Assembly: GCA_963806935.1 (NCBI GenBank)
Contig: CAWEAT010000011.1
Coordinates: 140,347-204,346 of the forward strand
From: an uncultured Alphaproteobacteria bacterium
Lineage (GTDB): Bacteria; Pseudomonadota; Alphaproteobacteria; Rhizobiales; Beijerinckiaceae
DNA length: 64,000 bases
Reading direction: 5' to 3'
In this document: in pieces, positions 1 to 64,000 of the stretch
Layout: every line of letters starts with the position of its first letter
Position numbering within the stretch: the stretch's first letter is position 1
The notes under the pieces: generated by a model
The model's database searches: none
What the model was told of the DNA's origin: nothing
The model's input: only the letters and a program-made list of their open reading frames with translations
Made by a program: the position numbers and the translations under genes

Positions 1-4
1 TCAC

Positions 5-286
5 ATGAACGCCAGATCCGCGATCACCGCCGCCGCGCTCGCGGCCTCCCTCGCCGGGGCGCTTGCGACCGTCGCGAAGGCGGGCCCTGCCCCGGCCCAG
101 CCCGGCGCCGACAAATGCTACGGCGTCGCGCTTGCAGGCAAGAACGACTGCGCCGCCGGCGCCGGCACGACCTGCGCCGGCACCTCCACCGTCGACTACG
201 ATCCAGGGCACTGGAAATATGTCGCCAAAGGCACCTGCGAAGCCATGAAGACGCCGAAGGGCCACGGCTCGCTGACCGCGATGTGA
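5..286 (+). CDS. DUF2282-family secreted Cys-rich protein (BufA1/bufferin precursor-like)
   Basis: Signal peptide followed by [25 protein letters not shown]...W..V.KGTC, the four-Cys DUF2282 pattern. Confidence 0.85.
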
Positions 287-307
287 GCTTTCGGGCCCGC
301 TTCTTTC

Positions 308-333
308 CGGCCCCGCTCGCGTGAGCGGGGCCG
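308..333. terminator. Hairpin between convergent genes, likely intrinsic terminator
   Basis: Perfect 11-bp stem CGGCCCCGCTC-gcgt-GAGCGGGGCCG flanked by T-rich bases. Confidence 0.6.
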
Positions 334-351
334 CTTGTTGGCGCGAAGCTA

Positions 352-2065
352 TTATTCCGGAAAATCCTCGATCCTGAACTCCGATTCCGCCCTCTCGCCG
401 CGTTCAGCGAGCGCGGATTCGCGCATGCGCAGCTCAACTCGCCGGATCTTGCCCGATATGGTCTTCGGCAGTTCGTAAAACTCGATGCGCCGCACGCGTT
501 TATAGGGTGAGAGCCGCTCGCGGAGGTGGGCGAAGATCGCGGCAGCGGTTGCGCGGTCTCCAGCAAAGCCGGCGGCAAGCGTGACATAGGCCTTCGGAAT
601 GGTGTGGCGCACCGGGTCGGGCGCCGGCACGACTGCGGCTTCCGCGACCGCCGCATGTTCGATCAGCACGCTTTCGAGTTCGAATGGGCTCAGGCGATAG
701 TCGCTCGATTTGAAAACGTCATCGGCGCGACCGATGAAGGCGATGTGGCCTTCAGCGTCGCGCGAGGCGACGTCGCCGGTCCGGTAATACTCGCCCTCGA
801 TCTGCATGAGGTCGCCATTCTCGTTCTGATAGCCGCGCATCAGGCCCACAGGCCGCGGGCGCAAGGGAATCGCGATCTCGCCGTTGTCGCTCTCGAGCCC
901 GTCGGCGTCGAGGAGCGCGATGCGATAACCGGGCAAGGGTCGCCCCATCGACCCCGGGACGACCGCCTGTCCGGGCGAGTTGCCGATCATCATCGTGGTC
1001 TCGGTCTGGCCGTAGGAATCGCGCAAGGTTAGGCCCCAGGCGCGTCTCACCTGCTCGATGATCTCGGGGTTCACGGGCTCGCCGGCCGCGTTGACCTCGC
1101 GGAGCGCGACTTTCCATTGTCCGAGGTCGTGTTGGATCAGCATCCGCCACACGGTCGGCGGCGCGCAGAATGTCGTGACCTCATGTTCGATCAGCGCATC
1201 GAGCGTCGCCCGCGGGTCGAACCGCCCCGCGAACGCGATTACCGTCGCTCCGGCGTTCCACGGCGCAAAGACGCTTGACCAGGCATGCTTGGCCCATCCG
1301 GGCGACGAAATGTTGAGATGTGCGTCACCGGGCATGAGACCCAGTCCGTACATCGTCGACAAATGCCCAATCGGGTAGCTCGCATGGCTGTGCACAACCA
1401 GCTTCGAGCGCGCGGTCGTACCCGAGGTGAAATAGAGGAGCATCGGGTCGTCGGCCTTGGTCGGACCGTCGGGCTCGAAGCGCTCGGCGCCGCCGAGAAG
1501 CGCGTCGTAGGATCGCCAGCCGAGTGGCGCCTCGCCAATCGCGATCCGCTCGATCGTTCCTCCGGCGCGCGCGAATTTCTCCGCCTCGGCGCCGTGGGTG
1601 ATCAGGAACTTCGCCCTGCCGCGGTCCAACCGGTCGGCGATGTCGACTGGGGCGCAGCGCCGGCATCGCCGGGATCAGCACCAGGCCGAGTTTCATCGCG
1701 GCCAGCATTGTCACCCATAGCTCCGGGACCACGCCCAGCATCATCAGGAGCCGGTCGCCGCGCCTCGCCCCGAGCGCGCGCAGACCATTGGCGAGCCGCG
1801 ACGATTCCCGGCTGAGGTCGGCGAAGCTCCTCGTTTCGACGCCGTCGCCGATGACTTTCAGCGCCGGCTTGAGGCCGTCCTCGCCGGCCGCGAGTTCCGC
1901 GTCGAACCAGTCGAGCGCCCAGTTGAACCGCTCCGGACGCGGCCAGACGAACGCCGCCCTCGCGCCGTGATAGTCGCCGCGAAAGTTGAGGAGCAGGTCC
2001 CGCGCCTCGCGAAAGGTCGGCGCCTTACCTGAACTGGCGGAGGATGAGAACGAGACCTGAGACAT
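352..2065 (-). CDS. AMP-binding acyl-CoA synthetase (acetate/short-chain CoA ligase family); one frameshift near 1650
   Basis: YFTSGTT AMP-binding motif, YGQTET, GRADDVFKS, LPKTISGKIRR; split across ORFs 1325-2065 and 352-1629. Confidence 0.85.
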
Positions 2066-2289
2066 CCGTTGAACGTCACTCCCCTTGACGGAGCCGACTT
2101 ACCGCCGCCACAAAGAATTTGAGAGGCTGGCGCCAATCACAGCCCTTGTCGAGGCCTCTTAGGCGTCGTGGATGGAGCGGACGTCAATCCCGACAGCCTG
2201 GCGCGCGTGCGCTCGCCCGAAAACGGCTACAGGTCCGTGACCTTCGCCAAGGACGTCGAAGCATCGATGCGAATCAGCGGCAGCGAGCG

Positions 2290-3700
2290 TCACGAGCCGC
2301 GCCTCTTCTTCCCCGCGTACGGGTTCTCGCCGCCGGAGCGCAGCGAAAGGCGGATCGGCACGCCGAACAGGCCGAAGGTCTCGCGCAGGCCGTTCACGAG
2401 GTAGCGCTTGTAGCTTTCGGGAATGCTGGCGACGGAATTGCCGAACAGGACGAAGAACGGCGGACGCGCCTTGGGCTGGGTCATGTAGCGGATCTTGACC
2501 CGCCGCCCCGAGACCGCCGGCGGCGGCGTCTCGTCGACGACCGGCTGAAGCCAGCGGTTGAGCCGCCCGGTCGAGATGCGCATGTTCCAGATTGCGTCGG
2601 TGGCGATGATTGCCTCCATCAGCTTGTCGACATGCGAGCCGGTCAGGCCTGAAACCGGAATCACCCGCGCGCCGCGCAATTGGGGCAAGAGACGGTCGGC
2701 CTCGGCGCGCAATTCGCGCGCCCTGTCGCTCTTGTTGTCGATCAGGTCCCACTTGTTGAGCCCAATGACGAGCGCCCTGCCCTCCTGTTCAACCAAATCA
2801 GCAAGGGTCAGGTCCTGCTTCTCAAAGGGGATCGTGGCGTCCAGCAAAAGCACCACGACTTCGGCGAACCTGACCGCCCTCAGCGCATCGGCGACGGCAA
2901 GCTTCTCGATCTTGCCGACGATGCGCGAGCGCCGGCGCAGGCCAGCCGTGTCGAAGATCTTGAGCCTGCGCCCGCCCCATTCGGCGTCGAGCCCGATCGA
3001 ATCGCGGGTGATGCCGGGCTCGGGGCCGGTCAAGAGCCGCTCCTGCCCGAGGACGCGGTTGATGAGCGTCGATTTGCCCGCGTTCGGCCGCCCCAGCACC
3101 GCGATGCGCAGGGGCTTGGCAAGGTCTAGCTCGCTGCCGTCCTCTTCCTCGCCCAGGATCAACGGCTCGGTGCTGCTCTCTTCGTCTTCGCCGACGCGGG
3201 CGGCTGGCGGCAGAACGGCGGCGAGTGCATCATAGAGTTCGCCCAGGCCCTCGCCGTGCTCGGCGGAAAATGCGATCGGATCGCCGAGGCCGAGCCCGAA
3301 TGCCTCGTAGACGCCGTCCCGCGCGCCCGCTCCCTCAGCCTTGTTTGCAACGACGATGATTGGCTTGCCGGCGCGGCGCACGCCGGAGGCGAAATGCCGA
3401 TCAGCGGCGGTGAGGCCGGAGCGCGAGTTCGACGACGAACAGGATCGCGTCGCAATCCTTGAGAGCCTCCTCCGTCTGTGCGCGCATGCGCCCGGCGAGC
3501 GTTTCGGGATCGCCCTCCTCGAGGCCCGCCGTGTCAACGATCGTGAATGCGAGATCGGCAAGTCGCGCGTCGCCTTCGCGACGGTCGCGGGTGACGCCCG
3601 GCTCGTCATCGACCAGCGCGAGCTTGCGTCCCACCAGACGGTTGAACAGCGTCGATTTGCCGACGTTCGGCCGGCCGATAATCGCGACCCTGGCGCTCAA
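2290..3700 (-). CDS. der: Ribosome biogenesis GTPase Der (EngA); one frameshift near 3428
   Basis: Two GTPase domains ([28 protein letters not shown]) plus C-terminal KH-like domain; an extra A in GTCGAACTCGCG explains the split. Confidence 0.95.
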
Positions 3701-3744
3701 TCTCGCCTCAAACCGGTTCGGCCGGTCGCGGCCAGAGTGGACAA

Positions 3745-4407
3745 TTACTTCGCGGCCGTCCGGTTCGCGGCCACAAGTCCAAGCCAGCGCGACGCCAACT
3801 GCCGCTCGTCCGGCGACACTTCGGGATCCCCAAGCACGAGATCGAGCTCCCTGGCGGCGTCGTCATAGTCCTTCCTCGCCAACGCCAGCGCCGCGAGATC
3901 GAGCGCGGCCAGGCGCCGAAAAGGTCCCTCGGCGGCGGAAAGTGCAGTCAGCTCTGCTTCGCCCTTCTGCTCCTCGCCGGGAATGTCCGCCCTGATCAGC
4001 GCCGCGCGAAGACGGGCGGCGTCGCGCAAAAGCGGATCGATCGCGGCGTCGCCGGCGACCGCATCGAAAGCGGCCGCCGCACCCGGCGGATCGCTCTGGG
4101 CCCTGGCGCCAGCCGCCGCCATTTGCGCGAGCGCCCGATAGCCGCTCGGCCCCTCCGCCGCGATCTTGTCGAAACCCGCTTTCGCCTCGTCGAGCTTGCC
4201 GCCCTCGAGCGCGGCGAGCGCCTGCTGGAACTGATCCCCAGCGGCCTGCTGCGCCCGTTCGCGCTCATATTGCCAATAGCGAAACCCGGCCGCGGCGAGC
4301 ACGATCAGCGCCGCGCCGGCCAGGATCAGGTTTTGGTATTTCTTCCAGAACTCCGCCGCCTTGTCGCGCCGGACTTCCTCGTCAACTTCCTGAAAAATGT
4401 CGCTCAT
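3745..4407 (-). CDS. YfgM-like TPR membrane protein
   Basis: [15 protein letters not shown] start, single TM helix, TPR-like helices, position upstream of der. Confidence 0.8.
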
Positions 4408-4539
4408 GCTTGACGCTCGGACCGACGCTTACTCGCCCCTCCGGGTCTCGCAGGCGTTTGGCGGATTCGGGCCGCACTATCACAAGCAGAGGGCGAAAGC
4501 GAGTTTACGCGCTAACGCCCAAGACCCAAAGGGGCTCAT

Positions 4540-4645
4540 GGAGGGAACGTCGACACCGACACGAACATCATCGAGTGGACGGCCGCCTATTCCGACCTCG
4601 CGACGGAGCCGATCGGCTCCCATTTCCGCGGCCCCGTCTCGGATG
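4540..4645 (+). pseudogene. Possible degenerate CHRD-domain fragment
   Basis: Frame reads NVDTDTNIIEWTAAYSDLATEPIGSHFRGPV, resembling the CHRD pattern D..T..L.W...YS.L......AHFHGP; no start codon or full domain. Confidence 0.4.
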
Positions 4646-5157
4646 GCCTCCCCGGACGCCGAAGAATGACGAACAGAGTAGGGACCTGAAGTTTTCCTAT
4701 GGGCAATGCTCGCCGCCACGGTGGTCGGCGAGTTCGACGAGCGGGTACATAGAGTTGGATCGGACGCGCAGTGGTGATGAACCCAGCGGGCGCGCCCTAT
4801 TCCTTTTTCGACGCGTCGAAGCCCGATCTCGGACTCTGGCCGACGTTTGGCCCGCCCGACACGCTCCCTGTCAGTAAGCAAAACCCGCCCAAAATCGACC
4901 CTCAGCCGATGCAGGTGGTGCGCAGGCATCCGATCCATGCCTCGACCATGGCGATGAAACGCTCTCCCGGCAACCATGGTGCTATTGAGACGCGCAGGGC
5001 AAGCGGCGGGGCGGCGCCGTTCGCAGCGCCAATTGGCCGCGGACAGTGGCGATTGACTGCGCGCGAATTTAGAATCATTCTAAACAGTGGTAGAGTGGCG
5101 GCCCTCAAGCGAGATCCACCACTTCTGGTGTCAATCCAATCCGTCAATGAGGCGCCC

Positions 5158-5421
5158 ATGCGTGAGAGCTGCAGAAATTCCGGCGTCAGCCGGCGCTCCG
5201 TCCTTTTGGCCGCGGCCGGGGCCGCGCCGCTCCTCGCGCTGACTGGCAGCGAAGCGCAGGCGAAGCTGGCGCAGACCGCAGTCAAGTATCAAACCGATCC
5301 GAAGGACGGCAAACAGTGCGACGGCTGCAATTTTTTCGTCGCCCCGAATTCGTGCAAGATGGTCGATGGCGACATTTCGCCGACCGGCTGGTGCAGTCTG
5401 TGGGTGAAGAAGCCGGCGTGA
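5158..5421 (+). CDS. High-potential iron-sulfur protein (HiPIP), Tat-exported
   Basis: SRRSVL twin-arginine signal; C-x2-C...C...GWC pattern (QCDGCNFF...SCKMVDGDISPTGWC). Confidence 0.85.
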   Translation: MRESCRNSGVSRRSVLLAAAGAAPLLALTGSEAQAKLAQTAVKYQTDPKDGKQCDGCNFFVAPNSCKMVDGDISPTGWCSLWVKKPA

Positions 5422-5605
5422 GGCCATGCTCGGGCGGCTTCGGCGCCGCCCGATGTCCAACCAGCGCTTACCCAAGGGGCGAGGCGCGCGTCTCTGCTTC
5501 GATTTCGACGTCACTTCGGGCTTCAGAACGCCGAGACGACGACTCGTCCTGCACTTGCGCCGGATTGCAAGGCGTCAGGGCGAGTGCGCAGCCGCACGAC
5601 GCCTT

Positions 5606-7610
5606 TCATCCGAACTCCATAATCACCGCATCGACCGCCAGAGAATCGCCTTCCTTGGCGAGGATCGCCTTCACCGTCGCGTCACGTTCGGCGTTCAGCA
5701 CATTCTCCATCTTCATCGCTTCGACGATGCAAAGCTGCTCTCCCGTCTTCACCTCCTGCCCGACCTTGACGGCAATCGCCTTGACGAGACCGGGCATCGG
5801 GCACAGGAGGAAGCGCGAGCCGTCCACGACCTTGCGCTCGATCATGAGCGCGGCCAGCGCCGCCTCGCGACGGGTATAGACGCGCGTGTCGACCGCAACT
5901 CCGGCGTGGGAAAGCGCATAGCCGTTGAGGATGGGGCGCGCCTGTACGGCGATCTCGACGCCGTCGACGGTCCCGCGCCAGAGCGGATCGCCAGGCCTCC
6001 AATCCGAGTGAACCGCGACTCTGCGGCCGTCACCAAACACAATCTCGACGACGCCCTTCTTTGGGTCGATTTCGAGCTCGATGCGGTTCTTACCCATTGC
6101 GACCACCCGCTTGAGCTCGAAGCGCATCCGCTCGGGCTCGCGCAACTGACCGGAAATGTGGCGCTTTCGCTCGTTCAGCGTGTGGTCGATATGCGCGGCC
6201 GCCACGGCCAGTCTGAGCTCGGTTTCGCCTTTAGCGACCAACGGATGGAAGCCACCAGGGAATTCCTCAGCGATGAAGCCAGTCGAAAGCCGCCCTTCGC
6301 GCCAGCGCGGATGCTGCATCAGCGCCGACAGGAAGGGAATGTTGTGGCGGATACCGTCGATGACGAAGGCATCGAGCGCGGTCGCCTGAGCGTCGATCGC
6401 GCCCGCCCGATCGGGCGCGTGGGTCACGAGTTTGGCGATCATCGGATCATAATGGATGGAGATCTCCCCGCCCTCGTAGACGCCGGTGTCGTTGCGAACG
6501 GTGACGCCGTGATGCGTCCCCTCGGGCGGCGGGCGATATTTCACCAGGCGTCCGGTCGAGGGTAGGAAGCCGCGCGTCGGGTCCTCGGCGTAGACTCGGC
6601 TCTCGACCGCCCAGCCGGAAAGTTTGACGTCGGTCTGCTTTAGGCGCAGTGGCTCGCCCGCGGCGCTCCGGATCATCTCCTCGACCAGATCGACGCCGGT
6701 GACGAGTTCGGTCACGGGATGCTCGACTTGCAGCCGGGTGTTCATCTCGAGGAAATAAAAGCTCCGGTCCTGGCCGGCGACAAACTCGACGGTGCCGGCA
6801 AAATCGTACTGGACCGCCTGGGCGAGCGCGACTGCCTGTTCGCCCATCTTTCGGCGCGTCTTGGCGTCGATCAGCGACGAGGGCGCTTCCTCGATCACCT
6901 TCTGATTGCGGCGCTGGATCGAGCATTCGCGCTCGCCGAGATAGATGACATGGCCGTGCTTGTCGCCCAGCACCTGGATCTCGATATGGCGCGGATTGAC
7001 AATGAATTTCTCGACGAACACCCGGTCGTCGCCGAACGAGGATTTCGCCTCCGAGCGGGCGCGGGCGAAGCCTTCCGACACCTCGCGGCGGGAGTGGGCG
7101 ATCCGCATGCCCTTTCCGCCGCCGCCAGCCGAGGCCTTAATCATGACCGGATAGCCGATCTCGTCGGCGATCTCGGCCGCTCGCTCAGGCGATTCGATCA
7201 CCCCGAGATAGCCAGGCACAGTCGAAACCTTGGCGGCGTTGGCGAATTTCTTCGAATTCAATCTTGTCGCCCATCGCCTCGATGGCGCCGGCGTTAGGTC
7301 CGATGAAAACGATTTTCGCTTCGGCGAGGGCATGGGCGAATGCGGCGCGCTCGGAGAGAAACCCGTAGCCGGGATGGACCGCCTCGGCGCCGGTCGTCTT
7401 GCAGGCGTCGACGATCTTGTCGATCACGAGATAGGACTGAGCGGCGGCCGGGGGACCGATGGCGACGGCCTCATCGGCCATTTCGACATGGAGCGCGTCC
7501 TTATCGGCTTCCGAATAGACCGCGACGGTCTTGATTCCCATGCGTCGCGCCGTCTTGATTATGCGGCACGCGATTTCGCCTCGGTTGGCGATGAGAATCT
7601 TCTTGAACAT
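5606..7610 (-). CDS. pccA: Propionyl/acetyl-CoA carboxylase alpha subunit (biotin carboxylase + BCCP); one frameshift near 7255
   Basis: [50 protein letters not shown] biotin motif. Confidence 0.9.
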
Positions 7611-7879
7611 CGGCGCCCCTGCGAGAAAAGCGCTGGGCTCTCCCCTCAGGGCGTTTCTATTGGAACGACCGAAGCGCGTAAACAACCACGACCACAAGGC
7701 CCGCGCCCGTCGCGCCGCTCAATGTTAATAGTTTTCTATGTCCAACTTACGTAGGCTTGCGCCCGCGCGCAGACACGCGCCAACCGGGCGAGGGCCGCCG
7801 GCTATTCTACACAACATTTCAGCCGGAACGCTCGGGCGCTACCCGTGCGTGGGCTTGCCGGTCACTTCCGGGCCGCGCT

Positions 7880-8143
7880 TCAAGAGCAGACTTCGACCAA
7901 CCGCCAAGCGCCTTTTAGCCTGAGTCGCGTGCGCGAGACGTAGCAACCATATGACGGCGCCCGGATCGGCCAGGCGAATGGCGGTCCGGGCCACGGATAT
8001 CCGCTGAAGCCAAAGTAGCCGGGGCCGACAATCCAAGCGACCGGGTAGGGCGGATATGTGAACGGCTCAGCGCGTACCGAACTCGGCGGAAAGAAAGCGC
8101 CGAGCGCGAGAGCGGCTACGAACGAGGCTGCAGCTTTCGTCAC
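7880..8143 (-). CDS. Small secreted Pro/aromatic-rich hypothetical protein
   Basis: Signal peptide ending VRA, Pro/Tyr/Trp-rich body, C-terminal C...C pair typical of small rhizobial proteins. Confidence 0.5.
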   Translation of the reverse strand: MTKAAASFVAALALGAFFPPSSVRAEPFTYPPYPVAWIVGPGYFGFSGYPWPGPPFAWPIRAPSYGCYVSRTRLRLKGAWRLVEVCS

Positions 8144-8257
8144 GCAGAGATTCTCCAGCCCAAAACGCGTGCGCTGGCAACCGGACGCGCACCGCTATTG
8201 GATAATGCGCTTAGCAGCGCGCGGCAAGGAAATCCGACGCCTGCCGGCCCCGCTATA

Positions 8258-8707
8258 CTACCCGGTGATCGCGGCAGGGAGCGCTTCCACGACGCTTCGG
8301 CAGCCGTCCAAGGCGCGCGCCTTTCCCGCATCGAGAAACCACTGCGGCACGCTGTGCGCTTCGGCAAGCACGTGGACCAGCGCGGCCAGGGCTTCAACCG
8401 ACTTGCATTCGTCCACACGGGTCAATAGCCAGGAGGCCCGCTCTTCGCTGACCAGGCCCGCGGGGTGGGACTGCCGGACGACATGACGGGCGATCATTTC
8501 AACGAAGAATTTTTTCCACTCAGGCGCATTGTCCATGTCCGCTCGCGCCACGGCGAACAACTCGTCAGCCTCCTCCCGCGTCACGACGCCGTCGGCGAAA
8601 ACTTCCCGCCTCAGCCAAGCAACGTCTTGCGCTGTCACCCGGCGGCCTAGGACCATCGCGCTGATGATCGTGCGGCTCCTCTCGATTGCGAAACCCATCC
8701 TACGCAC
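8258..8707 (-). CDS. Conserved hypothetical protein
   Basis: DVAWLRREVFADGVVTREEADELF resembles an alphaproteobacterial hypothetical family; start uncertain. Confidence 0.5.
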   Translation of the reverse strand: MRRMGFAIERSRTIISAMVLGRRVTAQDVAWLRREVFADGVVTREEADELFAVARADMDNAPEWKKFFVEMIARHVVRQSHPAGLVSEERASWLLTRVDECKSVEALAALVHVLAEAHSVPQWFLDAGKARALDGCRSVVEALPAAITG

Positions 8708-9359
8708 CTGCTCTACACTCGATCTGTTCGCTCGCCGGGACTGTTCGGACGCCGGTAGGGAACCTGCGCTTCAATATTTTCTGGCAGGTGAATCCGACCG
8801 TAACGTAATGAAATGCATCGCGGCACAGTTAAGCTTCAGCAAAGCGTCATGGTAACGTGAAGATGAAGGCCCCCGTTAACGACAAGTAAAGAGGGCCCCG
8901 AGTTCACGCTTTGTCGTTGGACTGCTGCGGTGGCGATTTAGCGGTCGATTCGGTTAGAAGCGCGCGATGAGAGATTCGTTCACGAAACCGCCTCTCCGCT
9001 GTCGCCACGGCGGCCGTTTTGATCTGGCGTCGCGCGCTGGCGGCTCTACGTGAGGGCCGACAATTCTGCACGCCTGCTCAGCTCGTTTTGGCTCCGAAAA
9101 CGACGCCTTCCCCGACACGAGGGGCATTCCTCGCAGCGGTTAACGCCCGCGCCGCGGACTTGCGGCGCTTCGGGGGCTGAGGGCGCCTTGTATTACCCCG
9201 CCGACTTCAGCTCGCTGATCGCGCAGGGACACTCGGAGCGGGTTTGCCGCCTCGTAGCACGGCGGCCTCCGGAGGGGCGCTTGTGGCAGGACGCGGTCGA
9301 TTGTGCCACAATTGATAGTTAGCCTGTGGACGTGGCTGCGAAGCACTAAGGAGGAGTCG

Positions 9360-9497
9360 ATGGCGAAGGGCCAGCTGAGAGGTAACAAAGAAGCCAAGAA
9401 GCCAAAGGCGGACAAGCCTAAGAGCTCGGTGTCCGAATACAAGAAGTCGCAGGGAGTGACGGGTCAGGCTCTAAATCCGCCGGGGAAGAAATCCTGA
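9360..9497 (+). CDS. Small basic (Lys-rich) hypothetical protein
   Basis: Strong RBS AAGGAGGAG before ATG; MAKGQLRGNKEAKKPKADK. Confidence 0.6.
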   Translation: MAKGQLRGNKEAKKPKADKPKSSVSEYKKSQGVTGQALNPPGKKS

Positions 9498-9641
9498 ACC
9501 AGGAACTTGGCGGTCAGCGAGCCCGGCGCCCAATCGCTGGAGCTGCTTTGCTGCGTCGATATGGCGGACTCACGGAGAAGGCTCGAGCGCGTTGAAGTCC
9601 ACGATCGGGGGCGTCCGCGGGTTCGCTCCGGTGGTGAGTGG

Positions 9642-11174
<1,533 letters not shown>

Positions 11175-11263
11175 AGTCTTGCGGCTTCCTTGCGAAAAAC
11201 TCGGCCTGATCCCGCATAGCATGGCGCGGGCCGCGCGTAACGCAGACGGCCCGGCACTAGATG

Positions 11264-12022
11264 TCAGCGCCAGTCGCCCGCCGCCAGGGCCGCCGCTTCG
11301 AACTCCCTCCAGCGCGCCTCGCGCCGCGCCGTCGCCTCCTGGTCCGCGCCCCAGCGCTCGGCCTGAAAGCTTTCGTCGACATGCGCCGCCAGCCACGCCT
11401 CCTCGGGCGAGAGCCGTCCGCGCGCGACCGCAAGCGCAAGGAGAGCCGAGCCTGTCAGCGTCGTCATGGCGCTGAGCGCGGCGAGTGCGACTGGATCGTC
11501 GAAATCCCCAACCGCCGACCGAACAGCGGCGATTGACTCCGACGGCTGCTCGACATGGATAATGCCCGAGGTCAGGACAAAACGCGCGCCAAGCGCCTCT
11601 GCCGCCCACGCTAGGATCGGATCAAAAGCGAGCCGCTGGCGTTCGGCCAGCGCTTCCGGCTCCTCAGCGCGGTAGAAGAGCAGATCGGAGCCGGCATATT
11701 TCACCACTTCCGCGCGCGTCTCGGCCATTGTGGCCGAGACGCCGTCCACCGCCGAGTTGATAAGCCGGGTCAGCGGCATTTCGCCGGGATCGAGTGTATC
11801 GCGCTGCCGGTCCCATTCGGCCGCGACCTTGAGCATGAGGGCCCGATTCTTCGCGGTTAGCGGCTTGCCGCCGGGCGTCCGCGCGCCACGGCCGTCGAGC
11901 GTGAGGGTGTGCTGGCCGCCCGCGGCCTCGCGGATATCGACGGACCCATAGAAGCGCTTGATCGCGGCCGGACGCATATTCGCCTGCGCCGCCCGCATCG
12001 GATCGCGTGGCGCCTCACTCAT
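11264..12022 (-). CDS. ATP12-family chaperone
   Basis: [38 protein letters not shown]...WG..D motifs. Confidence 0.85.
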
Positions 12023-13103
12023 CGGGCGCATCCTCGATTGGATCGCGCTCGCTCAAGTCGAACCCGAACATGGCGAAGCTTTTCTTCATATGCTCCGGCA
12101 GGGGCGCGGTCACGTCGATGATTCCGCCGCGCGGATGGGGAAGGACCAAGCGGCGCGCCAAAAGGTGCAGCTTCGGTTCAAGCCCGGGTGGAACGGCGCG
12201 TAAAGGATCGCTGCGGGCCGGATCGTTGGCGGGACGGCGGTTGTATTTCGGATCGCCGACAATCGGATGGCCAATTGCCTCGCAATGGGCGCGCAGCTGA
12301 TGAGTCCGGCCGGTCACCGGGCGCATGGAAACCCACGCGAGCCGGGGCGCGACCTTGTCGACGACCGCATAGAGCGTCAAGGAATGTTGCGCATCTTTGT
12401 CGCCATGACTGGCGACCCGCACCCGCTCGAGAGCCGCCCTGGCCGGCCCGTGGCCGCGCGCTTCGCCCATGCCTTCGCCTTTCGCAAGAAACATCGAGAT
12501 GCGCCCCAGCGCCGGTTTCGGCACGCCTTCGACAAGCGCCCAGTAGATCTTGCGCGCGCCGCGGGAGCGGAAGATCTCGCCAAGTTCCGCCGCCATCTTG
12601 CGCGACTTGGCGATCAGCAGCACGCCCGAAGTATCGCGATCGATCCGATGGACGAGAACGGGGCGCTCGCCCTGCCTGTTGGAGAGTGCTTCGAGCATTC
12701 CGTCAATGTGACGCTTCGTTCCCGAGCCGCCCTGCACCGCGAGGCCGTAGGGCTTATTGAGCACGATAACGTCCCGGTCTTCGAACAGCGTCATCGCCCG
12801 GATCGCCTCGCAGTCGCCGGGACTGGCGCGGCTGGCCGGCTGCCCCTGCCCTGCCGCCGGCCGGAGCGGCGGCACGCGCACGCTTTCGCCGGCCCCGAGC
12901 CGGGTCGATACGTCAGCGCGCCGGCCTGCGACGCGCACCTCGCCCTTGCGCACGATTTTCATCAAGTGCGAAATCGAGATCAACGGAAATCGGCGGCGGA
13001 GCCAGCGATCGAGCCGCATGCCTCCTTCATCCTCGCTGACTGCAAGCGTTGCCGCCCGTTCGAACGCCCCCCGCCCCGGCGCAATCGTCTTGTCCTGCCG
13101 CAT
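12015..13103 (-). CDS. RluA-family 23S rRNA pseudouridine synthase (RluC-like)
   Basis: S4 domain, NKPYGLAVQGG, catalytic HRIDRDTSG, TGRTHQLRAH. Confidence 0.9.
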   Translation of the reverse strand: MRQDKTIAPGRGAFERAATLAVSEDEGGMRLDRWLRRRFPLISISHLMKIVRKGEVRVAGRRADVSTRLGAGESVRVPPLRPAAGQGQPASRASPGDCEAIRAMTLFEDRDVIVLNKPYGLAVQGGSGTKRHIDGMLEALSNRQGERPVLVHRIDRDTSGVLLIAKSRKMAAELGEIFRSRGARKIYWALVEGVPKPALGRISMFLAKGEGMGEARGHGPARAALERVRVASHGDKDAQHSLTLYAVVDKVAPRLAWVSMRPVTGRTHQLRAHCEAIGHPIVGDPKYNRRPANDPARSDPLRAVPPGLEPKLHLLARRLVLPHPRGGIIDVTAPLPEHMKKSFAMFGFDLSERDPIEDAPDE

Positions 13104-13481
13104 GCAGCAGGTGATAGCGCAGCAACCTTGGGCCGCATAGGGGCCGACGCTGGCTCAAGCCGGCCGAGCCGTGGGATATCCCCGCCCGGCATAGTCGAAG
13201 TCGCGCAGTTTCTGCGGCATGCGTCGATATAGCGTCTGATGGCGCGCTCGATATCGGCGTGTCGGTCGACTCTGACATGACGGCGCTCCACGCTTCTTCC
13301 GGCGGGCGATCGAAGCACCAAATTGATAGACTCGAAAGTCCTCCTGGCAGCCGTGCGGACGCCCCCGCCCGCTATGCTCTGAAGGGTGCGGCGGGAACGC
13401 ATAAGGCCTGTCAATGACAGAGGTCATTGCAGTGCGTTAGATTGGCGGCGAGAGGGTTTTCCGGGGCGAAAGGGAGGCGGC

Positions 13482-13865
13482 ATGGCGCATCATTTTCACG
13501 CGGTCGTCTGGATCGACCGCAAGCAGGCGCGCATTCTTCACTTCAACGTCGACGAGGCGGACCGGGCTGTGGTCCGCGACCATGTGGCGCGCGACCTCCA
13601 CGTGAGAGAGCCCCGCACCGGTCATCGGATCGAGGAGAACAAGCCGTTCTTTGAGGATGTCGCCGCGGCGATCGCGGACGCTGGCGCCATCCTCATCGTC
13701 GGCCCGGCGCAGGAGAAGGATTTCTTCGCCAAATTCCTCGCCGCGAAGCATCCCGCGATTCGCGCCCACGTCGAGGGGATCGAGAAAGCCGACCATCCGA
13801 CCGACGGCGAACTCATCGACTTCGCCCGCCGCTACGCAAAGGCCGCCGACCGCATGCGGCCTTGA
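13482..13865 (+). CDS. eRF1-domain-2-like small protein ('translational machinery protein' family)
   Basis: HAVVWIDRKQARI...ILIVGPAQEK...DHPTDGELIDFAR pattern; RBS GGAGG. Confidence 0.7.
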   Translation: MAHHFHAVVWIDRKQARILHFNVDEADRAVVRDHVARDLHVREPRTGHRIEENKPFFEDVAAAIADAGAILIVGPAQEKDFFAKFLAAKHPAIRAHVEGIEKADHPTDGELIDFARRYAKAADRMRP

Positions 13866-13907
13866 TGGGTGGGACGTGAGGGGCGGCGGACGGAAAGGAG
13901 GTGCGTG

Positions 13908-14663
13908 ATGGCCTATGAGCTCTTTTATTGGCCCAGTATCCAGGGCCGAGGCGAGTTCGTACGCCTCGCGCTGGAGGCGGCCGGCGCGCCTTACGTCGAT
14001 GTCGCCCGCGAGCGCGGGACCGGCCGCGGAGTCAAGGCGCTGATGGCGATCCTCGAAGGAAAGGCGGCGCCGTTCACGCCGTTTGCGCCGCCGATCCTGC
14101 GCGACGGCGAGATCGTCGTCTCGCATGTCGCCAACATCCTCTTCTACCTCGGGCCGAAACTCGGGCTCGCACCGGCCGGCGAGGCAGCGCGCCTGTTCGC
14201 CCACGGGCTCGAGCTCACCATTACCGATTTCGTCGCCGAGATTCACGACACGCATCATCCGATCTCGACCGAGCTCTACTACGAGGACCAGAAGAAGGAG
14301 GCCAAGGCCCGCACGGGCGCCTTCCTCGCCCATCGCGCGCCGAAATATCTCGGCTATTTCGAGCAGGTGCTGAACGACAATCCAGCGGGAAAGGCGCACG
14401 CGGTGGGGGACAAACTGACCACCGAGGATCTCTCGCTGTTCCAGGTCTGGGCCGGCCTGTCTTATGCCTTCCCCCGCGCCTTCGCCGAGGCGGGCAGGCA
14501 TTACCCGGCACTGGCCGCGCTGGTCGCCGAGGTCGCCGCCCATCCGAAGGTCGCCGCCTATCTCGCCTCGGAGCGCCGGATTCCCTTCAATGAATCCGGC
14601 GTGTTCCGCTGCTATCCGGCGCTCGATGAACGGCCGCCGAAGGCGGGGCGGCGCAAGCAGTAA
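13908..14663 (+). CDS. Glutathione S-transferase family protein
   Basis: YELFYWPSIQGRGEFVRLALE, PFAPP, DLSLFQV, RIPFNESGVFRCYP. Confidence 0.85.
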   Translation: MAYELFYWPSIQGRGEFVRLALEAAGAPYVDVARERGTGRGVKALMAILEGKAAPFTPFAPPILRDGEIVVSHVANILFYLGPKLGLAPAGEAARLFAHGLELTITDFVAEIHDTHHPISTELYYEDQKKEAKARTGAFLAHRAPKYLGYFEQVLNDNPAGKAHAVGDKLTTEDLSLFQVWAGLSYAFPRAFAEAGRHYPALAALVAEVAAHPKVAAYLASERRIPFNESGVFRCYPALDERPPKAGRRKQ

Positions 14664-14751
14664 CCGGCTGATTGGCTTTCGTCAGGTTACAATCCCCGCT
14701 TCGCTCGTTAGCTCAACTGTCCGAGCTCGGATGGCGCCCCAGCCTCGAGAC

Positions 14752-14784
14752 TTGACGGGAACATAAAAAGAACATATAGTGAAC
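14752..14784 (+). promoter_or_regulatory. Sigma70-type promoter overlapped by tandem alphaproteobacterial LexA boxes
   Basis: TTGACG-17nt-TATAGT; GAAC-N7-GAAC-N7-GAAC at 14759, 14770, 14781. Confidence 0.8.
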
Positions 14785-14801
14785 TAGGCAAGATCGAGGA
14801 G

Positions 14802-14909
14802 ATGAAAATGCACATCGCTGTCCAAGCCATTCGCGACACGGCCGAACTCGCCTCGCTTGGCGCGTTTCTGATCATGATCGCGCTCGCCGCCCGCGCGCTC
14901 GGCGCGTGA
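14802..14909 (+). CDS. 35-aa single-TM protein, SidA-like SOS division inhibitor candidate (absent from ORF track)
   Basis: RBS GAGGAG; MKMHIAVQAIRDTAELASLGAFLIMIALAARALGA; directly behind the LexA-boxed promoter and upstream of dnaE. Confidence 0.6.
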   Translation: MKMHIAVQAIRDTAELASLGAFLIMIALAARALGA

Positions 14910-15200
14910 CCCGCGAGGATCGTCGGGCGCCGCGCGTCGAGTTTCGCTTACGAGCGGCGCGGCGACGCCGCGGCGGCGAGGAGCCGACGTTGAGTGCGAG
15001 CGAAATTGACCCAAAAGAGACCTTTAACCCACTGAAATCATTGCCGCGCGACCAACAAATCTGCACAAGCCCGAATCGCCGCGGGCGGCCCTCAATCTGC
15101 GCAGTGAGGGCGGCCTTTGCGCAAGACCATCCGCCCGCCGTCCCCATCATCCACAGGGCTAGGCCCTCGACCCATTCCCGCGCGCTTGCGACAATGATCC

Positions 15201-18200
15201 ATGGACCCCGCGATTCTCAAGGCCGTCGGCTTCGTGCATCTGCATGTGCACAGCGCATATTCGCTCCGCGAGGGAGCGCTTACGATCGAGACGCTCGCCA
15301 AGCTCGCCGCCGCCGACGCCATGCCGGCGCTGGCAATCGCCGACACTAATAACCTGTTCGGCGCCCTCGAGTTTTCGGAGAAGCTTGCCAAGGCGGGGGT
15401 CCAACCGATCATCGGCGCCCAAACGACGCTCGATTTCGCTGACGCCGCCCCCGCCTTGCTGCGCGCCGTCGAACGGGACGACGCGCGAGCTCCGATCGTA
15501 CTGCTGGCGCAGAACGAAGCCGGCTACCGCAATCTAATGCGCCTCGTCTCGGGCTTATGGCTCGATCCGACCGACGGCGACGAGCCGCATATCGAGTTCG
15601 CCGCCTTGCGCGACACCGAGGGCCTCATTGCGCTCACCGGAGGGCCTGCCGGACCGATCGACCGGGCGCTGAGACGCGGGCTTGGCGACGTCGCCGAAAC
15701 CCGGCTCAAGCGCCTCGTCGAGACGTTCGGCTCGCGCCTCTATGTCGAGATTTCAGCGTCACGGCCTCGACGGCGAGCGAGTGGTCGAGCCTGCGCTCAT
15801 TGGACTCGCCGACCGCTTGGGGGTTCCCCTCGTCGCGACCAACGAGCCCTATTTCGCCTATGCCTCCGACTACGACGCCCATGACGCTCTGCTATGCGTC
15901 GCCGAAGGGGCGCTGGTCTCGGCGTTGGAACGGCGGCGCCTCTCGCCGGAGCATCGGTTCAAGACCCGCGCCGAGATGATCGAGCTTTTCGCCGACCTTC
16001 CCGAGGCGGTGGAAGCCAGCGTCGAGATTGCGGTGCGCTGCGCTTATCGGCCGCTGACGCGAAAGCCGATCCTGCCTCGCTTTTCAGTGGCCGGAGGCGC
16101 TGCTGTCGACGAGGAACAGGAGCTCAGGCGCCAGGCGCGTGAGGGCTTGCGCGCGCGTCTCGGCGCCCATGGCCTCGCGCCCGAACGCACGGCGGAGGAC
16201 TACGAGAAGCGCCTCGCCTTCGAGCTCGACGTCATCGTCAACATGACCTTCGCCGGCTATTTCCTCATCGTCGCTGATTTCATCCAATGGGCGAAGGCGC
16301 AAGGGATTCCGGTGGGGCCAGGCCGCGGTTCGGGCGCGGGCTCACTGGTCGCCTGGGCGCTCACGATCACCGACCTCGATCCGTTGCGCTTCGGCCTCCT
16401 GTTCGAGCGGTTCCTCAATCCTGAGCGGGTGTCGATGCCGGATTTCGACATCGATTTCTGCCAGGAGCGCCGCGACGAAGTGATCGCCTATGTGCGCGAC
16501 CGCTACGGCGCTGATCGAGTGGCGCAGATCATCACCTTTGGCTCGTTTCTGGCCCGGGGCGTAGTCCGCAACGTCGGCCGGGTGCTCGAAATGCCGCTCG
16601 GCCAGGTCGACAAGCTCGCCAAGCTCGTGCCGCAGAACCCCGCCCATCCAGTGACGCTGAAGCAGGCGGTGGCCGACGAGCCACGGCTCCAGGAGGCGGC
16701 GAAAGCCGACGAGAAAGTCGCCCGGATGCTGGCGATCGCCGAGCGGCTCGAGGGCCTCTATTCCAACGCCTCAACCCATGCAGCCGGCGTCGTGATCGGC
16801 GACCGGCCGCTGATCGAGCTCGCGCCGCTCTACCGCGATTCAAAGTCGGCGATGCCGGCGACGCAATTCAACATGAAATGGGTCGAACCGGCGGGGCTGG
16901 TGAAGTTCGACTTCCTCGGTCTGAAGACGCTGACCGTCCTCAAGCGGGCGGTCGATCTGCTGGCGCGGCGCGGCATCGCGGTCGACCTCGGCAAGATCCC
17001 GCTCGACGACGCGAAGACCTATCAGATGCTGGGCCGTGGCGAGGTGGTCGGCGTGTTCCAGGTGGAAAGCGGGGGCATGCGGAAGGCGCTGGTGGAGATG
17101 CGCGCTGACCGGTTCGAGGACCTGATCGCGCTGGTCGCGCTCTACCGCCCGGGGCCGATGGCCAACATTCCCGTGTACTGCGCTCGCAAGCTCGGCCGGG
17201 AAAAGGTCGAATACGACCATCCGCTCCTGGAGCCGATCCTCATGGACACCTTCGGCGTCATTACCTATCAGGAGCAGGTGCAACAGATCGCAAAGGATCT
17301 CGCTGGCTATTCACTGGCGCAGGCCGACATCCTGCGCCGCGCGATGGGCAAGAAGATCAAAAAGGAGATGGACGCGCAGCGCGAGCGTTTCGTAACGGGA
17401 GCGGTCGATCGCGGCATCGATAAAATAACCGCCGACGCTATTTTCGACGCCTGCGCCAAATTCGCGGAATACGGCTTCAACAAGTCGCATTCAGCGCCTT
17501 ACGCTTTCATCACCTACCAGACCGCGTGGTTCAAAGCCAACCATCCGGCTGAATTCCTCGCCGCCTCGATGACTCTGGACAAGTCGAACACCGACAAGCT
17601 CGCCGAGTTCCGCGCCGAGGCGCTGCGCCTCGGGATCAAGGTCGACGCCCCGTCGGTCAATGATTCGCTGGTCGATTTCGACGTGCGGGCGACCAACGGC
17701 GGGGGGCCGACGATCCATTACGCCCTGAGCGCGATCAAGGGTGTCGGCGAAGCCCAGGCTGACGCGCTGGTGTTGGCGCGTGGAAAGCGCGCGTTCGCTT
17801 CGCTCCGCGAGATGGCGGCGCGGCTCGATCCCCGCGCTGTCAACAAGAAGGCGCTTGAGAGCCTAGCCGCCGCCGGGGCGTTCGACTGCTTGGAGGGAGA
17901 CCGCGCGAGCGCGTTTGCGGCGATCGAACCGATGCTGGCGATCGCCAGCCGCGGGGCTACAGAGAAGGCGGCGGGCCAGAACGCGCTCTTCGGCGAGACC
18001 GAGACCGAGCCTTTGGGGGCGCGTGCTGCGCCATGGCCGGATTCGGAGCGGCTCAGGCGCGAGTTCGATGCCGTCGGCTTTTTCCTCTCGGGCCATCCGC
18101 TCGAGGTTTATAAATCGGCTCTCAAGCGGCTCAGGGCCACGCGCTGGGCCGATTTCGCCCGCTCGGTGCGTGCCGGCGCCTCGACCGCGAGGCTTGGCGC

Positions 18201-18660
18201 GACTGTCCTCGACCGCTACGAGCGGCGCGCGCGCAGCGGCGGCAAGATCGGCGTCGTGCAGCTGTCCGATCCGTCAGGCCGCTATGAGGCGATCCTGTTC
18301 CAGGAGGGGCTGAGCCAGTTCCGCGATCTTCTGGAGAAGGGCGCGGACGTGCTGGTGACGCTCCAGGCGGCGGTCGAGGGCGAGGACGTGCGGGCGCGGA
18401 TCGTTAACGTCGAGCGGCTGACCGACGCCGCCGCCAAGGTGCAAAAGGGCCTCAGAGTGTTCGTTCGCGACGAGACCCCGCTCAATTCGATCGAGCGGCG
18501 CTTAAGCGCGCGCGGCGACGGCGAGGTATCGCTCGTGGTCATCCTCGGCCCACAGGACGGCGAGGTTGAAATCCGTCTGCCCGGCCGCTACGCGGTCAGC
18601 GCCGCAGTCGCCGGCGCGCTCAAAGCGGCGCCCGGCGTGGTCGCGGTGGAGCAGGTCTGA
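15201..18660 (+). CDS. dnaE: DNA polymerase III alpha subunit; one frameshift near 15752
   Basis: PHP motif FVHLHVHSAYSL, GPGRGSGAGS, MPDFDIDF, KFDFLGLKTL, GFNKSH, OB fold; GAGATTTCAG has one T too many for EIQRH. Confidence 0.95.
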
Positions 18661-18747
18661 AGCGGTGAGAAGCGCTTGCGCCAACGCGCCCGCTTCGCTA
18701 TTGACGCCCCCGTCGCCCGCGGGATAACCCGCGCCTTGAGCGCCGAT

Positions 18748-18821
18748 TGGGGGATAGTTCAACGGTAGAACAGCGGACTCTGACTCCGTCAATCTTGGTT
18801 CGAATCCAGGTCCCCCAGCCA
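18748..18821 (+). tRNA. tRNA-Gln(CTG)
   Basis: Acceptor stem TGGGGGA/TCCCCCA, anticodon loop CT-CTG-AC, GGTTCGAATCC T-arm, encoded CCA; TTGACG promoter hexamer at 18701. Confidence 0.97.
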
Positions 18822-18937
18822 GCTTTTTCCTAAGCTCTTATAAAGGCTCAGCTTTCGCCCTAGCCGATTCTGCGGTTGGCGCCGATTGCTACAACTCGCT
18901 GCTACAAAGTCCGCGCCCGCGCGGCGAAGGCGCAGTT

Positions 18938-21379
18938 GTGGCTTCCATCGGAAACGTCGTGCAGCGGCGCGGCATTTTTCACTTTCGGCGCGTCGTCCCG
19001 ACCGACCTGCGCATCAGGATTGGGCGCTGCGAGCTCGTCCGCTCGCTCGCCACCGGCGACCCCCGCGATGCCAAGATGCGCGCGTCTCAGCTATACCTCG
19101 TCTCCGAACGCCTCTTTGTGGCCGTCCGACGGGATCCGATGCTAACCGACGCTCAACTGGCCGGCCTGGTTCAAGCTTTCTTTGTGCACGTCCTCGAAGA
19201 AGAGAACAGACGCCGGCTCTCAGGCTCCTATTTGACGGCGGAAGTTCGCGAGGCGAGGCGCGACTATTGGGACGCAGTCGCGGCGAAATCGAAGGAGTCG
19301 TTGGCGTGCAACCGTCTCGAAGACGCTTCGTGGGTCGCCGAGGCGATGCTTCGAAAGCAGCGCTTGCCGCGGTCGAGTCTGAGCCAAGGAGAAATTGCCC
19401 AGGTCAAGCAGGCGATGCTGCGTGCCGGCGTCGATCTCGCAGAGGCCTTGAAAGCAAGGTACGACGGCAACTTCAACTATGACCCGCGCGACAAATTACT
19501 CAAGCTAAAACTGGCCGAGGCGCCCCAACTCGGCGGCCCGGCGGCGACGCCTGCAGCGGCGACGACCGTTCAACAGACAGTTGCGCCCGGACCTTTGATG
19601 TCCGACGCTGGCAAAGCATTCCGAGAGCGCCAAGTCGCCACAAAGAGTTGGGACCTTCAAACCTCGGCGCAGGCTAGCATGGCAAGCGTTCTGCATGGCA
19701 GCGCCCGCACGACGCCGCGTATTCGAGCCGAGCTCCAAGCGTCGAAAGAGAGCGCCCGCTCCCTTGCAGCGCGCTACGACCTGAACCCCAAGACTGTGCG
19801 GAAGTGGCGCCAGCGGACCACGACGGCCGATGCGCCGATGGGGCCGAAGGCTCCGAAGAGCACGGTGCTGACGCCAGCCGAGGAAGCCATCGTGGTGGCG
19901 TTCCGCCAGAAGACGCTGTTGCCGCTGGACGACGTGCTGGGCTGCCTGAGGGATACCATTCCCAATCTCAGCCGGAGCGCCCTACACCGTTGCCTCCAGC
20001 GGCATGGGATCTCCAGGCTGCCCAAGCGAAGAGGCCAGCGAGCAAGCGCAACCGGTTCAAGAGCTACCAGATCGGCTATGTCCACATCGACAGCTGCGAA
20101 CTGCGACACACCGACGGCAAGCTGGTCATGTTCCTGGCGATCGACCGGGTCTCGAAATTCACCTACGTCGAGTTCCACGACAGCGCCGGAAAGAAGGAGG
20201 GCGCAGCTTTTTTGAGAAATGTCGTGGCCGCCTTCCCCTACAAGATCCACACCGTGCTAACCGATAACGGTATGGCCTTCGCCGATCTGCCCAAGAATCG
20301 CGAAGGCCCCAGCCGGCGTTTCCTCGGCCCGCACATCTTCGATCGCGTCTGCATCGAACATGGGATCGAGCACCGGTTGGCCACATATCGTCTCTTCATC
20401 GATGTATGTGGAGACAAGCCGATCGGTTCCTATTCTCGGCAGGATGCTGGCCGCTTTCGTGAGCAAATCGAAAGGCTGCCCAACGACTACGGGCGGTCCG
20501 CCGCCTCAAAATCTCTCCCCGTAGTTGCAATCACCGCAACGCACGCGGCTCTTCCCCCGGCGACCCGTTCCGCGGTGATTTCGCAGAAGACGGTAAAGCG
20601 CCATTTCTCCGCTCTGTCAGCGCTCTGGGCCCAGGCAGTCCCAAAAGGCGAAGCCGCGGAGAATATCTTCAAGGGCTTCAGTTTCGCCGGGGGCAAGTCC
20701 CCAGTTGATCAACGGCAGATGTGGGACGGCGAGGCGCTTGCCGAACTTTTTGCAACGCCCGTCTGGAAGGGTTGCAAGTCGGAGGCGCGACGAACCAAGC
20801 CGGGGACGTACGTACTGAGGGACGCCCGATTTTGGCTGCCGCTCATCGCCGTATTCTGGGGCATGCGCGAGGAAGAAATCTGTCAGCTACAACTCGAAGA
20901 TATCCGTGAGGAAGCAGGAGATCTGGTTCATGGACATCAATGGCCGGGCGCCGCGCAAATTGAAAAACTCCGTGGCTGTTCGCAGAGTGCCGATCCACCC
21001 CGAGTTGATCCGGATCGGATTTCTCGATTGCGTGGACGCACAGCGCTCAAAGGGGATGAGCCGCGTATTCCCCGACCTCAAACCTGGCGGGGCGGACGGT
21101 CGATTGGGACACGGCTTCGCGAAGTGGTTTAGTCGTTACCGCCAGGAGGTGGGTATCTTCCGCCCTGGGCTCGACTTTCACTCCTTCCGGCACACTGCAA
21201 CGACGCTGATGCACCAAGCCGGAATTGAGCATGCCGTTCTCGACCATTTGACGGGGCACGTCACCCCAGGCGAGACTTCACGCTATACGAAGGGTTCGAT
21301 CTTGCCTCAGCTCGCAAGAGCCATAGAATCGATACGAATCAAGGTCGATTTTTCGGCTTTGTATGTCGGCTGTTGTTGA
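18938..21379 (+). pseudogene. DUF6538-domain tyrosine integrase, interrupted by an IS481 fragment and frameshifted near 20905
   Basis: N-terminal IFHFRRVVP.DLR..IGRCELVRSL; catalytic GMREEEI..L, K, HSFRH, GH, RY; sits directly after the tRNA. Confidence 0.85.
19679..20379 (+). mobile_element. Internal fragment of an IS481-family transposase, no terminal repeats
   Basis: MASVLHGSARTTPRIRAELQAS...YDLNPKTVRKWR...GYVHID...TVLTDNGMAF...IEHRL, cut before the catalytic Glu region. Confidence 0.85.
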
Positions 21380-21877
21380 TCGGGGCCGCGAGACGCCAGT
21401 CTGCGCGACCGGTTCTCACGTTGGCATAGCTCGCTGCCGCCGGTCTCGCACGAACGCCGCTTATCGATGTCCGGGGTTCGAGGCGGCGCTCAAGACCCAA
21501 GGCAAGTACATCAGCCCGGTGCTCCTGGAGCTGGGGTGGCGGCGCAAACGGATATGGAGCACGACAGGGCAGTATCATCGCTACTGGGAACCGCCCCGCG
21601 GCGCACGGATTGACCGAGGTGCTGTGGCTAGGGGTGAAAAACTCCGGTGTCTCAGACGGTCGGAGTCGACGCAGAGCACCCGTTGCGGATCGCGGCCTTG
21701 GACGCCTCAATTGGGCGGATAGCGGCCCTTGGCCGAACGGCAGGAAATGGGAGAATAGCGGGCGTAGAATGCTGCCACGGAAGGCGCGGAGTCCGCCCGA
21801 AGTAGACCTTCGTTTGTGGGGTCGCGAAGACGATCGGGCGTCGTGCAGCGCCGCCTTCGTCAGCCCCGCGCCTCAGA

Positions 21878-21979
21878 GGCGACAAAACTCGTCGCGGTCG
21901 TTAATGTGACGACTGCCGGGCGCTCGGCGTCGAAATCCCGCCGACGCTGCTCGAGGGCGCGGACGAGGTGATCGAATGA
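21878..21979 (+). pseudogene. C-terminal remnant of an ABC-type solute-binding protein
   Basis: ATKLVAVVNVTTA..ALGVEIPPTLLEGADEVIE* tail only. Confidence 0.65.
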
Positions 21980-22935
21980 GGCGGCGCGACTTTCTTGCCC
22001 TGATGGGCTGCGCGGCTTCAGGGCCGCTCGGGGCTGCGGCGCAGAAGAAGCCGGCGCCAGTGATCGGAATGCTCGATCCCGACGTGAGCTTCGTCTTCGA
22101 CGCCTTCGTCGAAGGCATGCGCGATCTCGGCTATGTCGAGGGGCGGAACATCGCCTATTCGCGCAAGGTCTTGCATGGGAACTTCGCCGTCGTCCCCGCG
22201 CTCGCGGCCGAGTTGGTCGATCAGAAGGTGGACGTCGTCGTGACGGTGTCTCCGTCGCTTATTCGCGCCGTCGAGCGCGCGTCGAATACGATGCCGATCG
22301 TAGTCCTCGCTAGCGCCGATCCCGTCTCGGCCGGCTTCGCCATAAGCTTCGCGCATCCCGGCGGCAATATCACGGGCGTGTCTTTCGTAGACGAAGAATT
22401 GGCCGCGAAGCGGCTCGATCTGTTGCACGCGCTGGTTCCCAATCTCCGCGACGTCGCCGTGTTCTGGTGGGGCGACCCGAAGGGCCAGGGCCTGACGTCC
22501 GCGGAGAGGGCCGGACAGGCGCTCGGCCTGCAACTTAACCGCTGGGAACTGGCGAGCGTGGACGCGTTCGAACCCGCGTTCCGGGAAGCCGCCGCGGCGA
22601 AGATGGACGGGGCTTATGCGCTGGCCTATCCGTTCTTCAACGCGAACCGGGCCCGGTTCGCTGAACTCGCCGCGAAATACCGGCTGCCGGCGGTCTACGA
22701 ATCCGCGGACTACGTCCGCTCGGGGTGCCTGATGGGTTACGGGCCGGTGTTCACCGATATGGGTCGGCGCGGCGCCTATTTCGTTGACAGAATTCTGAAG
22801 GGGGACAAGCCCGGCGATCTACCCTTCGAAGTGACGACCAAGTTCGAGCTGTCGATCAATCTGAAAGCCGCCGAAGCGCTCGGTCTCGCCGTCCCGCCAA
22901 CGCTGCTCGCCGGCGCCGCCCAGGTGATCGAATGA
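21976..22935 (+). CDS. ABC_sub_bind (PF04392-like) solute-binding protein 1
   Basis: MRRRDFL leader, DPVSAGFAISFAHPGGNITG, KRLDLL, G.LMGYGP, KPGDLPFE, INLKAAEALGL. Confidence 0.85.
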   Translation: MRRRDFLALMGCAASGPLGAAAQKKPAPVIGMLDPDVSFVFDAFVEGMRDLGYVEGRNIAYSRKVLHGNFAVVPALAAELVDQKVDVVVTVSPSLIRAVERASNTMPIVVLASADPVSAGFAISFAHPGGNITGVSFVDEELAAKRLDLLHALVPNLRDVAVFWWGDPKGQGLTSAERAGQALGLQLNRWELASVDAFEPAFREAAAAKMDGAYALAYPFFNANRARFAELAAKYRLPAVYESADYVRSGCLMGYGPVFTDMGRRGAYFVDRILKGDKPGDLPFEVTTKFELSINLKAAEALGLAVPPTLLAGAAQVIE

Positions 22936-23906
22936 GGCGGCGGGAGTTCATCGGTCTTCTCGGCGCGGCGGCGGCCACAGCGTCCGCGGCGTGGCCGGCG
23001 CCGGCGCGGTCGCAGGAGAAAATTCCGCGCATTGGCTATTTCTGGAACGATTTTCCTGACCCGAACGTGGGCGTCGCAGGCCTGCGCCAGGGGCTTCAGG
23101 AACGCGGATACGTCCTCGGCCGCAATCTTCTCCTGGAGGAGCGCTATGCGGAGGGAGACCCGTCGCGAACGCGCGACCTTATTACGGAGCTTCTTGCGCT
23201 CGGGGTCGACGTGCTGGTGACAGGGGACTTCGCGTTGATCCAGGCCCATACGCTGACCGCCACGGTTCCGATTGTCGGCGTTGCGGGGGATTTCGTCGGC
23301 GTCGGTCTTGCGGCGACACTCTCCCGGCCGGGTGGCAACGTCACGGGCCTATCGCTGTTGTCGGCCGATCTCAGCCCGAAATGGCTCGAGCTCCTGCAGG
23401 CGGCAGTCCCGAACCTCAATCGCGTCGCCTTCCTCGGGGATTACTCCGGGCTCACCGCCGAGGAAAAGCGAGGACTGGACCAAGCCGCACCGCGCTTTCA
23501 CGTTACGCTGACGCAGCTGGATATGTATCGCGCCAACTTCGAGGCGAGCCTCGAGGCGATCACGAGCGAAAGCTTCGACGGGCTCGTCGTGTCCGGCGAA
23601 TCCGACGCCGAATTCTCTCATTCCGCGGATTGTCGCGCACGCCGCGCAAAGCCGCATGCCAACGATCTACGGGACCAGCACAGCCGTCAGTCAGGGCGGC
23701 CTCATGTCCTACTCGGCCGATTCCTTCGAGCTCTGGCGCCAAGCCGCGGGCTACATAGACCGCATCCTCAAAGGCGCGAAGCCCGGCGACTTGCCGATCG
23801 AGCAGGCGACCGCGATCAAGTTCGCCATCAATCTCAAGACGGCCTCGGCGCTCGGCATCGAGATTCCCCGACGCTGCTCGCCGCGGCCGACGAGGTGATC
23901 GAATGA
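22932..23906 (+). CDS. ABC_sub_bind solute-binding protein 2 (frameshifts near 23625 and 23870)
   Basis: MRRREFIG leader, [32 protein letters not shown] tail. Confidence 0.8.
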   Translation: MRRREFIGLLGAAAATASAAWPAPARSQEKIPRIGYFWNDFPDPNVGVAGLRQGLQERGYVLGRNLLLEERYAEGDPSRTRDLITELLALGVDVLVTGDFALIQAHTLTATVPIVGVAGDFVGVGLAATLSRPGGNVTGLSLLSADLSPKWLELLQAAVPNLNRVAFLGDYSGLTAEEKRGLDQAAPRFHVTLTQLDMYRANFEASLEAITSESFDGLVVSGESDAEFSHSADCRARRAKPHANDLRDQHSRQSGRPHVLLGRFLRALAPSRGLHRPHPQRREARRLADRAGDRDQVRHQSQDGLGARHRDSPTLLAAADEVIE

Positions 23907-24868
23907 AAAGACGCGCATTCCTATCGCCTCATGGGGCTTGCCGCTGCATGGCCGCTCGCCGTGCGGGCGCAGCAAATGAAGATTCCGCGGGTCGGATTCC
24001 TGTGGATCGGCCCGCCTGAACCCGAAACAACCACCAGCAAAGGCATCAAGAAAGGGCTCGCCGAGCACGGATATGTCCTCAGCCGCGATCTCATCTTCGA
24101 TGCGCGCTATGCCGAAGGGGAAACCGGAGGCGGTTCCCCGCGCTGATCGCCGAGCTTCTGGATGCCGGGGCCGACGTCATCTTGCCCCAGGGCAATGCGG
24201 CGGCGCTCGTGGCCCATAAGGTGACCGCGACGGTCCCCATCGTCACCATCGGCGACGACCTCGTCGGCGTCGGCCTCGCCGAAAGCCTCCCCCACCCGGG
24301 AGGCAACGTGACTGGCATCGAGGTTCAGGCCGTCGAAATCCGACCGAAATGGCTCGAAATCCTGAAGGCCGTGGCGCCGAACGTTCGCTCCGTTGCGGTG
24401 CTGGGGGATGCGAACGAGACGCCGGGCGTGCTGAAGCTCGAGGACATGAGCGCCGCGTTTCGGGGTGACGCTGACTTTCCTCTCGTCGCTGCCGCCGGAT
24501 TTGGACGCAAGCCTGGCCGCGATTGGGTCGGGGCGGTTCGACGGCCTGATCGTCAATGACAATCCCTCTCTCGTGCCGGAGACCCCCCGCATCGCCGCGG
24601 TGGCTGCCCAGAATCGAACGCCGGCCGTCTATGGGTTGCAGTGTCGCGCCCATCTGGGCGGTCTCATCGGCTATTCCTTCGACGCCTTCGAGGCCGGGCG
24701 ACGCGCGGCCGACTTCGTCGACAAGATCCTCAAAGGCGCGAAGCCCGGCGACCTGCCGATCGAGCGGGCGACCAAGTTCATCACGTCGTCAATCTCAAGA
24801 CCGCGGAGGCGCTCGGCCTCGAAATCCCGCCGACCGTCCTCGCCGCCGCCGACGAGGTGATCGAATGA
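23903..24868 (+). CDS. ABC_sub_bind solute-binding protein 3 (several frameshifts)
   Basis: MKRRAF leader, [32 protein letters not shown] across frames. Confidence 0.75.
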
Positions 24869-24975
24869 GGCGGCGCGCGTTCCGCGCCGCACTCGTCCGT
24901 CCCGCTGGCCGACCACGGCTTGTGCTCGTGCGCCACGGCCGCATAGTGCGACGGGTGGGAGGCACGGGAGGCCCT

Positions 24976-25956
24976 ATGCTCACGCGTCGTCGCGTCCTGA
25001 TCTCCCTTGCCGCGGCTTGCGCCGTGGCGGCGCCGTCCTTCGCTCAGACCGACACAACGCTTCGCCTGGGAGCGATCGGAGGGGGCAGCCCGATGGCCCC
25101 GGACTCCGCATTCGGCAAAATTCTGATCGCCGCCCTCGCGGACCTCGGCTACGAACTCGGCCGCAATCTCACCTTCGAGTCCCGTGGCGCGCTCGCGAAT
25201 GTCGCCAAATTGCCCGGCCTTATCGCCGAATTGACGGCGGCCGGGGCGAGGATCCTGGTCGCATCTGGCTATCCCAGCGCCGCGGCCGCCAAAGCCGCCG
25301 GCGTACCAACTGTGATCTTCCTGGGCGCCGGCGATCCCGTCGCGACCGGCCTCGTGGATAGCTGGGCGCATCCGGGCGGCGTCGTCACCGGCATTTCGGA
25401 CGTTGCCGCCACTCTGACCGTCAAGCGGCTCGAACTTCTGAAGGCCGTTTCGCCGCAACTGAAGCGGGTGGCGATGCTTTGGAACGCGCAGGATCGCGCC
25501 ATGACTTTGCGCTACGAGGCGTCGGCCGCGACGGCGAAAATGCAGGGGATCGTGGTGCAGGCGCTCGGCGTCCGGGAGCCCAACGACTTCAACGCGGCCT
25601 TTGCGGCGATGGACAGCGACAAACCGGACGCGATCCTGATGGTCGCCGATTTGCTGACGGTTCTCAACCGCAAGCGCGTGTTCGACTACGCGCTGGCCCG
25701 ACGGCTACCGGCAATCTACGAGCTTGACAGTTTCGCCAGGGAAGGCGGGCTCATGTCCTATGGCGCCGACCTCCACGAATCCCTGACGCGCGCGGCCTCG
25801 ATGGTCGATCGCATCTTCAAGGGGACGCGGCCCGGCGACATACCTTTCGAGACGCCGACGCGATATCTTTTCGTCATCAATCTGAAGACCGCGAGGGCAA
25901 TGGGTCTCGAACCTACCATGGACTTGCTTGGGCTGGCTGACGATGTGATCGAGTGA
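24976..25956 (+). CDS. ABC_sub_bind solute-binding protein 4
   Basis: MLTRRRVL leader, GDPVATGLVDSWAHPGGVVTG, GGLMSYG, INLKTARAMGL, ADDVIE*. Confidence 0.85.
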   Translation: MLTRRRVLISLAAACAVAAPSFAQTDTTLRLGAIGGGSPMAPDSAFGKILIAALADLGYELGRNLTFESRGALANVAKLPGLIAELTAAGARILVASGYPSAAAAKAAGVPTVIFLGAGDPVATGLVDSWAHPGGVVTGISDVAATLTVKRLELLKAVSPQLKRVAMLWNAQDRAMTLRYEASAATAKMQGIVVQALGVREPNDFNAAFAAMDSDKPDAILMVADLLTVLNRKRVFDYALARRLPAIYELDSFAREGGLMSYGADLHESLTRAASMVDRIFKGTRPGDIPFETPTRYLFVINLKTARAMGLEPTMDLLGLADDVIE

Positions 25957-26049
25957 CGGCCAGGCAGCCAACACCGCTCGTCTCGGGGATTGGGCATGCC
26001 CCGATCCCGCCTTGCCAATTTCGGAGGTCTGTCGCAGTTTCGCCTGCGC

Positions 26050-26105
26050 AGTTGGCGTGACGATCCCGCGGCGATCCGGGTGAGGCCGAAGACGTGATCG
26101 AGTGA
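26050..26105 (+). pseudogene. Second C-terminal solute-binding-protein remnant
   Basis: With one indel reads GVTIPAAI.GEAEDVIE*, overlapping the kinase start. Confidence 0.5.
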
Positions 26106-29100
26106 CCATACGAGGCGCAATCCGCTCGTCGGACCCGGACGTAGCGCTTGATGCGGCGGCTGAGGCCCGCAAATCGACGCCGCGCCGGGCGTTGCGCGTT
26201 CCGCTGGCGGCGAAACTGGCCGCGGCGCTGGTCGGACTGGTCGGCCTCGTTCTTCTGGTCAACGGCGCCGTCAACACCTGGCTGAACTACAATCAGGCCA
26301 AGGACGCAGCCCTCGAGGTTCAAGAGGAAAAGGCCCGATCCGCGGCGGTTCGCGTCGGCGAATTTCTGGCCGACATCGAGACGCAGCTCGGCTTTACCAC
26401 CGGCGCCGAATGGCGCTTCGCCAAGCCCGATCAGCAGCGCTATGATTTCGTCCGGCTCTTGCGGCAGGTCCCGGCGATCACCGAGCTTTCCTATCTCGAC
26501 GGCCAGGGCAAGGAGCAGCTGAAGGTTTCGCGCCTCGAACCGGACTCGGTCGGGAGCGGCAAGGATTTTTCAACTGACCCGCGCTTCACGCAAGCCGTGT
26601 CCGACAAGATCTGGTTCGGTCCGGTCGAATTCCGCCGCGGCTCCGAGCCCTATATGACGATCGCGCTCGCCCATGTCGGCAAGAACTCCGGCGTGACCGT
26701 CGCCGACGTGAACCTGAAGCTCATCTGGGACGTCATCAGCGCCATCCGCGTCGGCGACAAAGGCTACGCCTTCGTCGTCGACGGCAAGGGCCGGCTCATC
26801 GCCCATCCGGATTTGAGCCTCGTTCTGCGCGACACGGATTTCTCCGAGCTTCCGCAGGTCCGGCAGGCGCTCGACGCCAACGCCCGCGCGGAGCCCGGCG
26901 CCGCCGCGACCCCGGGGCCCAGCGTCGGCGCGGCCGAGATCGCGACCGCTTTCGACGGGGGTAAGGTCCTAACCGCTTACGCGGTCGCGCCGCGCACGCA
27001 CTGGATCGTCTTCGTGCAGCAGCCGCTCTCCGAGGCGCTGGCTTCCGTCTATACGTCCCTGCTCCAGACCACCCGCGCCAGATAAGGGTGCGTCAGGGCC
27101 TCGCTCTCGTCGCCGTAGAGGAGGATGATGTCGCCGGCTTCGGCCTGAGCTTTGCGCAGTTGAAGGCGCAGTCCCACGCGTTCGATCTCGGCGGCAATCT
27201 GGCGGCCTTTCAGCGTGTGCCGGGGCCGCCGCCAGCGGAAGTTTTTTTTCGCAACGCCTTGGACAACTGCGACTTGCCGATCTTGACGCCCTCGCGCGCC
27301 TCGATCTCGGCCATGAGGCGCGGGATCGTCCAGTTGGGCCGGTCGGCGACGGGAGCTTCGAGCAGAGGCGCGACGACACGCAGCGCGGCTTCGGTCTTTA
27401 CCGGTGGCGGGCCGAGCGCCACGGTCGCCTTCAACGCCTCGACACCGCCGCGCGTGAACTCGCTGCGCCAAAGACGCACCGTGTCTTCGCGCACGCTGAA
27501 GGCTTCCGCAATGCGCGGGCTGGTCCATCCCGACAACGTCAGCAATATCGCCCGCGCCCGATCAGCCTCGCCCCGTGGCCCTGCTCGGCCTTGGCCTGCT
27601 GCTGGCGCTCACCGCCGGCGGACTCCTGGCGCGGCGGATGGTGGTGCCGATCCGCCGCCTGCAACAAGGCGCCGAAAAACTCGGGGCCGGCGATCTCGCC
27701 CAGCGCCTCGACATTCACACCGGTGACGAGATCGAGACGCTGGCCGACCGCTTCAACCAGATGGCGGGCCGAATCCAGGAGAGCTACGAAACCCTCGAAG
27801 CCAAGGTCGAGGCGCGCACGCGCGATCTCAACGAAGCGCTGCAACAGCAGACCGCGACCGCCGAGGTGCTGAAAGTCATCAGCGGCTCGGCGTTCGACCT
27901 GCAGCCGGTGTTCGATGCGCTCGTGTCCTCGGCGGTCGAGCTCTGCAATGCCCGTAGCGGGCTCATCTGCATCCGCGACGGCGAGGTCTTCCGCTATCGG
28001 GGCAGCGCCGGCGCGGGGCAAACCGAGTCCCTGATGACATATCTCGAGCACCATCCGGCGACGCCGGGGCGAGGCACGATCGCCGGCCGGGTGATGCTGT
28101 CGGGCCGGATCGAAGCCATTCCCGATCGCCTCGAAGACGCGGAATTCGCCGTGCCGCTGTCCTCCCTCGGCAATGAGGCGCGCGCCCTGCTCGGCGTGCC
28201 GCTCCTGCGAAACGACGCGGTCGAGGGCGTCCTCATCGTGTCGCGTCTGGAGCCGGGTCATTTCGCGCCGCGGCAGATCGAAGTCTTGCAAACCTTCGCC
28301 GATCAAGCCGTCATCGCGATCGAAAACGCCCGGCTGTTCGAGGAAGTGCAGGCGCGCACGCACGAACTCGCCGCAATCGCTCGACGATCTGCGCAAGGCC
28401 CAGGACCGGTTGATCCAGTCGGAGAAAGCTCGCCTCGCTCGGCCAGCTCACCGCCGGCATCGCCCACGAGATCAAGAACCCGCTCAATTTCGTCAACAAT
28501 TTCTCGGCGCTGTCGCGCGAGCTGATCGACGAGCTTCGCGAGCTCATCGCCAAGGCGCCGCTCGACGAGGCCGACCGCGACGAGGCGCAAGAGCTGATCG
28601 GCATGGTCGACGCCAATCTCGACAAGGTCGAAACCCACGGCAAGCGCGCCGACTCGATCGTCAAGAACATGCTGCTCCATTCGCGCGAGGGCTCCGGCGA
28701 GCGGACGCGCGTCAACGTCAACGCGATGGTCGAGGAGGCGCTGAACCTCGCCTATCACGGCGCGCGGGCCGAGAAGCCGGGCTTCAAGGTGACGATCGAA
28801 AAATCGCTCGATCCCGATGCGGGCAGCGTCGATCTCTACGCGCAGGAGATGACGCGCGTGCTCCTGAACCTGATTTCCAACGGCTTCTACGCGACGACCA
28901 AGCGCGCGCAGGGCGAGCCGGACGGGACTTACGAGCCCACCCTCGCCGCCTCGACGCGCAATCTGGGCGATCGCGTCGAAATCGCGCATTCAGGACAACG
29001 GAACCGGAATTCCCGACGAGGTGAAGGCGAAGATCTTCAACCCGTTCTTCACCACCAAGCCCGCCGGCGAGGGCACCGGGCTCGGCCTTTCGCTGAGCTA

Positions 29101-29227
29101 CGACATCGTCGTCAAGCAGCATGGCGGGACGCTGGAGGTCTCGACCGAGCCCGGCGCCTTCACCCGCTTCGCCATCGTCCTGCCGCGCGCCGGCCAGGCC
29201 CAGGCCAAGAATGGGGGTCAAAGTTGA
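26102..29227 (+). pseudogene. Cache-HAMP-GAF sensor histidine kinase, interrupted by an IS630 fragment plus further frameshifts
   Basis: TM-Cache (YLDGQGKEQLKVSR, FVVDGKGRLIAHPD)-TM-HAMP (GDEIETLADRFN)-GAF-HisKA (GIAHEIKNPLNF)-HATPase ([20 protein letters not shown]). Confidence 0.85.
27071..27574 (-). mobile_element. Internal fragment of an IS630-family transposase, no terminal repeats
   Basis: GEADRARAILL.LSGWTSPRIAEAF...NWTIPRL...KKK slippery A-run...RWRRPRHTLKG...YGDESEALTHPYLARV. Confidence 0.85.
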
Positions 29228-29613
29228 GCGTCCTGGTTCTGGTGGTCGACGACGAGCCCGACGTCGAGGCGCTGTTTCGCCAGCATTTCCGTCGGGATCT
29301 GCGTTCCGGGCGCTTGCGGATGGAGTTTGCGATGTCCGCGGCGGATGCGCTCGCACAAGTCGCGCGCGCATCGGAAAGCTCGCTGATCCTTATCCTCTCC
29401 GACATCAACATGCCGGGCATGACCGGGCTCGAAATGCTGCCGAAAGTGAAGGCGTTGCGACCCGAAGTGCCCGTCATCATGATCACCGCCTACGGCGATC
29501 CCGAGACCAAGCGCCGGGCGATCGAAGGCGGGGCCGACGGGCTGCTGACCAAGCCGATCGACTTTGCGACGCTGAGGGGAGAAATCGACCGGCGGCTGGA
29601 GCAGACGGCGTGA
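29224..29613 (+). CDS. Single-domain response regulator
   Basis: [28 protein letters not shown]; TTG start overlaps the kinase stop. Confidence 0.85.
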
Positions 29614-30119
29614 CGAATGAACGCGGCTCTGGTCGCGAGGTCAGTCAGATCAAAAGCCGTTTGCGCCGTAGAGGCGACGGCACAATGTGCAATTACTTCG
29701 GATGAATGCCGCGCTTCGGTCGAACTGACGCGTTCGATTGTCATTTCGGGAACGGCCGCTCCTGTGCAGGTTTTTGGACGCCGGCGGGGCCGATCTCTGC
29801 GGGCGCTCGGACGGCCGGCGTCCAAAAAGCGCCAGGGCACGAAGTCGCGGTCAGCCGGGGCGGCGGCTGGGAGTCGAGCGCTATGGGGATTTCAGGGTGG
29901 CGGCGCATTCGTTGAAGGCGGGACACCGGGGCGACGCGACCCGAATGCCTGCATGTGGCGGCGGGCGAGGGAGAGGAAGAAGCGTTCCGGCAGGGTCTGA
30001 GGGGTATCGACGGGCGCCTGGCGGATGGATTGCCCGGAATCGGGTCGAGAGGGATCGCCGCCGGCGTGGAGCCAGTGCAAGGGAACGGCAAAGCGGCGGC
30101 GCTGACAGGCGGGTCTGGC

Positions 30120-31331
30120 TCATGACGTGTCGTTTGTGCCCGGCGTCGGCCGCCACCTCGGCTCGCAGCCGCGCGCGAAGACCTCGATGACGATCATGCG
30201 GGCGCCGCAGCGCGGGCATGGGCAGGGCGCCGCGCGCGGCGCGTCCGGCGTGACGTCCGGCTGCGGTTGCGGGTCGGCGGCGGGCGGGTCGGCGCCGAGC
30301 AGCGCGCGGGCGGTCGCGATGTTCTCGGCTCGCTTGGCGTTGGCGAAGAGCCCGTAATGGCGGATGCGGTGGAAGCCCCTGGGCAGCACGTGCAGGAGAA
30401 AGCGCCGGATGAACTCGTGGGGATGAAGCCGCATCGTCTTCCAGCGGTCCGGCCCGGCGATGCGAGTATCCTTCCAGCGGAACGCGACGCCGGCGTCGTC
30501 GGCCGCGACGATGCGGCGGTTCGAGATCGCGACCCGGTGGGTGTAGCGGGAGAGATAGCGCAGCACCTGCTTGGGCCCGGCGAACGGCGCCTTGCAGTAG
30601 ACGACCCACCTGATGCGCCGCAGCGGGGCGATGAAGCGCTTGAACGCGGTCTTGTCGGCGAGCCCGGCGTGCGCGTTGAAGAACGTCAACCGGCCGGCGT
30701 CGTGGGCGTCCGCGAGCATCGCCAGCATCCTGCCGCTGAACAGGCGCGCCAGCAGGTTGACGTGCACGAGGAAGTCGGAGCGGCAGGCGACCCATCGCGA
30801 CCCGTCGGGCGACAACCCTCCGCCGGGCACGATCATGTGCACGTGCGGATGATGGGTGAGGGTCGAGCCCCAGGTGTGCAGCACGGCGGTGACGCCGATC
30901 CTGGCGCCGAGGCGCCTGGGATTGGCGGCGATGGCGAGCGTCGCCTCGGCCGCCGCCTTCATCAGGAGGTCGTAGATCACTCGTTTATTCTGCCAGGCGA
31001 TGTCGCGCAGCTTGCCCGGCAGCGTGTAGACGACGTGAAAGTACGGGACCGGCAGCAGCTCCGCTTCCCGGTCGGCCAGCCATCGGCGCGACGCCGCAGC
31101 CTGACACTTCGGGCAATGCCGATTCCGGCACGAGTTGTAGGCGACGTGCGTGTGGCCGCACGCCGCGTTCTCGCAGCGCGCCACGTGGCCGCCGAGCGCC
31201 GCCGTGCGGCAGCGCTCGATTGCGCTCATCGCCTTGAGCTGGTCGAGGCTCGCGTGACCGCGGTTGGCCTCGCGCCAGGCGGGACCGTGCTCGCGGAAGA
31301 TGTCCGCGAGCTCCAGAACGGGCCGAACCAT
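30120..31331 (-). CDS. IS91-family (Zn-binding + Y2/HUH) transposase
   Basis: YNSCRNRHCPKCQ, HTWG...HPHVH HUH motif, YLSRY Y2 motif, GFHRIRHYG. Confidence 0.9.
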   Translation of the reverse strand: MVRPVLELADIFREHGPAWREANRGHASLDQLKAMSAIERCRTAALGGHVARCENAACGHTHVAYNSCRNRHCPKCQAAASRRWLADREAELLPVPYFHVVYTLPGKLRDIAWQNKRVIYDLLMKAAAEATLAIAANPRRLGARIGVTAVLHTWGSTLTHHPHVHMIVPGGGLSPDGSRWVACRSDFLVHVNLLARLFSGRMLAMLADAHDAGRLTFFNAHAGLADKTAFKRFIAPLRRIRWVVYCKAPFAGPKQVLRYLSRYTHRVAISNRRIVAADDAGVAFRWKDTRIAGPDRWKTMRLHPHEFIRRFLLHVLPRGFHRIRHYGLFANAKRAENIATARALLGADPPAADPQPQPDVTPDAPRAAPCPCPRCGARMIVIEVFARGCEPRWRPTPGTNDTS

Positions 31332-31342
31332 GACCGGCGGCG

Positions 31343-32263
31343 CTATCGCGCCGGCGGCTTCTCGAGGTTCCGCGTGGCCTGCCTGTGGCGCGGCGTGATC
31401 AGGCGCGCGATCGGGCTCTCGACCTTGGCGATGAGGCCCGTCGCCACGCGGGTGTAGCGCGCCGTCGTGTCCAGCTTCTCGTGTCCGAGCAACGCCTGGA
31501 TCAGGCGAATATCCTTGCCGTCCTCGAGCAGGTGGGTCGCGAAGGAATGACGCAGCGAATGAAGGGAGACCGCCTTGCGCAGCCCCGCCGCTTTCGTCGC
31601 GTCCTTGAACAGCCGGCCGAACTGGCGCGTCGTCAGATGACCGGCGCGACCGGGAAAAAGCCAGCGCTGTTGCGGCGTCACGCCGGCGTCACGCCGTTTC
31701 GGCCGCGCCTTCCACCATTGTCGCAGCAGGTCGAGGATCTCGGGCGGAAGCATCACGTTCCGGTCCTTGCGGCCTTTCGACTGCACGACGCGAATGATCA
31801 TCTGGTCGCTGTCGATGTCGCACACCCGCAGCCGCGTCACCTCGCTGGCCCGCAGCCCGCAGCCATACGCGACCGACAGCATCGCCCGCGCCTTGAGGCT
31901 CGTCGCCATGGTCAGGACGCGCCTGATCTCCTCGGGGCTCAGCACCGGCGGCAGCTTCAGCGGCTCCTTCATGTGCCAGATCTCGGCCGCCAGGTCGTGG
32001 CGGCGCAGCGTGACCCGGAACAGGAAGCGCACCCCGGTCACGATCCGGTTGCGGTTGCAGATGCTCGCGCCGCTCTCGACGAGGTGCAGTTGGAAGAGGC
32101 GCACCTCGTCCGCCGTCGCCGTGTCCGGCGAACGCCCGAGCCAGGCGGCGAACCGCTTGCAGCTGGAAAGGTGGCCGCGTTGCGTGTGCGGGTCGAGCTT
32201 GCGCGCGGCCATGTCGTCGATCATACGCTGACGCAGTGGGCTGACAGTGTCGGTCTTGCTCAT
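31343..32263 (-). CDS. Tyrosine recombinase (XerC/D-like, SAM-like N-terminus)
   Basis: YGCGLRASEV, KGRKDR, HSLRHSFATHLLE, LGH, TTARYT. Confidence 0.9.
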   Translation of the reverse strand: MSKTDTVSPLRQRMIDDMAARKLDPHTQRGHLSSCKRFAAWLGRSPDTATADEVRLFQLHLVESGASICNRNRIVTGVRFLFRVTLRRHDLAAEIWHMKEPLKLPPVLSPEEIRRVLTMATSLKARAMLSVAYGCGLRASEVTRLRVCDIDSDQMIIRVVQSKGRKDRNVMLPPEILDLLRQWWKARPKRRDAGVTPQQRWLFPGRAGHLTTRQFGRLFKDATKAAGLRKAVSLHSLRHSFATHLLEDGKDIRLIQALLGHEKLDTTARYTRVATGLIAKVESPIARLITPRHRQATRNLEKPPAR

Positions 32264-32769
32264 GGAGAGCTCCATCCTGAGTGAGGTTCGCAACGCCTCG
32301 ATCTCAGGACGGGGCTCTCCGTAGCGCCATCGCTATTCTATCCGCCTGCTACCCAGCCTCCCGGCTCACGCCACCCCGCGCAGCGGGGCCGGAGCGGAGC
32401 GACTTCGTGCTTTGTGCAGGTTTTTGGACGCCGGCGGGGCCGATCTCTGCGGGCGCTCGGACGGCCGGCGTCCAAAAAGCGCCAGGGCACGAAGTCGCGG
32501 TCAGCCGGGGCGGCGGCTGGGAGTCGAGCGCTATGGGGATTTCAGGGTGGCGGCGCATTCGTTGAAGGCGGGACACCGGGGCGACGCGACCCGAATGCCT
32601 GCATGTGGCGGCGGGCGAGGGAGAGGAAGAAGCGTTCCGGCAGGGTCTGAGGGGTATCGACGGGCGCCTGGCGGATGGATTGCCCGGAATCGGGTCGAGA
32701 GGGATCGCCGCCGGCGTGGAGCCAGTGCAAGGGAACGGCAAAGCGGCGGCGCTGACAGGCGGGTCTGGC

Positions 32770-33981
32770 TCATGACGTGTCGTTTGTGCCCGGCGTCGGC
32801 CGCCACCTCGGCTCGCAGCCGCGCGCGAAGACCTCGATGACGATCATGCGGGCGCCGCAGCGCGGGCATGGGCAGGGCGCCGCGCGCGGCGCGTCCGGCG
32901 TGACGTCCGGCTGCGGTTGCGGGTCGGCGGCGGGCGGGTCGGCGCCGAGCAGCGCGCGGGCGGTCGCGATGTTCTCGGCTCGCTTGGCGTTGGCGAAGAG
33001 CCCGTAATGGCGGATGCGGTGGAAGCCCCTGGGCAGCACGTGCAGGAGAAAGCGCCGGATGAACTCGTGGGGATGAAGCCGCATCGTCTTCCAGCGGTCC
33101 GGCCCGGCGATGCGAGTATCCTTCCAGCGGAACGCGACGCCGGCGTCGTCGGCCGCGACGATGCGGCGGTTCGAGATCGCGACCCGGTGGGTGTAGCGGG
33201 AGAGATAGCGCAGCACCTGCTTGGGCCCGGCGAACGGCGCCTTGCAGTAGACGACCCACCTGATGCGCCGCAGCGGGGCGATGAAGCGCTTGAACGCGGT
33301 CTTGTCGGCGAGCCCGGCGTGCGCGTTGAAGAACGTCAACCGGCCGGCGTCGTGGGCGTCCGCGAGCATCGCCAGCATCCTGCCGCTGAACAGGCGCGCC
33401 AGCAGGTTGACGTGCACGAGGAAGTCGGAGCGGCAGGCGACCCATCGCGACCCGTCGGGCGACAACCCTCCGCCGGGCACGATCATGTGCACGTGCGGAT
33501 GATGGGTGAGGGTCGAGCCCCAGGTGTGCAGCACGGCGGTGACGCCGATCCTGGCGCCGAGGCGCCTGGGATTGGCGGCGATGGCGAGCGTCGCCTCGGC
33601 CGCCGCCTTCATCAGGAGGTCGTAGATCACTCGTTTATTCTGCCAGGCGATGTCGCGCAGCTTGCCCGGCAGCGTGTAGACGACGTGAAAGTACGGGACC
33701 GGCAGCAGCTCCGCTTCCCGGTCGGCCAGCCATCGGCGCGACGCCGCAGCCTGACACTTCGGGCAATGCCGATTCCGGCACGAGTTGTAGGCGACGTGCG
33801 TGTGGCCGCACGCCGCGTTCTCGCAGCGCGCCACGTGGCCGCCGAGCGCCGCCGTGCGGCAGCGCTCGATTGCGCTCATCGCCTTGAGCTGGTCGAGGCT
33901 CGCGTGACCGCGGTTGGCCTCGCGCCAGGCGGGACCGTGCTCGCGGAAGATGTCCGCGAGCTCCAGAACGGGCCGAACCAT
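32770..33981 (-). CDS. IS91-family transposase, copy 2
   Basis: Protein identical to 30120-31331. Confidence 0.9.
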   Translation of the reverse strand: MVRPVLELADIFREHGPAWREANRGHASLDQLKAMSAIERCRTAALGGHVARCENAACGHTHVAYNSCRNRHCPKCQAAASRRWLADREAELLPVPYFHVVYTLPGKLRDIAWQNKRVIYDLLMKAAAEATLAIAANPRRLGARIGVTAVLHTWGSTLTHHPHVHMIVPGGGLSPDGSRWVACRSDFLVHVNLLARLFSGRMLAMLADAHDAGRLTFFNAHAGLADKTAFKRFIAPLRRIRWVVYCKAPFAGPKQVLRYLSRYTHRVAISNRRIVAADDAGVAFRWKDTRIAGPDRWKTMRLHPHEFIRRFLLHVLPRGFHRIRHYGLFANAKRAENIATARALLGADPPAADPQPQPDVTPDAPRAAPCPCPRCGARMIVIEVFARGCEPRWRPTPGTNDTS

Positions 33982-33992
33982 GACCGGCGGCG

Positions 33993-34913
33993 CTATCGCG
34001 CCGGCGGCTTCTCGAGGTTCCGCGTGGCCTGCCTGTGGCGCGGCGTGATCAGGCGCGCGATCGGGCTCTCGACCTTGGCGATGAGGCCCGTCGCCACGCG
34101 GGTGTAGCGCGCCGTCGTGTCCAGCTTCTCGTGTCCGAGCAACGCCTGGATCAGGCGAATATCCTTGCCGTCCTCGAGCAGGTGGGTCGCGAAGGAATGA
34201 CGCAGCGAATGAAGGGAGACCGCCTTGCGCAGCCCCGCCGCTTTCGTCGCGTCCTTGAACAGCCGGCCGAACTGGCGCGTCGTCAGATGACCGGCGCGAC
34301 CGGGAAAAAGCCAGCGCTGTTGCGGCGTCACGCCGGCGTCACGCCGTTTCGGCCGCGCCTTCCACCATTGTCGCAGCAGGTCGAGGATCTCGGGCGGAAG
34401 CATCACGTTCCGGTCCTTGCGGCCTTTCGACTGCACGACGCGAATGATCATCTGGTCGCTGTCGATGTCGCACACCCGCAGCCGCGTCACCTCGCTGGCC
34501 CGCAGCCCGCAGCCATACGCGACCGACAGCATCGCCCGCGCCTTGAGGCTCGTCGCCATGGTCAGGACGCGCCTGATCTCCTCGGGGCTCAGCACCGGCG
34601 GCAGCTTCAGCGGCTCCTTCATGTGCCAGATCTCGGCCGCCAGGTCGTGGCGGCGCAGCGTGACCCGGAACAGGAAGCGCACCCCGGTCACGATCCGGTT
34701 GCGGTTGCAGATGCTCGCGCCGCTCTCGACGAGGTGCAGTTGGAAGAGGCGCACCTCGTCCGCCGTCGCCGTGTCCGGCGAACGCCCGAGCCAGGCGGCG
34801 AACCGCTTGCAGCTGGAAAGGTGGCCGCGTTGCGTGTGCGGGTCGAGCTTGCGCGCGGCCATGTCGTCGATCATACGCTGACGCAGTGGGCTGACAGTGT
34901 CGGTCTTGCTCAT
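33993..34913 (-). CDS. Tyrosine recombinase, copy 2
   Basis: Protein identical to 31343-32263. Confidence 0.9.
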   Translation of the reverse strand: MSKTDTVSPLRQRMIDDMAARKLDPHTQRGHLSSCKRFAAWLGRSPDTATADEVRLFQLHLVESGASICNRNRIVTGVRFLFRVTLRRHDLAAEIWHMKEPLKLPPVLSPEEIRRVLTMATSLKARAMLSVAYGCGLRASEVTRLRVCDIDSDQMIIRVVQSKGRKDRNVMLPPEILDLLRQWWKARPKRRDAGVTPQQRWLFPGRAGHLTTRQFGRLFKDATKAAGLRKAVSLHSLRHSFATHLLEDGKDIRLIQALLGHEKLDTTARYTRVATGLIAKVESPIARLITPRHRQATRNLEKPPAR

Positions 34914-35199
34914 GGAGAGCTCCATCCTGAGTGAGGTTCGCAACGCCTCGATCTCAGGACGGGGCTCTCCGTAGCGCCATCGCTATTCTATCCGCCTGCT
35001 ACCCAGCCTCCCGGCTCACGCCACCCCGCGCAGCGGGGCCGGAGCGGAGCGACTTCGTGCTTTGGCGCAACGGACGCCTTGAGCCGAAGTCCGCTTTGTT
35101 GCGCATCCCTTCCGTTGCAGGGACGGGCTGGATCGTCTGCAAACGGACGGGCTGGATCGTGTGCAAAGTGTGGAACTTTCGCGTTGGACGCTGGGCCAA

Positions 35200-35700
35200 C
35201 GAATGACCGGTTCAGTTCTATCTAATCGACATCCATGACAAAGACGGCAATGCCTTCGATGGCGATAGCACCTACCGCTTGACCGTTCCTGCCAACGTGC
35301 CGGTCCAGCAATATTGGTCAGTGACAGCCTACGATCGCGAGACGCATGCTCTCATCCGCAACATGCCGCGCGCGAGTCGGTCCTCGCAGATTGCCGAGAT
35401 GGCGAAGAACGCTGACGGCTCCGTTGATATCTGTTTTGGACCGAAGGCGCCCCACGGCAAAGAGGCCAATTGGGTGCCGACCGACGCGGCGCGGAGGTTC
35501 GAATTGATGTTCGGGCTTCGCGGCCGACTAAAGCGCTCTCCGACAAAGCGTGGAAGTTGCCGGATGTTGAGAAGATCGCCGATGTCTCACCGACGACAGA
35601 TGCCCTTCCGGACGCCGCAGTACCCGTCACCGCCGATAACTTCCCCCGTGCCGAAAGCGACCTCTACTTCTCCATCATCGCGAAGCGCGGAGGCCTCGAT
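35200..35700 (+). pseudogene. Remnants of DUF1214 (C-terminus) and DUF1254 (N-terminus) genes
   Basis: YRLTVPANVPVQQYWSVTAYD...NADGSVDI.FGP.AP.GKEANWVPT; then VPVTADNFPRAESDLYF. Confidence 0.65.
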
Positions 35701-35745
35701 AGCAATATATCCTTTTCGGAAGATAGCCGACTTGTAGTTGCAAAC

Positions 35746-37127
35746 TGAACTGGACCCCATTCGTGGGACCGCGGGGGGTTGGATTTAAGGTGTAATCTCG
35801 CCTGCCCTTGTCCTTCAATAATCAAGCCGCCTGTTGCTGCTTCTGCTTTTGCTGTGGGCATGTGGGCAACGCGTTTGCGTTGTCCAAGCGAAGCGGCATA
35901 TCCACAGCCCTCGCCGCCGCCTCGATTTTGTCCATGCCGGCCCGCCACACCGCCATCGGCATCTGGTTGTTCATCGCCTGGTGCGGGCGTCGAAAATTGT
36001 AAAAACTCATCCAGGAACCGATGCCGGCCCGCGCCTCGCGGCCATCGGCGTAGGCTTTCAGATGCACCTCTTCATACTTGATTGAGCGCCACAGCCGTTC
36101 GATGAAAATGTTGTCCATGAAGCGGCCGCGTCCGTCCATCGAAATTGCGCCGCCAGCCGCCGCGAGCCTGCCGGCGAAAGCCTCGGCGGTGAAAGTGGAG
36201 CCCTGATCGGTATTGAAAATCCGTTCCGAACCGAAGCATCGCCTCCTCCAGCGCCGCCGCGCAGAAGCTCGCATCGTTGGTGTTCGACAGCCGCCATGCC
36301 AGAACCGCCCGGCTTGCCCAGTCGATGATCGCCGCCAGATAGAGGAAGCCGCACGCCATCGGGATAAAGGTCACGTCGGCCGCCCACACGTGGTTCGGCT
36401 CGACAATCTTCAGGCCGCGCAGCAGGTAAGGGTATATCTTGTGCTCGGGCGCGGCTTTGCTCGTGCCAGGGCGTGGAACCAGCGCCTCGATCCCCATCAC
36501 CCGCATCAGCCGCCGCACGCGCTTGCGGTTGACTCCACGGCCTTTCTTGTTGAGTTCGAAGGTCATTCGCCGCGAGCCGTAGAACGGAAGTTCGAGATGC
36601 AGTTCGTCGATCCGGCGCATCACCGCCAGATCGTCCACGCTGGTGACGGGCTTAGGGCGGTAGACCCCCGAGCGCGCCACGCCCACAAGCGCGCATTGAC
36701 GGCGCACCGACAGGTCCTTGCCAGGCCGTTCGACCATCGCTCTTCGATCGGGCGCGCTCATCGCCCTGGCCTCCTGGCCAAGAAATCCCGTTCGACCGTC
36801 AGTTGGCCGATCTTGGCGTAAAGCTTGACCGTCTCGCGCTCGCGCTCCTCCTCGCCATCGCCCGAACCGCTCGCTCCTCGCGCGAACAGGCTCGCGACGT
36901 TGTCAAGAACCTGCTTCTTCCAGGCATAAATCTGGTTAGGATGCACCCCGTGCCGCTTCGCCAGTTCCGGAACCGTCGCATCCTCGCGCAGCGCCTCAAG
37001 CGCAATCTTCGCCTTGAACGCCGCATCAAACTTCTTGCGTGACTTCGTCATGTCTCGCTCCATCGGTTGCGACAGAGCAGGACATTTCACACCCTAGCCT
37101 ATGGTCCTAAATCCGGGGTCCAGCTCA
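35746..37127 (-). mobile_element. IS3-family element, copy 1 (1382 bp), orfB frameshifted
   Basis: IRs TGAACTGGACCCC / GGGGTCCAGCTCA, 3-bp TSD AAC; orfA 36758-37051 (HTH), orfB rve (WAADVT, NTDQGS, ERLWRSIKYE). Confidence 0.92.
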
Positions 37128-37339
37128 AACAGCGCGAGGAAACCAACGCGAGTTTTGCAGTTGCCCGCGCAGGCCGCGCATCTTCTGCAGAGTGCGAACA
37201 CAATAATCTCCAAGCTGTCCCGATGAATTAAGCAAATAACAGTCGCCGGCAGCGAAGACGAGAAGACGGTTGGTCCAGAGCGCGCAGCGCAGCAATGTGT
37301 GACAGGCGCCCAGAGGTCGAGAACCGATGGCACGCCGAG

Positions 37340-37435
37340 TGGCGAGAGCGGCCTTTCGCAGGCGGCCGCGGCTCGGTTGTTTGACACGACGCCGAAGACC
37401 GTCGCGAAGTGGATCGGGTGGTTTGAAGCCGAGGG
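37340..37435 (+). pseudogene. IS481-family N-terminal HTH remnant
   Basis: GLSQAAAARLFDTTPKTVAKWIGWFEAEG, cut by the IS256 end. Confidence 0.6.
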
Positions 37436-37703
37436 GGGAGTGTCAGGAATCTTGTGCGTGGGGCCATAATCGCACCGATGGAGGGCGAGAATGGCGATCA
37501 AGAAGGACACGTTGGATGATCTTCTGGCGGGGCGCGACCCGAAGGCTGTGTTTTCGAAGGACGGTCTTTTCGATGAGCTGAAGAAGGCTTTGGTGGAACG
37601 AGTGCTGAACGCTGAGCTGGACGACCATCTTGACCATGATGCAGCGGAGGGGTCGCGGAACCGTCGCAACGGCTATTCGAAGAAGACGGTCCTGACGGAG
37701 ACG
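37436..37703 (+). mobile_element. IS256-family 5' fragment
   Basis: GGGAGTGTCAGGAATCTTGTG end; MAIKKDTLDDLL...ERVLNAELDDHL...NRRNGYSKKTVLTE then truncated. Confidence 0.8.
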
Positions 37704-38013
37704 GCGGATCCCATTTCTCTACCCGCGGAAGCCATGACGGTGGCCCCCGCGGAATAGGTCGGCAAGCTCTGCATCGCGCAAGGTCCGCTTCGCGCGTTCG
37801 TCTGTGAAGCAATCTCTGGGAGAGCGTCCATGCGGCGTTGCCGTCCGAACAAAAGGAAACTGCGCAAAACCGACATTTCGGTGTCGTTTATTGCGCCTCC
37901 CTCTCCGATAGAATTTGGACGGCGGCTGCCGAAGTCTCCCTCGCCAATGGGTGGTGGATGACCCCGCGACGAAATGGGGGCAATCCTTTGCGCCGCAACT
38001 GAGGCTGAGCGCC

Positions 38014-38348
38014 ATGAGCAACAGCTCCTTCGAGAGCTCCGAACCACAACTTCAAGATCTTTTGGGGGAGCCGATTGTTCGCTTGATCATGCAGGCTGAC
38101 AACGTCGACGAGCGTAGGCTGCGTACCCTTATTGAGCAAACCGCGGCGCGCATAAGAAAATGGGGCGATGTCCCGCGCCTGGCAAAGGACTCCCAGGGGG
38201 ACAAGTCGACGCAATCGGATGACGGTTACCGCCTCGGCGTAGGGATCATGCTGCTCAACAGCCGAGGCAATATCTTTGTCGGCCAGCGAATCGACGTGAA
38301 TGAAGAGGCTTGGCAGATGCCGCAGGGCGGCGTTGAGGAAGGGGAAGC
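38014..38348 (+). pseudogene. RppH-like Nudix hydrolase with N-terminal extension, truncated by IS3
   Basis: [20 protein letters not shown]...[13 protein letters not shown] ends inside the Nudix box at the IS3 IR. Confidence 0.75.
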
Positions 38349-39730
38349 TGAACTGGACCCCATTCGTGGGACCGCGGGGGGTTGGATTTAAGGTGTAATC
38401 TCGCCTGCCCTTGTCCTTCAATAATCAAGCCGCTTGTTGCTGCTTCTGCTTTTGCTGTGGGCATGTGGGCAACGCGTTTGCGTTGTCCAAGCGAAGCGGC
38501 ATATCCACAGCCCTCGCCGCCGCCTCGATTTTGTCCATGCCGGCCCGCCACACCGCCATCGGCATCTGGTTGTTCATCGCCTGGTGCGGGCGTCGAAAAT
38601 TGTAAAAACTCATCCAGGAACCGATGCCGGCCCGCGCCTCGCGGCCATCGGCGTAGGCTTTCAGATGCACCTCTTCATACTTGATTGAGCGCCACAGCCG
38701 TTCGATGAAAATGTTGTCCATGAAGCGGCCGCGTCCGTCCATCGAAATTGCGACGCCAGCCGCCGCGAGCCTGCCGGCGAAAGCCTCGGCGGTGAAAGTG
38801 GAGCCCTGATCGGTATTGAAAATCCGTTCCGAACCGAAGCATCGCCTCCTCCAGCGCCGCCGCGCAGAAGCTCGCATCGTTGGTGTTCGACAGCCGCCAT
38901 GCCAGAACCGCCCGGCTTGCCCAGTCGATGATCGCCGCCAGATAGAGGAAGCCGCACGCCATCGGGATAAAGGTCACGTCGGCCGCCCACACGTGGTTCG
39001 GCTCGACAATCTTCAGGCCGCGCAGCAGGTAAGGGTATATCTTGTGCTCGGGCGCGGCTTTGCTCGTGCCAGGGCGTGGAACCAGCGCCTCGATCCCCAT
39101 CACCCGCATCAGCCGCCGCACGCGCTTGCGGTTGACTCCACGGCCTTTCTTGTTGAGTTCGAAGGTCATTCGCCGCGAGCCGTAGAACGGAAGTTCGAGA
39201 TGCAGTTCGTCGATCCGGCGCATCACCGCCAGATCGTCCACGCTGGTGACGGGCTTAGGGCGGTAGACCCCCGAGCGCGCCACGCCCACAAGCGCGCATT
39301 GACGGCGCACCGACAGGTCCTTGCCAGGCCGTTCGACCATCGCTCTTCGATCGGGCGCGCTCATCGCCCTGGCCTCCTGGCCAAGAAATCCCGTTCGACC
39401 GTCAGTTGGCCGATCTTGGCGTAAAGCTTGACCGTCTCGCGCTCGCGCTCCTCCTCGCCATCGCCCGAACCGCTCGCTCCTCGCGCGAACAGGCTCGCGA
39501 CGTTGTCAAGAACCTGCTTCTTCCAGGCATAAATCTGGTTAGGATGCACCCCGTGCCGCTTCGCCAGTTCCGGAACCGTCGCATCCTCGCGCAGCGCCTC
39601 AAGCGCAATCTTCGCCTTGAACGCCGCATCAAACTTCTTGCGTGACTTCGTCATGTCTCGCTCCATCGGTTGCGACAGAGCAGGACATTTCACACCCTAG
39701 CCTATGGTCCTAAATCCGGGGTCCAGCTCA
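38349..39730 (-). mobile_element. IS3-family element, copy 2 (1382 bp), no matching TSD
   Basis: Same IRs and ORFs as copy 1; flanks AGC versus TCG; differs from copy 1 at two positions seen. Confidence 0.92.
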
Positions 39731-39749
39731 TCGACCACGACCGCCGACA

Positions 39750-40130
39750 TCAAGAAACTTGAGCGGCGCGGGAGGGTTTGACGTCGCAGAACGACCTATA
39801 GAGCACGTCGATAACGGCGCGCACCTTATCGTTGGCGATGCTGTAATAGATCGTCTTGCCGTCGCGGCGCGCGGCGACGAGGCCTTCGAGACGCAACCGC
39901 GCCAACTGCTGGGACACCGTCGACTGGCGCAACGATAGGAACTCTTCCAACTTGCCGACGGACTTTTCGCCCTCCAGCAAATTGCACAGAATTAGGAGCC
40001 GCGACTCATGGGCCAGCGCCTTGAGAAACTCGCTAGCTTCGCGGGCGCTCTCGGCCATCTGTTCGATGTCCATTGTGTGTTGCATCGGCTCGAGCGGCTT
40101 CGCGAGGGCCATGGGATGATCACCGTTCAT
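39750..40130 (-). CDS. ArsR/SmtB regulator, SqrR/BigR-like persulfide sensor
   Basis: LKALAHESRLLILCNL...VSQQLARLR.EGLV..RRDGKTIYY...YRSFC; Cys pair matches SqrR/BigR positions. Confidence 0.85.
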   Translation of the reverse strand: MNGDHPMALAKPLEPMQHTMDIEQMAESAREASEFLKALAHESRLLILCNLLEGEKSVGKLEEFLSLRQSTVSQQLARLRLEGLVAARRDGKTIYYSIANDKVRAVIDVLYRSFCDVKPSRAAQVS

Positions 40131-40212
40131 TTTCGTATATGAGAATATCCTACTGTCGATAAATCGGCAATCCTATGGAAGCCCCTGGCGCTCGATGGGG
40201 AAGCCCTCAAAC

Positions 40213-41364
40213 TCATCGGGCGGCAAGCAGCCACAGGAGCGGAACGACGAACATCATTGCCGTCGTGCTCAGCACAACCAACATGTGCCTCGGCCCGACG
40301 CGGAGAAGCGCTCCTAGCGACGTGTTCAAACCAAGGGCTGCGATCGCGATCAGCAGACCCCACCGCGACGCCTCGACCAGGGCGGACTTCACCGGCAGCG
40401 CAATGAGGTCGAGCGAGTTGATGACAACGAAAGCCAGGAACATGATAGCAAAGACGGGGACCGGAACCTTGGCGTTGTGCGAATCGCCGCCTTGCGAGGA
40501 GAACCACCAGCCGACCCCGAGCACCACAGGCAGCAACATGAAGACGCGGAACAACTTGACGATCGTCGCGACGTTTCCTGCGGTGTCGGAAACGGCATAA
40601 CCCGCGCCGACGACCTGAGCGACGTCGTGGATCGACGCGCCAAGGAATATGCCGGTTGTGCGCTGATCGAATCCGAGAGCCATGCAGATCGGCGGGTAGA
40701 CGACCATCGCGACAGTCGCCAGGATATTGACGGTGATGGCGACGAAAACGGTGTCGGATTCGCGGTCCTTATAATGGGGCAGAACGGAAGCTGCCGCCAA
40801 CGCGGCCGAAGCGCCGCAGACGGCCGTCGCGGCCCCCGCCAGGGCGCCATAAAGATCGCCGCGGCCGAACAGACGCGCGAACAGAACGCCGGAGACGAGA
40901 GTGACCGCCATCGCGACCACGACCATGACCGCCGTTCCGACGCCCAGGCCAATGATGTCGGCAAGAGCGATTTTCAGGCCAAACGACGCGATCGCCCAGC
41001 GCAGGATTTTCTTGATGGCGAAGGTCGTGCCGACGGTGAACGCCGGCCGGTCCGCGACCGGATGCAGGACCACGCCGATCAGAAGCGCGATGACCGGCGC
41101 CGTGATCGTGATTTTCCTGCCGACGATCGCTAACGCGAACTTAGTCGTCATCGGCTCGATCTGGACGGCCAGAAGCGCGAGCGCGCCCGCCAAAATCAGC
41201 CCGGGCGCGAGTTTGGCGAGGAAGCCGAAGGAGTCCGCCGCGCTGATCCAACCGACAGACCGGCTCGCCGTGGCTTGCTTTAATCGGATCCCACCGGCAG
41301 GGTCGGGAAGGCTGTCGCGCATCGGCTTCGTTCGTTCTGACGACATTCGAATTTTGACCCCCAA
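40213..41364 (-). CDS. YeiH/UPF0324 putative sulfate exporter family membrane protein
   Basis: ATAVCGASAA, GASIHDVAQVVGAG, ATIVKLFRV, multiple TM helices; start uncertain. Confidence 0.85.
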   Translation of the reverse strand: MGVKIRMSSERTKPMRDSLPDPAGGIRLKQATASRSVGWISAADSFGFLAKLAPGLILAGALALLAVQIEPMTTKFALAIVGRKITITAPVIALLIGVVLHPVADRPAFTVGTTFAIKKILRWAIASFGLKIALADIIGLGVGTAVMVVVAMAVTLVSGVLFARLFGRGDLYGALAGAATAVCGASAALAAASVLPHYKDRESDTVFVAITVNILATVAMVVYPPICMALGFDQRTTGIFLGASIHDVAQVVGAGYAVSDTAGNVATIVKLFRVFMLLPVVLGVGWWFSSQGGDSHNAKVPVPVFAIMFLAFVVINSLDLIALPVKSALVEASRWGLLIAIAALGLNTSLGALLRVGPRHMLVVLSTTAMMFVVPLLWLLAAR

Positions 41365-42035
41365 CGAGGACGCCGACCAAGCCGGGCGACCGCTGCGACG
41401 CTACGGTCCGTTCATATAGTCACATTCGATTATTAGTATTTTTTGCTTGATGCGTCTACCCCTGAGAAAACCAGAGCATTCAAGACGCCGCAGTTCTCGG
41501 CGCCCCCGACTGGCGGCGGATCGTCCCGACGAGCAAATGTCTTACGCGCCACATCGATCGACCTGATCGAAGGCCGTCCGGAGGATTTGCTGACATGGTC
41601 TGATGCCGCATCCCTTGTCAGGTTGGCCGCGCGACAAGTCGGCGCGATGCGGAATCCTCGCCGCTGATCTTCTTTCGATCCCCCGAGCCTGCAACGATCA
41701 GGCACCTTGCGCGGCCGGCCTATGCGGGCGTTCCGCTCACCCATCGCGACCATGCGCTGGCCCGCGTCTTCCCGAAATATGGAATACGCGTCTCACGACC
41801 TCGAGAGAACAGAAGGGTTTTTACGGCCTCTTCCTCCTGGATCCCTCGAAGCCCGGCGGACGGATCGCCAGCCTACGGAAAAGTCGGAGAAGGACGGCTA
41901 CGGTTAGGGCGCGCGCAGAAATTTTCACGCGACATTTCATCACAGGGGCTTGACCAGAGGTTGTAACGATATATTCGACTATGATAATGCAATCAGGAAA
42001 GTCCGCCAACGGTGCGACCGAGGGAGGGTTATGTC

Positions 42036-42536
42036 ATGTCGTCCGTCGAATCCGCCAACGCCAAGACGATGACGATTATCGTCACGAAAGGCTCGCTCGA
42101 CTGGGCGTATCCGCCCTTCATCCTTGCGACAACGGCTGCCGCGATGGGCGTCGACGTCACCATGTTCTTCACCTTTTATGGTTTGCCCCTGCTGCTCAAG
42201 AAGCTCGATCTGCAGGTGACGCCGCTCGGGAATCCGGCGATGAAAATGCCGATGATGGGCATGCACATGGCGATGCCGAACCTCGTCGGCATGTTGCCCG
42301 GAGTGACCGCGGGCGCGACGACAATGATGAAGAATCTCATCGCAAGGAAAGGCGTCGCCTCGATCGAGGATCTGCGCGAAGCCGCCATCGAATCAGACGT
42401 CAAGATGATCGCCTGCCAAATGACGATGGACCTGTTTGAATACAAGCTCGAAGACATGATCGAGGGACCGACCCTCGGCGGCGCCGCAACCTACCTGGAA
42501 AATGCGCTGAAGTCCGACATCAATCTCTTCATTTGA
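42036..42536 (+). CDS. DsrE/DsrF/DrsH-like (DsrE2/3-type) sulfurtransferase
   Basis: TKGSLDWAYPPFILATTAAAMG...FFTFYGL...IACQMTMDLF...GGAATYL. Confidence 0.88.
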   Translation: MSSVESANAKTMTIIVTKGSLDWAYPPFILATTAAAMGVDVTMFFTFYGLPLLLKKLDLQVTPLGNPAMKMPMMGMHMAMPNLVGMLPGVTAGATTMMKNLIARKGVASIEDLREAAIESDVKMIACQMTMDLFEYKLEDMIEGPTLGGAATYLENALKSDINLFI

Positions 42537-42589
42537 TCGCCGCAGGGTCCGTGGAGCCGCGGGACCAAAACATCGGAAGAAAGGATCTC

Positions 42590-42817
42590 ATGGCTGAACA
42601 TCTTCTCGACGCGAAGGGGCTCAACTGCCCGCTGCCGATTCTCAAAGCCAAAAAGGCGCTAAAGGATTTGGCCACCGGCGAAATGCTGCGCATTCTGGCT
42701 ACCGATCCCGGCGCCGCCGCGGATTTCCAGGCTTTTTGCCGCACGACCGGCAACGAGCTGGTGGAGTCGAAGCAGGACGGCGGCGCCTATAGTTTTCTTA
42801 TCAAGCGACTGGCGTAA
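42590..42817 (+). CDS. tusA: TusA-family sulfur carrier
   Basis: LDAKGLNCPLPILK, ATDPG..ADF.AFC. Confidence 0.92.
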   Translation: MAEHLLDAKGLNCPLPILKAKKALKDLATGEMLRILATDPGAAADFQAFCRTTGNELVESKQDGGAYSFLIKRLA

Positions 42818-42897
42818 AGCGTCGAACGAGAAGCGAGGGCGACGATCGGCTCTACCCATCGCTTGGGTTTGCGCCGGCATTACCAGGAGAAACAAAA

Positions 42898-43677
42898 TTG
42901 AAAACGACGGAAATCGGGCGACGTTCGGCTCTTTTGTCGATGGGGCTGGGCCTGGCGGCCGGCGCATCGAGTTTCGTCACCGAAGCGAGCGCTGGCGAGA
43001 CGATGACGCTGCCCAGCAGCGCCGACACGCTCGCGGAGCTTGCCGCGCGCCTCGCCAAAGCGCCGCGACGACGCGACTTCAAGACCGTGCCGATGATCCT
43101 CACCTCTCCCGACGCGTGGGACCATGAGGCGATCGGCGAGGTGCTCGCCTATCGCGGCGCACCGAAGCAGGTGTTTGACAACGTCGACATTGCGGGCCCC
43201 TGGCTCAATCTGATGCGCAATTCGTCGAACGCTCAGGTGTGGGCGTTCCAGCATCCGAATTTCCTCTGCGTTTCCGCGACCCACGCAACCGCGCATCTCG
43301 CCCTGCTCGATCAGGCGATGTGGGACAAGTATCAGCTCGTGAAGCTCGCGAAAATCGACCGCAACACGTTTATCGTGGAGCAGAAAGCGGCCGAAGCGGA
43401 CGCCAGCGACTTCCAAAATCCGGATGGCGTGTTCTCCGGACACAACAATTCCATTCCCGCGCTGCAACGGCGCGGCGTCGTCTTCATGGGTTGCCATAAC
43501 TCGATCTGGGAAGTGACCGAGAAGCTGATGGGCGCGCACGTCAATCCCGACAAGCTGTCGCACGAAGCGATGGCGGCCGAGCTTACCAATCATCTTATCC
43601 CCGGGGTCGTGCTGACTCCGGGAATGGTCGGAACGTTGCCCGAGTTGGCGACGGCCGGCTTCTCCTTCGCGAAATAA
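42898..43677 (+). CDS. Tat-exported DsrE-like protein of unknown function
   Basis: GRRSALL twin-arginine signal; GVVFMGCHNS Cys motif resembling the DsrE fold. Confidence 0.65.
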   Translation: MKTTEIGRRSALLSMGLGLAAGASSFVTEASAGETMTLPSSADTLAELAARLAKAPRRRDFKTVPMILTSPDAWDHEAIGEVLAYRGAPKQVFDNVDIAGPWLNLMRNSSNAQVWAFQHPNFLCVSATHATAHLALLDQAMWDKYQLVKLAKIDRNTFIVEQKAAEADASDFQNPDGVFSGHNNSIPALQRRGVVFMGCHNSIWEVTEKLMGAHVNPDKLSHEAMAAELTNHLIPGVVLTPGMVGTLPELATAGFSFAK

Positions 43678-43687
43678 GAGCGACGCG

Positions 43688-44683
43688 ATGCTAGGTGCTT
43701 GCGGGCGGGCGGTATTCGCCGCGCTGTTGGGACTTTCCGTCGGCGTCGCCGGGTCGGCGCACGCTGGGACCGCGCCCACGCCAGTGGAAAGGCCCGACCT
43801 CTATCCGCCATGGCGACACGGCGAAAATAGCGACGTCGCCGACAAGGGTCTTGAGTTTACCGAGCCGGAGATCGACGATCTGGCCGATTTCCATGGCGAT
43901 CCGATGGATCCCAGGCTCTCGCTCTTCGTCGGCGGCAATTACTTCTTCGCCATGGCGCCGCTGGTGCGCAAGTTCGAGGAACTGCATCCAGAATTCAAAG
44001 GCAGGATTTACTGGGAAACGATCCCGCCAGGCTTGCTTGTCAAGCAGATTCAGTCCGGCGGCACAATCACTTCAGGCAACATGACCTGGACGGTGAAGGC
44101 CGACGCCTATTTCGCCGGCTTCAACAAGGTCAAACAACTGGTGTCCGACGGACTGCTGATCGGTCCACCCACGCCTTACGTCACGAATACGCTGACGATC
44201 ATGATCCCGAAGGCCAATCCGGCGCATGTCACGGGGCTTGCCGATCTCGGGAAGCCGGACGTCAAGCTTGTCATGCCCAATCCGGCCTACGAGGGCATCG
44301 CACGTCAGATCAAGGCGGCGCTGACCAAGGCCGGCGGCGAGTCGCTCGCGAAAGCCGTCTACGACGACAAGGTCGCGAACGGGACGGCGATACTCACCCA
44401 TATCCACCACCGCCAGACGCCGCTCTATCTCATGCTGGGCCGCGCCGACGCGGGCGTCACATGGCAATCCGAAGCGGTCTTTCAGGAAGAGGCGGGTCAC
44501 CCGATCTCGCACGTCGACATCCCGGACGCGCAAAACAACACAGCGATCTATGCGGGCGCCGTTCTCGCCAGCGCCCCGCATCCCGACGCGGCCAAGCTGT
44601 GGCTCGATTTCATCCGCTCGGCAGACGGCCTGAAGATTTTCGAGCACTACGGGTTCAAGCCGTATCAGGGGAATGGCGGCTAA
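43688..44683 (+). CDS. ModA-like periplasmic oxyanion-binding protein
   Basis: Signal peptide, NTLTIMIPKANP..VTGLADL..PDV..MPNP, GRADAGVTWQSEA, IFEHYGF. Confidence 0.8.
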   Translation: MLGACGRAVFAALLGLSVGVAGSAHAGTAPTPVERPDLYPPWRHGENSDVADKGLEFTEPEIDDLADFHGDPMDPRLSLFVGGNYFFAMAPLVRKFEELHPEFKGRIYWETIPPGLLVKQIQSGGTITSGNMTWTVKADAYFAGFNKVKQLVSDGLLIGPPTPYVTNTLTIMIPKANPAHVTGLADLGKPDVKLVMPNPAYEGIARQIKAALTKAGGESLAKAVYDDKVANGTAILTHIHHRQTPLYLMLGRADAGVTWQSEAVFQEEAGHPISHVDIPDAQNNTAIYAGAVLASAPHPDAAKLWLDFIRSADGLKIFEHYGFKPYQGNGG

Positions 44684-44739
44684 TCAAGGACCGTAGCCCT
44701 CCTTCGCGTTGAAGGAGCGCTCATACGAGGGAGCGAACG

Positions 44740-45309
44740 ATGTCGTCGATGGCTGAGCCGATCGTCCGAAGGTCCGCGGCGGCGCGGCGGATCGACTTCT
44801 CGCCCTATCTCGTTGGCGTCGGGCTCGGCGTTCTCAGCTGGATCGCCTTCGCCGTCGCGAAGGACCCGCTCGGCGTCACCACGGCGATGTCGCGCGTCGC
44901 GCAGCCAATCGCGGCGATTTTTATTGCGCCGGAAGCGGCGGCGAAAAACGCCTATTGGGCGCCGATGCCCTTCTCTTGGGATTATGGCGTCCTGTTCCTG
45001 GTCGGCGCCCTTGGCGGCGCCCTCTTCGGCTCATTGATGGCGGGGACGTCCCGCATCGAACTCGTGCCGCGGTTCTGGCGCGAACGCTTCGGCGGCTCGG
45101 TCCCGAAGCGCTTCGCGGCCGCATTCCTCGCCGGCGCCGCGATCATGTATGGCGCAAGGCTCGCAGGCGGCTGCAGCAGCGGTCACGGCCTTTCAGGCGG
45201 GATGCAGCTGGCGCTCTCGAGCTGGGTGTTCCTCCTCGTGATGGTTGCGAGCGCGCTGGCTGCCTCGGCGCTGGTGTTTGGACGTGGACCGACAGGAGCG
45301 CGCCGATAA
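44740..45309 (+). CDS. YeeE/YedE sulfur-compound transporter subunit 1
   Basis: PLGVTT, FLVGALGGA, YGARLAGGCSSGHGLSG. Confidence 0.85.
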   Translation: MSSMAEPIVRRSAAARRIDFSPYLVGVGLGVLSWIAFAVAKDPLGVTTAMSRVAQPIAAIFIAPEAAAKNAYWAPMPFSWDYGVLFLVGALGGALFGSLMAGTSRIELVPRFWRERFGGSVPKRFAAAFLAGAAIMYGARLAGGCSSGHGLSGGMQLALSSWVFLLVMVASALAASALVFGRGPTGARR

Positions 45310-45848
45310 TTGCGGGCAGCGCCGCCACGGGATTTGCATTCGGATGGCTCTTGCAACGCGCCAGACTGACGGACTGCAACGTCGTAGAAGGCCAGTTTCG
45401 CCTTACTGACTTCACCATGATCAAGGTGATGCTGTCTGCGATCATCATCGGCGGGCTCGGCGTCCTTGCATTGATCGATTTAGGCGACGCAAAATACTAC
45501 ATCAAGGACGCCAACCTGCTTGCGGTGGCGCTCGGCGCCGCCCTGTTCGGATTCGCCCTGGTATTCTGGGGTTATTGCCCCGGCACGGGCCTGGCGTCCG
45601 TGGCGACGGGCAGCGTGCACGGACTCGTCGGCGTGATCGGCATGGCGTTCGGCGCGATCCTCTACGCGCTCACCTACGATTGGGTCAAAGCGCGCATCCT
45701 CCCGGTCGCGGCCTATGGGAAGGTCCGAATCCCGGACATCACCGGCATCCCCGATATCGTTTGGTTTCTGGCCCTCGCAGTCGCGTCGGTCGCATTGTTC
45801 TACTGGGTTGAAAGGCCAGAATCCGAACGGTTTTCACGGGACACGTAA
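45306..45848 (+). CDS. YeeE/YedE sulfur-compound transporter subunit 2 (start codon unclear)
   Basis: GFAFGWLLQRA, LFGFALVFWGYCPGTGLAS; ATA/ATT where an overlapping ATG would be expected. Confidence 0.8.
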   Translation: MIAGSAATGFAFGWLLQRARLTDCNVVEGQFRLTDFTMIKVMLSAIIIGGLGVLALIDLGDAKYYIKDANLLAVALGAALFGFALVFWGYCPGTGLASVATGSVHGLVGVIGMAFGAILYALTYDWVKARILPVAAYGKVRIPDITGIPDIVWFLALAVASVALFYWVERPESERFSRDT

Positions 45849-45882
45849 CAGAGCGGTCAAAGAACCGGGCGAAGGGGGACCC

Positions 45883-47916
45883 ATGAAGCGGCTCGTTGTC
45901 GGCGGCATGGCGGTTGTTGTGGGTCTCGGAGCCGCGCTTTGGGTCCTGACGCCGCCGTCTGCGCCGACGTCGATGCTAGCGCCTCCAGCGCTTGATGATG
46001 CGACCGTCGCGCGCGGGGCCTATCTCGCGCGGCTCGGCGATTGCGGCGCCTGCCACACCAGCGAAGGCGGCAAGGAGATGGCCGGCGGCCTCGCATTTGA
46101 CACCCCGATCGGCCGCATCTATTCGACCAACATCACGCCCGATCCGAAGTCTGGCATAGGCGGATACACGCTCGCCCAATTTGAGGGGGCCCTCCGGCGC
46201 GGCGTCAACGCCAATGGCGCAAATGTGTATCCCGCGATGCCCTACCTGTCATTCGCCAAGATTAACGACGACGACGTTAAGGCGCTCTACGCGTACTTCA
46301 TGAAGGGGGTGGAGCCGGTCGAGCAGGCGAACAAGCCCAACGAAATGAGGTTCCCCTTCAACATCCGACTCGGGCTTGGACTCTGGAGGACCGCCTTTCT
46401 GAACAATCGTCGATTCGCTGAAGATTCGTCCAAGGACGAGCAGTGGAATCGTGGCGCTTACATCGTCGAGGGGCTCGGCCATTGCGGCGCTTGCCACACG
46501 CCGCGCGGCATGGGCATGCAGGAGACGGCAACGAGCGAGGATGGCAAGTCCTACCTCTCGGGTTCGACCATCGCGCCGTGGCGCGCAGTCAGTCTTCGCA
46601 ATTTGTGGAGCGAAAAGGAGGTTGTCCAATTCTTGAAAACCGGCGCCAATGCTCATGCCGCCGCCTACGGAAACATGACTGAAGTCGTGCACGACAGTAC
46701 GCAGTATTATACCGACGCCGACCTCGCCGCGGTCGCACACTTTCTGAAATCTCTCTCGACCGACGAAGCCGCGCCGACCATCGCGGCAGAAGCGATTCCG
46801 GAAACCCTCTTTACGACTCGTGGAGGGCTCGGCTACGACCAGTTTTGTTCCTCGTGCCATCAGCGGGACGGGCGCGGCGCGCCCGGCGTCTTCCCGCCGC
46901 TCGCGGGCAATGATTCCGTACTGTCCGACGATCCGATCTCCGTCATTCATGTCGTGCTGACCGGCTGGACGGAGGCGGCGACGCAGTTTTCGAAGCACGC
47001 ATTCGCTATGCCCGAATACAGTTCGCTTAGCGACGCGGAGCTTGCGGAAATCCTGACCTTCGTGCGCACGAGTTGGGGCAACAAAGGCGAGGCGGTCACC
47101 GCCGCGCAGATCAAGGAGCAGCGCGACGCGCTTGCCCCCGTGTCGACCGCGCCAGCGAAATTCTCGGCGGCGCGCTTCGCCGAGATGCTCGCGGCGCCGA
47201 ACGCCGATCAACTCATCCTCGGCATGCGCCTCATGACGGAAACGAAGACCCTCCTGCCCGATCATGTCGGCAACGAGATGAGCTGCGCCAGCTGCCATCT
47301 GGACGGCGGCACCGTCGCTATGGGCTCGCCCTTCAACGGCGTCGCGGCTCTGTTTCCGATGAACAACCCTCGGGCAGGACGGGTCATTTCTCTCGAGGAG
47401 CGGCTCAACGGCTGCTTCTTGCGCTCGATGAACGGGACACGGCTTGCCGACGATTCCAAGGACATGAAGGCCATGATTGCGTTCGTGGCGTGGATGAAGG
47501 GCGATGCGGCCGCGAACGGCAAGATCCCGGGGCGCGGGATCGGCGCGGTGAACGCCGGGCTCATCCCCGATCCGGTTCGCGGCAAAGCGCTGTTCGAGAC
47601 GAACTGCGCCGTCTGCCACGGATCTGATGGGCAAGGCATGAAATCCAGCGACGGCGGCTGGCTCTTCCCGCCGCTTTGGGGCAACGCCTCATTCAACATC
47701 GGCGCTGGAATCGCGCGGACGTTCACCGCCGCGTCCTTTGTCAAGGCGAACATGCCGATCGCGCACACGACCAAATATCCGCAGGGTCAGGGCGGCCTCT
47801 CCGATCAGGACGTTGTCGACATCGCTGAGTACTTCACCCATCAACCGCGACCGGATTTCCCCGCCAAGGTCAGCGACTGGCCGAAAGGGGGAAAGCCTAA
47901 GGATGCAAGATATTGA
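45883..47916 (+). CDS. Five-heme c-type cytochrome: membrane-anchored triheme domain fused to a TsdA-like thiosulfate dehydrogenase
   Basis: CxxCH x5 (CGACH, CGACH, CSSCH, CASCH, CAVCH); TsdA signatures [27 protein letters not shown]. Confidence 0.85.
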
Positions 47917-47924
47917 CGATCGAC

Positions 47925-48015
47925 GCCCTCCGCAGTGCTGCGATGTTGCCGCATAGGCCGTGCGACCGCCCTTGAACACGGCCGAGCCGGCGACCAGAGC
48001 CTCGGCCCCGTTGGC
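47925..48015 (-). pseudogene. C-terminal fragment of ribulose-phosphate 3-epimerase (cbbE/rpe)
   Basis: [20 protein letters not shown](ANIAALR with one indel). Confidence 0.65.
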
Positions 48016-48204
48016 GATCATATAGGCGATTGCCTTGTCGGCGGCTTCACCTTCCATTTTGCCGAAGCCCATCGTGCCGACCTGGATGCCCGAGGTGCCC
48101 TGCAGTCGCGCCATCTTGGCGAGGACAAACCCGGTGTAGCCGCGCTTCGACCGCGGCGAGGTCACGGCTCCGTGGCCGGCGTGGTGATAGTGCAGATACT
48201 GCTT
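48016..48204 (-). pseudogene. cbbM: Internal fragment of form II RuBisCO (cbbM)
   Basis: [59 protein letters not shown] matches the form II segment as recalled ([53 protein letters not shown]). Confidence 0.85.
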
Positions 48205-48209
48205 AAGGC

Positions 48210-48992
48210 TCAGAGGCCCCGCGCAGACACGTAGACGCCGACGGCCACGACCGCCGAGCCGAACACAATTCGCAACGCGCCTCTCCGCTTCGCAAGAGCC
48301 CCGGCAAGTCTCACTCCGACCGCACCGCCTGCGAGGCCGCCCGCGATAAACAGCGCCGCGATCCGCCAGTCGACCAGACCGGAGACGGCGTAGCTGGCGG
48401 CAGTCGTCGCGCCGAAGGCGGCGACCGAAACGAGCGAGGTGCCGATCGCCGCGACCATCGGCATGCCGGTCGCCGCGATCAGGCCCGGCACGATCAGGAA
48501 TCCGCCGCCAATACCGAAGAATCCGGCGAGGAGCCCCACCCCGAACCCCATCGCGATCAACGGAGGGAGGAGACGTCCCGCTGTCGCCGAGGTAAGCTCG
48601 ACGTCGGCATGCTTGATCTTGCGCGGCCCTATCAGCATGACCGCTCCGACGACGATCATGAGCAGCCCGAACAAGAGCAGCAGACGTTGGCCGTCGACCA
48701 TTTTGGCGACGCTGGAACCGAAGAATGCGCCGAGGACCCCGGCTGTGGAGAAGACGCCCGCGCACGGCCATTTGACATTGCCCGAGCGCGCATGAGCCAG
48801 AAGATTGGCGATCGCGCTGATGCTGACCGCGATGGCGCTGGTCCCGATCGCGACATGAGGCGAAGGAACCCCGACGCCGTATACCAGCAACGGAACTGCA
48901 AGAACCGATCCGCCGCCGCCGACGAGGCCGAGAACCCCGCCGACGAGGCCTCCGACGGCCACCGTTGTAAAATCCGAGATCGACAACACCAT
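48210..48992 (-). CDS. TauE/SafE sulfite exporter family protein
   Basis: Repeated GxxxGxxGxGGG motifs ([14 protein letters not shown]; [14 protein letters not shown]), AIGTS. Confidence 0.88.
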
Positions 48993-49155
48993 CGATCCTC
49001 GCAAGGTCACAACTGGAGCTTGCAAATCAGAATCGCCCGAACCCGGTTCCGGCGCTCTCGCACTGAAAGCCCTCGAGGTGTTGCGACACCGTCTTGATGT
49101 CTTTGACCTTGCTGCGGCACGTGCGAACAATAGACCAAGGAGGACAAGTGCTCGA

Positions 49156-50445
49156 TCACGTGGTCTCGAATTCGACGGCCTTGAGCTTCTCGATCCCGAG
49201 CAGGTTGAGAGCCAGAGACTCGTAGAAAGGCTCGCTTTCGCCCTTGCGCATCTTGCGCAGGAAGTATTTCTCGAAGCCGATCTTGGCAGCGTGAACCCAC
49301 TTCCCCGAAGAGGACCAGTTGACGTTGCGCGGCGGAATCTGGGGCTGGGCGACGAAGGCGATACCCGAATCGCCGAAGTCGGCGAGGCACACCGCGTTCC
49401 AGGTGCCCTGGAACCTGGGCTTGGCGCCCCGCAGGATCTGCCCGAGGTTTCGAGCGGTCGCCGTCACCATCAATTCGATCATGAAGCCAGTCTTTGGCAC
49501 GCCGCAAGGCACCGGGGTGGGGCCGACCGGCGGGATCGCGACGCAGACGCCGACAGAAAAGACGTTCCGGAATGTTGGGTTCTGCTGGTGCTCGTCGACG
49601 ATAACGAAACCCCGCGGATTGACAAGTCCCTCCACGCCGCGCAGCGGCGCGATGCCGCGGAACGCGGGCAGGATCATCGAGAAGCCGAAGGGCAGTTCGC
49701 GGGTTGCCTTGACGGTGCCGTCATCGCCGACCTCCTCGACCGTCATCTTGCCCTGCTCGACTTTCTTGATGCGGGCGCTCGTGATCCACTTGATGTGATG
49801 ATCGCGCATCTCGCTTTCGAGCAGGCCTTTCGTATCTCCGACCCCGTCGAGGCCGAGGTGGCCGATGTAGGGTTCGGCGGTGACAAAGGTCATCGGGACC
49901 TTGTCGCGGATTTTGCGGCGGCGCAGTTCGGTCTCGAGAATGAACATGAACTCGTAAGCAGGTCCAAAGCAGGACGCGCCCTGCGCGGCGCCGATCACGA
50001 CCGGACCGGGGTCCTTGCAGAACGCCTCGAAATTGTCCGCCGCCTTCTCGGCATGGTCGATGTGGCAGATCGAGTTCGTGAAGCCGTCGGGGCCGAGCCC
50101 TTCGACTTCATCGAACGCCAGTTCGGGCCCTGTCGCGATGATCAGGTAATCGTACCGGATCGACGAACCGTCCGCCGTCTCGACCGTGTTCTCCTTTGGC
50201 GACGCTTTCGCCACCGCGCTCGGCTTGAAGCCAATTCCGCGCTTGGCGAATGTCCGCGCGAGATCAACCTGAATCAACTCGCGCGTTCTCCATCCGACTG
50301 GAACCCACGGATTGGACGGAACGAAATGATAAAGCGGATCCTTGGTGACGACAGTCAGCCTGTCCTCAGGGCGCATCTGATCCTTCATCTCGTAGGCCAT
50401 GATCGCGCCGCTGAGCCCGGCGCCCATGATCACGATGTCAGCCAT
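49156..50445 (-). CDS. sqr: Sulfide:quinone oxidoreductase, type I (SqrA-like)
   Basis: GAGLSG FAD site, FVPSNPWV, SICH, ASCFGPAYE, VPKTGFMIE, AVCLADFG; close to R. capsulatus SQR as recalled. Confidence 0.93.
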   Translation of the reverse strand: MADIVIMGAGLSGAIMAYEMKDQMRPEDRLTVVTKDPLYHFVPSNPWVPVGWRTRELIQVDLARTFAKRGIGFKPSAVAKASPKENTVETADGSSIRYDYLIIATGPELAFDEVEGLGPDGFTNSICHIDHAEKAADNFEAFCKDPGPVVIGAAQGASCFGPAYEFMFILETELRRRKIRDKVPMTFVTAEPYIGHLGLDGVGDTKGLLESEMRDHHIKWITSARIKKVEQGKMTVEEVGDDGTVKATRELPFGFSMILPAFRGIAPLRGVEGLVNPRGFVIVDEHQQNPTFRNVFSVGVCVAIPPVGPTPVPCGVPKTGFMIELMVTATARNLGQILRGAKPRFQGTWNAVCLADFGDSGIAFVAQPQIPPRNVNWSSSGKWVHAAKIGFEKYFLRKMRKGESEPFYESLALNLLGIEKLKAVEFETT

Positions 50446-50543
50446 CTGTTTCTCTCCCCATACGGAACCGTTCAGTGGCCCAGCTGATTTTCGCCGAAAC
50501 CCTCGTTATTCTATAATATCTGAATTCGTCAATATTTAATGCT

Positions 50544-51620
50544 GGCGCTTATAGCGATACCTGTTGATATATGAAGGCTGAAGAGTTCGTCGTTTTCGGG
50601 CGTTGGGCGGCTGAGCGTCGAGCAACGCCGGGAAGTGGCGGCCGCTTTGGCGAATCTGGATGGCGGGCTCAGACGGGCGGGAGAAACGGAGGCCTCCGCG
50701 GCCGGCGGGGCGAGGTACAACGGCGCGCAGCGGGGTCGTCGTGCGGATGCTTTGGGGACGAGCGGCCATGAGCGCGTGGCGAGCCAAGGCTGTCCCCATT
50801 GCGCAGGACGAGCGATCGTCGCCTGGGGACGCTCGCATGGGCTTTCGCGGTTCCGCTGCAAGAGCTGCGGGCGCACCTTCAATGCGCTCACCAAGACGGC
50901 GATGGCGCATCTGCACAAAAGGGAGCGTTGGTTCGACCACGCTCGGGCGATGATCGAGGGCAAAAGCCTGGCCAGGACGGCCGAGCTTTGCGGAGTGCAT
51001 CCGACGACGGCGTTTCGCTGGCGGCATCGGTTTCTGAGCGCTCCGGGCGCCGACAAGCCCAGAAAACTGAGCGGAATCGTCGAGGTGGACGAAACCTTCA
51101 TCCTTGAATCCTTCAAGGGCCGGTGGTCTGATCTGCCGCGCAAGGCTTAGCAAACGGGGCGGGCCGGCCAGGCATCCGGGCCTCCATTCGGACAACATTC
51201 CCGTTCTCGTCGCCCGCGACCGGCGGGGCGCGACCTTCGACGCAGTCCTGCCGCACGACGACAGCGCCTCGATCGGAGCGGCGCTGGCCGGCGTCGTGAC
51301 GGGCGAAAATATCTCATCGGCGACGGCGGGAAGGCGATCGCCGCCTTCGCCCGCAAAGCCAACATCCCCTTTCACGCCGTGCCTGCGCCGGGCAAGCCGA
51401 CCGCCGAGGCGCCTCACCTCCACATCAACAACGTCAACGCCTATCACGGCCGCCTCAAGCAGTGGCTCAATCGCTTCAACGGCGTCGCCACCAAGAACCT
51501 GCCCAACTATCTTGGCTGGCGCCGCGCTCTCGAAGCCTGGGGCGATCAAGCCACGCCCCAGACCTGGATCAAGGGCGCAATCGGAAACGGCCCATATCAA
51601 CAGGTACCGCTATAAGCGCC
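50544..51620 (+). mobile_element. IS1595-family element, transposase decayed
   Basis: 27-bp IRs GGCGCTTATAGCG(A/G)TACCTGTTGATAT; TSD TTAATGCT/TTAATGCC; Zn ribbon CPHC...RFRCKSC, VEVDET, HINNVNAYH; several frameshifts. Confidence 0.9.
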
Positions 51621-51769
51621 TTAATGCCGATCTGCAACAAATTGTCCATTGCAAGGGGTCTTCGCCTGTTGATTTCCACTGAGAGGTGACCCGGGCGCCA
51701 CGGGTTTTTCCACCGAGAACTGACCCATGTTCGAACCCTTCCCCCTTGGCCTAGGCGGGGGACGATGGA

Positions 51770-53311
51770 GTGATCGACATGGAGTTACTGAGCGTCATCC
51801 GACGCTGGCACTGCCGGGACCATTTCTCGATCCGAGAGATATCGCGGCGCACGGGGCTGTCGAGGAACACAGTCCGCAAATATCTGCGCTCGGACACCGT
51901 TGAACCGAGGTTCAACATCCCTGACCGCCCGAGCAAGCTGGACCCTTACGCCGACAAGCTGTCGCATATGCTGCGGCAGGAGGCGGGGAAGTCCCGCAAG
52001 CAGAAGCGGACGACCAAGCAATTGCACGCCGATCTGGCCGCCCTCGGTTACGACGGCTCCTACAATCGCGTGGCGGCCTTCGCTCGCGACTGGAAGGCCG
52101 CTCGGCAACAGGAACAGAAGACGTGCGGCCGCGGCGTGTTCGTGCCGCTGGCGTTTTTGCCGGGCGAGGCGTTCCAGTTCGACTGGTCGGAAGATTGGGC
52201 GATCATTGCCGGCGAGCGAACCAAGCTGCAGGTCGCTCACTTCAAACTGTCCTGCAGCCGCGCCTTCTTCCTCCGGGCCTACCCGCAGCAGACCCACGAG
52301 ATGCTGTTCGACGCCCATAACCACGCCTTCCGCGTGCTGGGCGGCGTTCCCCGGCGAGGCATCTACGACAACATGCGCACTGCGGTCGACAAAGTCGGGC
52401 GCGGCAAGAACCGCCAGGTCAACGCACGGTTCGCAGCCATGGTCAGCCACTTCCTGTTCGAGGCGGAGTTCTGCAATCCGGCGTCCGGTTGGGAGAAGGG
52501 GCAGATCGAGAAGAACGTCCAGGACGCCCGCCATCGGCTCTGGCAGCCCATGCCCAGCTTCCCCTCCCTGGCGGCGCTGAACGACTGGCTGGAGATGCGA
52601 TGCAGGGAGCTGTGGGAGCAGACGCCGCACGCCTCGCATCCTGGCGCGATTGCCGACGCCTGGGCCGAAGAGGTCCAGCATCTGATGCAGCCTTCGCGCC
52701 CGTTCGACGGCTTCGTCGAATACGCCAAGCGCGTGTCGCCGACGTGCCTGGTCCATCTGGACCGCAATCGCTATAGCGTGCCGGCCTCCTTCGCCAATCG
52801 TCCAGTCAGCGTACGAGTTTATCCCGAACGCATCGTTGTCGCCGCCGAGGGACAAGTCGTCTGCGAACATCGCCGCGTTTTTGCCCGCTCCCACCAACGC
52901 AAGAGCACGACCACCGTTTTCGACTGGCGGCACTATCTGGCGGTCATTCAGCGCAAACCGGGCGCACTCCGCAACGGCGCGCCGTTCGCCGAACTCCCGC
53001 CTGCCTTCCGTGCCTTGCAACAGCGCATGCTCAAGACGCCGGGCGGCGACCGCGAGATGGTCGAGATTCTGGCTCTCGTCCTCCAGCATGACGAGCAGGC
53101 CGTGCTCACTGCCGTCGAACTGGCTCTGGAGGCCGGCGTGCCGACCAAGACGCACATTCTGAACCTGCTGCACCGATTGATCGACGGCAAGCCGATCGAC
53201 CCACCAGCCGTGAAGCCGCCTAATGCTTTGACCCTCACCACCGAACCGCAGGCCAACGTCGAACGCTACGATGCGCTGCGCAAGGCTCGAGAGGCGCGCC
53301 ATGCGTCATAA
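51770..53311 (+). CDS. istA: IS21 transposase IstA
   Basis: [22 protein letters not shown]. Confidence 0.92.
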
Positions 53312-54095
53312 TCCCGCCGCCGGCGCCGTCGTCATCATGCTGCGAACCCTCAAGATGCACGGTATGGCTCAGGCGGTCGGCGAGCTGACCGAGCAAGGCT
53401 CCCCGGCCTTCGAAGCCGCAGTGCCGATCCTGTCGCAGCTTCTGAAAGCGGAGACGGCCGATAGGGAGGTGAGATCGACGGCCTATCAGCTCAAGGCCGC
53501 CCGCTTTCCGAACTATCGCGACCTTGCCGGCTTCGACTTCGCCAGCAGCGAGGTCAACGAGGCGCTCACACGTCAACTCCATCGTTGCGAGTTCCTGGAA
53601 GACGCCCACAATGTCGTCCTGGTCGGCGGCCCCGGCACGGGCAAGACGCATCTCGCCACCGCGATCGGCGTCCAGGCGATCGAGCATCATCGCAAGCGCG
53701 TCCGCTTCTTCTCCACCGTCGAACTCGTCAACGCTCTCGAACAAGAGAAGCTTCAGGGCAAGCCAGGACAGATCGCCGCCCGGCTCACTCACTCCGATCT
53801 CGTCATCCTCGACGAGCTTGGCTACCTGCCGTTCAGCGCCTCCGGCGGGGCGTTGCTCTTCCATCTGCTGAGCAAGCTCTACGAGCGTGCCAGCGTCATC
53901 ATCACAACCAATCTCAGCTTCGGCGAGTGGGCAACCGTGTTCGGCGACCCGAAGATGACGACCGCTCTACTCGATCGTCTCACCCACCGCTGCCACATTC
54001 TCGAAACCGGAAACGACAGCTTCCGCTTCAAGAACAGCTCGGCGAAAGCCGCCAAACCCGCAAAGGAGAAACCTCGAAACTTGACGAACGCCTGA
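53301..54095 (+). CDS. istB: IS21 helper ATPase IstB
   Basis: [30 protein letters not shown]. Confidence 0.92.
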
Positions 54096-54169
54096 TCCCA
54101 AAACCATCATCAAGCCGGGTCAGTTCTCAATGGAAATCCCGGGTCAGTTCTCGACGGAAATCGACATTC

Positions 54170-54430
54170 GCCTTCAGCGTGCCGGCGAAGTCGATTTCTG
54201 TCAGCACTGTGCGTGCGCCTTGCTGAACGCGCTGCGCGAGCGCATGCCGGAGTAGCAGATCAGCACCACCCGTTTTTCGGAAGGCATGCGCTGCGGGTTG
54301 AGGGCGGCATGTTGAGCGACCTCGGCATATGCGCCGAGGCGAACTCGTGCGCCTCGCGCACGTCGACCACGCACTTGCCGGCCTCGACGGCCTGCTCGAA
54401 TTCCTCATGTTCGATTGTCCGCGGATCGGG
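54170..54430 (-). pseudogene. Rhodanese-like sulfurtransferase remnant
   Basis: IEHEEFEQAVEAGKCVVDVREAHEFASAHMP.SLNMP, then after a frameshift EKRVVLICYSGMRSRSA active-site loop; abuts IS21. Confidence 0.75.
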
Positions 54431-54482
54431 TCCAGACCGATCTTTTTTAAGTCAACCTTCGGTCTTCCACATGAAATATCAT

Positions 54483-54509
54483 TTGGCACTCTCTTGCAAC
54501 GAGTGCTGC
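54483..54509 (+). promoter_or_regulatory. CIRCE-like HrcA operator
   Basis: TTGGCACTC-N9-GAGTGCTGC upstream of groES. Confidence 0.75.
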
Positions 54510-54606
54510 CAACCGCCATATTGAGATTTGGATCGAGCCGAACAGCAGCGTTCCGTGAAGCGATTTCGCTTCTCCTGTTGATGCCTGCCGACCAGAAAAG
54601 AGTCCC

Positions 54607-56605
<1,999 letters not shown>

Positions 56606-56717
56606 GCGCCCTTTAAAGAGAAGACCTGCTGGGCCTCGGCGACGGCTCCACTGGAATGTGTCGCCTGATACTCAGAAAGGGGCGGAATTTTTCCGCCCCG
56701 ATCGGGAGGAGAGGCTC

Positions 56718-57083
56718 ATGCAAAATGTGGCTTGGTATCAGGGTGACGCGCTGAAGCGGCTCCTGCAGGGCGCCGCTGTCGGCGTCGCCGCGACTGTCGC
56801 CATCGGCTTCGGCTGGGGCGGGTGGATGCTCGGAAGCTCGGCGAAGACCCTGGCGGAGAGCACAGCCAGCAGCGCCGTGGTCGCCGCGATCGCGCCGATC
56901 TGCGTCGACCAGTTCCAACGCAGCGCCGACGCCGCAATGAACCTGACAGCGCTGAAAAAGACCAACTCCTGGCAGCAGGCGGCTTATGTCGAAAAAGGCG
57001 GCTGGGCCGTGATGCCTGGCAGCAAGGCGGCCGATTCCGGCGTGCCCCAGGCATGCGCCGCTCTGCTCAGCAACCTGAAATAG
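56718..57083 (+). CDS. Conserved hypothetical membrane-anchored protein
   Basis: RBS GGAGG; IGFGWGGWM..., PICVDQF...ACA pattern. Confidence 0.65.
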   Translation: MQNVAWYQGDALKRLLQGAAVGVAATVAIGFGWGGWMLGSSAKTLAESTASSAVVAAIAPICVDQFQRSADAAMNLTALKKTNSWQQAAYVEKGGWAVMPGSKAADSGVPQACAALLSNLK

Positions 57084-57296
57084 GTTCGCTCGGCGACGCC
57101 GAGCACGACGATCGACGGTCGGCGCGATGTTCGCGGCTAAACGCATGCTCATCGGGTCGGCCAGTCAGGGACATCCGCGACGCTGTTTCGTCCCGCAGCT
57201 GTAGCGCGCCCCATCAATCGGTTACTGTGGCTTTCCGGCGAGTTCGGCGCGGCGCGCGCCCGTCGCTCGTCTTCAACGGCGCGCGCCTTGCACAAC

Positions 57297-58385
57297 TTAG
57301 CCGGTAAGGCGCGCCCGCGGCACGCTAAGCCGAATGACGAGGCCTTCCGGCTTCCAATCCCGCGAGACGTCTCCTCCAAGCTGGCCCGATACAGTCGCGC
57401 GAACGAGAACCTCGCCGAATCCGCTCGCCCCATTAGGGGGAGAGACAGAAGGTCCTCCGCGCTCTGACCAGGTAATGACAACGGTTTCGGCCTTATCCGC
57501 GCAATGAATTTGGACTTGGCCGGCAGTCGTGGAAAGCGCGCCATACTTTGCAGAATTTGTGGCGAACTCGTTCAGCAGCAGCGCAAGGCTGGAGATCGAT
57601 GACCCCGAAATCTCCATATCGCAGCCCACGATCGAAAGTCGGCGCGCGGCTCCATCGTGGTCGTGGTAAGGCGCGATAATCGCCTCGATGAGAGAATGCA
57701 GCGTGGCCGGCTTCGCGGCATGCGCTGGGTCGGCGGGAATGTGCGCCAAAGTCAGTGAATGCGCCCGCGCAAGGGCTGACAGACGAGCGCTCGCGGACTC
57801 AATAAGTTGCGAGACGCTGCCAGCGGAGCGAGCGCTCAAACTCAGGACGCTGATCGCGAGAGCGAACAGATTCTTGATGCGGTGATCCATTTCGCGAAGG
57901 AGAAGCTCTTGTCGCGCCCGCGCCCGTTTGCTCTCGCTGATGTCACGGGCGATTTTCGAGGCGGCGACGACTTCGCCCTTCTCGTTTTTGATCGGCGAAA
58001 CGGTGAGGGAAATATCGACGAGGCTCCCGTCCTTGCGCCGTCGAATCGTCTCATAGTGATCAACGCCTTCGCCGCGGCGGACACGTTCGAGGATCATGGG
58101 CTCTTCGTTGTGGAGATCCTCCGGAATGAGGATCGTAACGGGCCTCCCCACGGCCTCTTGCGCGCTATAGCCGAAGAGGAGCTCGGCGCCACAATTCCAA
58201 GTCAAAATAATGCCGTTCAGATCCTTGGAAAGGATCGCGTCGTCCGACAATTCAATGATGGCCGCATAGTGCTGCGCGGCGCCTTCGCCGGTTAGACCCT
58301 CCGGCGCTCGCGTAGGGCCTGATCCTCCTGCTATGGTCCGCCCTCCAGTTGCCTCCAGTCGTCCGGATGGTTGCTCACCCGCCAC
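57297..58385 (-). CDS. PAS-domain HWE-family histidine kinase
   Basis: PAS (SDDAILSKDLNG...WNCGAE), REMDHRIKNL H-box, NEFATNSAKYGAL, WSERGGP. Confidence 0.88.
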   Translation of the reverse strand: MAGEQPSGRLEATGGRTIAGGSGPTRAPEGLTGEGAAQHYAAIIELSDDAILSKDLNGIILTWNCGAELLFGYSAQEAVGRPVTILIPEDLHNEEPMILERVRRGEGVDHYETIRRRKDGSLVDISLTVSPIKNEKGEVVAASKIARDISESKRARARQELLLREMDHRIKNLFALAISVLSLSARSAGSVSQLIESASARLSALARAHSLTLAHIPADPAHAAKPATLHSLIEAIIAPYHDHDGAARRLSIVGCDMEISGSSISSLALLLNEFATNSAKYGALSTTAGQVQIHCADKAETVVITWSERGGPSVSPPNGASGFGEVLVRATVSGQLGGDVSRDWKPEGLVIRLSVPRARLTG

Positions 58386-58447
58386 GATGCACGACTACTA
58401 TATGGGCGCGCCGTCCGCCGCGAGTCTAGTTCGACCCGGAGCCATCG

Positions 58448-60031
58448 CTATCGCGCTGCGGACAGGAGCCGGCGGCAGGTCTGCATAAGCTCTGGAGCGG
58501 CGACGGGCTTGCTCAGAAAAATACTGTCCGGGACACGACGGCCATCGACGCTCGGCCCCGCGGAGGCATAAATCACGGAAAGCAAGGGGTGCAGCGCTCG
58601 GGCGGCTTGCGCCACATCCCACCCCGTCGTGCTGTCGGCGAGGGCAATGTCGGTGACGAGGCCATCGATGGTCTTGATTTGCGTAAGCAACTGGAACGCG
58701 CCAGCGCCGGTAGCGGTCTCCAGCACCGTCAGGGCATGATCATGAATCGTTAACATGCGAGCAAGGCGGTTCGGAACTGGGGGTTGATGGCGGCTTTGAG
58801 GCGTTTTCGCTTGATGGGGATTTGGGTTGGCTCGCGGGTGAGGATATTGAGGGCGGCGTGGCGGATCACGGCCAGATTGATTGCGGCGCAGTCCTTGCGC
58901 ATTCGGCATTCATCCTCGCGGAAAGTCACATCGAGCCGCCAATGCAAGTTGTTCTCGATGCTCCAATGCGACCGGCAAGCGGTGAGCAGCAGGGCCGGAT
59001 CGGGCGGCAGGGAGGAGATAAAGAGCCGCGTCTCGGTCGAGGTCGCGCCGGTCTTCTTGTCGGTCCGCGTTGCGCTGATCGCGACAATGGAGCGCAAATC
59101 CGCCCATCGCGGATGCCGTTCGGCGAGCCAGGCTGCGTCGGCGGCGCGGGCCAGGCGATCCTCGATCCGTCCATGCCCGGCTTCGATCCGCCGGCATTGC
59201 GGACAGGCCGAAGCGAGCGCCGGATCGGCGAAGAAATCCGCCACATCGGCGCAAAGGGAGCCCTGGTTGTTCTTCAGCGTGAGGAGGTAGTCGGCCTTTT
59301 TGGCGAGGATCGTCCTGGCGATGGCCTCTTGCGTCCCGATCGCGTCGATGGTGACGATCGCCCCTTCGATCGCCAGCATGCCGAGAAGCTCGGGGATGGC
59401 GGTGATTTCGTTGCTCTTGGCTTCGACCGCCCGGGCGGCCAGCACCAGGCCGGCCTCGTGCGCATAGGCCGACACGACATGCACGGCGCCCGCCCCGCTC
59501 TTGTCCCGCTTCGTGCCGCGCAAGGTCTTGCCGTCGATCGCCACCACGCCCGACACCTTCGCCTTGAGGCTGGCGACCCAACCCGAAAAGGCTCGCTCAA
59601 GCGCCTTCGGATCGAGCGCCCGCAGAACTCGGCGCAAGGTCTGCGCCGGCGCGACGCCATGGCGAAAGGGAAGAAACCGACGCAACCAATCAAGCTGCTC
59701 CTCGCCGAACATCGCGATCTCGTCGAAATCCTCCGTCCGGCACAAAAGACCAGTCAGAACGGTCAGCAGCACCTCGTCCAGGGGGTAAGTCGTCATTCCG
59801 GGGATGCGGTGATCCTCAACCGTCTTGATGTGATCCAAAAACGTCATGCCCATCGCCGATCTCCTGCTTCGGCGACTTGAATCCTTTTCCCCCCTCAGGG
59901 CATTAACGATTCATGATTCCGCCTGCCAGCACCGTCCATCCTTCTTGTCGAAATCCGTCGGCGAGATCCTCACGCAGGAACCAGTCATCCTCGACAACCA
60001 GCGCGGTCAGGCCTTGGAAAGCATCCCTCAT
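58448..60031 (-). pseudogene. Single-domain response regulator split by ISAs1
   Basis: 5' part MRDAFQGLTALVVEDDWFLREDLADGFRQEGWTVL joins in frame to ETATGA...LVTDIAL...GWDVA...SKP once the IS and one TSD are removed. Confidence 0.85.
58730..59925 (-). mobile_element. ISAs1-family element, copy 1; transposase ORF 58750-59853
   Basis: IRs CAGGGCATGATCATGAAT / ATTCATGATTCCGCCTG; 10-bp TSD CCAGCACCGT; AIDGKTLRG, KSNEITAIP, RSHWSIEN.LHWRLD. Confidence 0.93.
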
Positions 60032-60446
60032 AGACGAGCTCCGCCGGTGCCTAGCTGGGAGAAGGCTTCGGTGTCGAAACGCGAGAACCGGCGCGATCGT
60101 TCCGGGATCTCGCGGTCAAGGGCAGGGCGCGGCGGCTTTTCGATGACCGGCGGCGCGAAGAGGGGAACGCGGGTCGAGGAGGGTCGGCGCCCAAATTCCT
60201 AAAGGCTGCGCGGGTCCTTCCCGCCGCCCCCCCGCGCGTCGCAAGGCGGGGGTATTCCGATAATCCGGTCGCGGGACGCTCGTTGGGTCAACCTGGTCCA
60301 GCGACCCAGGGCGGATTTCTTTCCACACGCGCAACCTACGAGGCGCCCCGCCCTTGCGGCGGCGCCGCCGTTCCCCTAACCGACCGACTGAAGCGGGGGC
60401 AGGGCGCGAGCGACCACCCGCGCACCCTCCCTAATTTGAAGACCCC

Positions 60447-61517
60447 ATGATCTCAGCCCTCCGACCCCGCCGCCTGACCGGCCCCCAAGCTCTCATCGAC
60501 GCGGGGCTGGCGGCGCCGGCGCAGCTCGCCGAACTCGCGGCGATCGCCGATCGCTACGCCATCGCGCTGACCCCGGCCTTCGCCGCCCTCATCCGGCCCA
60601 AGGATCCCGCTGACCCGATCGCGCGTCAGTTCGTGCCCGACCCGCGCGAACTCATCCGCGACCCCGCCGAGCGGGACGATCCGATCGGCGACGACGCCAT
60701 GAGCCCCGTGAAGGGTTTGGTGCACCGCTATCCCGATCGCGTGCTGATCAAGCTCGTCGCCGTTTGCGCGGTCTATTGCCGCTTCTGCTTTCGCCGCGAG
60801 CGGGTGGGTCCGGGTTCGGGGTCGCTCAGCGCGGCTGACTTCGCCGCGGCGCTGGAGTACGTGCGCGGCCGCCCGGGGATTTGGGAGGTCATACTCACCG
60901 GCGGCGATCCCCTGACTCTGTCGCCGCGCCGCATCGCCGAGGCGACCAAGGCGCTCGCGGCGATCCCTCATGTTAAGGTGCTGCGCTGGCACACGCGCAT
61001 GCCCGTCGCCGCGCCGGAGCAGGTGACGAAAGCGGTGGCGCGCGCTCTCAGGGTCGAAGGCAAGACGACGGTGGTCGCGGTTCACGCCAACCATCCGCGC
61101 GAACTCACCCAAAGCGCCCGCGCCGCCTGCCGTCGCCTGGCTGGCCAAGGCGCAATGCTGGTCAGCCAGAGCGTCCTGTTGAAGGGGGTCAATGACGATG
61201 CTGAAACACTCATCGATCTGATGCGCGCTTTCGTCGAGGCGGGTGTCAAGCCTTACTATCTCCATCACGGCGACCTCGCGCCGGGCACCGCGCACTGGCG
61301 CGTTCCGATCGCCAGGGGGCAGGAGTTGATGCGGATCTTGCGCGCCCGTCTGTCGGGGCTGGCGGCGCCGAACTACATGCTCGACATCCCCGGGGGCCAT
61401 GGCAAGGCGCCGATCGGGCCGCAATGGATTCATGGCGGCGGCAACGGAGAGCATGTCGTCACCGACCCTCAGGGAGTTGAACACGTTTACGCCGATCGGC
61501 TGGGCGCGGACGGATAG
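60447..61517 (+). CDS. KamA/EpmB-family radical SAM enzyme (lysine 2,3-aminomutase-like)
   Basis: HRYPDRVL, CAVYCRFCFRR, ILTGGDPL, QSVLLKGVND, PYYLHH, DIPGGHGKAP. Confidence 0.9.
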   Translation: MISALRPRRLTGPQALIDAGLAAPAQLAELAAIADRYAIALTPAFAALIRPKDPADPIARQFVPDPRELIRDPAERDDPIGDDAMSPVKGLVHRYPDRVLIKLVAVCAVYCRFCFRRERVGPGSGSLSAADFAAALEYVRGRPGIWEVILTGGDPLTLSPRRIAEATKALAAIPHVKVLRWHTRMPVAAPEQVTKAVARALRVEGKTTVVAVHANHPRELTQSARAACRRLAGQGAMLVSQSVLLKGVNDDAETLIDLMRAFVEAGVKPYYLHHGDLAPGTAHWRVPIARGQELMRILRARLSGLAAPNYMLDIPGGHGKAPIGPQWIHGGGNGEHVVTDPQGVEHVYADRLGADG

Positions 61518-61894
61518 CCTCGGTTCTTCAGATTGCAGCACTTGCCCAGCAATCAAGGGACGACACAAATTGAGCGCCCGCCGGGCGCCCCCTTGAGCCA
61601 CGGTCTTCGCACCCCGCCCGCGCCAAGGGATAGAGGATGAACCCGACGTTATAGGCCAGCAAGGCGGCCAACGAGCCTAGAGCCTGGCTTACCTTTGGAT
61701 TGACGCGCCCGGCGATTGACGCCTCGTCCTGGCGCGGCCGTTCACGCCTTGCGCCTCCATTTCGCGACGGGTCCGGGCGTCGGATCGGGCGCGCCGCGCA
61801 GCCTTGGCCCCGTCACGGATCCCGGGACAACCAGGGCGCGAGCCTCCGCGACAGCCACTGAAAACAAAACGCTCGCAAACGCTAGTAAACGGGC

Positions 61895-61934
61895 ATAAAC
61901 GTTAGTAAAATAGCTTGCATTTACTAACGTTTAT
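61895..61934. repeat. Perfect 15-bp AT-rich inverted repeat
   Basis: ATAAACGTTAGTAAA-10nt-TTTACTAACGTTTAT. Confidence 0.85.
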
Positions 61935-62100
61935 TTTTGCGAATCGAGCTTTTTCAAGGGGTTGCGAGCGATCCAAATAAAAAATTTCTTCCTCGCTTCC
62001 CGGCTCGCGCGCCGGTTGTGGTTGAGCCAGCCTTTTCAAATAGCCGCGGCTTCTTCCCCGTCAGCCTGGCTGACCGGGCGCAAGATAGGACTCCGTAGAA

Positions 62101-62132
62101 GAACATATAGAGAACATTACTGCTCTTGTCAA
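62101..62132 (-). promoter_or_regulatory. Leftward sigma70-type promoter overlapped by a LexA box
   Basis: Minus strand TTGACA-17nt-TATATG; GAAC-ATATAGA-GAAC at 62101-62115. Confidence 0.6.
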
Positions 62133-62144
62133 GGGAAAAGTCCC

Positions 62145-63341
62145 CAGGGCATGATCATGAATCGTTAACATGCGAGCAAGGCGGTTCGGAACTGGGGGTT
62201 GATGGCGGCTTTGAGGCGTTTTCGCTTGATGGGGATTTGGGTTGGCTCGCGGGTGAGGATATTGAGGGCGGCGTGGCGGATCACGGCCAGATTGATTGCG
62301 GCGCAGTCCTTGCGCATTCGGCATTCATCCTCGCGGAAAGTCACATCGAGCCGCCAATGCAAGTTGTTCTCGATGCTCCAATGCGACCGGCAAGCGGTGA
62401 GCAGCAGGGCCGGATCGGGCGGCAGGGAGGAGATAAAGAGCCGCGTCTCGGTCGAGGTCGCGCCGGTCTTCTTGTCGGTCCGCGTTGCGCTGATCGCGAC
62501 AATGGAGCGCAAATCCGCCCATCGCGGATGCCGTTCGGCGAGCCAGGCTGCGTCGGCGGCGCGGGCCAGGCGATCCTCGATCCGTCCATGCCCGGCTTCG
62601 ATCCGCCGGCATTGCGGACAGGCCGAAGCGAGCGCCGGATCGGCGAAGAAATCCGCCACATCGGCGCAAAGGGAGCCCTGGTTGTTCTTCAGCGTGAGGA
62701 GGTAGTCGGCCTTTTTGGCGAGGATCGTCCTGGCGATGGCCTCTTGCGTCCCGATCGCGTCGATGGTGACGATCGCCCCTTCGATCGCCAGCATGCCGAG
62801 AAGCTCGGGGATGGCGGTGATTTCGTTGCTCTTGGCTTCGACCGCCCGGGCGGCCAGCACCAGGCCGGCCTCGTGCGCATAGGCCGACACGACATGCACG
62901 GCGCCCGCCCCGCTCTTGTCCCGCTTCGTGCCGCGCAAGGTCTTGCCGTCGATCGCCACCACGCCCGACACCTTCGCCTTGAGGCTGGCGACCCAACCCG
63001 AAAAGGCTCGCTCAAGCGCCTTCGGATCGAGCGCCCGCAGAACTCGGCGCAAGGTCTGCGCCGGCGCGACGCCATGGCGAAAGGGAAGAAACCGACGCAA
63101 CCAATCAAGCTGCTCCTCGCCGAACATCGCGATCTCGTCGAAATCCTCCGTCCGGCACAAAAGACCAGTCAGAACGGTCAGCAGCACCTCGTCCAGGGGG
63201 TAAGTCGTCATTCCGGGGATGCGGTGATCCTCAACCGTCTTGATGTGATCCAAAAACGTCATGCCCATCGCCGATCTCCTGCTTCGGCGACTTAAATCCT
63301 TTTCCCCCCTCAGGGCATTAACAATTCATGATTCCGCCCTG
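62145..63341 (-). mobile_element. ISAs1-family element, copy 2; transposase ORF 62165-63268
   Basis: Same IRs; 10-bp TSD GAAAAGTCCC; protein identical to copy 1. Confidence 0.94.
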
Positions 63342-63708
63342 GAAAAGTCCCTTCCCGACCGGCGCGCGCCGACGGGGGCCGGGGCCGTCTTGAGAGCCGT
63401 TTGACCGGGAAGGCTTCGCCCCTTCCCGCCGCGCCGGATACAAAGCTCCCCGAGCGGGCGCCCCGTCTCGGCTCGACCCAAAAGCAGGAGAGCCTTGGAC
63501 TTGATGGTCCGCGCTGGCGGCGGCGCGTGTGTGCGACGCGTCCCTTCCATGCGAAATGGCGGCGATCGCCGTCAGGCGATGCGGGTTCGGCGGCTCCCAG
63601 CTCCAAAGAATGAGCTCGCCGTTCTCGCCGCCTTTCTTCCGGCCAGCACAGTGCCTGAACTGTGCCTTCTTCGGCATCCCCTCGATTCAGCGAAACCAAA
63701 TCTCGCTT

Positions 63709-64000
63709 TTAAAGTCGCTTCTCGAACCAGTGATCGGCGTACGGATTGTCATTGAAGCGGGGGATCTCCCGGTAGCCTTCGCTCCGGTAAAGCGCATGGG
63801 CTTCGGTTAGCGCCCGGTTGGTGTCCAGGCGAAGCACCTTCAGCCCTGCTTCGCGGGCCGTAGCTTCAAGCATTCGGATCACCCGGCGCGCGACGCCCAG
63901 TCCCCGGGCGCTCGGGGCGGTCCAGACCCGCTTGATTTCTCCCGTCGCCTTGCCGGCGCGCTTGAGGGCGCCGCATCCGACCGCCTCGCCGTCCAACCGG
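63709..64000 (-). CDS. GNAT acetyltransferase C-terminal part (runs off window edge)
   Basis: VGCGALK...GEIKRVWTAP.ARGLGVARR...LRLDTN..L.EA.ALY...GY. Confidence 0.8.
   Translation of the reverse strand, partial: RLDGEAVGCGALKRAGKATGEIKRVWTAPSARGLGVARRVIRMLEATAREAGLKVLRLDTNRALTEAHALYRSEGYREIPRFNDNPYADHWFEKRL

Follow-up and report, generated by a model that had tools for sequence, protein, structure and literature searches.

The window, by which we mean the whole 64,000-nt stretch of DNA that was analysed, comes from a 4.9 Mb Roseiarcus metagenome-assembled genome (MAG; 92.9% complete). It carries a sulfur-oxidation module whose Pfam content comprises a solute-binding protein, two YeeE/YedE halves, a multihaem cytochrome c with a SoxA/TsdA domain, TauE and an SQR-like flavoprotein. 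Within this module, the gene for the sulfide:quinone oxidoreductase-like flavoprotein (SQR; 49156–50445, minus strand) lies upstream of tauE (48210–48992, minus strand), which encodes a 260-residue member of the TauE/SafE family, and tauE converges with the gene for the multihaem cytochrome c/TsdA fusion (45883–47916, plus strand). From stop to stop these convergent genes are separated by 293 nt, made up of 9 nt of join sequence and a 284-nt minus-strand fragment (47921–48204) that consists of two pieces of Calvin-cycle genes. The fragment follows tauE directly on the same strand, faces the TsdA fusion, and lies within a stop-free minus-strand frame that spans 48213–47903. Its first piece (48013–48204, minus strand) corresponds to 64 codons, 281–344, of the 460-codon form II RuBisCO gene (cbbM) of congeneric species. 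The second (47921–48012, minus strand) corresponds to about 31 codons, residues 191–221 of the 229-residue CbbE, or Rpe, of one congener (G029). A sequence-only reading of this DNA had placed the fragment at 47925–48204 with about 63 RuBisCO residues; the location stands, and the extent needed adjusting as given here.

Profile, structure and pairwise comparisons assign the first piece to form II RuBisCO. The Pfam family RuBisCO_large (PF00016) matches residues 6–69 of the translated frame (E = 4.5e-20; 72.5 bits against a cut-off of 30.1), and the best match among solved structures is the Rhodopseudomonas palustris form II enzyme (4lf1, E = 1.3e-31), with form I and III chains scoring many orders weaker, and form IV chains far weaker, in the same structure-sequence search. 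The piece aligns without gaps to residues 281–344 of the Rhodospirillum rubrum enzyme (the 9rub match spans 282–345, E = 1e-27), and its homology breaks off sharply at 48204 and 48013 against all 12 relatives with an intact gene. In R. rubrum numbering, H287 and the loop-6 residue K329 are kept and positions R288 and H321 are covered. Both substitutions described in the earlier reading, HYHR to HYHH and GIH to GIQ, are present. H321 is changed to Q (CAG, 48084–48082) in every copy of the fragment, and the R288H change (at 48182 and 48184) is private to the window variant, one short-read contig agreeing at both bases. R288 and H321, whose roles we take to be those generally ascribed to them in the R. 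rubrum enzyme, are invariant in 13 intact relatives and both are altered here. A full-length functional CbbM of about 460 residues also has an N-domain, a complete barrel, a carbamylated lysine and its metal ligands, and the fragment lacks this complement.

The second piece (approximately 48010–47937) aligns with the 3′ end of cbbE in six congeners at 78–84% identity (blastn, E = 6e-9 to 2e-14; 1e-8 to 2e-14 over all comparisons with congeners) and shares a protein motif with their CbbE, which identifies it as Rpe/CbbE sequence. PF00834 gave no match at E ≤ 1 on this 31-residue tail because it is too short for Pfam. The tail lacks the last 8–14 codons of the gene; it is unlike the host's own housekeeping rpe (VFEGGANAYAGNIRAIRDAA) and matches cbbE motifs, and over about 75 nt the stand-alone rpe genes of some congeners match it as well as cbbE does (83–89%). 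The in-frame union of a form II RuBisCO piece with an Rpe tail, as first proposed, is thus confirmed by Pfam, by structures 4lf1 and 9rub and by blastn against cbbE, both parts aligning significantly. Past the join, near 47952, every population copy lacks the same single nucleotide, which shifts the Rpe frame. Elsewhere in the host, one extra nucleotide in a T run (CGCAAGATTTCACATCGAG) breaks the only full-length rpe (G000 C26:22187–22835) in two. The probable cause is an error in the sequencing of the MAG and not a real frameshift, and single-base indels in this assembly therefore need population support.

Three illegitimate joins made the fragment. The first (J1; 48205–48212, minus strand) was located by comparison with tauE homologues: tauE homology runs to ...GGCCT, the 2–8 C-terminal codons of the homologues are absent, a TGA stop (48212–48210) stands at the join, and cbbM sequence starts 5 nt further on, at codon 281. 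At the second (J2; 48013–48017, minus strand), cbbM codon 344 passes into cbbE codon ~191 through a TCGCC microhomology within ATGA-TCGCC (48021–48013). TCGCC is present in both parents, as seen in cbbM of G426 and in cbbE of G029 and G382, and the span absent by comparison with intact relatives is 1001–1311 nt (1038 nt, in frame, in G426). The third (J3; 47914–47920, no strand assigned) was placed by comparison with TsdA homologues. Here the rpe remnant ends at 47921 (cbbE codon ~221), 4 nt from the native TGA stop of the TsdA fusion (47914–47916), whose C-terminal ...(D/N)(A/S)RY* is conserved in seven homologues with RY* invariant. Both outer joins sit at the extreme ends of the flanking genes.

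Intact counterparts are found within the genus, which in the database's sense of Roseiarcus includes Roseiarcus fermentans (G382) and has 129 species representatives. Intact cbbM is present in 12 of these, and in 10 of the 12 carriers cbbE/rpe lies 60–280 nt downstream. The operon type in the cbbM-bearing congeners is cbbP-cbbT-cbbM-cbbE; in G426 it encodes phosphoribulokinase (PRK), transketolase, CbbM and CbbE, with a LysR gene upstream. Measured against these operons, the fragment is an adjacent cbbM-cbbE pair minus 1.0–1.3 kb, which upholds that part of the earlier view in which it is the remnant of neighbouring cbb genes with a deletion between them. From 48204 to 48013 the window is 83–89% identical in nucleotide sequence to congeners' cbbM, against at most 80% for other sampled families of the order, and this divergence resembles that of the module genes themselves (81–84% nucleotide identity to congeners' copies). 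Since the fragment is nearer to congeneric cbbM than to that of other families, a foreign origin is not needed, and the suggestion that the sulfur module came in from a photo- or chemolithoautotroph is not supported. In a tree of the 192-nt cbbM fragment, the population copies form one clade (support 100/99) inside an unresolved polytomy of cbbM sequences of the genus, and the stem of this clade does not exceed the tips of intact genes in length; because the sister group of the clade is not resolved with 192 nt, no donor species can be named. Taken together, the fragment is very probably a non-functional relic of a Roseiarcus-type cbbM-cbbE pair, encoding form II RuBisCO and ribulose-phosphate 3-epimerase.

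Searches for further traces were negative. Screening the genus at the DNA level, with all 129 species included, revealed no second relic or intermediate, and blastn of the window against cbb loci returned the fragment as the sole match, with no other cbb remnant. A tblastx comparison of the window with the same loci was discarded, as it gave composition-driven noise everywhere. A degenerate pattern written across the cbbM/rpe junction had no matches in genome contigs. Two patterns for the GIQ variant had none in JGI metagenome contigs and also missed the known JGI copy (L072), so that these scans say little.

The same arrangement recurs in environmental DNA. Clustered at 90% identity, the TauE of the window groups with four other proteins, and nine further contigs from different soil samples (one JGI, six ENA and two Logan, short-read assemblies among them) share with the window the order SQR-tauE-293 nt-TsdA, all three joins and the 1-nt deletion, so that each of the 10 observed copies of the locus contains the fragment. 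Logan contigs assembled from the short reads of other runs cover J3 and J1 plus J2 without indels, and all runs containing the sequence are soil metagenomes. Relative to the window, the population contigs show 2.0–3.4% mismatch in the fragment against 1.0–1.5% in tauE and TsdA. Variants in the cbbM part are seven nonsynonymous to three synonymous, where the neutral expectation is 3.1:1 (ten variant sites only); among them are TAT→TAG in L080, H→R, G→A, and two that belong to the window itself, R288H and A→T. The cbbM fragment contains an 18-nt tandem duplication, GAAGGTGAAGCCGCCGAC, in two contigs (L078 and L079), at the equivalent of window position ~48054, and three contigs carry an extra 1-nt deletion. 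The fragment drifts neutrally in a species-level soil population.

Comparison with intact genes bears on the age of this decay. The dN/dS ratio of the fragment against intact congeners is 0.12–0.30 at a dS of 0.3–0.7, and that between intact genes has a median of 0.16; since the two are alike, most of the divergence predates inactivation. At positions that are otherwise invariant, the copies have just two amino-acid changes in common, H321Q and the Q/N→R change in SPQSK. With so few shared changes, the decay appears to be very recent. No start codon or ribosome-binding site was found for the fragment and its frame is one base off that of tauE; nothing upstream could express it. Truncated at both ends and without a start, with a shared 1-nt deletion, segregating disabling variants and a neutral substitution ratio, it is a gene relic, a known kind of thing and otherwise an ordinary decaying pseudogene. 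The sequence-only reading had called it invisible to standard annotation, which is mostly true, the exception being a frameshifted metagenome contig (L075) with one gene call that was tagged PF00016.

As the earlier reading had recommended, the host was checked for cbb genes of its own, and none was found beyond the relic, which is the sole PF00016 match in the genome. Congeneric CbbP gave no tblastn match, and the single match to the PRK family (PF00485) is weak (47 bits, in a 415-aa frame). There is no cbb-type transketolase, the only transketolase match being a 56% identical copy elsewhere, and no photosynthetic reaction-centre gene (Photo_RC). The combination of RuBisCO and phosphoribulokinase that makes a genome competent for the Calvin cycle is therefore missing from this one, although the absence of cbb genes elsewhere is not absolute because the genome is 92.9% complete. 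On another contig (C25:75179–83730), the host retains, at 77–84% nucleotide identity, the neighbours of the G426 cbb operon, one gene of the OTCase family and three more; conservation with G426 ends at the gene that adjoins the position of cbbE in that species.

Gene order around TsdA, SQR and TauE is fluid within the genus. One cluster (L081) runs DsrE-TusA-X-SBP-YeeE-YeeE-TsdA-SQR-TauE-ArsR with all genes co-directional, TsdA-SQR is co-directional in G354, G350 and G026, and ArsR-SQR-TauE stands alone in G367 and G355. In the population contigs, TusA and a DsrE-like gene lie upstream of the module genes. The TsdA operon closest to that of the window (81%; G370, L043 = G370:C74 2723–7565) is convergent with a cluster encoding NiFe hydrogenase small and large subunits. 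Downstream of the closest TauE homologues (73–77%) are other genes, including an ArsR-type regulator, and no cbb genes. Outside the population, the TsdA homologues that come closest (81% and 77%; P0128 and P0129) are uninformative on the relic because their contigs stop just past TsdA.

Several features of the surrounding DNA were also recorded. Homology to the population contigs upstream of SQR stops about 97 nt past the SQR start (~50542). Beyond this point the window, within 50446–54436, has a pair of HTH/zinc-ribbon transposase-like open reading frames and an IS21-type istA (rve, Mu-transposase C). In comparison with the population contigs it has lost the CMD gene and, before Cpn10/Cpn60, keeps no more than a rhodanese remnant (54210–54436). 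In L080 (ENA ERZ25039548 contig_80413, 1977–3413), the SQR allele is only 84% identical to that of the window and the TauE/relic/TsdA portion 98–99% identical; in this contig, SQR alone among the module genes has been replaced by recombination. Three long direct-repeat pairs of 99–100% identity (29763–35064, 35742–39364 and 58730–63268; spacings 2650, 2603 and 3415 nt) are either mobile elements or assembly duplications. A megablast search of 47000–49200 against PLSDB plasmids found no match.

How the relic came to lie between tauE and TsdA can be framed as follows. A parent cbb operon may have stood at this very spot, downstream of and co-directional with SQR-tauE, and would have collapsed through several deletions or a single multi-jump template-switching event; a deletion across the TCGCC microhomology at J2 would have removed the ~1.0–1.3 kb between cbbM and cbbE. 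Since no relative with a longer remnant, or with a cbb operon beside sulfur genes, was found, this history of the joins is one that we infer. The orientation shared with tauE and the retained order of the two pieces speak for it, and we consider it an even proposition that the parent genes lay here and were reduced by a single deletion or template switch or by a few of them.

A stronger version holds that a whole cbb operon between SQR-tauE and the TsdA operon formed a single island for sulfur-driven autotrophy, so that the relic records a functional linkage as well as a position. The relic points the same way as SQR-tauE, and the order and orientation of its two pieces are still those of the donor. 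Lithotrophy genes do cluster here, as the convergent NiFe hydrogenase operon of G370 illustrates, and the fluid gene order of the TsdA/SQR/TauE genes would accommodate such an arrangement. Against this, SQR, TauE or TsdA was found within ~10 kb of cbbM in none of the 12 cbbM-bearing congeners, no cbb genes occur in the related sulfur clusters examined, and the window holds no other cbb remnant. The small number of shared decay changes also means that three separate deletions would have had to follow one another in a short time. We place this version a little short of an even chance. The linkage between sulfur oxidation and CO2 fixation implied in the sequence-only reading is not supported by these congeners, and an intact cbbM-cbbE beside the sulfur cluster, which it proposed to look for, was not found among them; a past association of CO2 fixation with this module finds no support in any extant genome.

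The second alternative places a double-strand break or a rearrangement joint between tauE and TsdA, which end-joining or template switching would have closed with short stretches copied from a cbbM-cbbE locus elsewhere in the same cell; this donor locus would have been lost later. Such captures seem to have precedents in the window itself, where two other internal gene fragments without element ends interrupt otherwise continuous genes: an IS481-type rve piece inside a DUF6538 integrase frame that resumes beyond it (~19679–20379), and an antisense IS630-type HTH piece set between the Cache half and the HAMP-GAF half of a kinase (~27071–27574). Three Ku genes are present in the host, J2 shows microhomology, the outer joins fall at the very ends of the flanking genes, and no extant adjacency of cbb and sulfur genes was found. 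On the other hand, capture requires either two ordered events in the same orientation or a donor that already carried the deletion, the donor is absent from the genome, and both precedents derive from mobile elements and were checked by frames and domains only. The Ku genes and the end-less fragments make capture credible, not proven, and we hold it to be possible but doubtful. A broader extension, that the relic is one of several patches copied into joints by a repair process unusually active in this Roseiarcus lineage, we regard as unlikely.

A third possibility is that the fragment has been kept for a present role, whether it serves the convergent genes tauE and TsdA as a terminator, spacer or 3′ untranslated region or acts as a small RNA or a small protein. 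It is fixed in all 10 locus copies and is the sole DNA between two convergent genes. Yet terminator and promoter scans and an Rfam search of 47600–48500 detected no terminator-like hairpin and no RNA family, the population copies contain a stop codon, 1-nt indels and the 18-nt duplication, and the fragment diverges about twice as much as its flanks, which makes a present role very improbable. Finally, an assembly chimera or MAG contamination might be suspected, given that the host is a MAG whose own rpe has a 1-nt T-run frameshift resembling a sequencing error, but the same joins in nine independent contigs (JGI, ENA and Logan) and in short-read contigs that cross J1 plus J2 and J3 without indels rule out an artefact to all practical purposes.

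Whichever route produced it, the relic is a dated, unambiguous trace that a soil Roseiarcus, now heterotrophic and non-phototrophic, descends from, or exchanged DNA with, carriers of a form II RuBisCO operon. Since the host has no RuBisCO, phosphoribulokinase or reaction centres, the relic records the loss of the Calvin cycle in its lineage. The genus contains phototrophs, some of the cbbM-bearing species among them: pufLM occurs in 30 of the 129 species, comprising 6 of the 12 cbbM carriers and 24 of the 117 others. With cbbM in about 12 and pufLM in 30 of the 129 species, the relic helps to show that Calvin-cycle genes have been lost repeatedly there. It adds nothing on the function of the sulfur module and is no demonstration that sulfur oxidation powered CO2 fixation. 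Its wider value would lie in its being, together with the end-less fragments nearby, a product of one fragment-capturing repair process; if the patch reading were true, the patches would form a readable archive of genes that the cell once carried.

Set beside known systems, the relic resembles filler or templated insertions, of the kind made by Ku/LigD non-homologous end-joining (NHEJ) or microhomology-mediated break-induced replication, in consisting of short pieces of distant genes with microhomology and no transposon ends, and its host offers a similar setting, with Ku genes and two other end-less fragments nearby. It differs from them in that no donor locus is left and the event was not directly observed, so that the likeness is a lead only. 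With the relics of bacterial deletional decay it shares truncation at both ends, an internal deletion, a frameshift and neutral drift between genes under selection. Unlike typical examples, its decay is apparently very recent and all three joins hug functional boundaries, a feature that also fits a one-step complex rearrangement. Compared with form II CbbM (4LF1; 9RUB/5RUB), the RuBisCO piece is about 89% identical to the R. palustris protein and covers the HYHRAGHG, GIH and loop-6 GKMEGE motifs. However, it amounts to 14% of the protein, lacks the N-domain and the K191/D193/E194 metal site and carries H321Q and R288H; it cannot be an enzyme. In relation to the Roseiarcus cbbP-cbbT-cbbM-cbbE operons (G426, G029 and G382), the relic is without the 5′ 280 and last 116 codons of cbbM and the first ~190 and last ~8–14 codons of cbbE, and cbbP, cbbT and cbbR are wholly missing at its locus. 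In what is left, it is like these operons in the order of cbbM then cbbE, in their orientation and in sequence, at 83–89% identity for cbbM and 78–84% for the cbbE tail.
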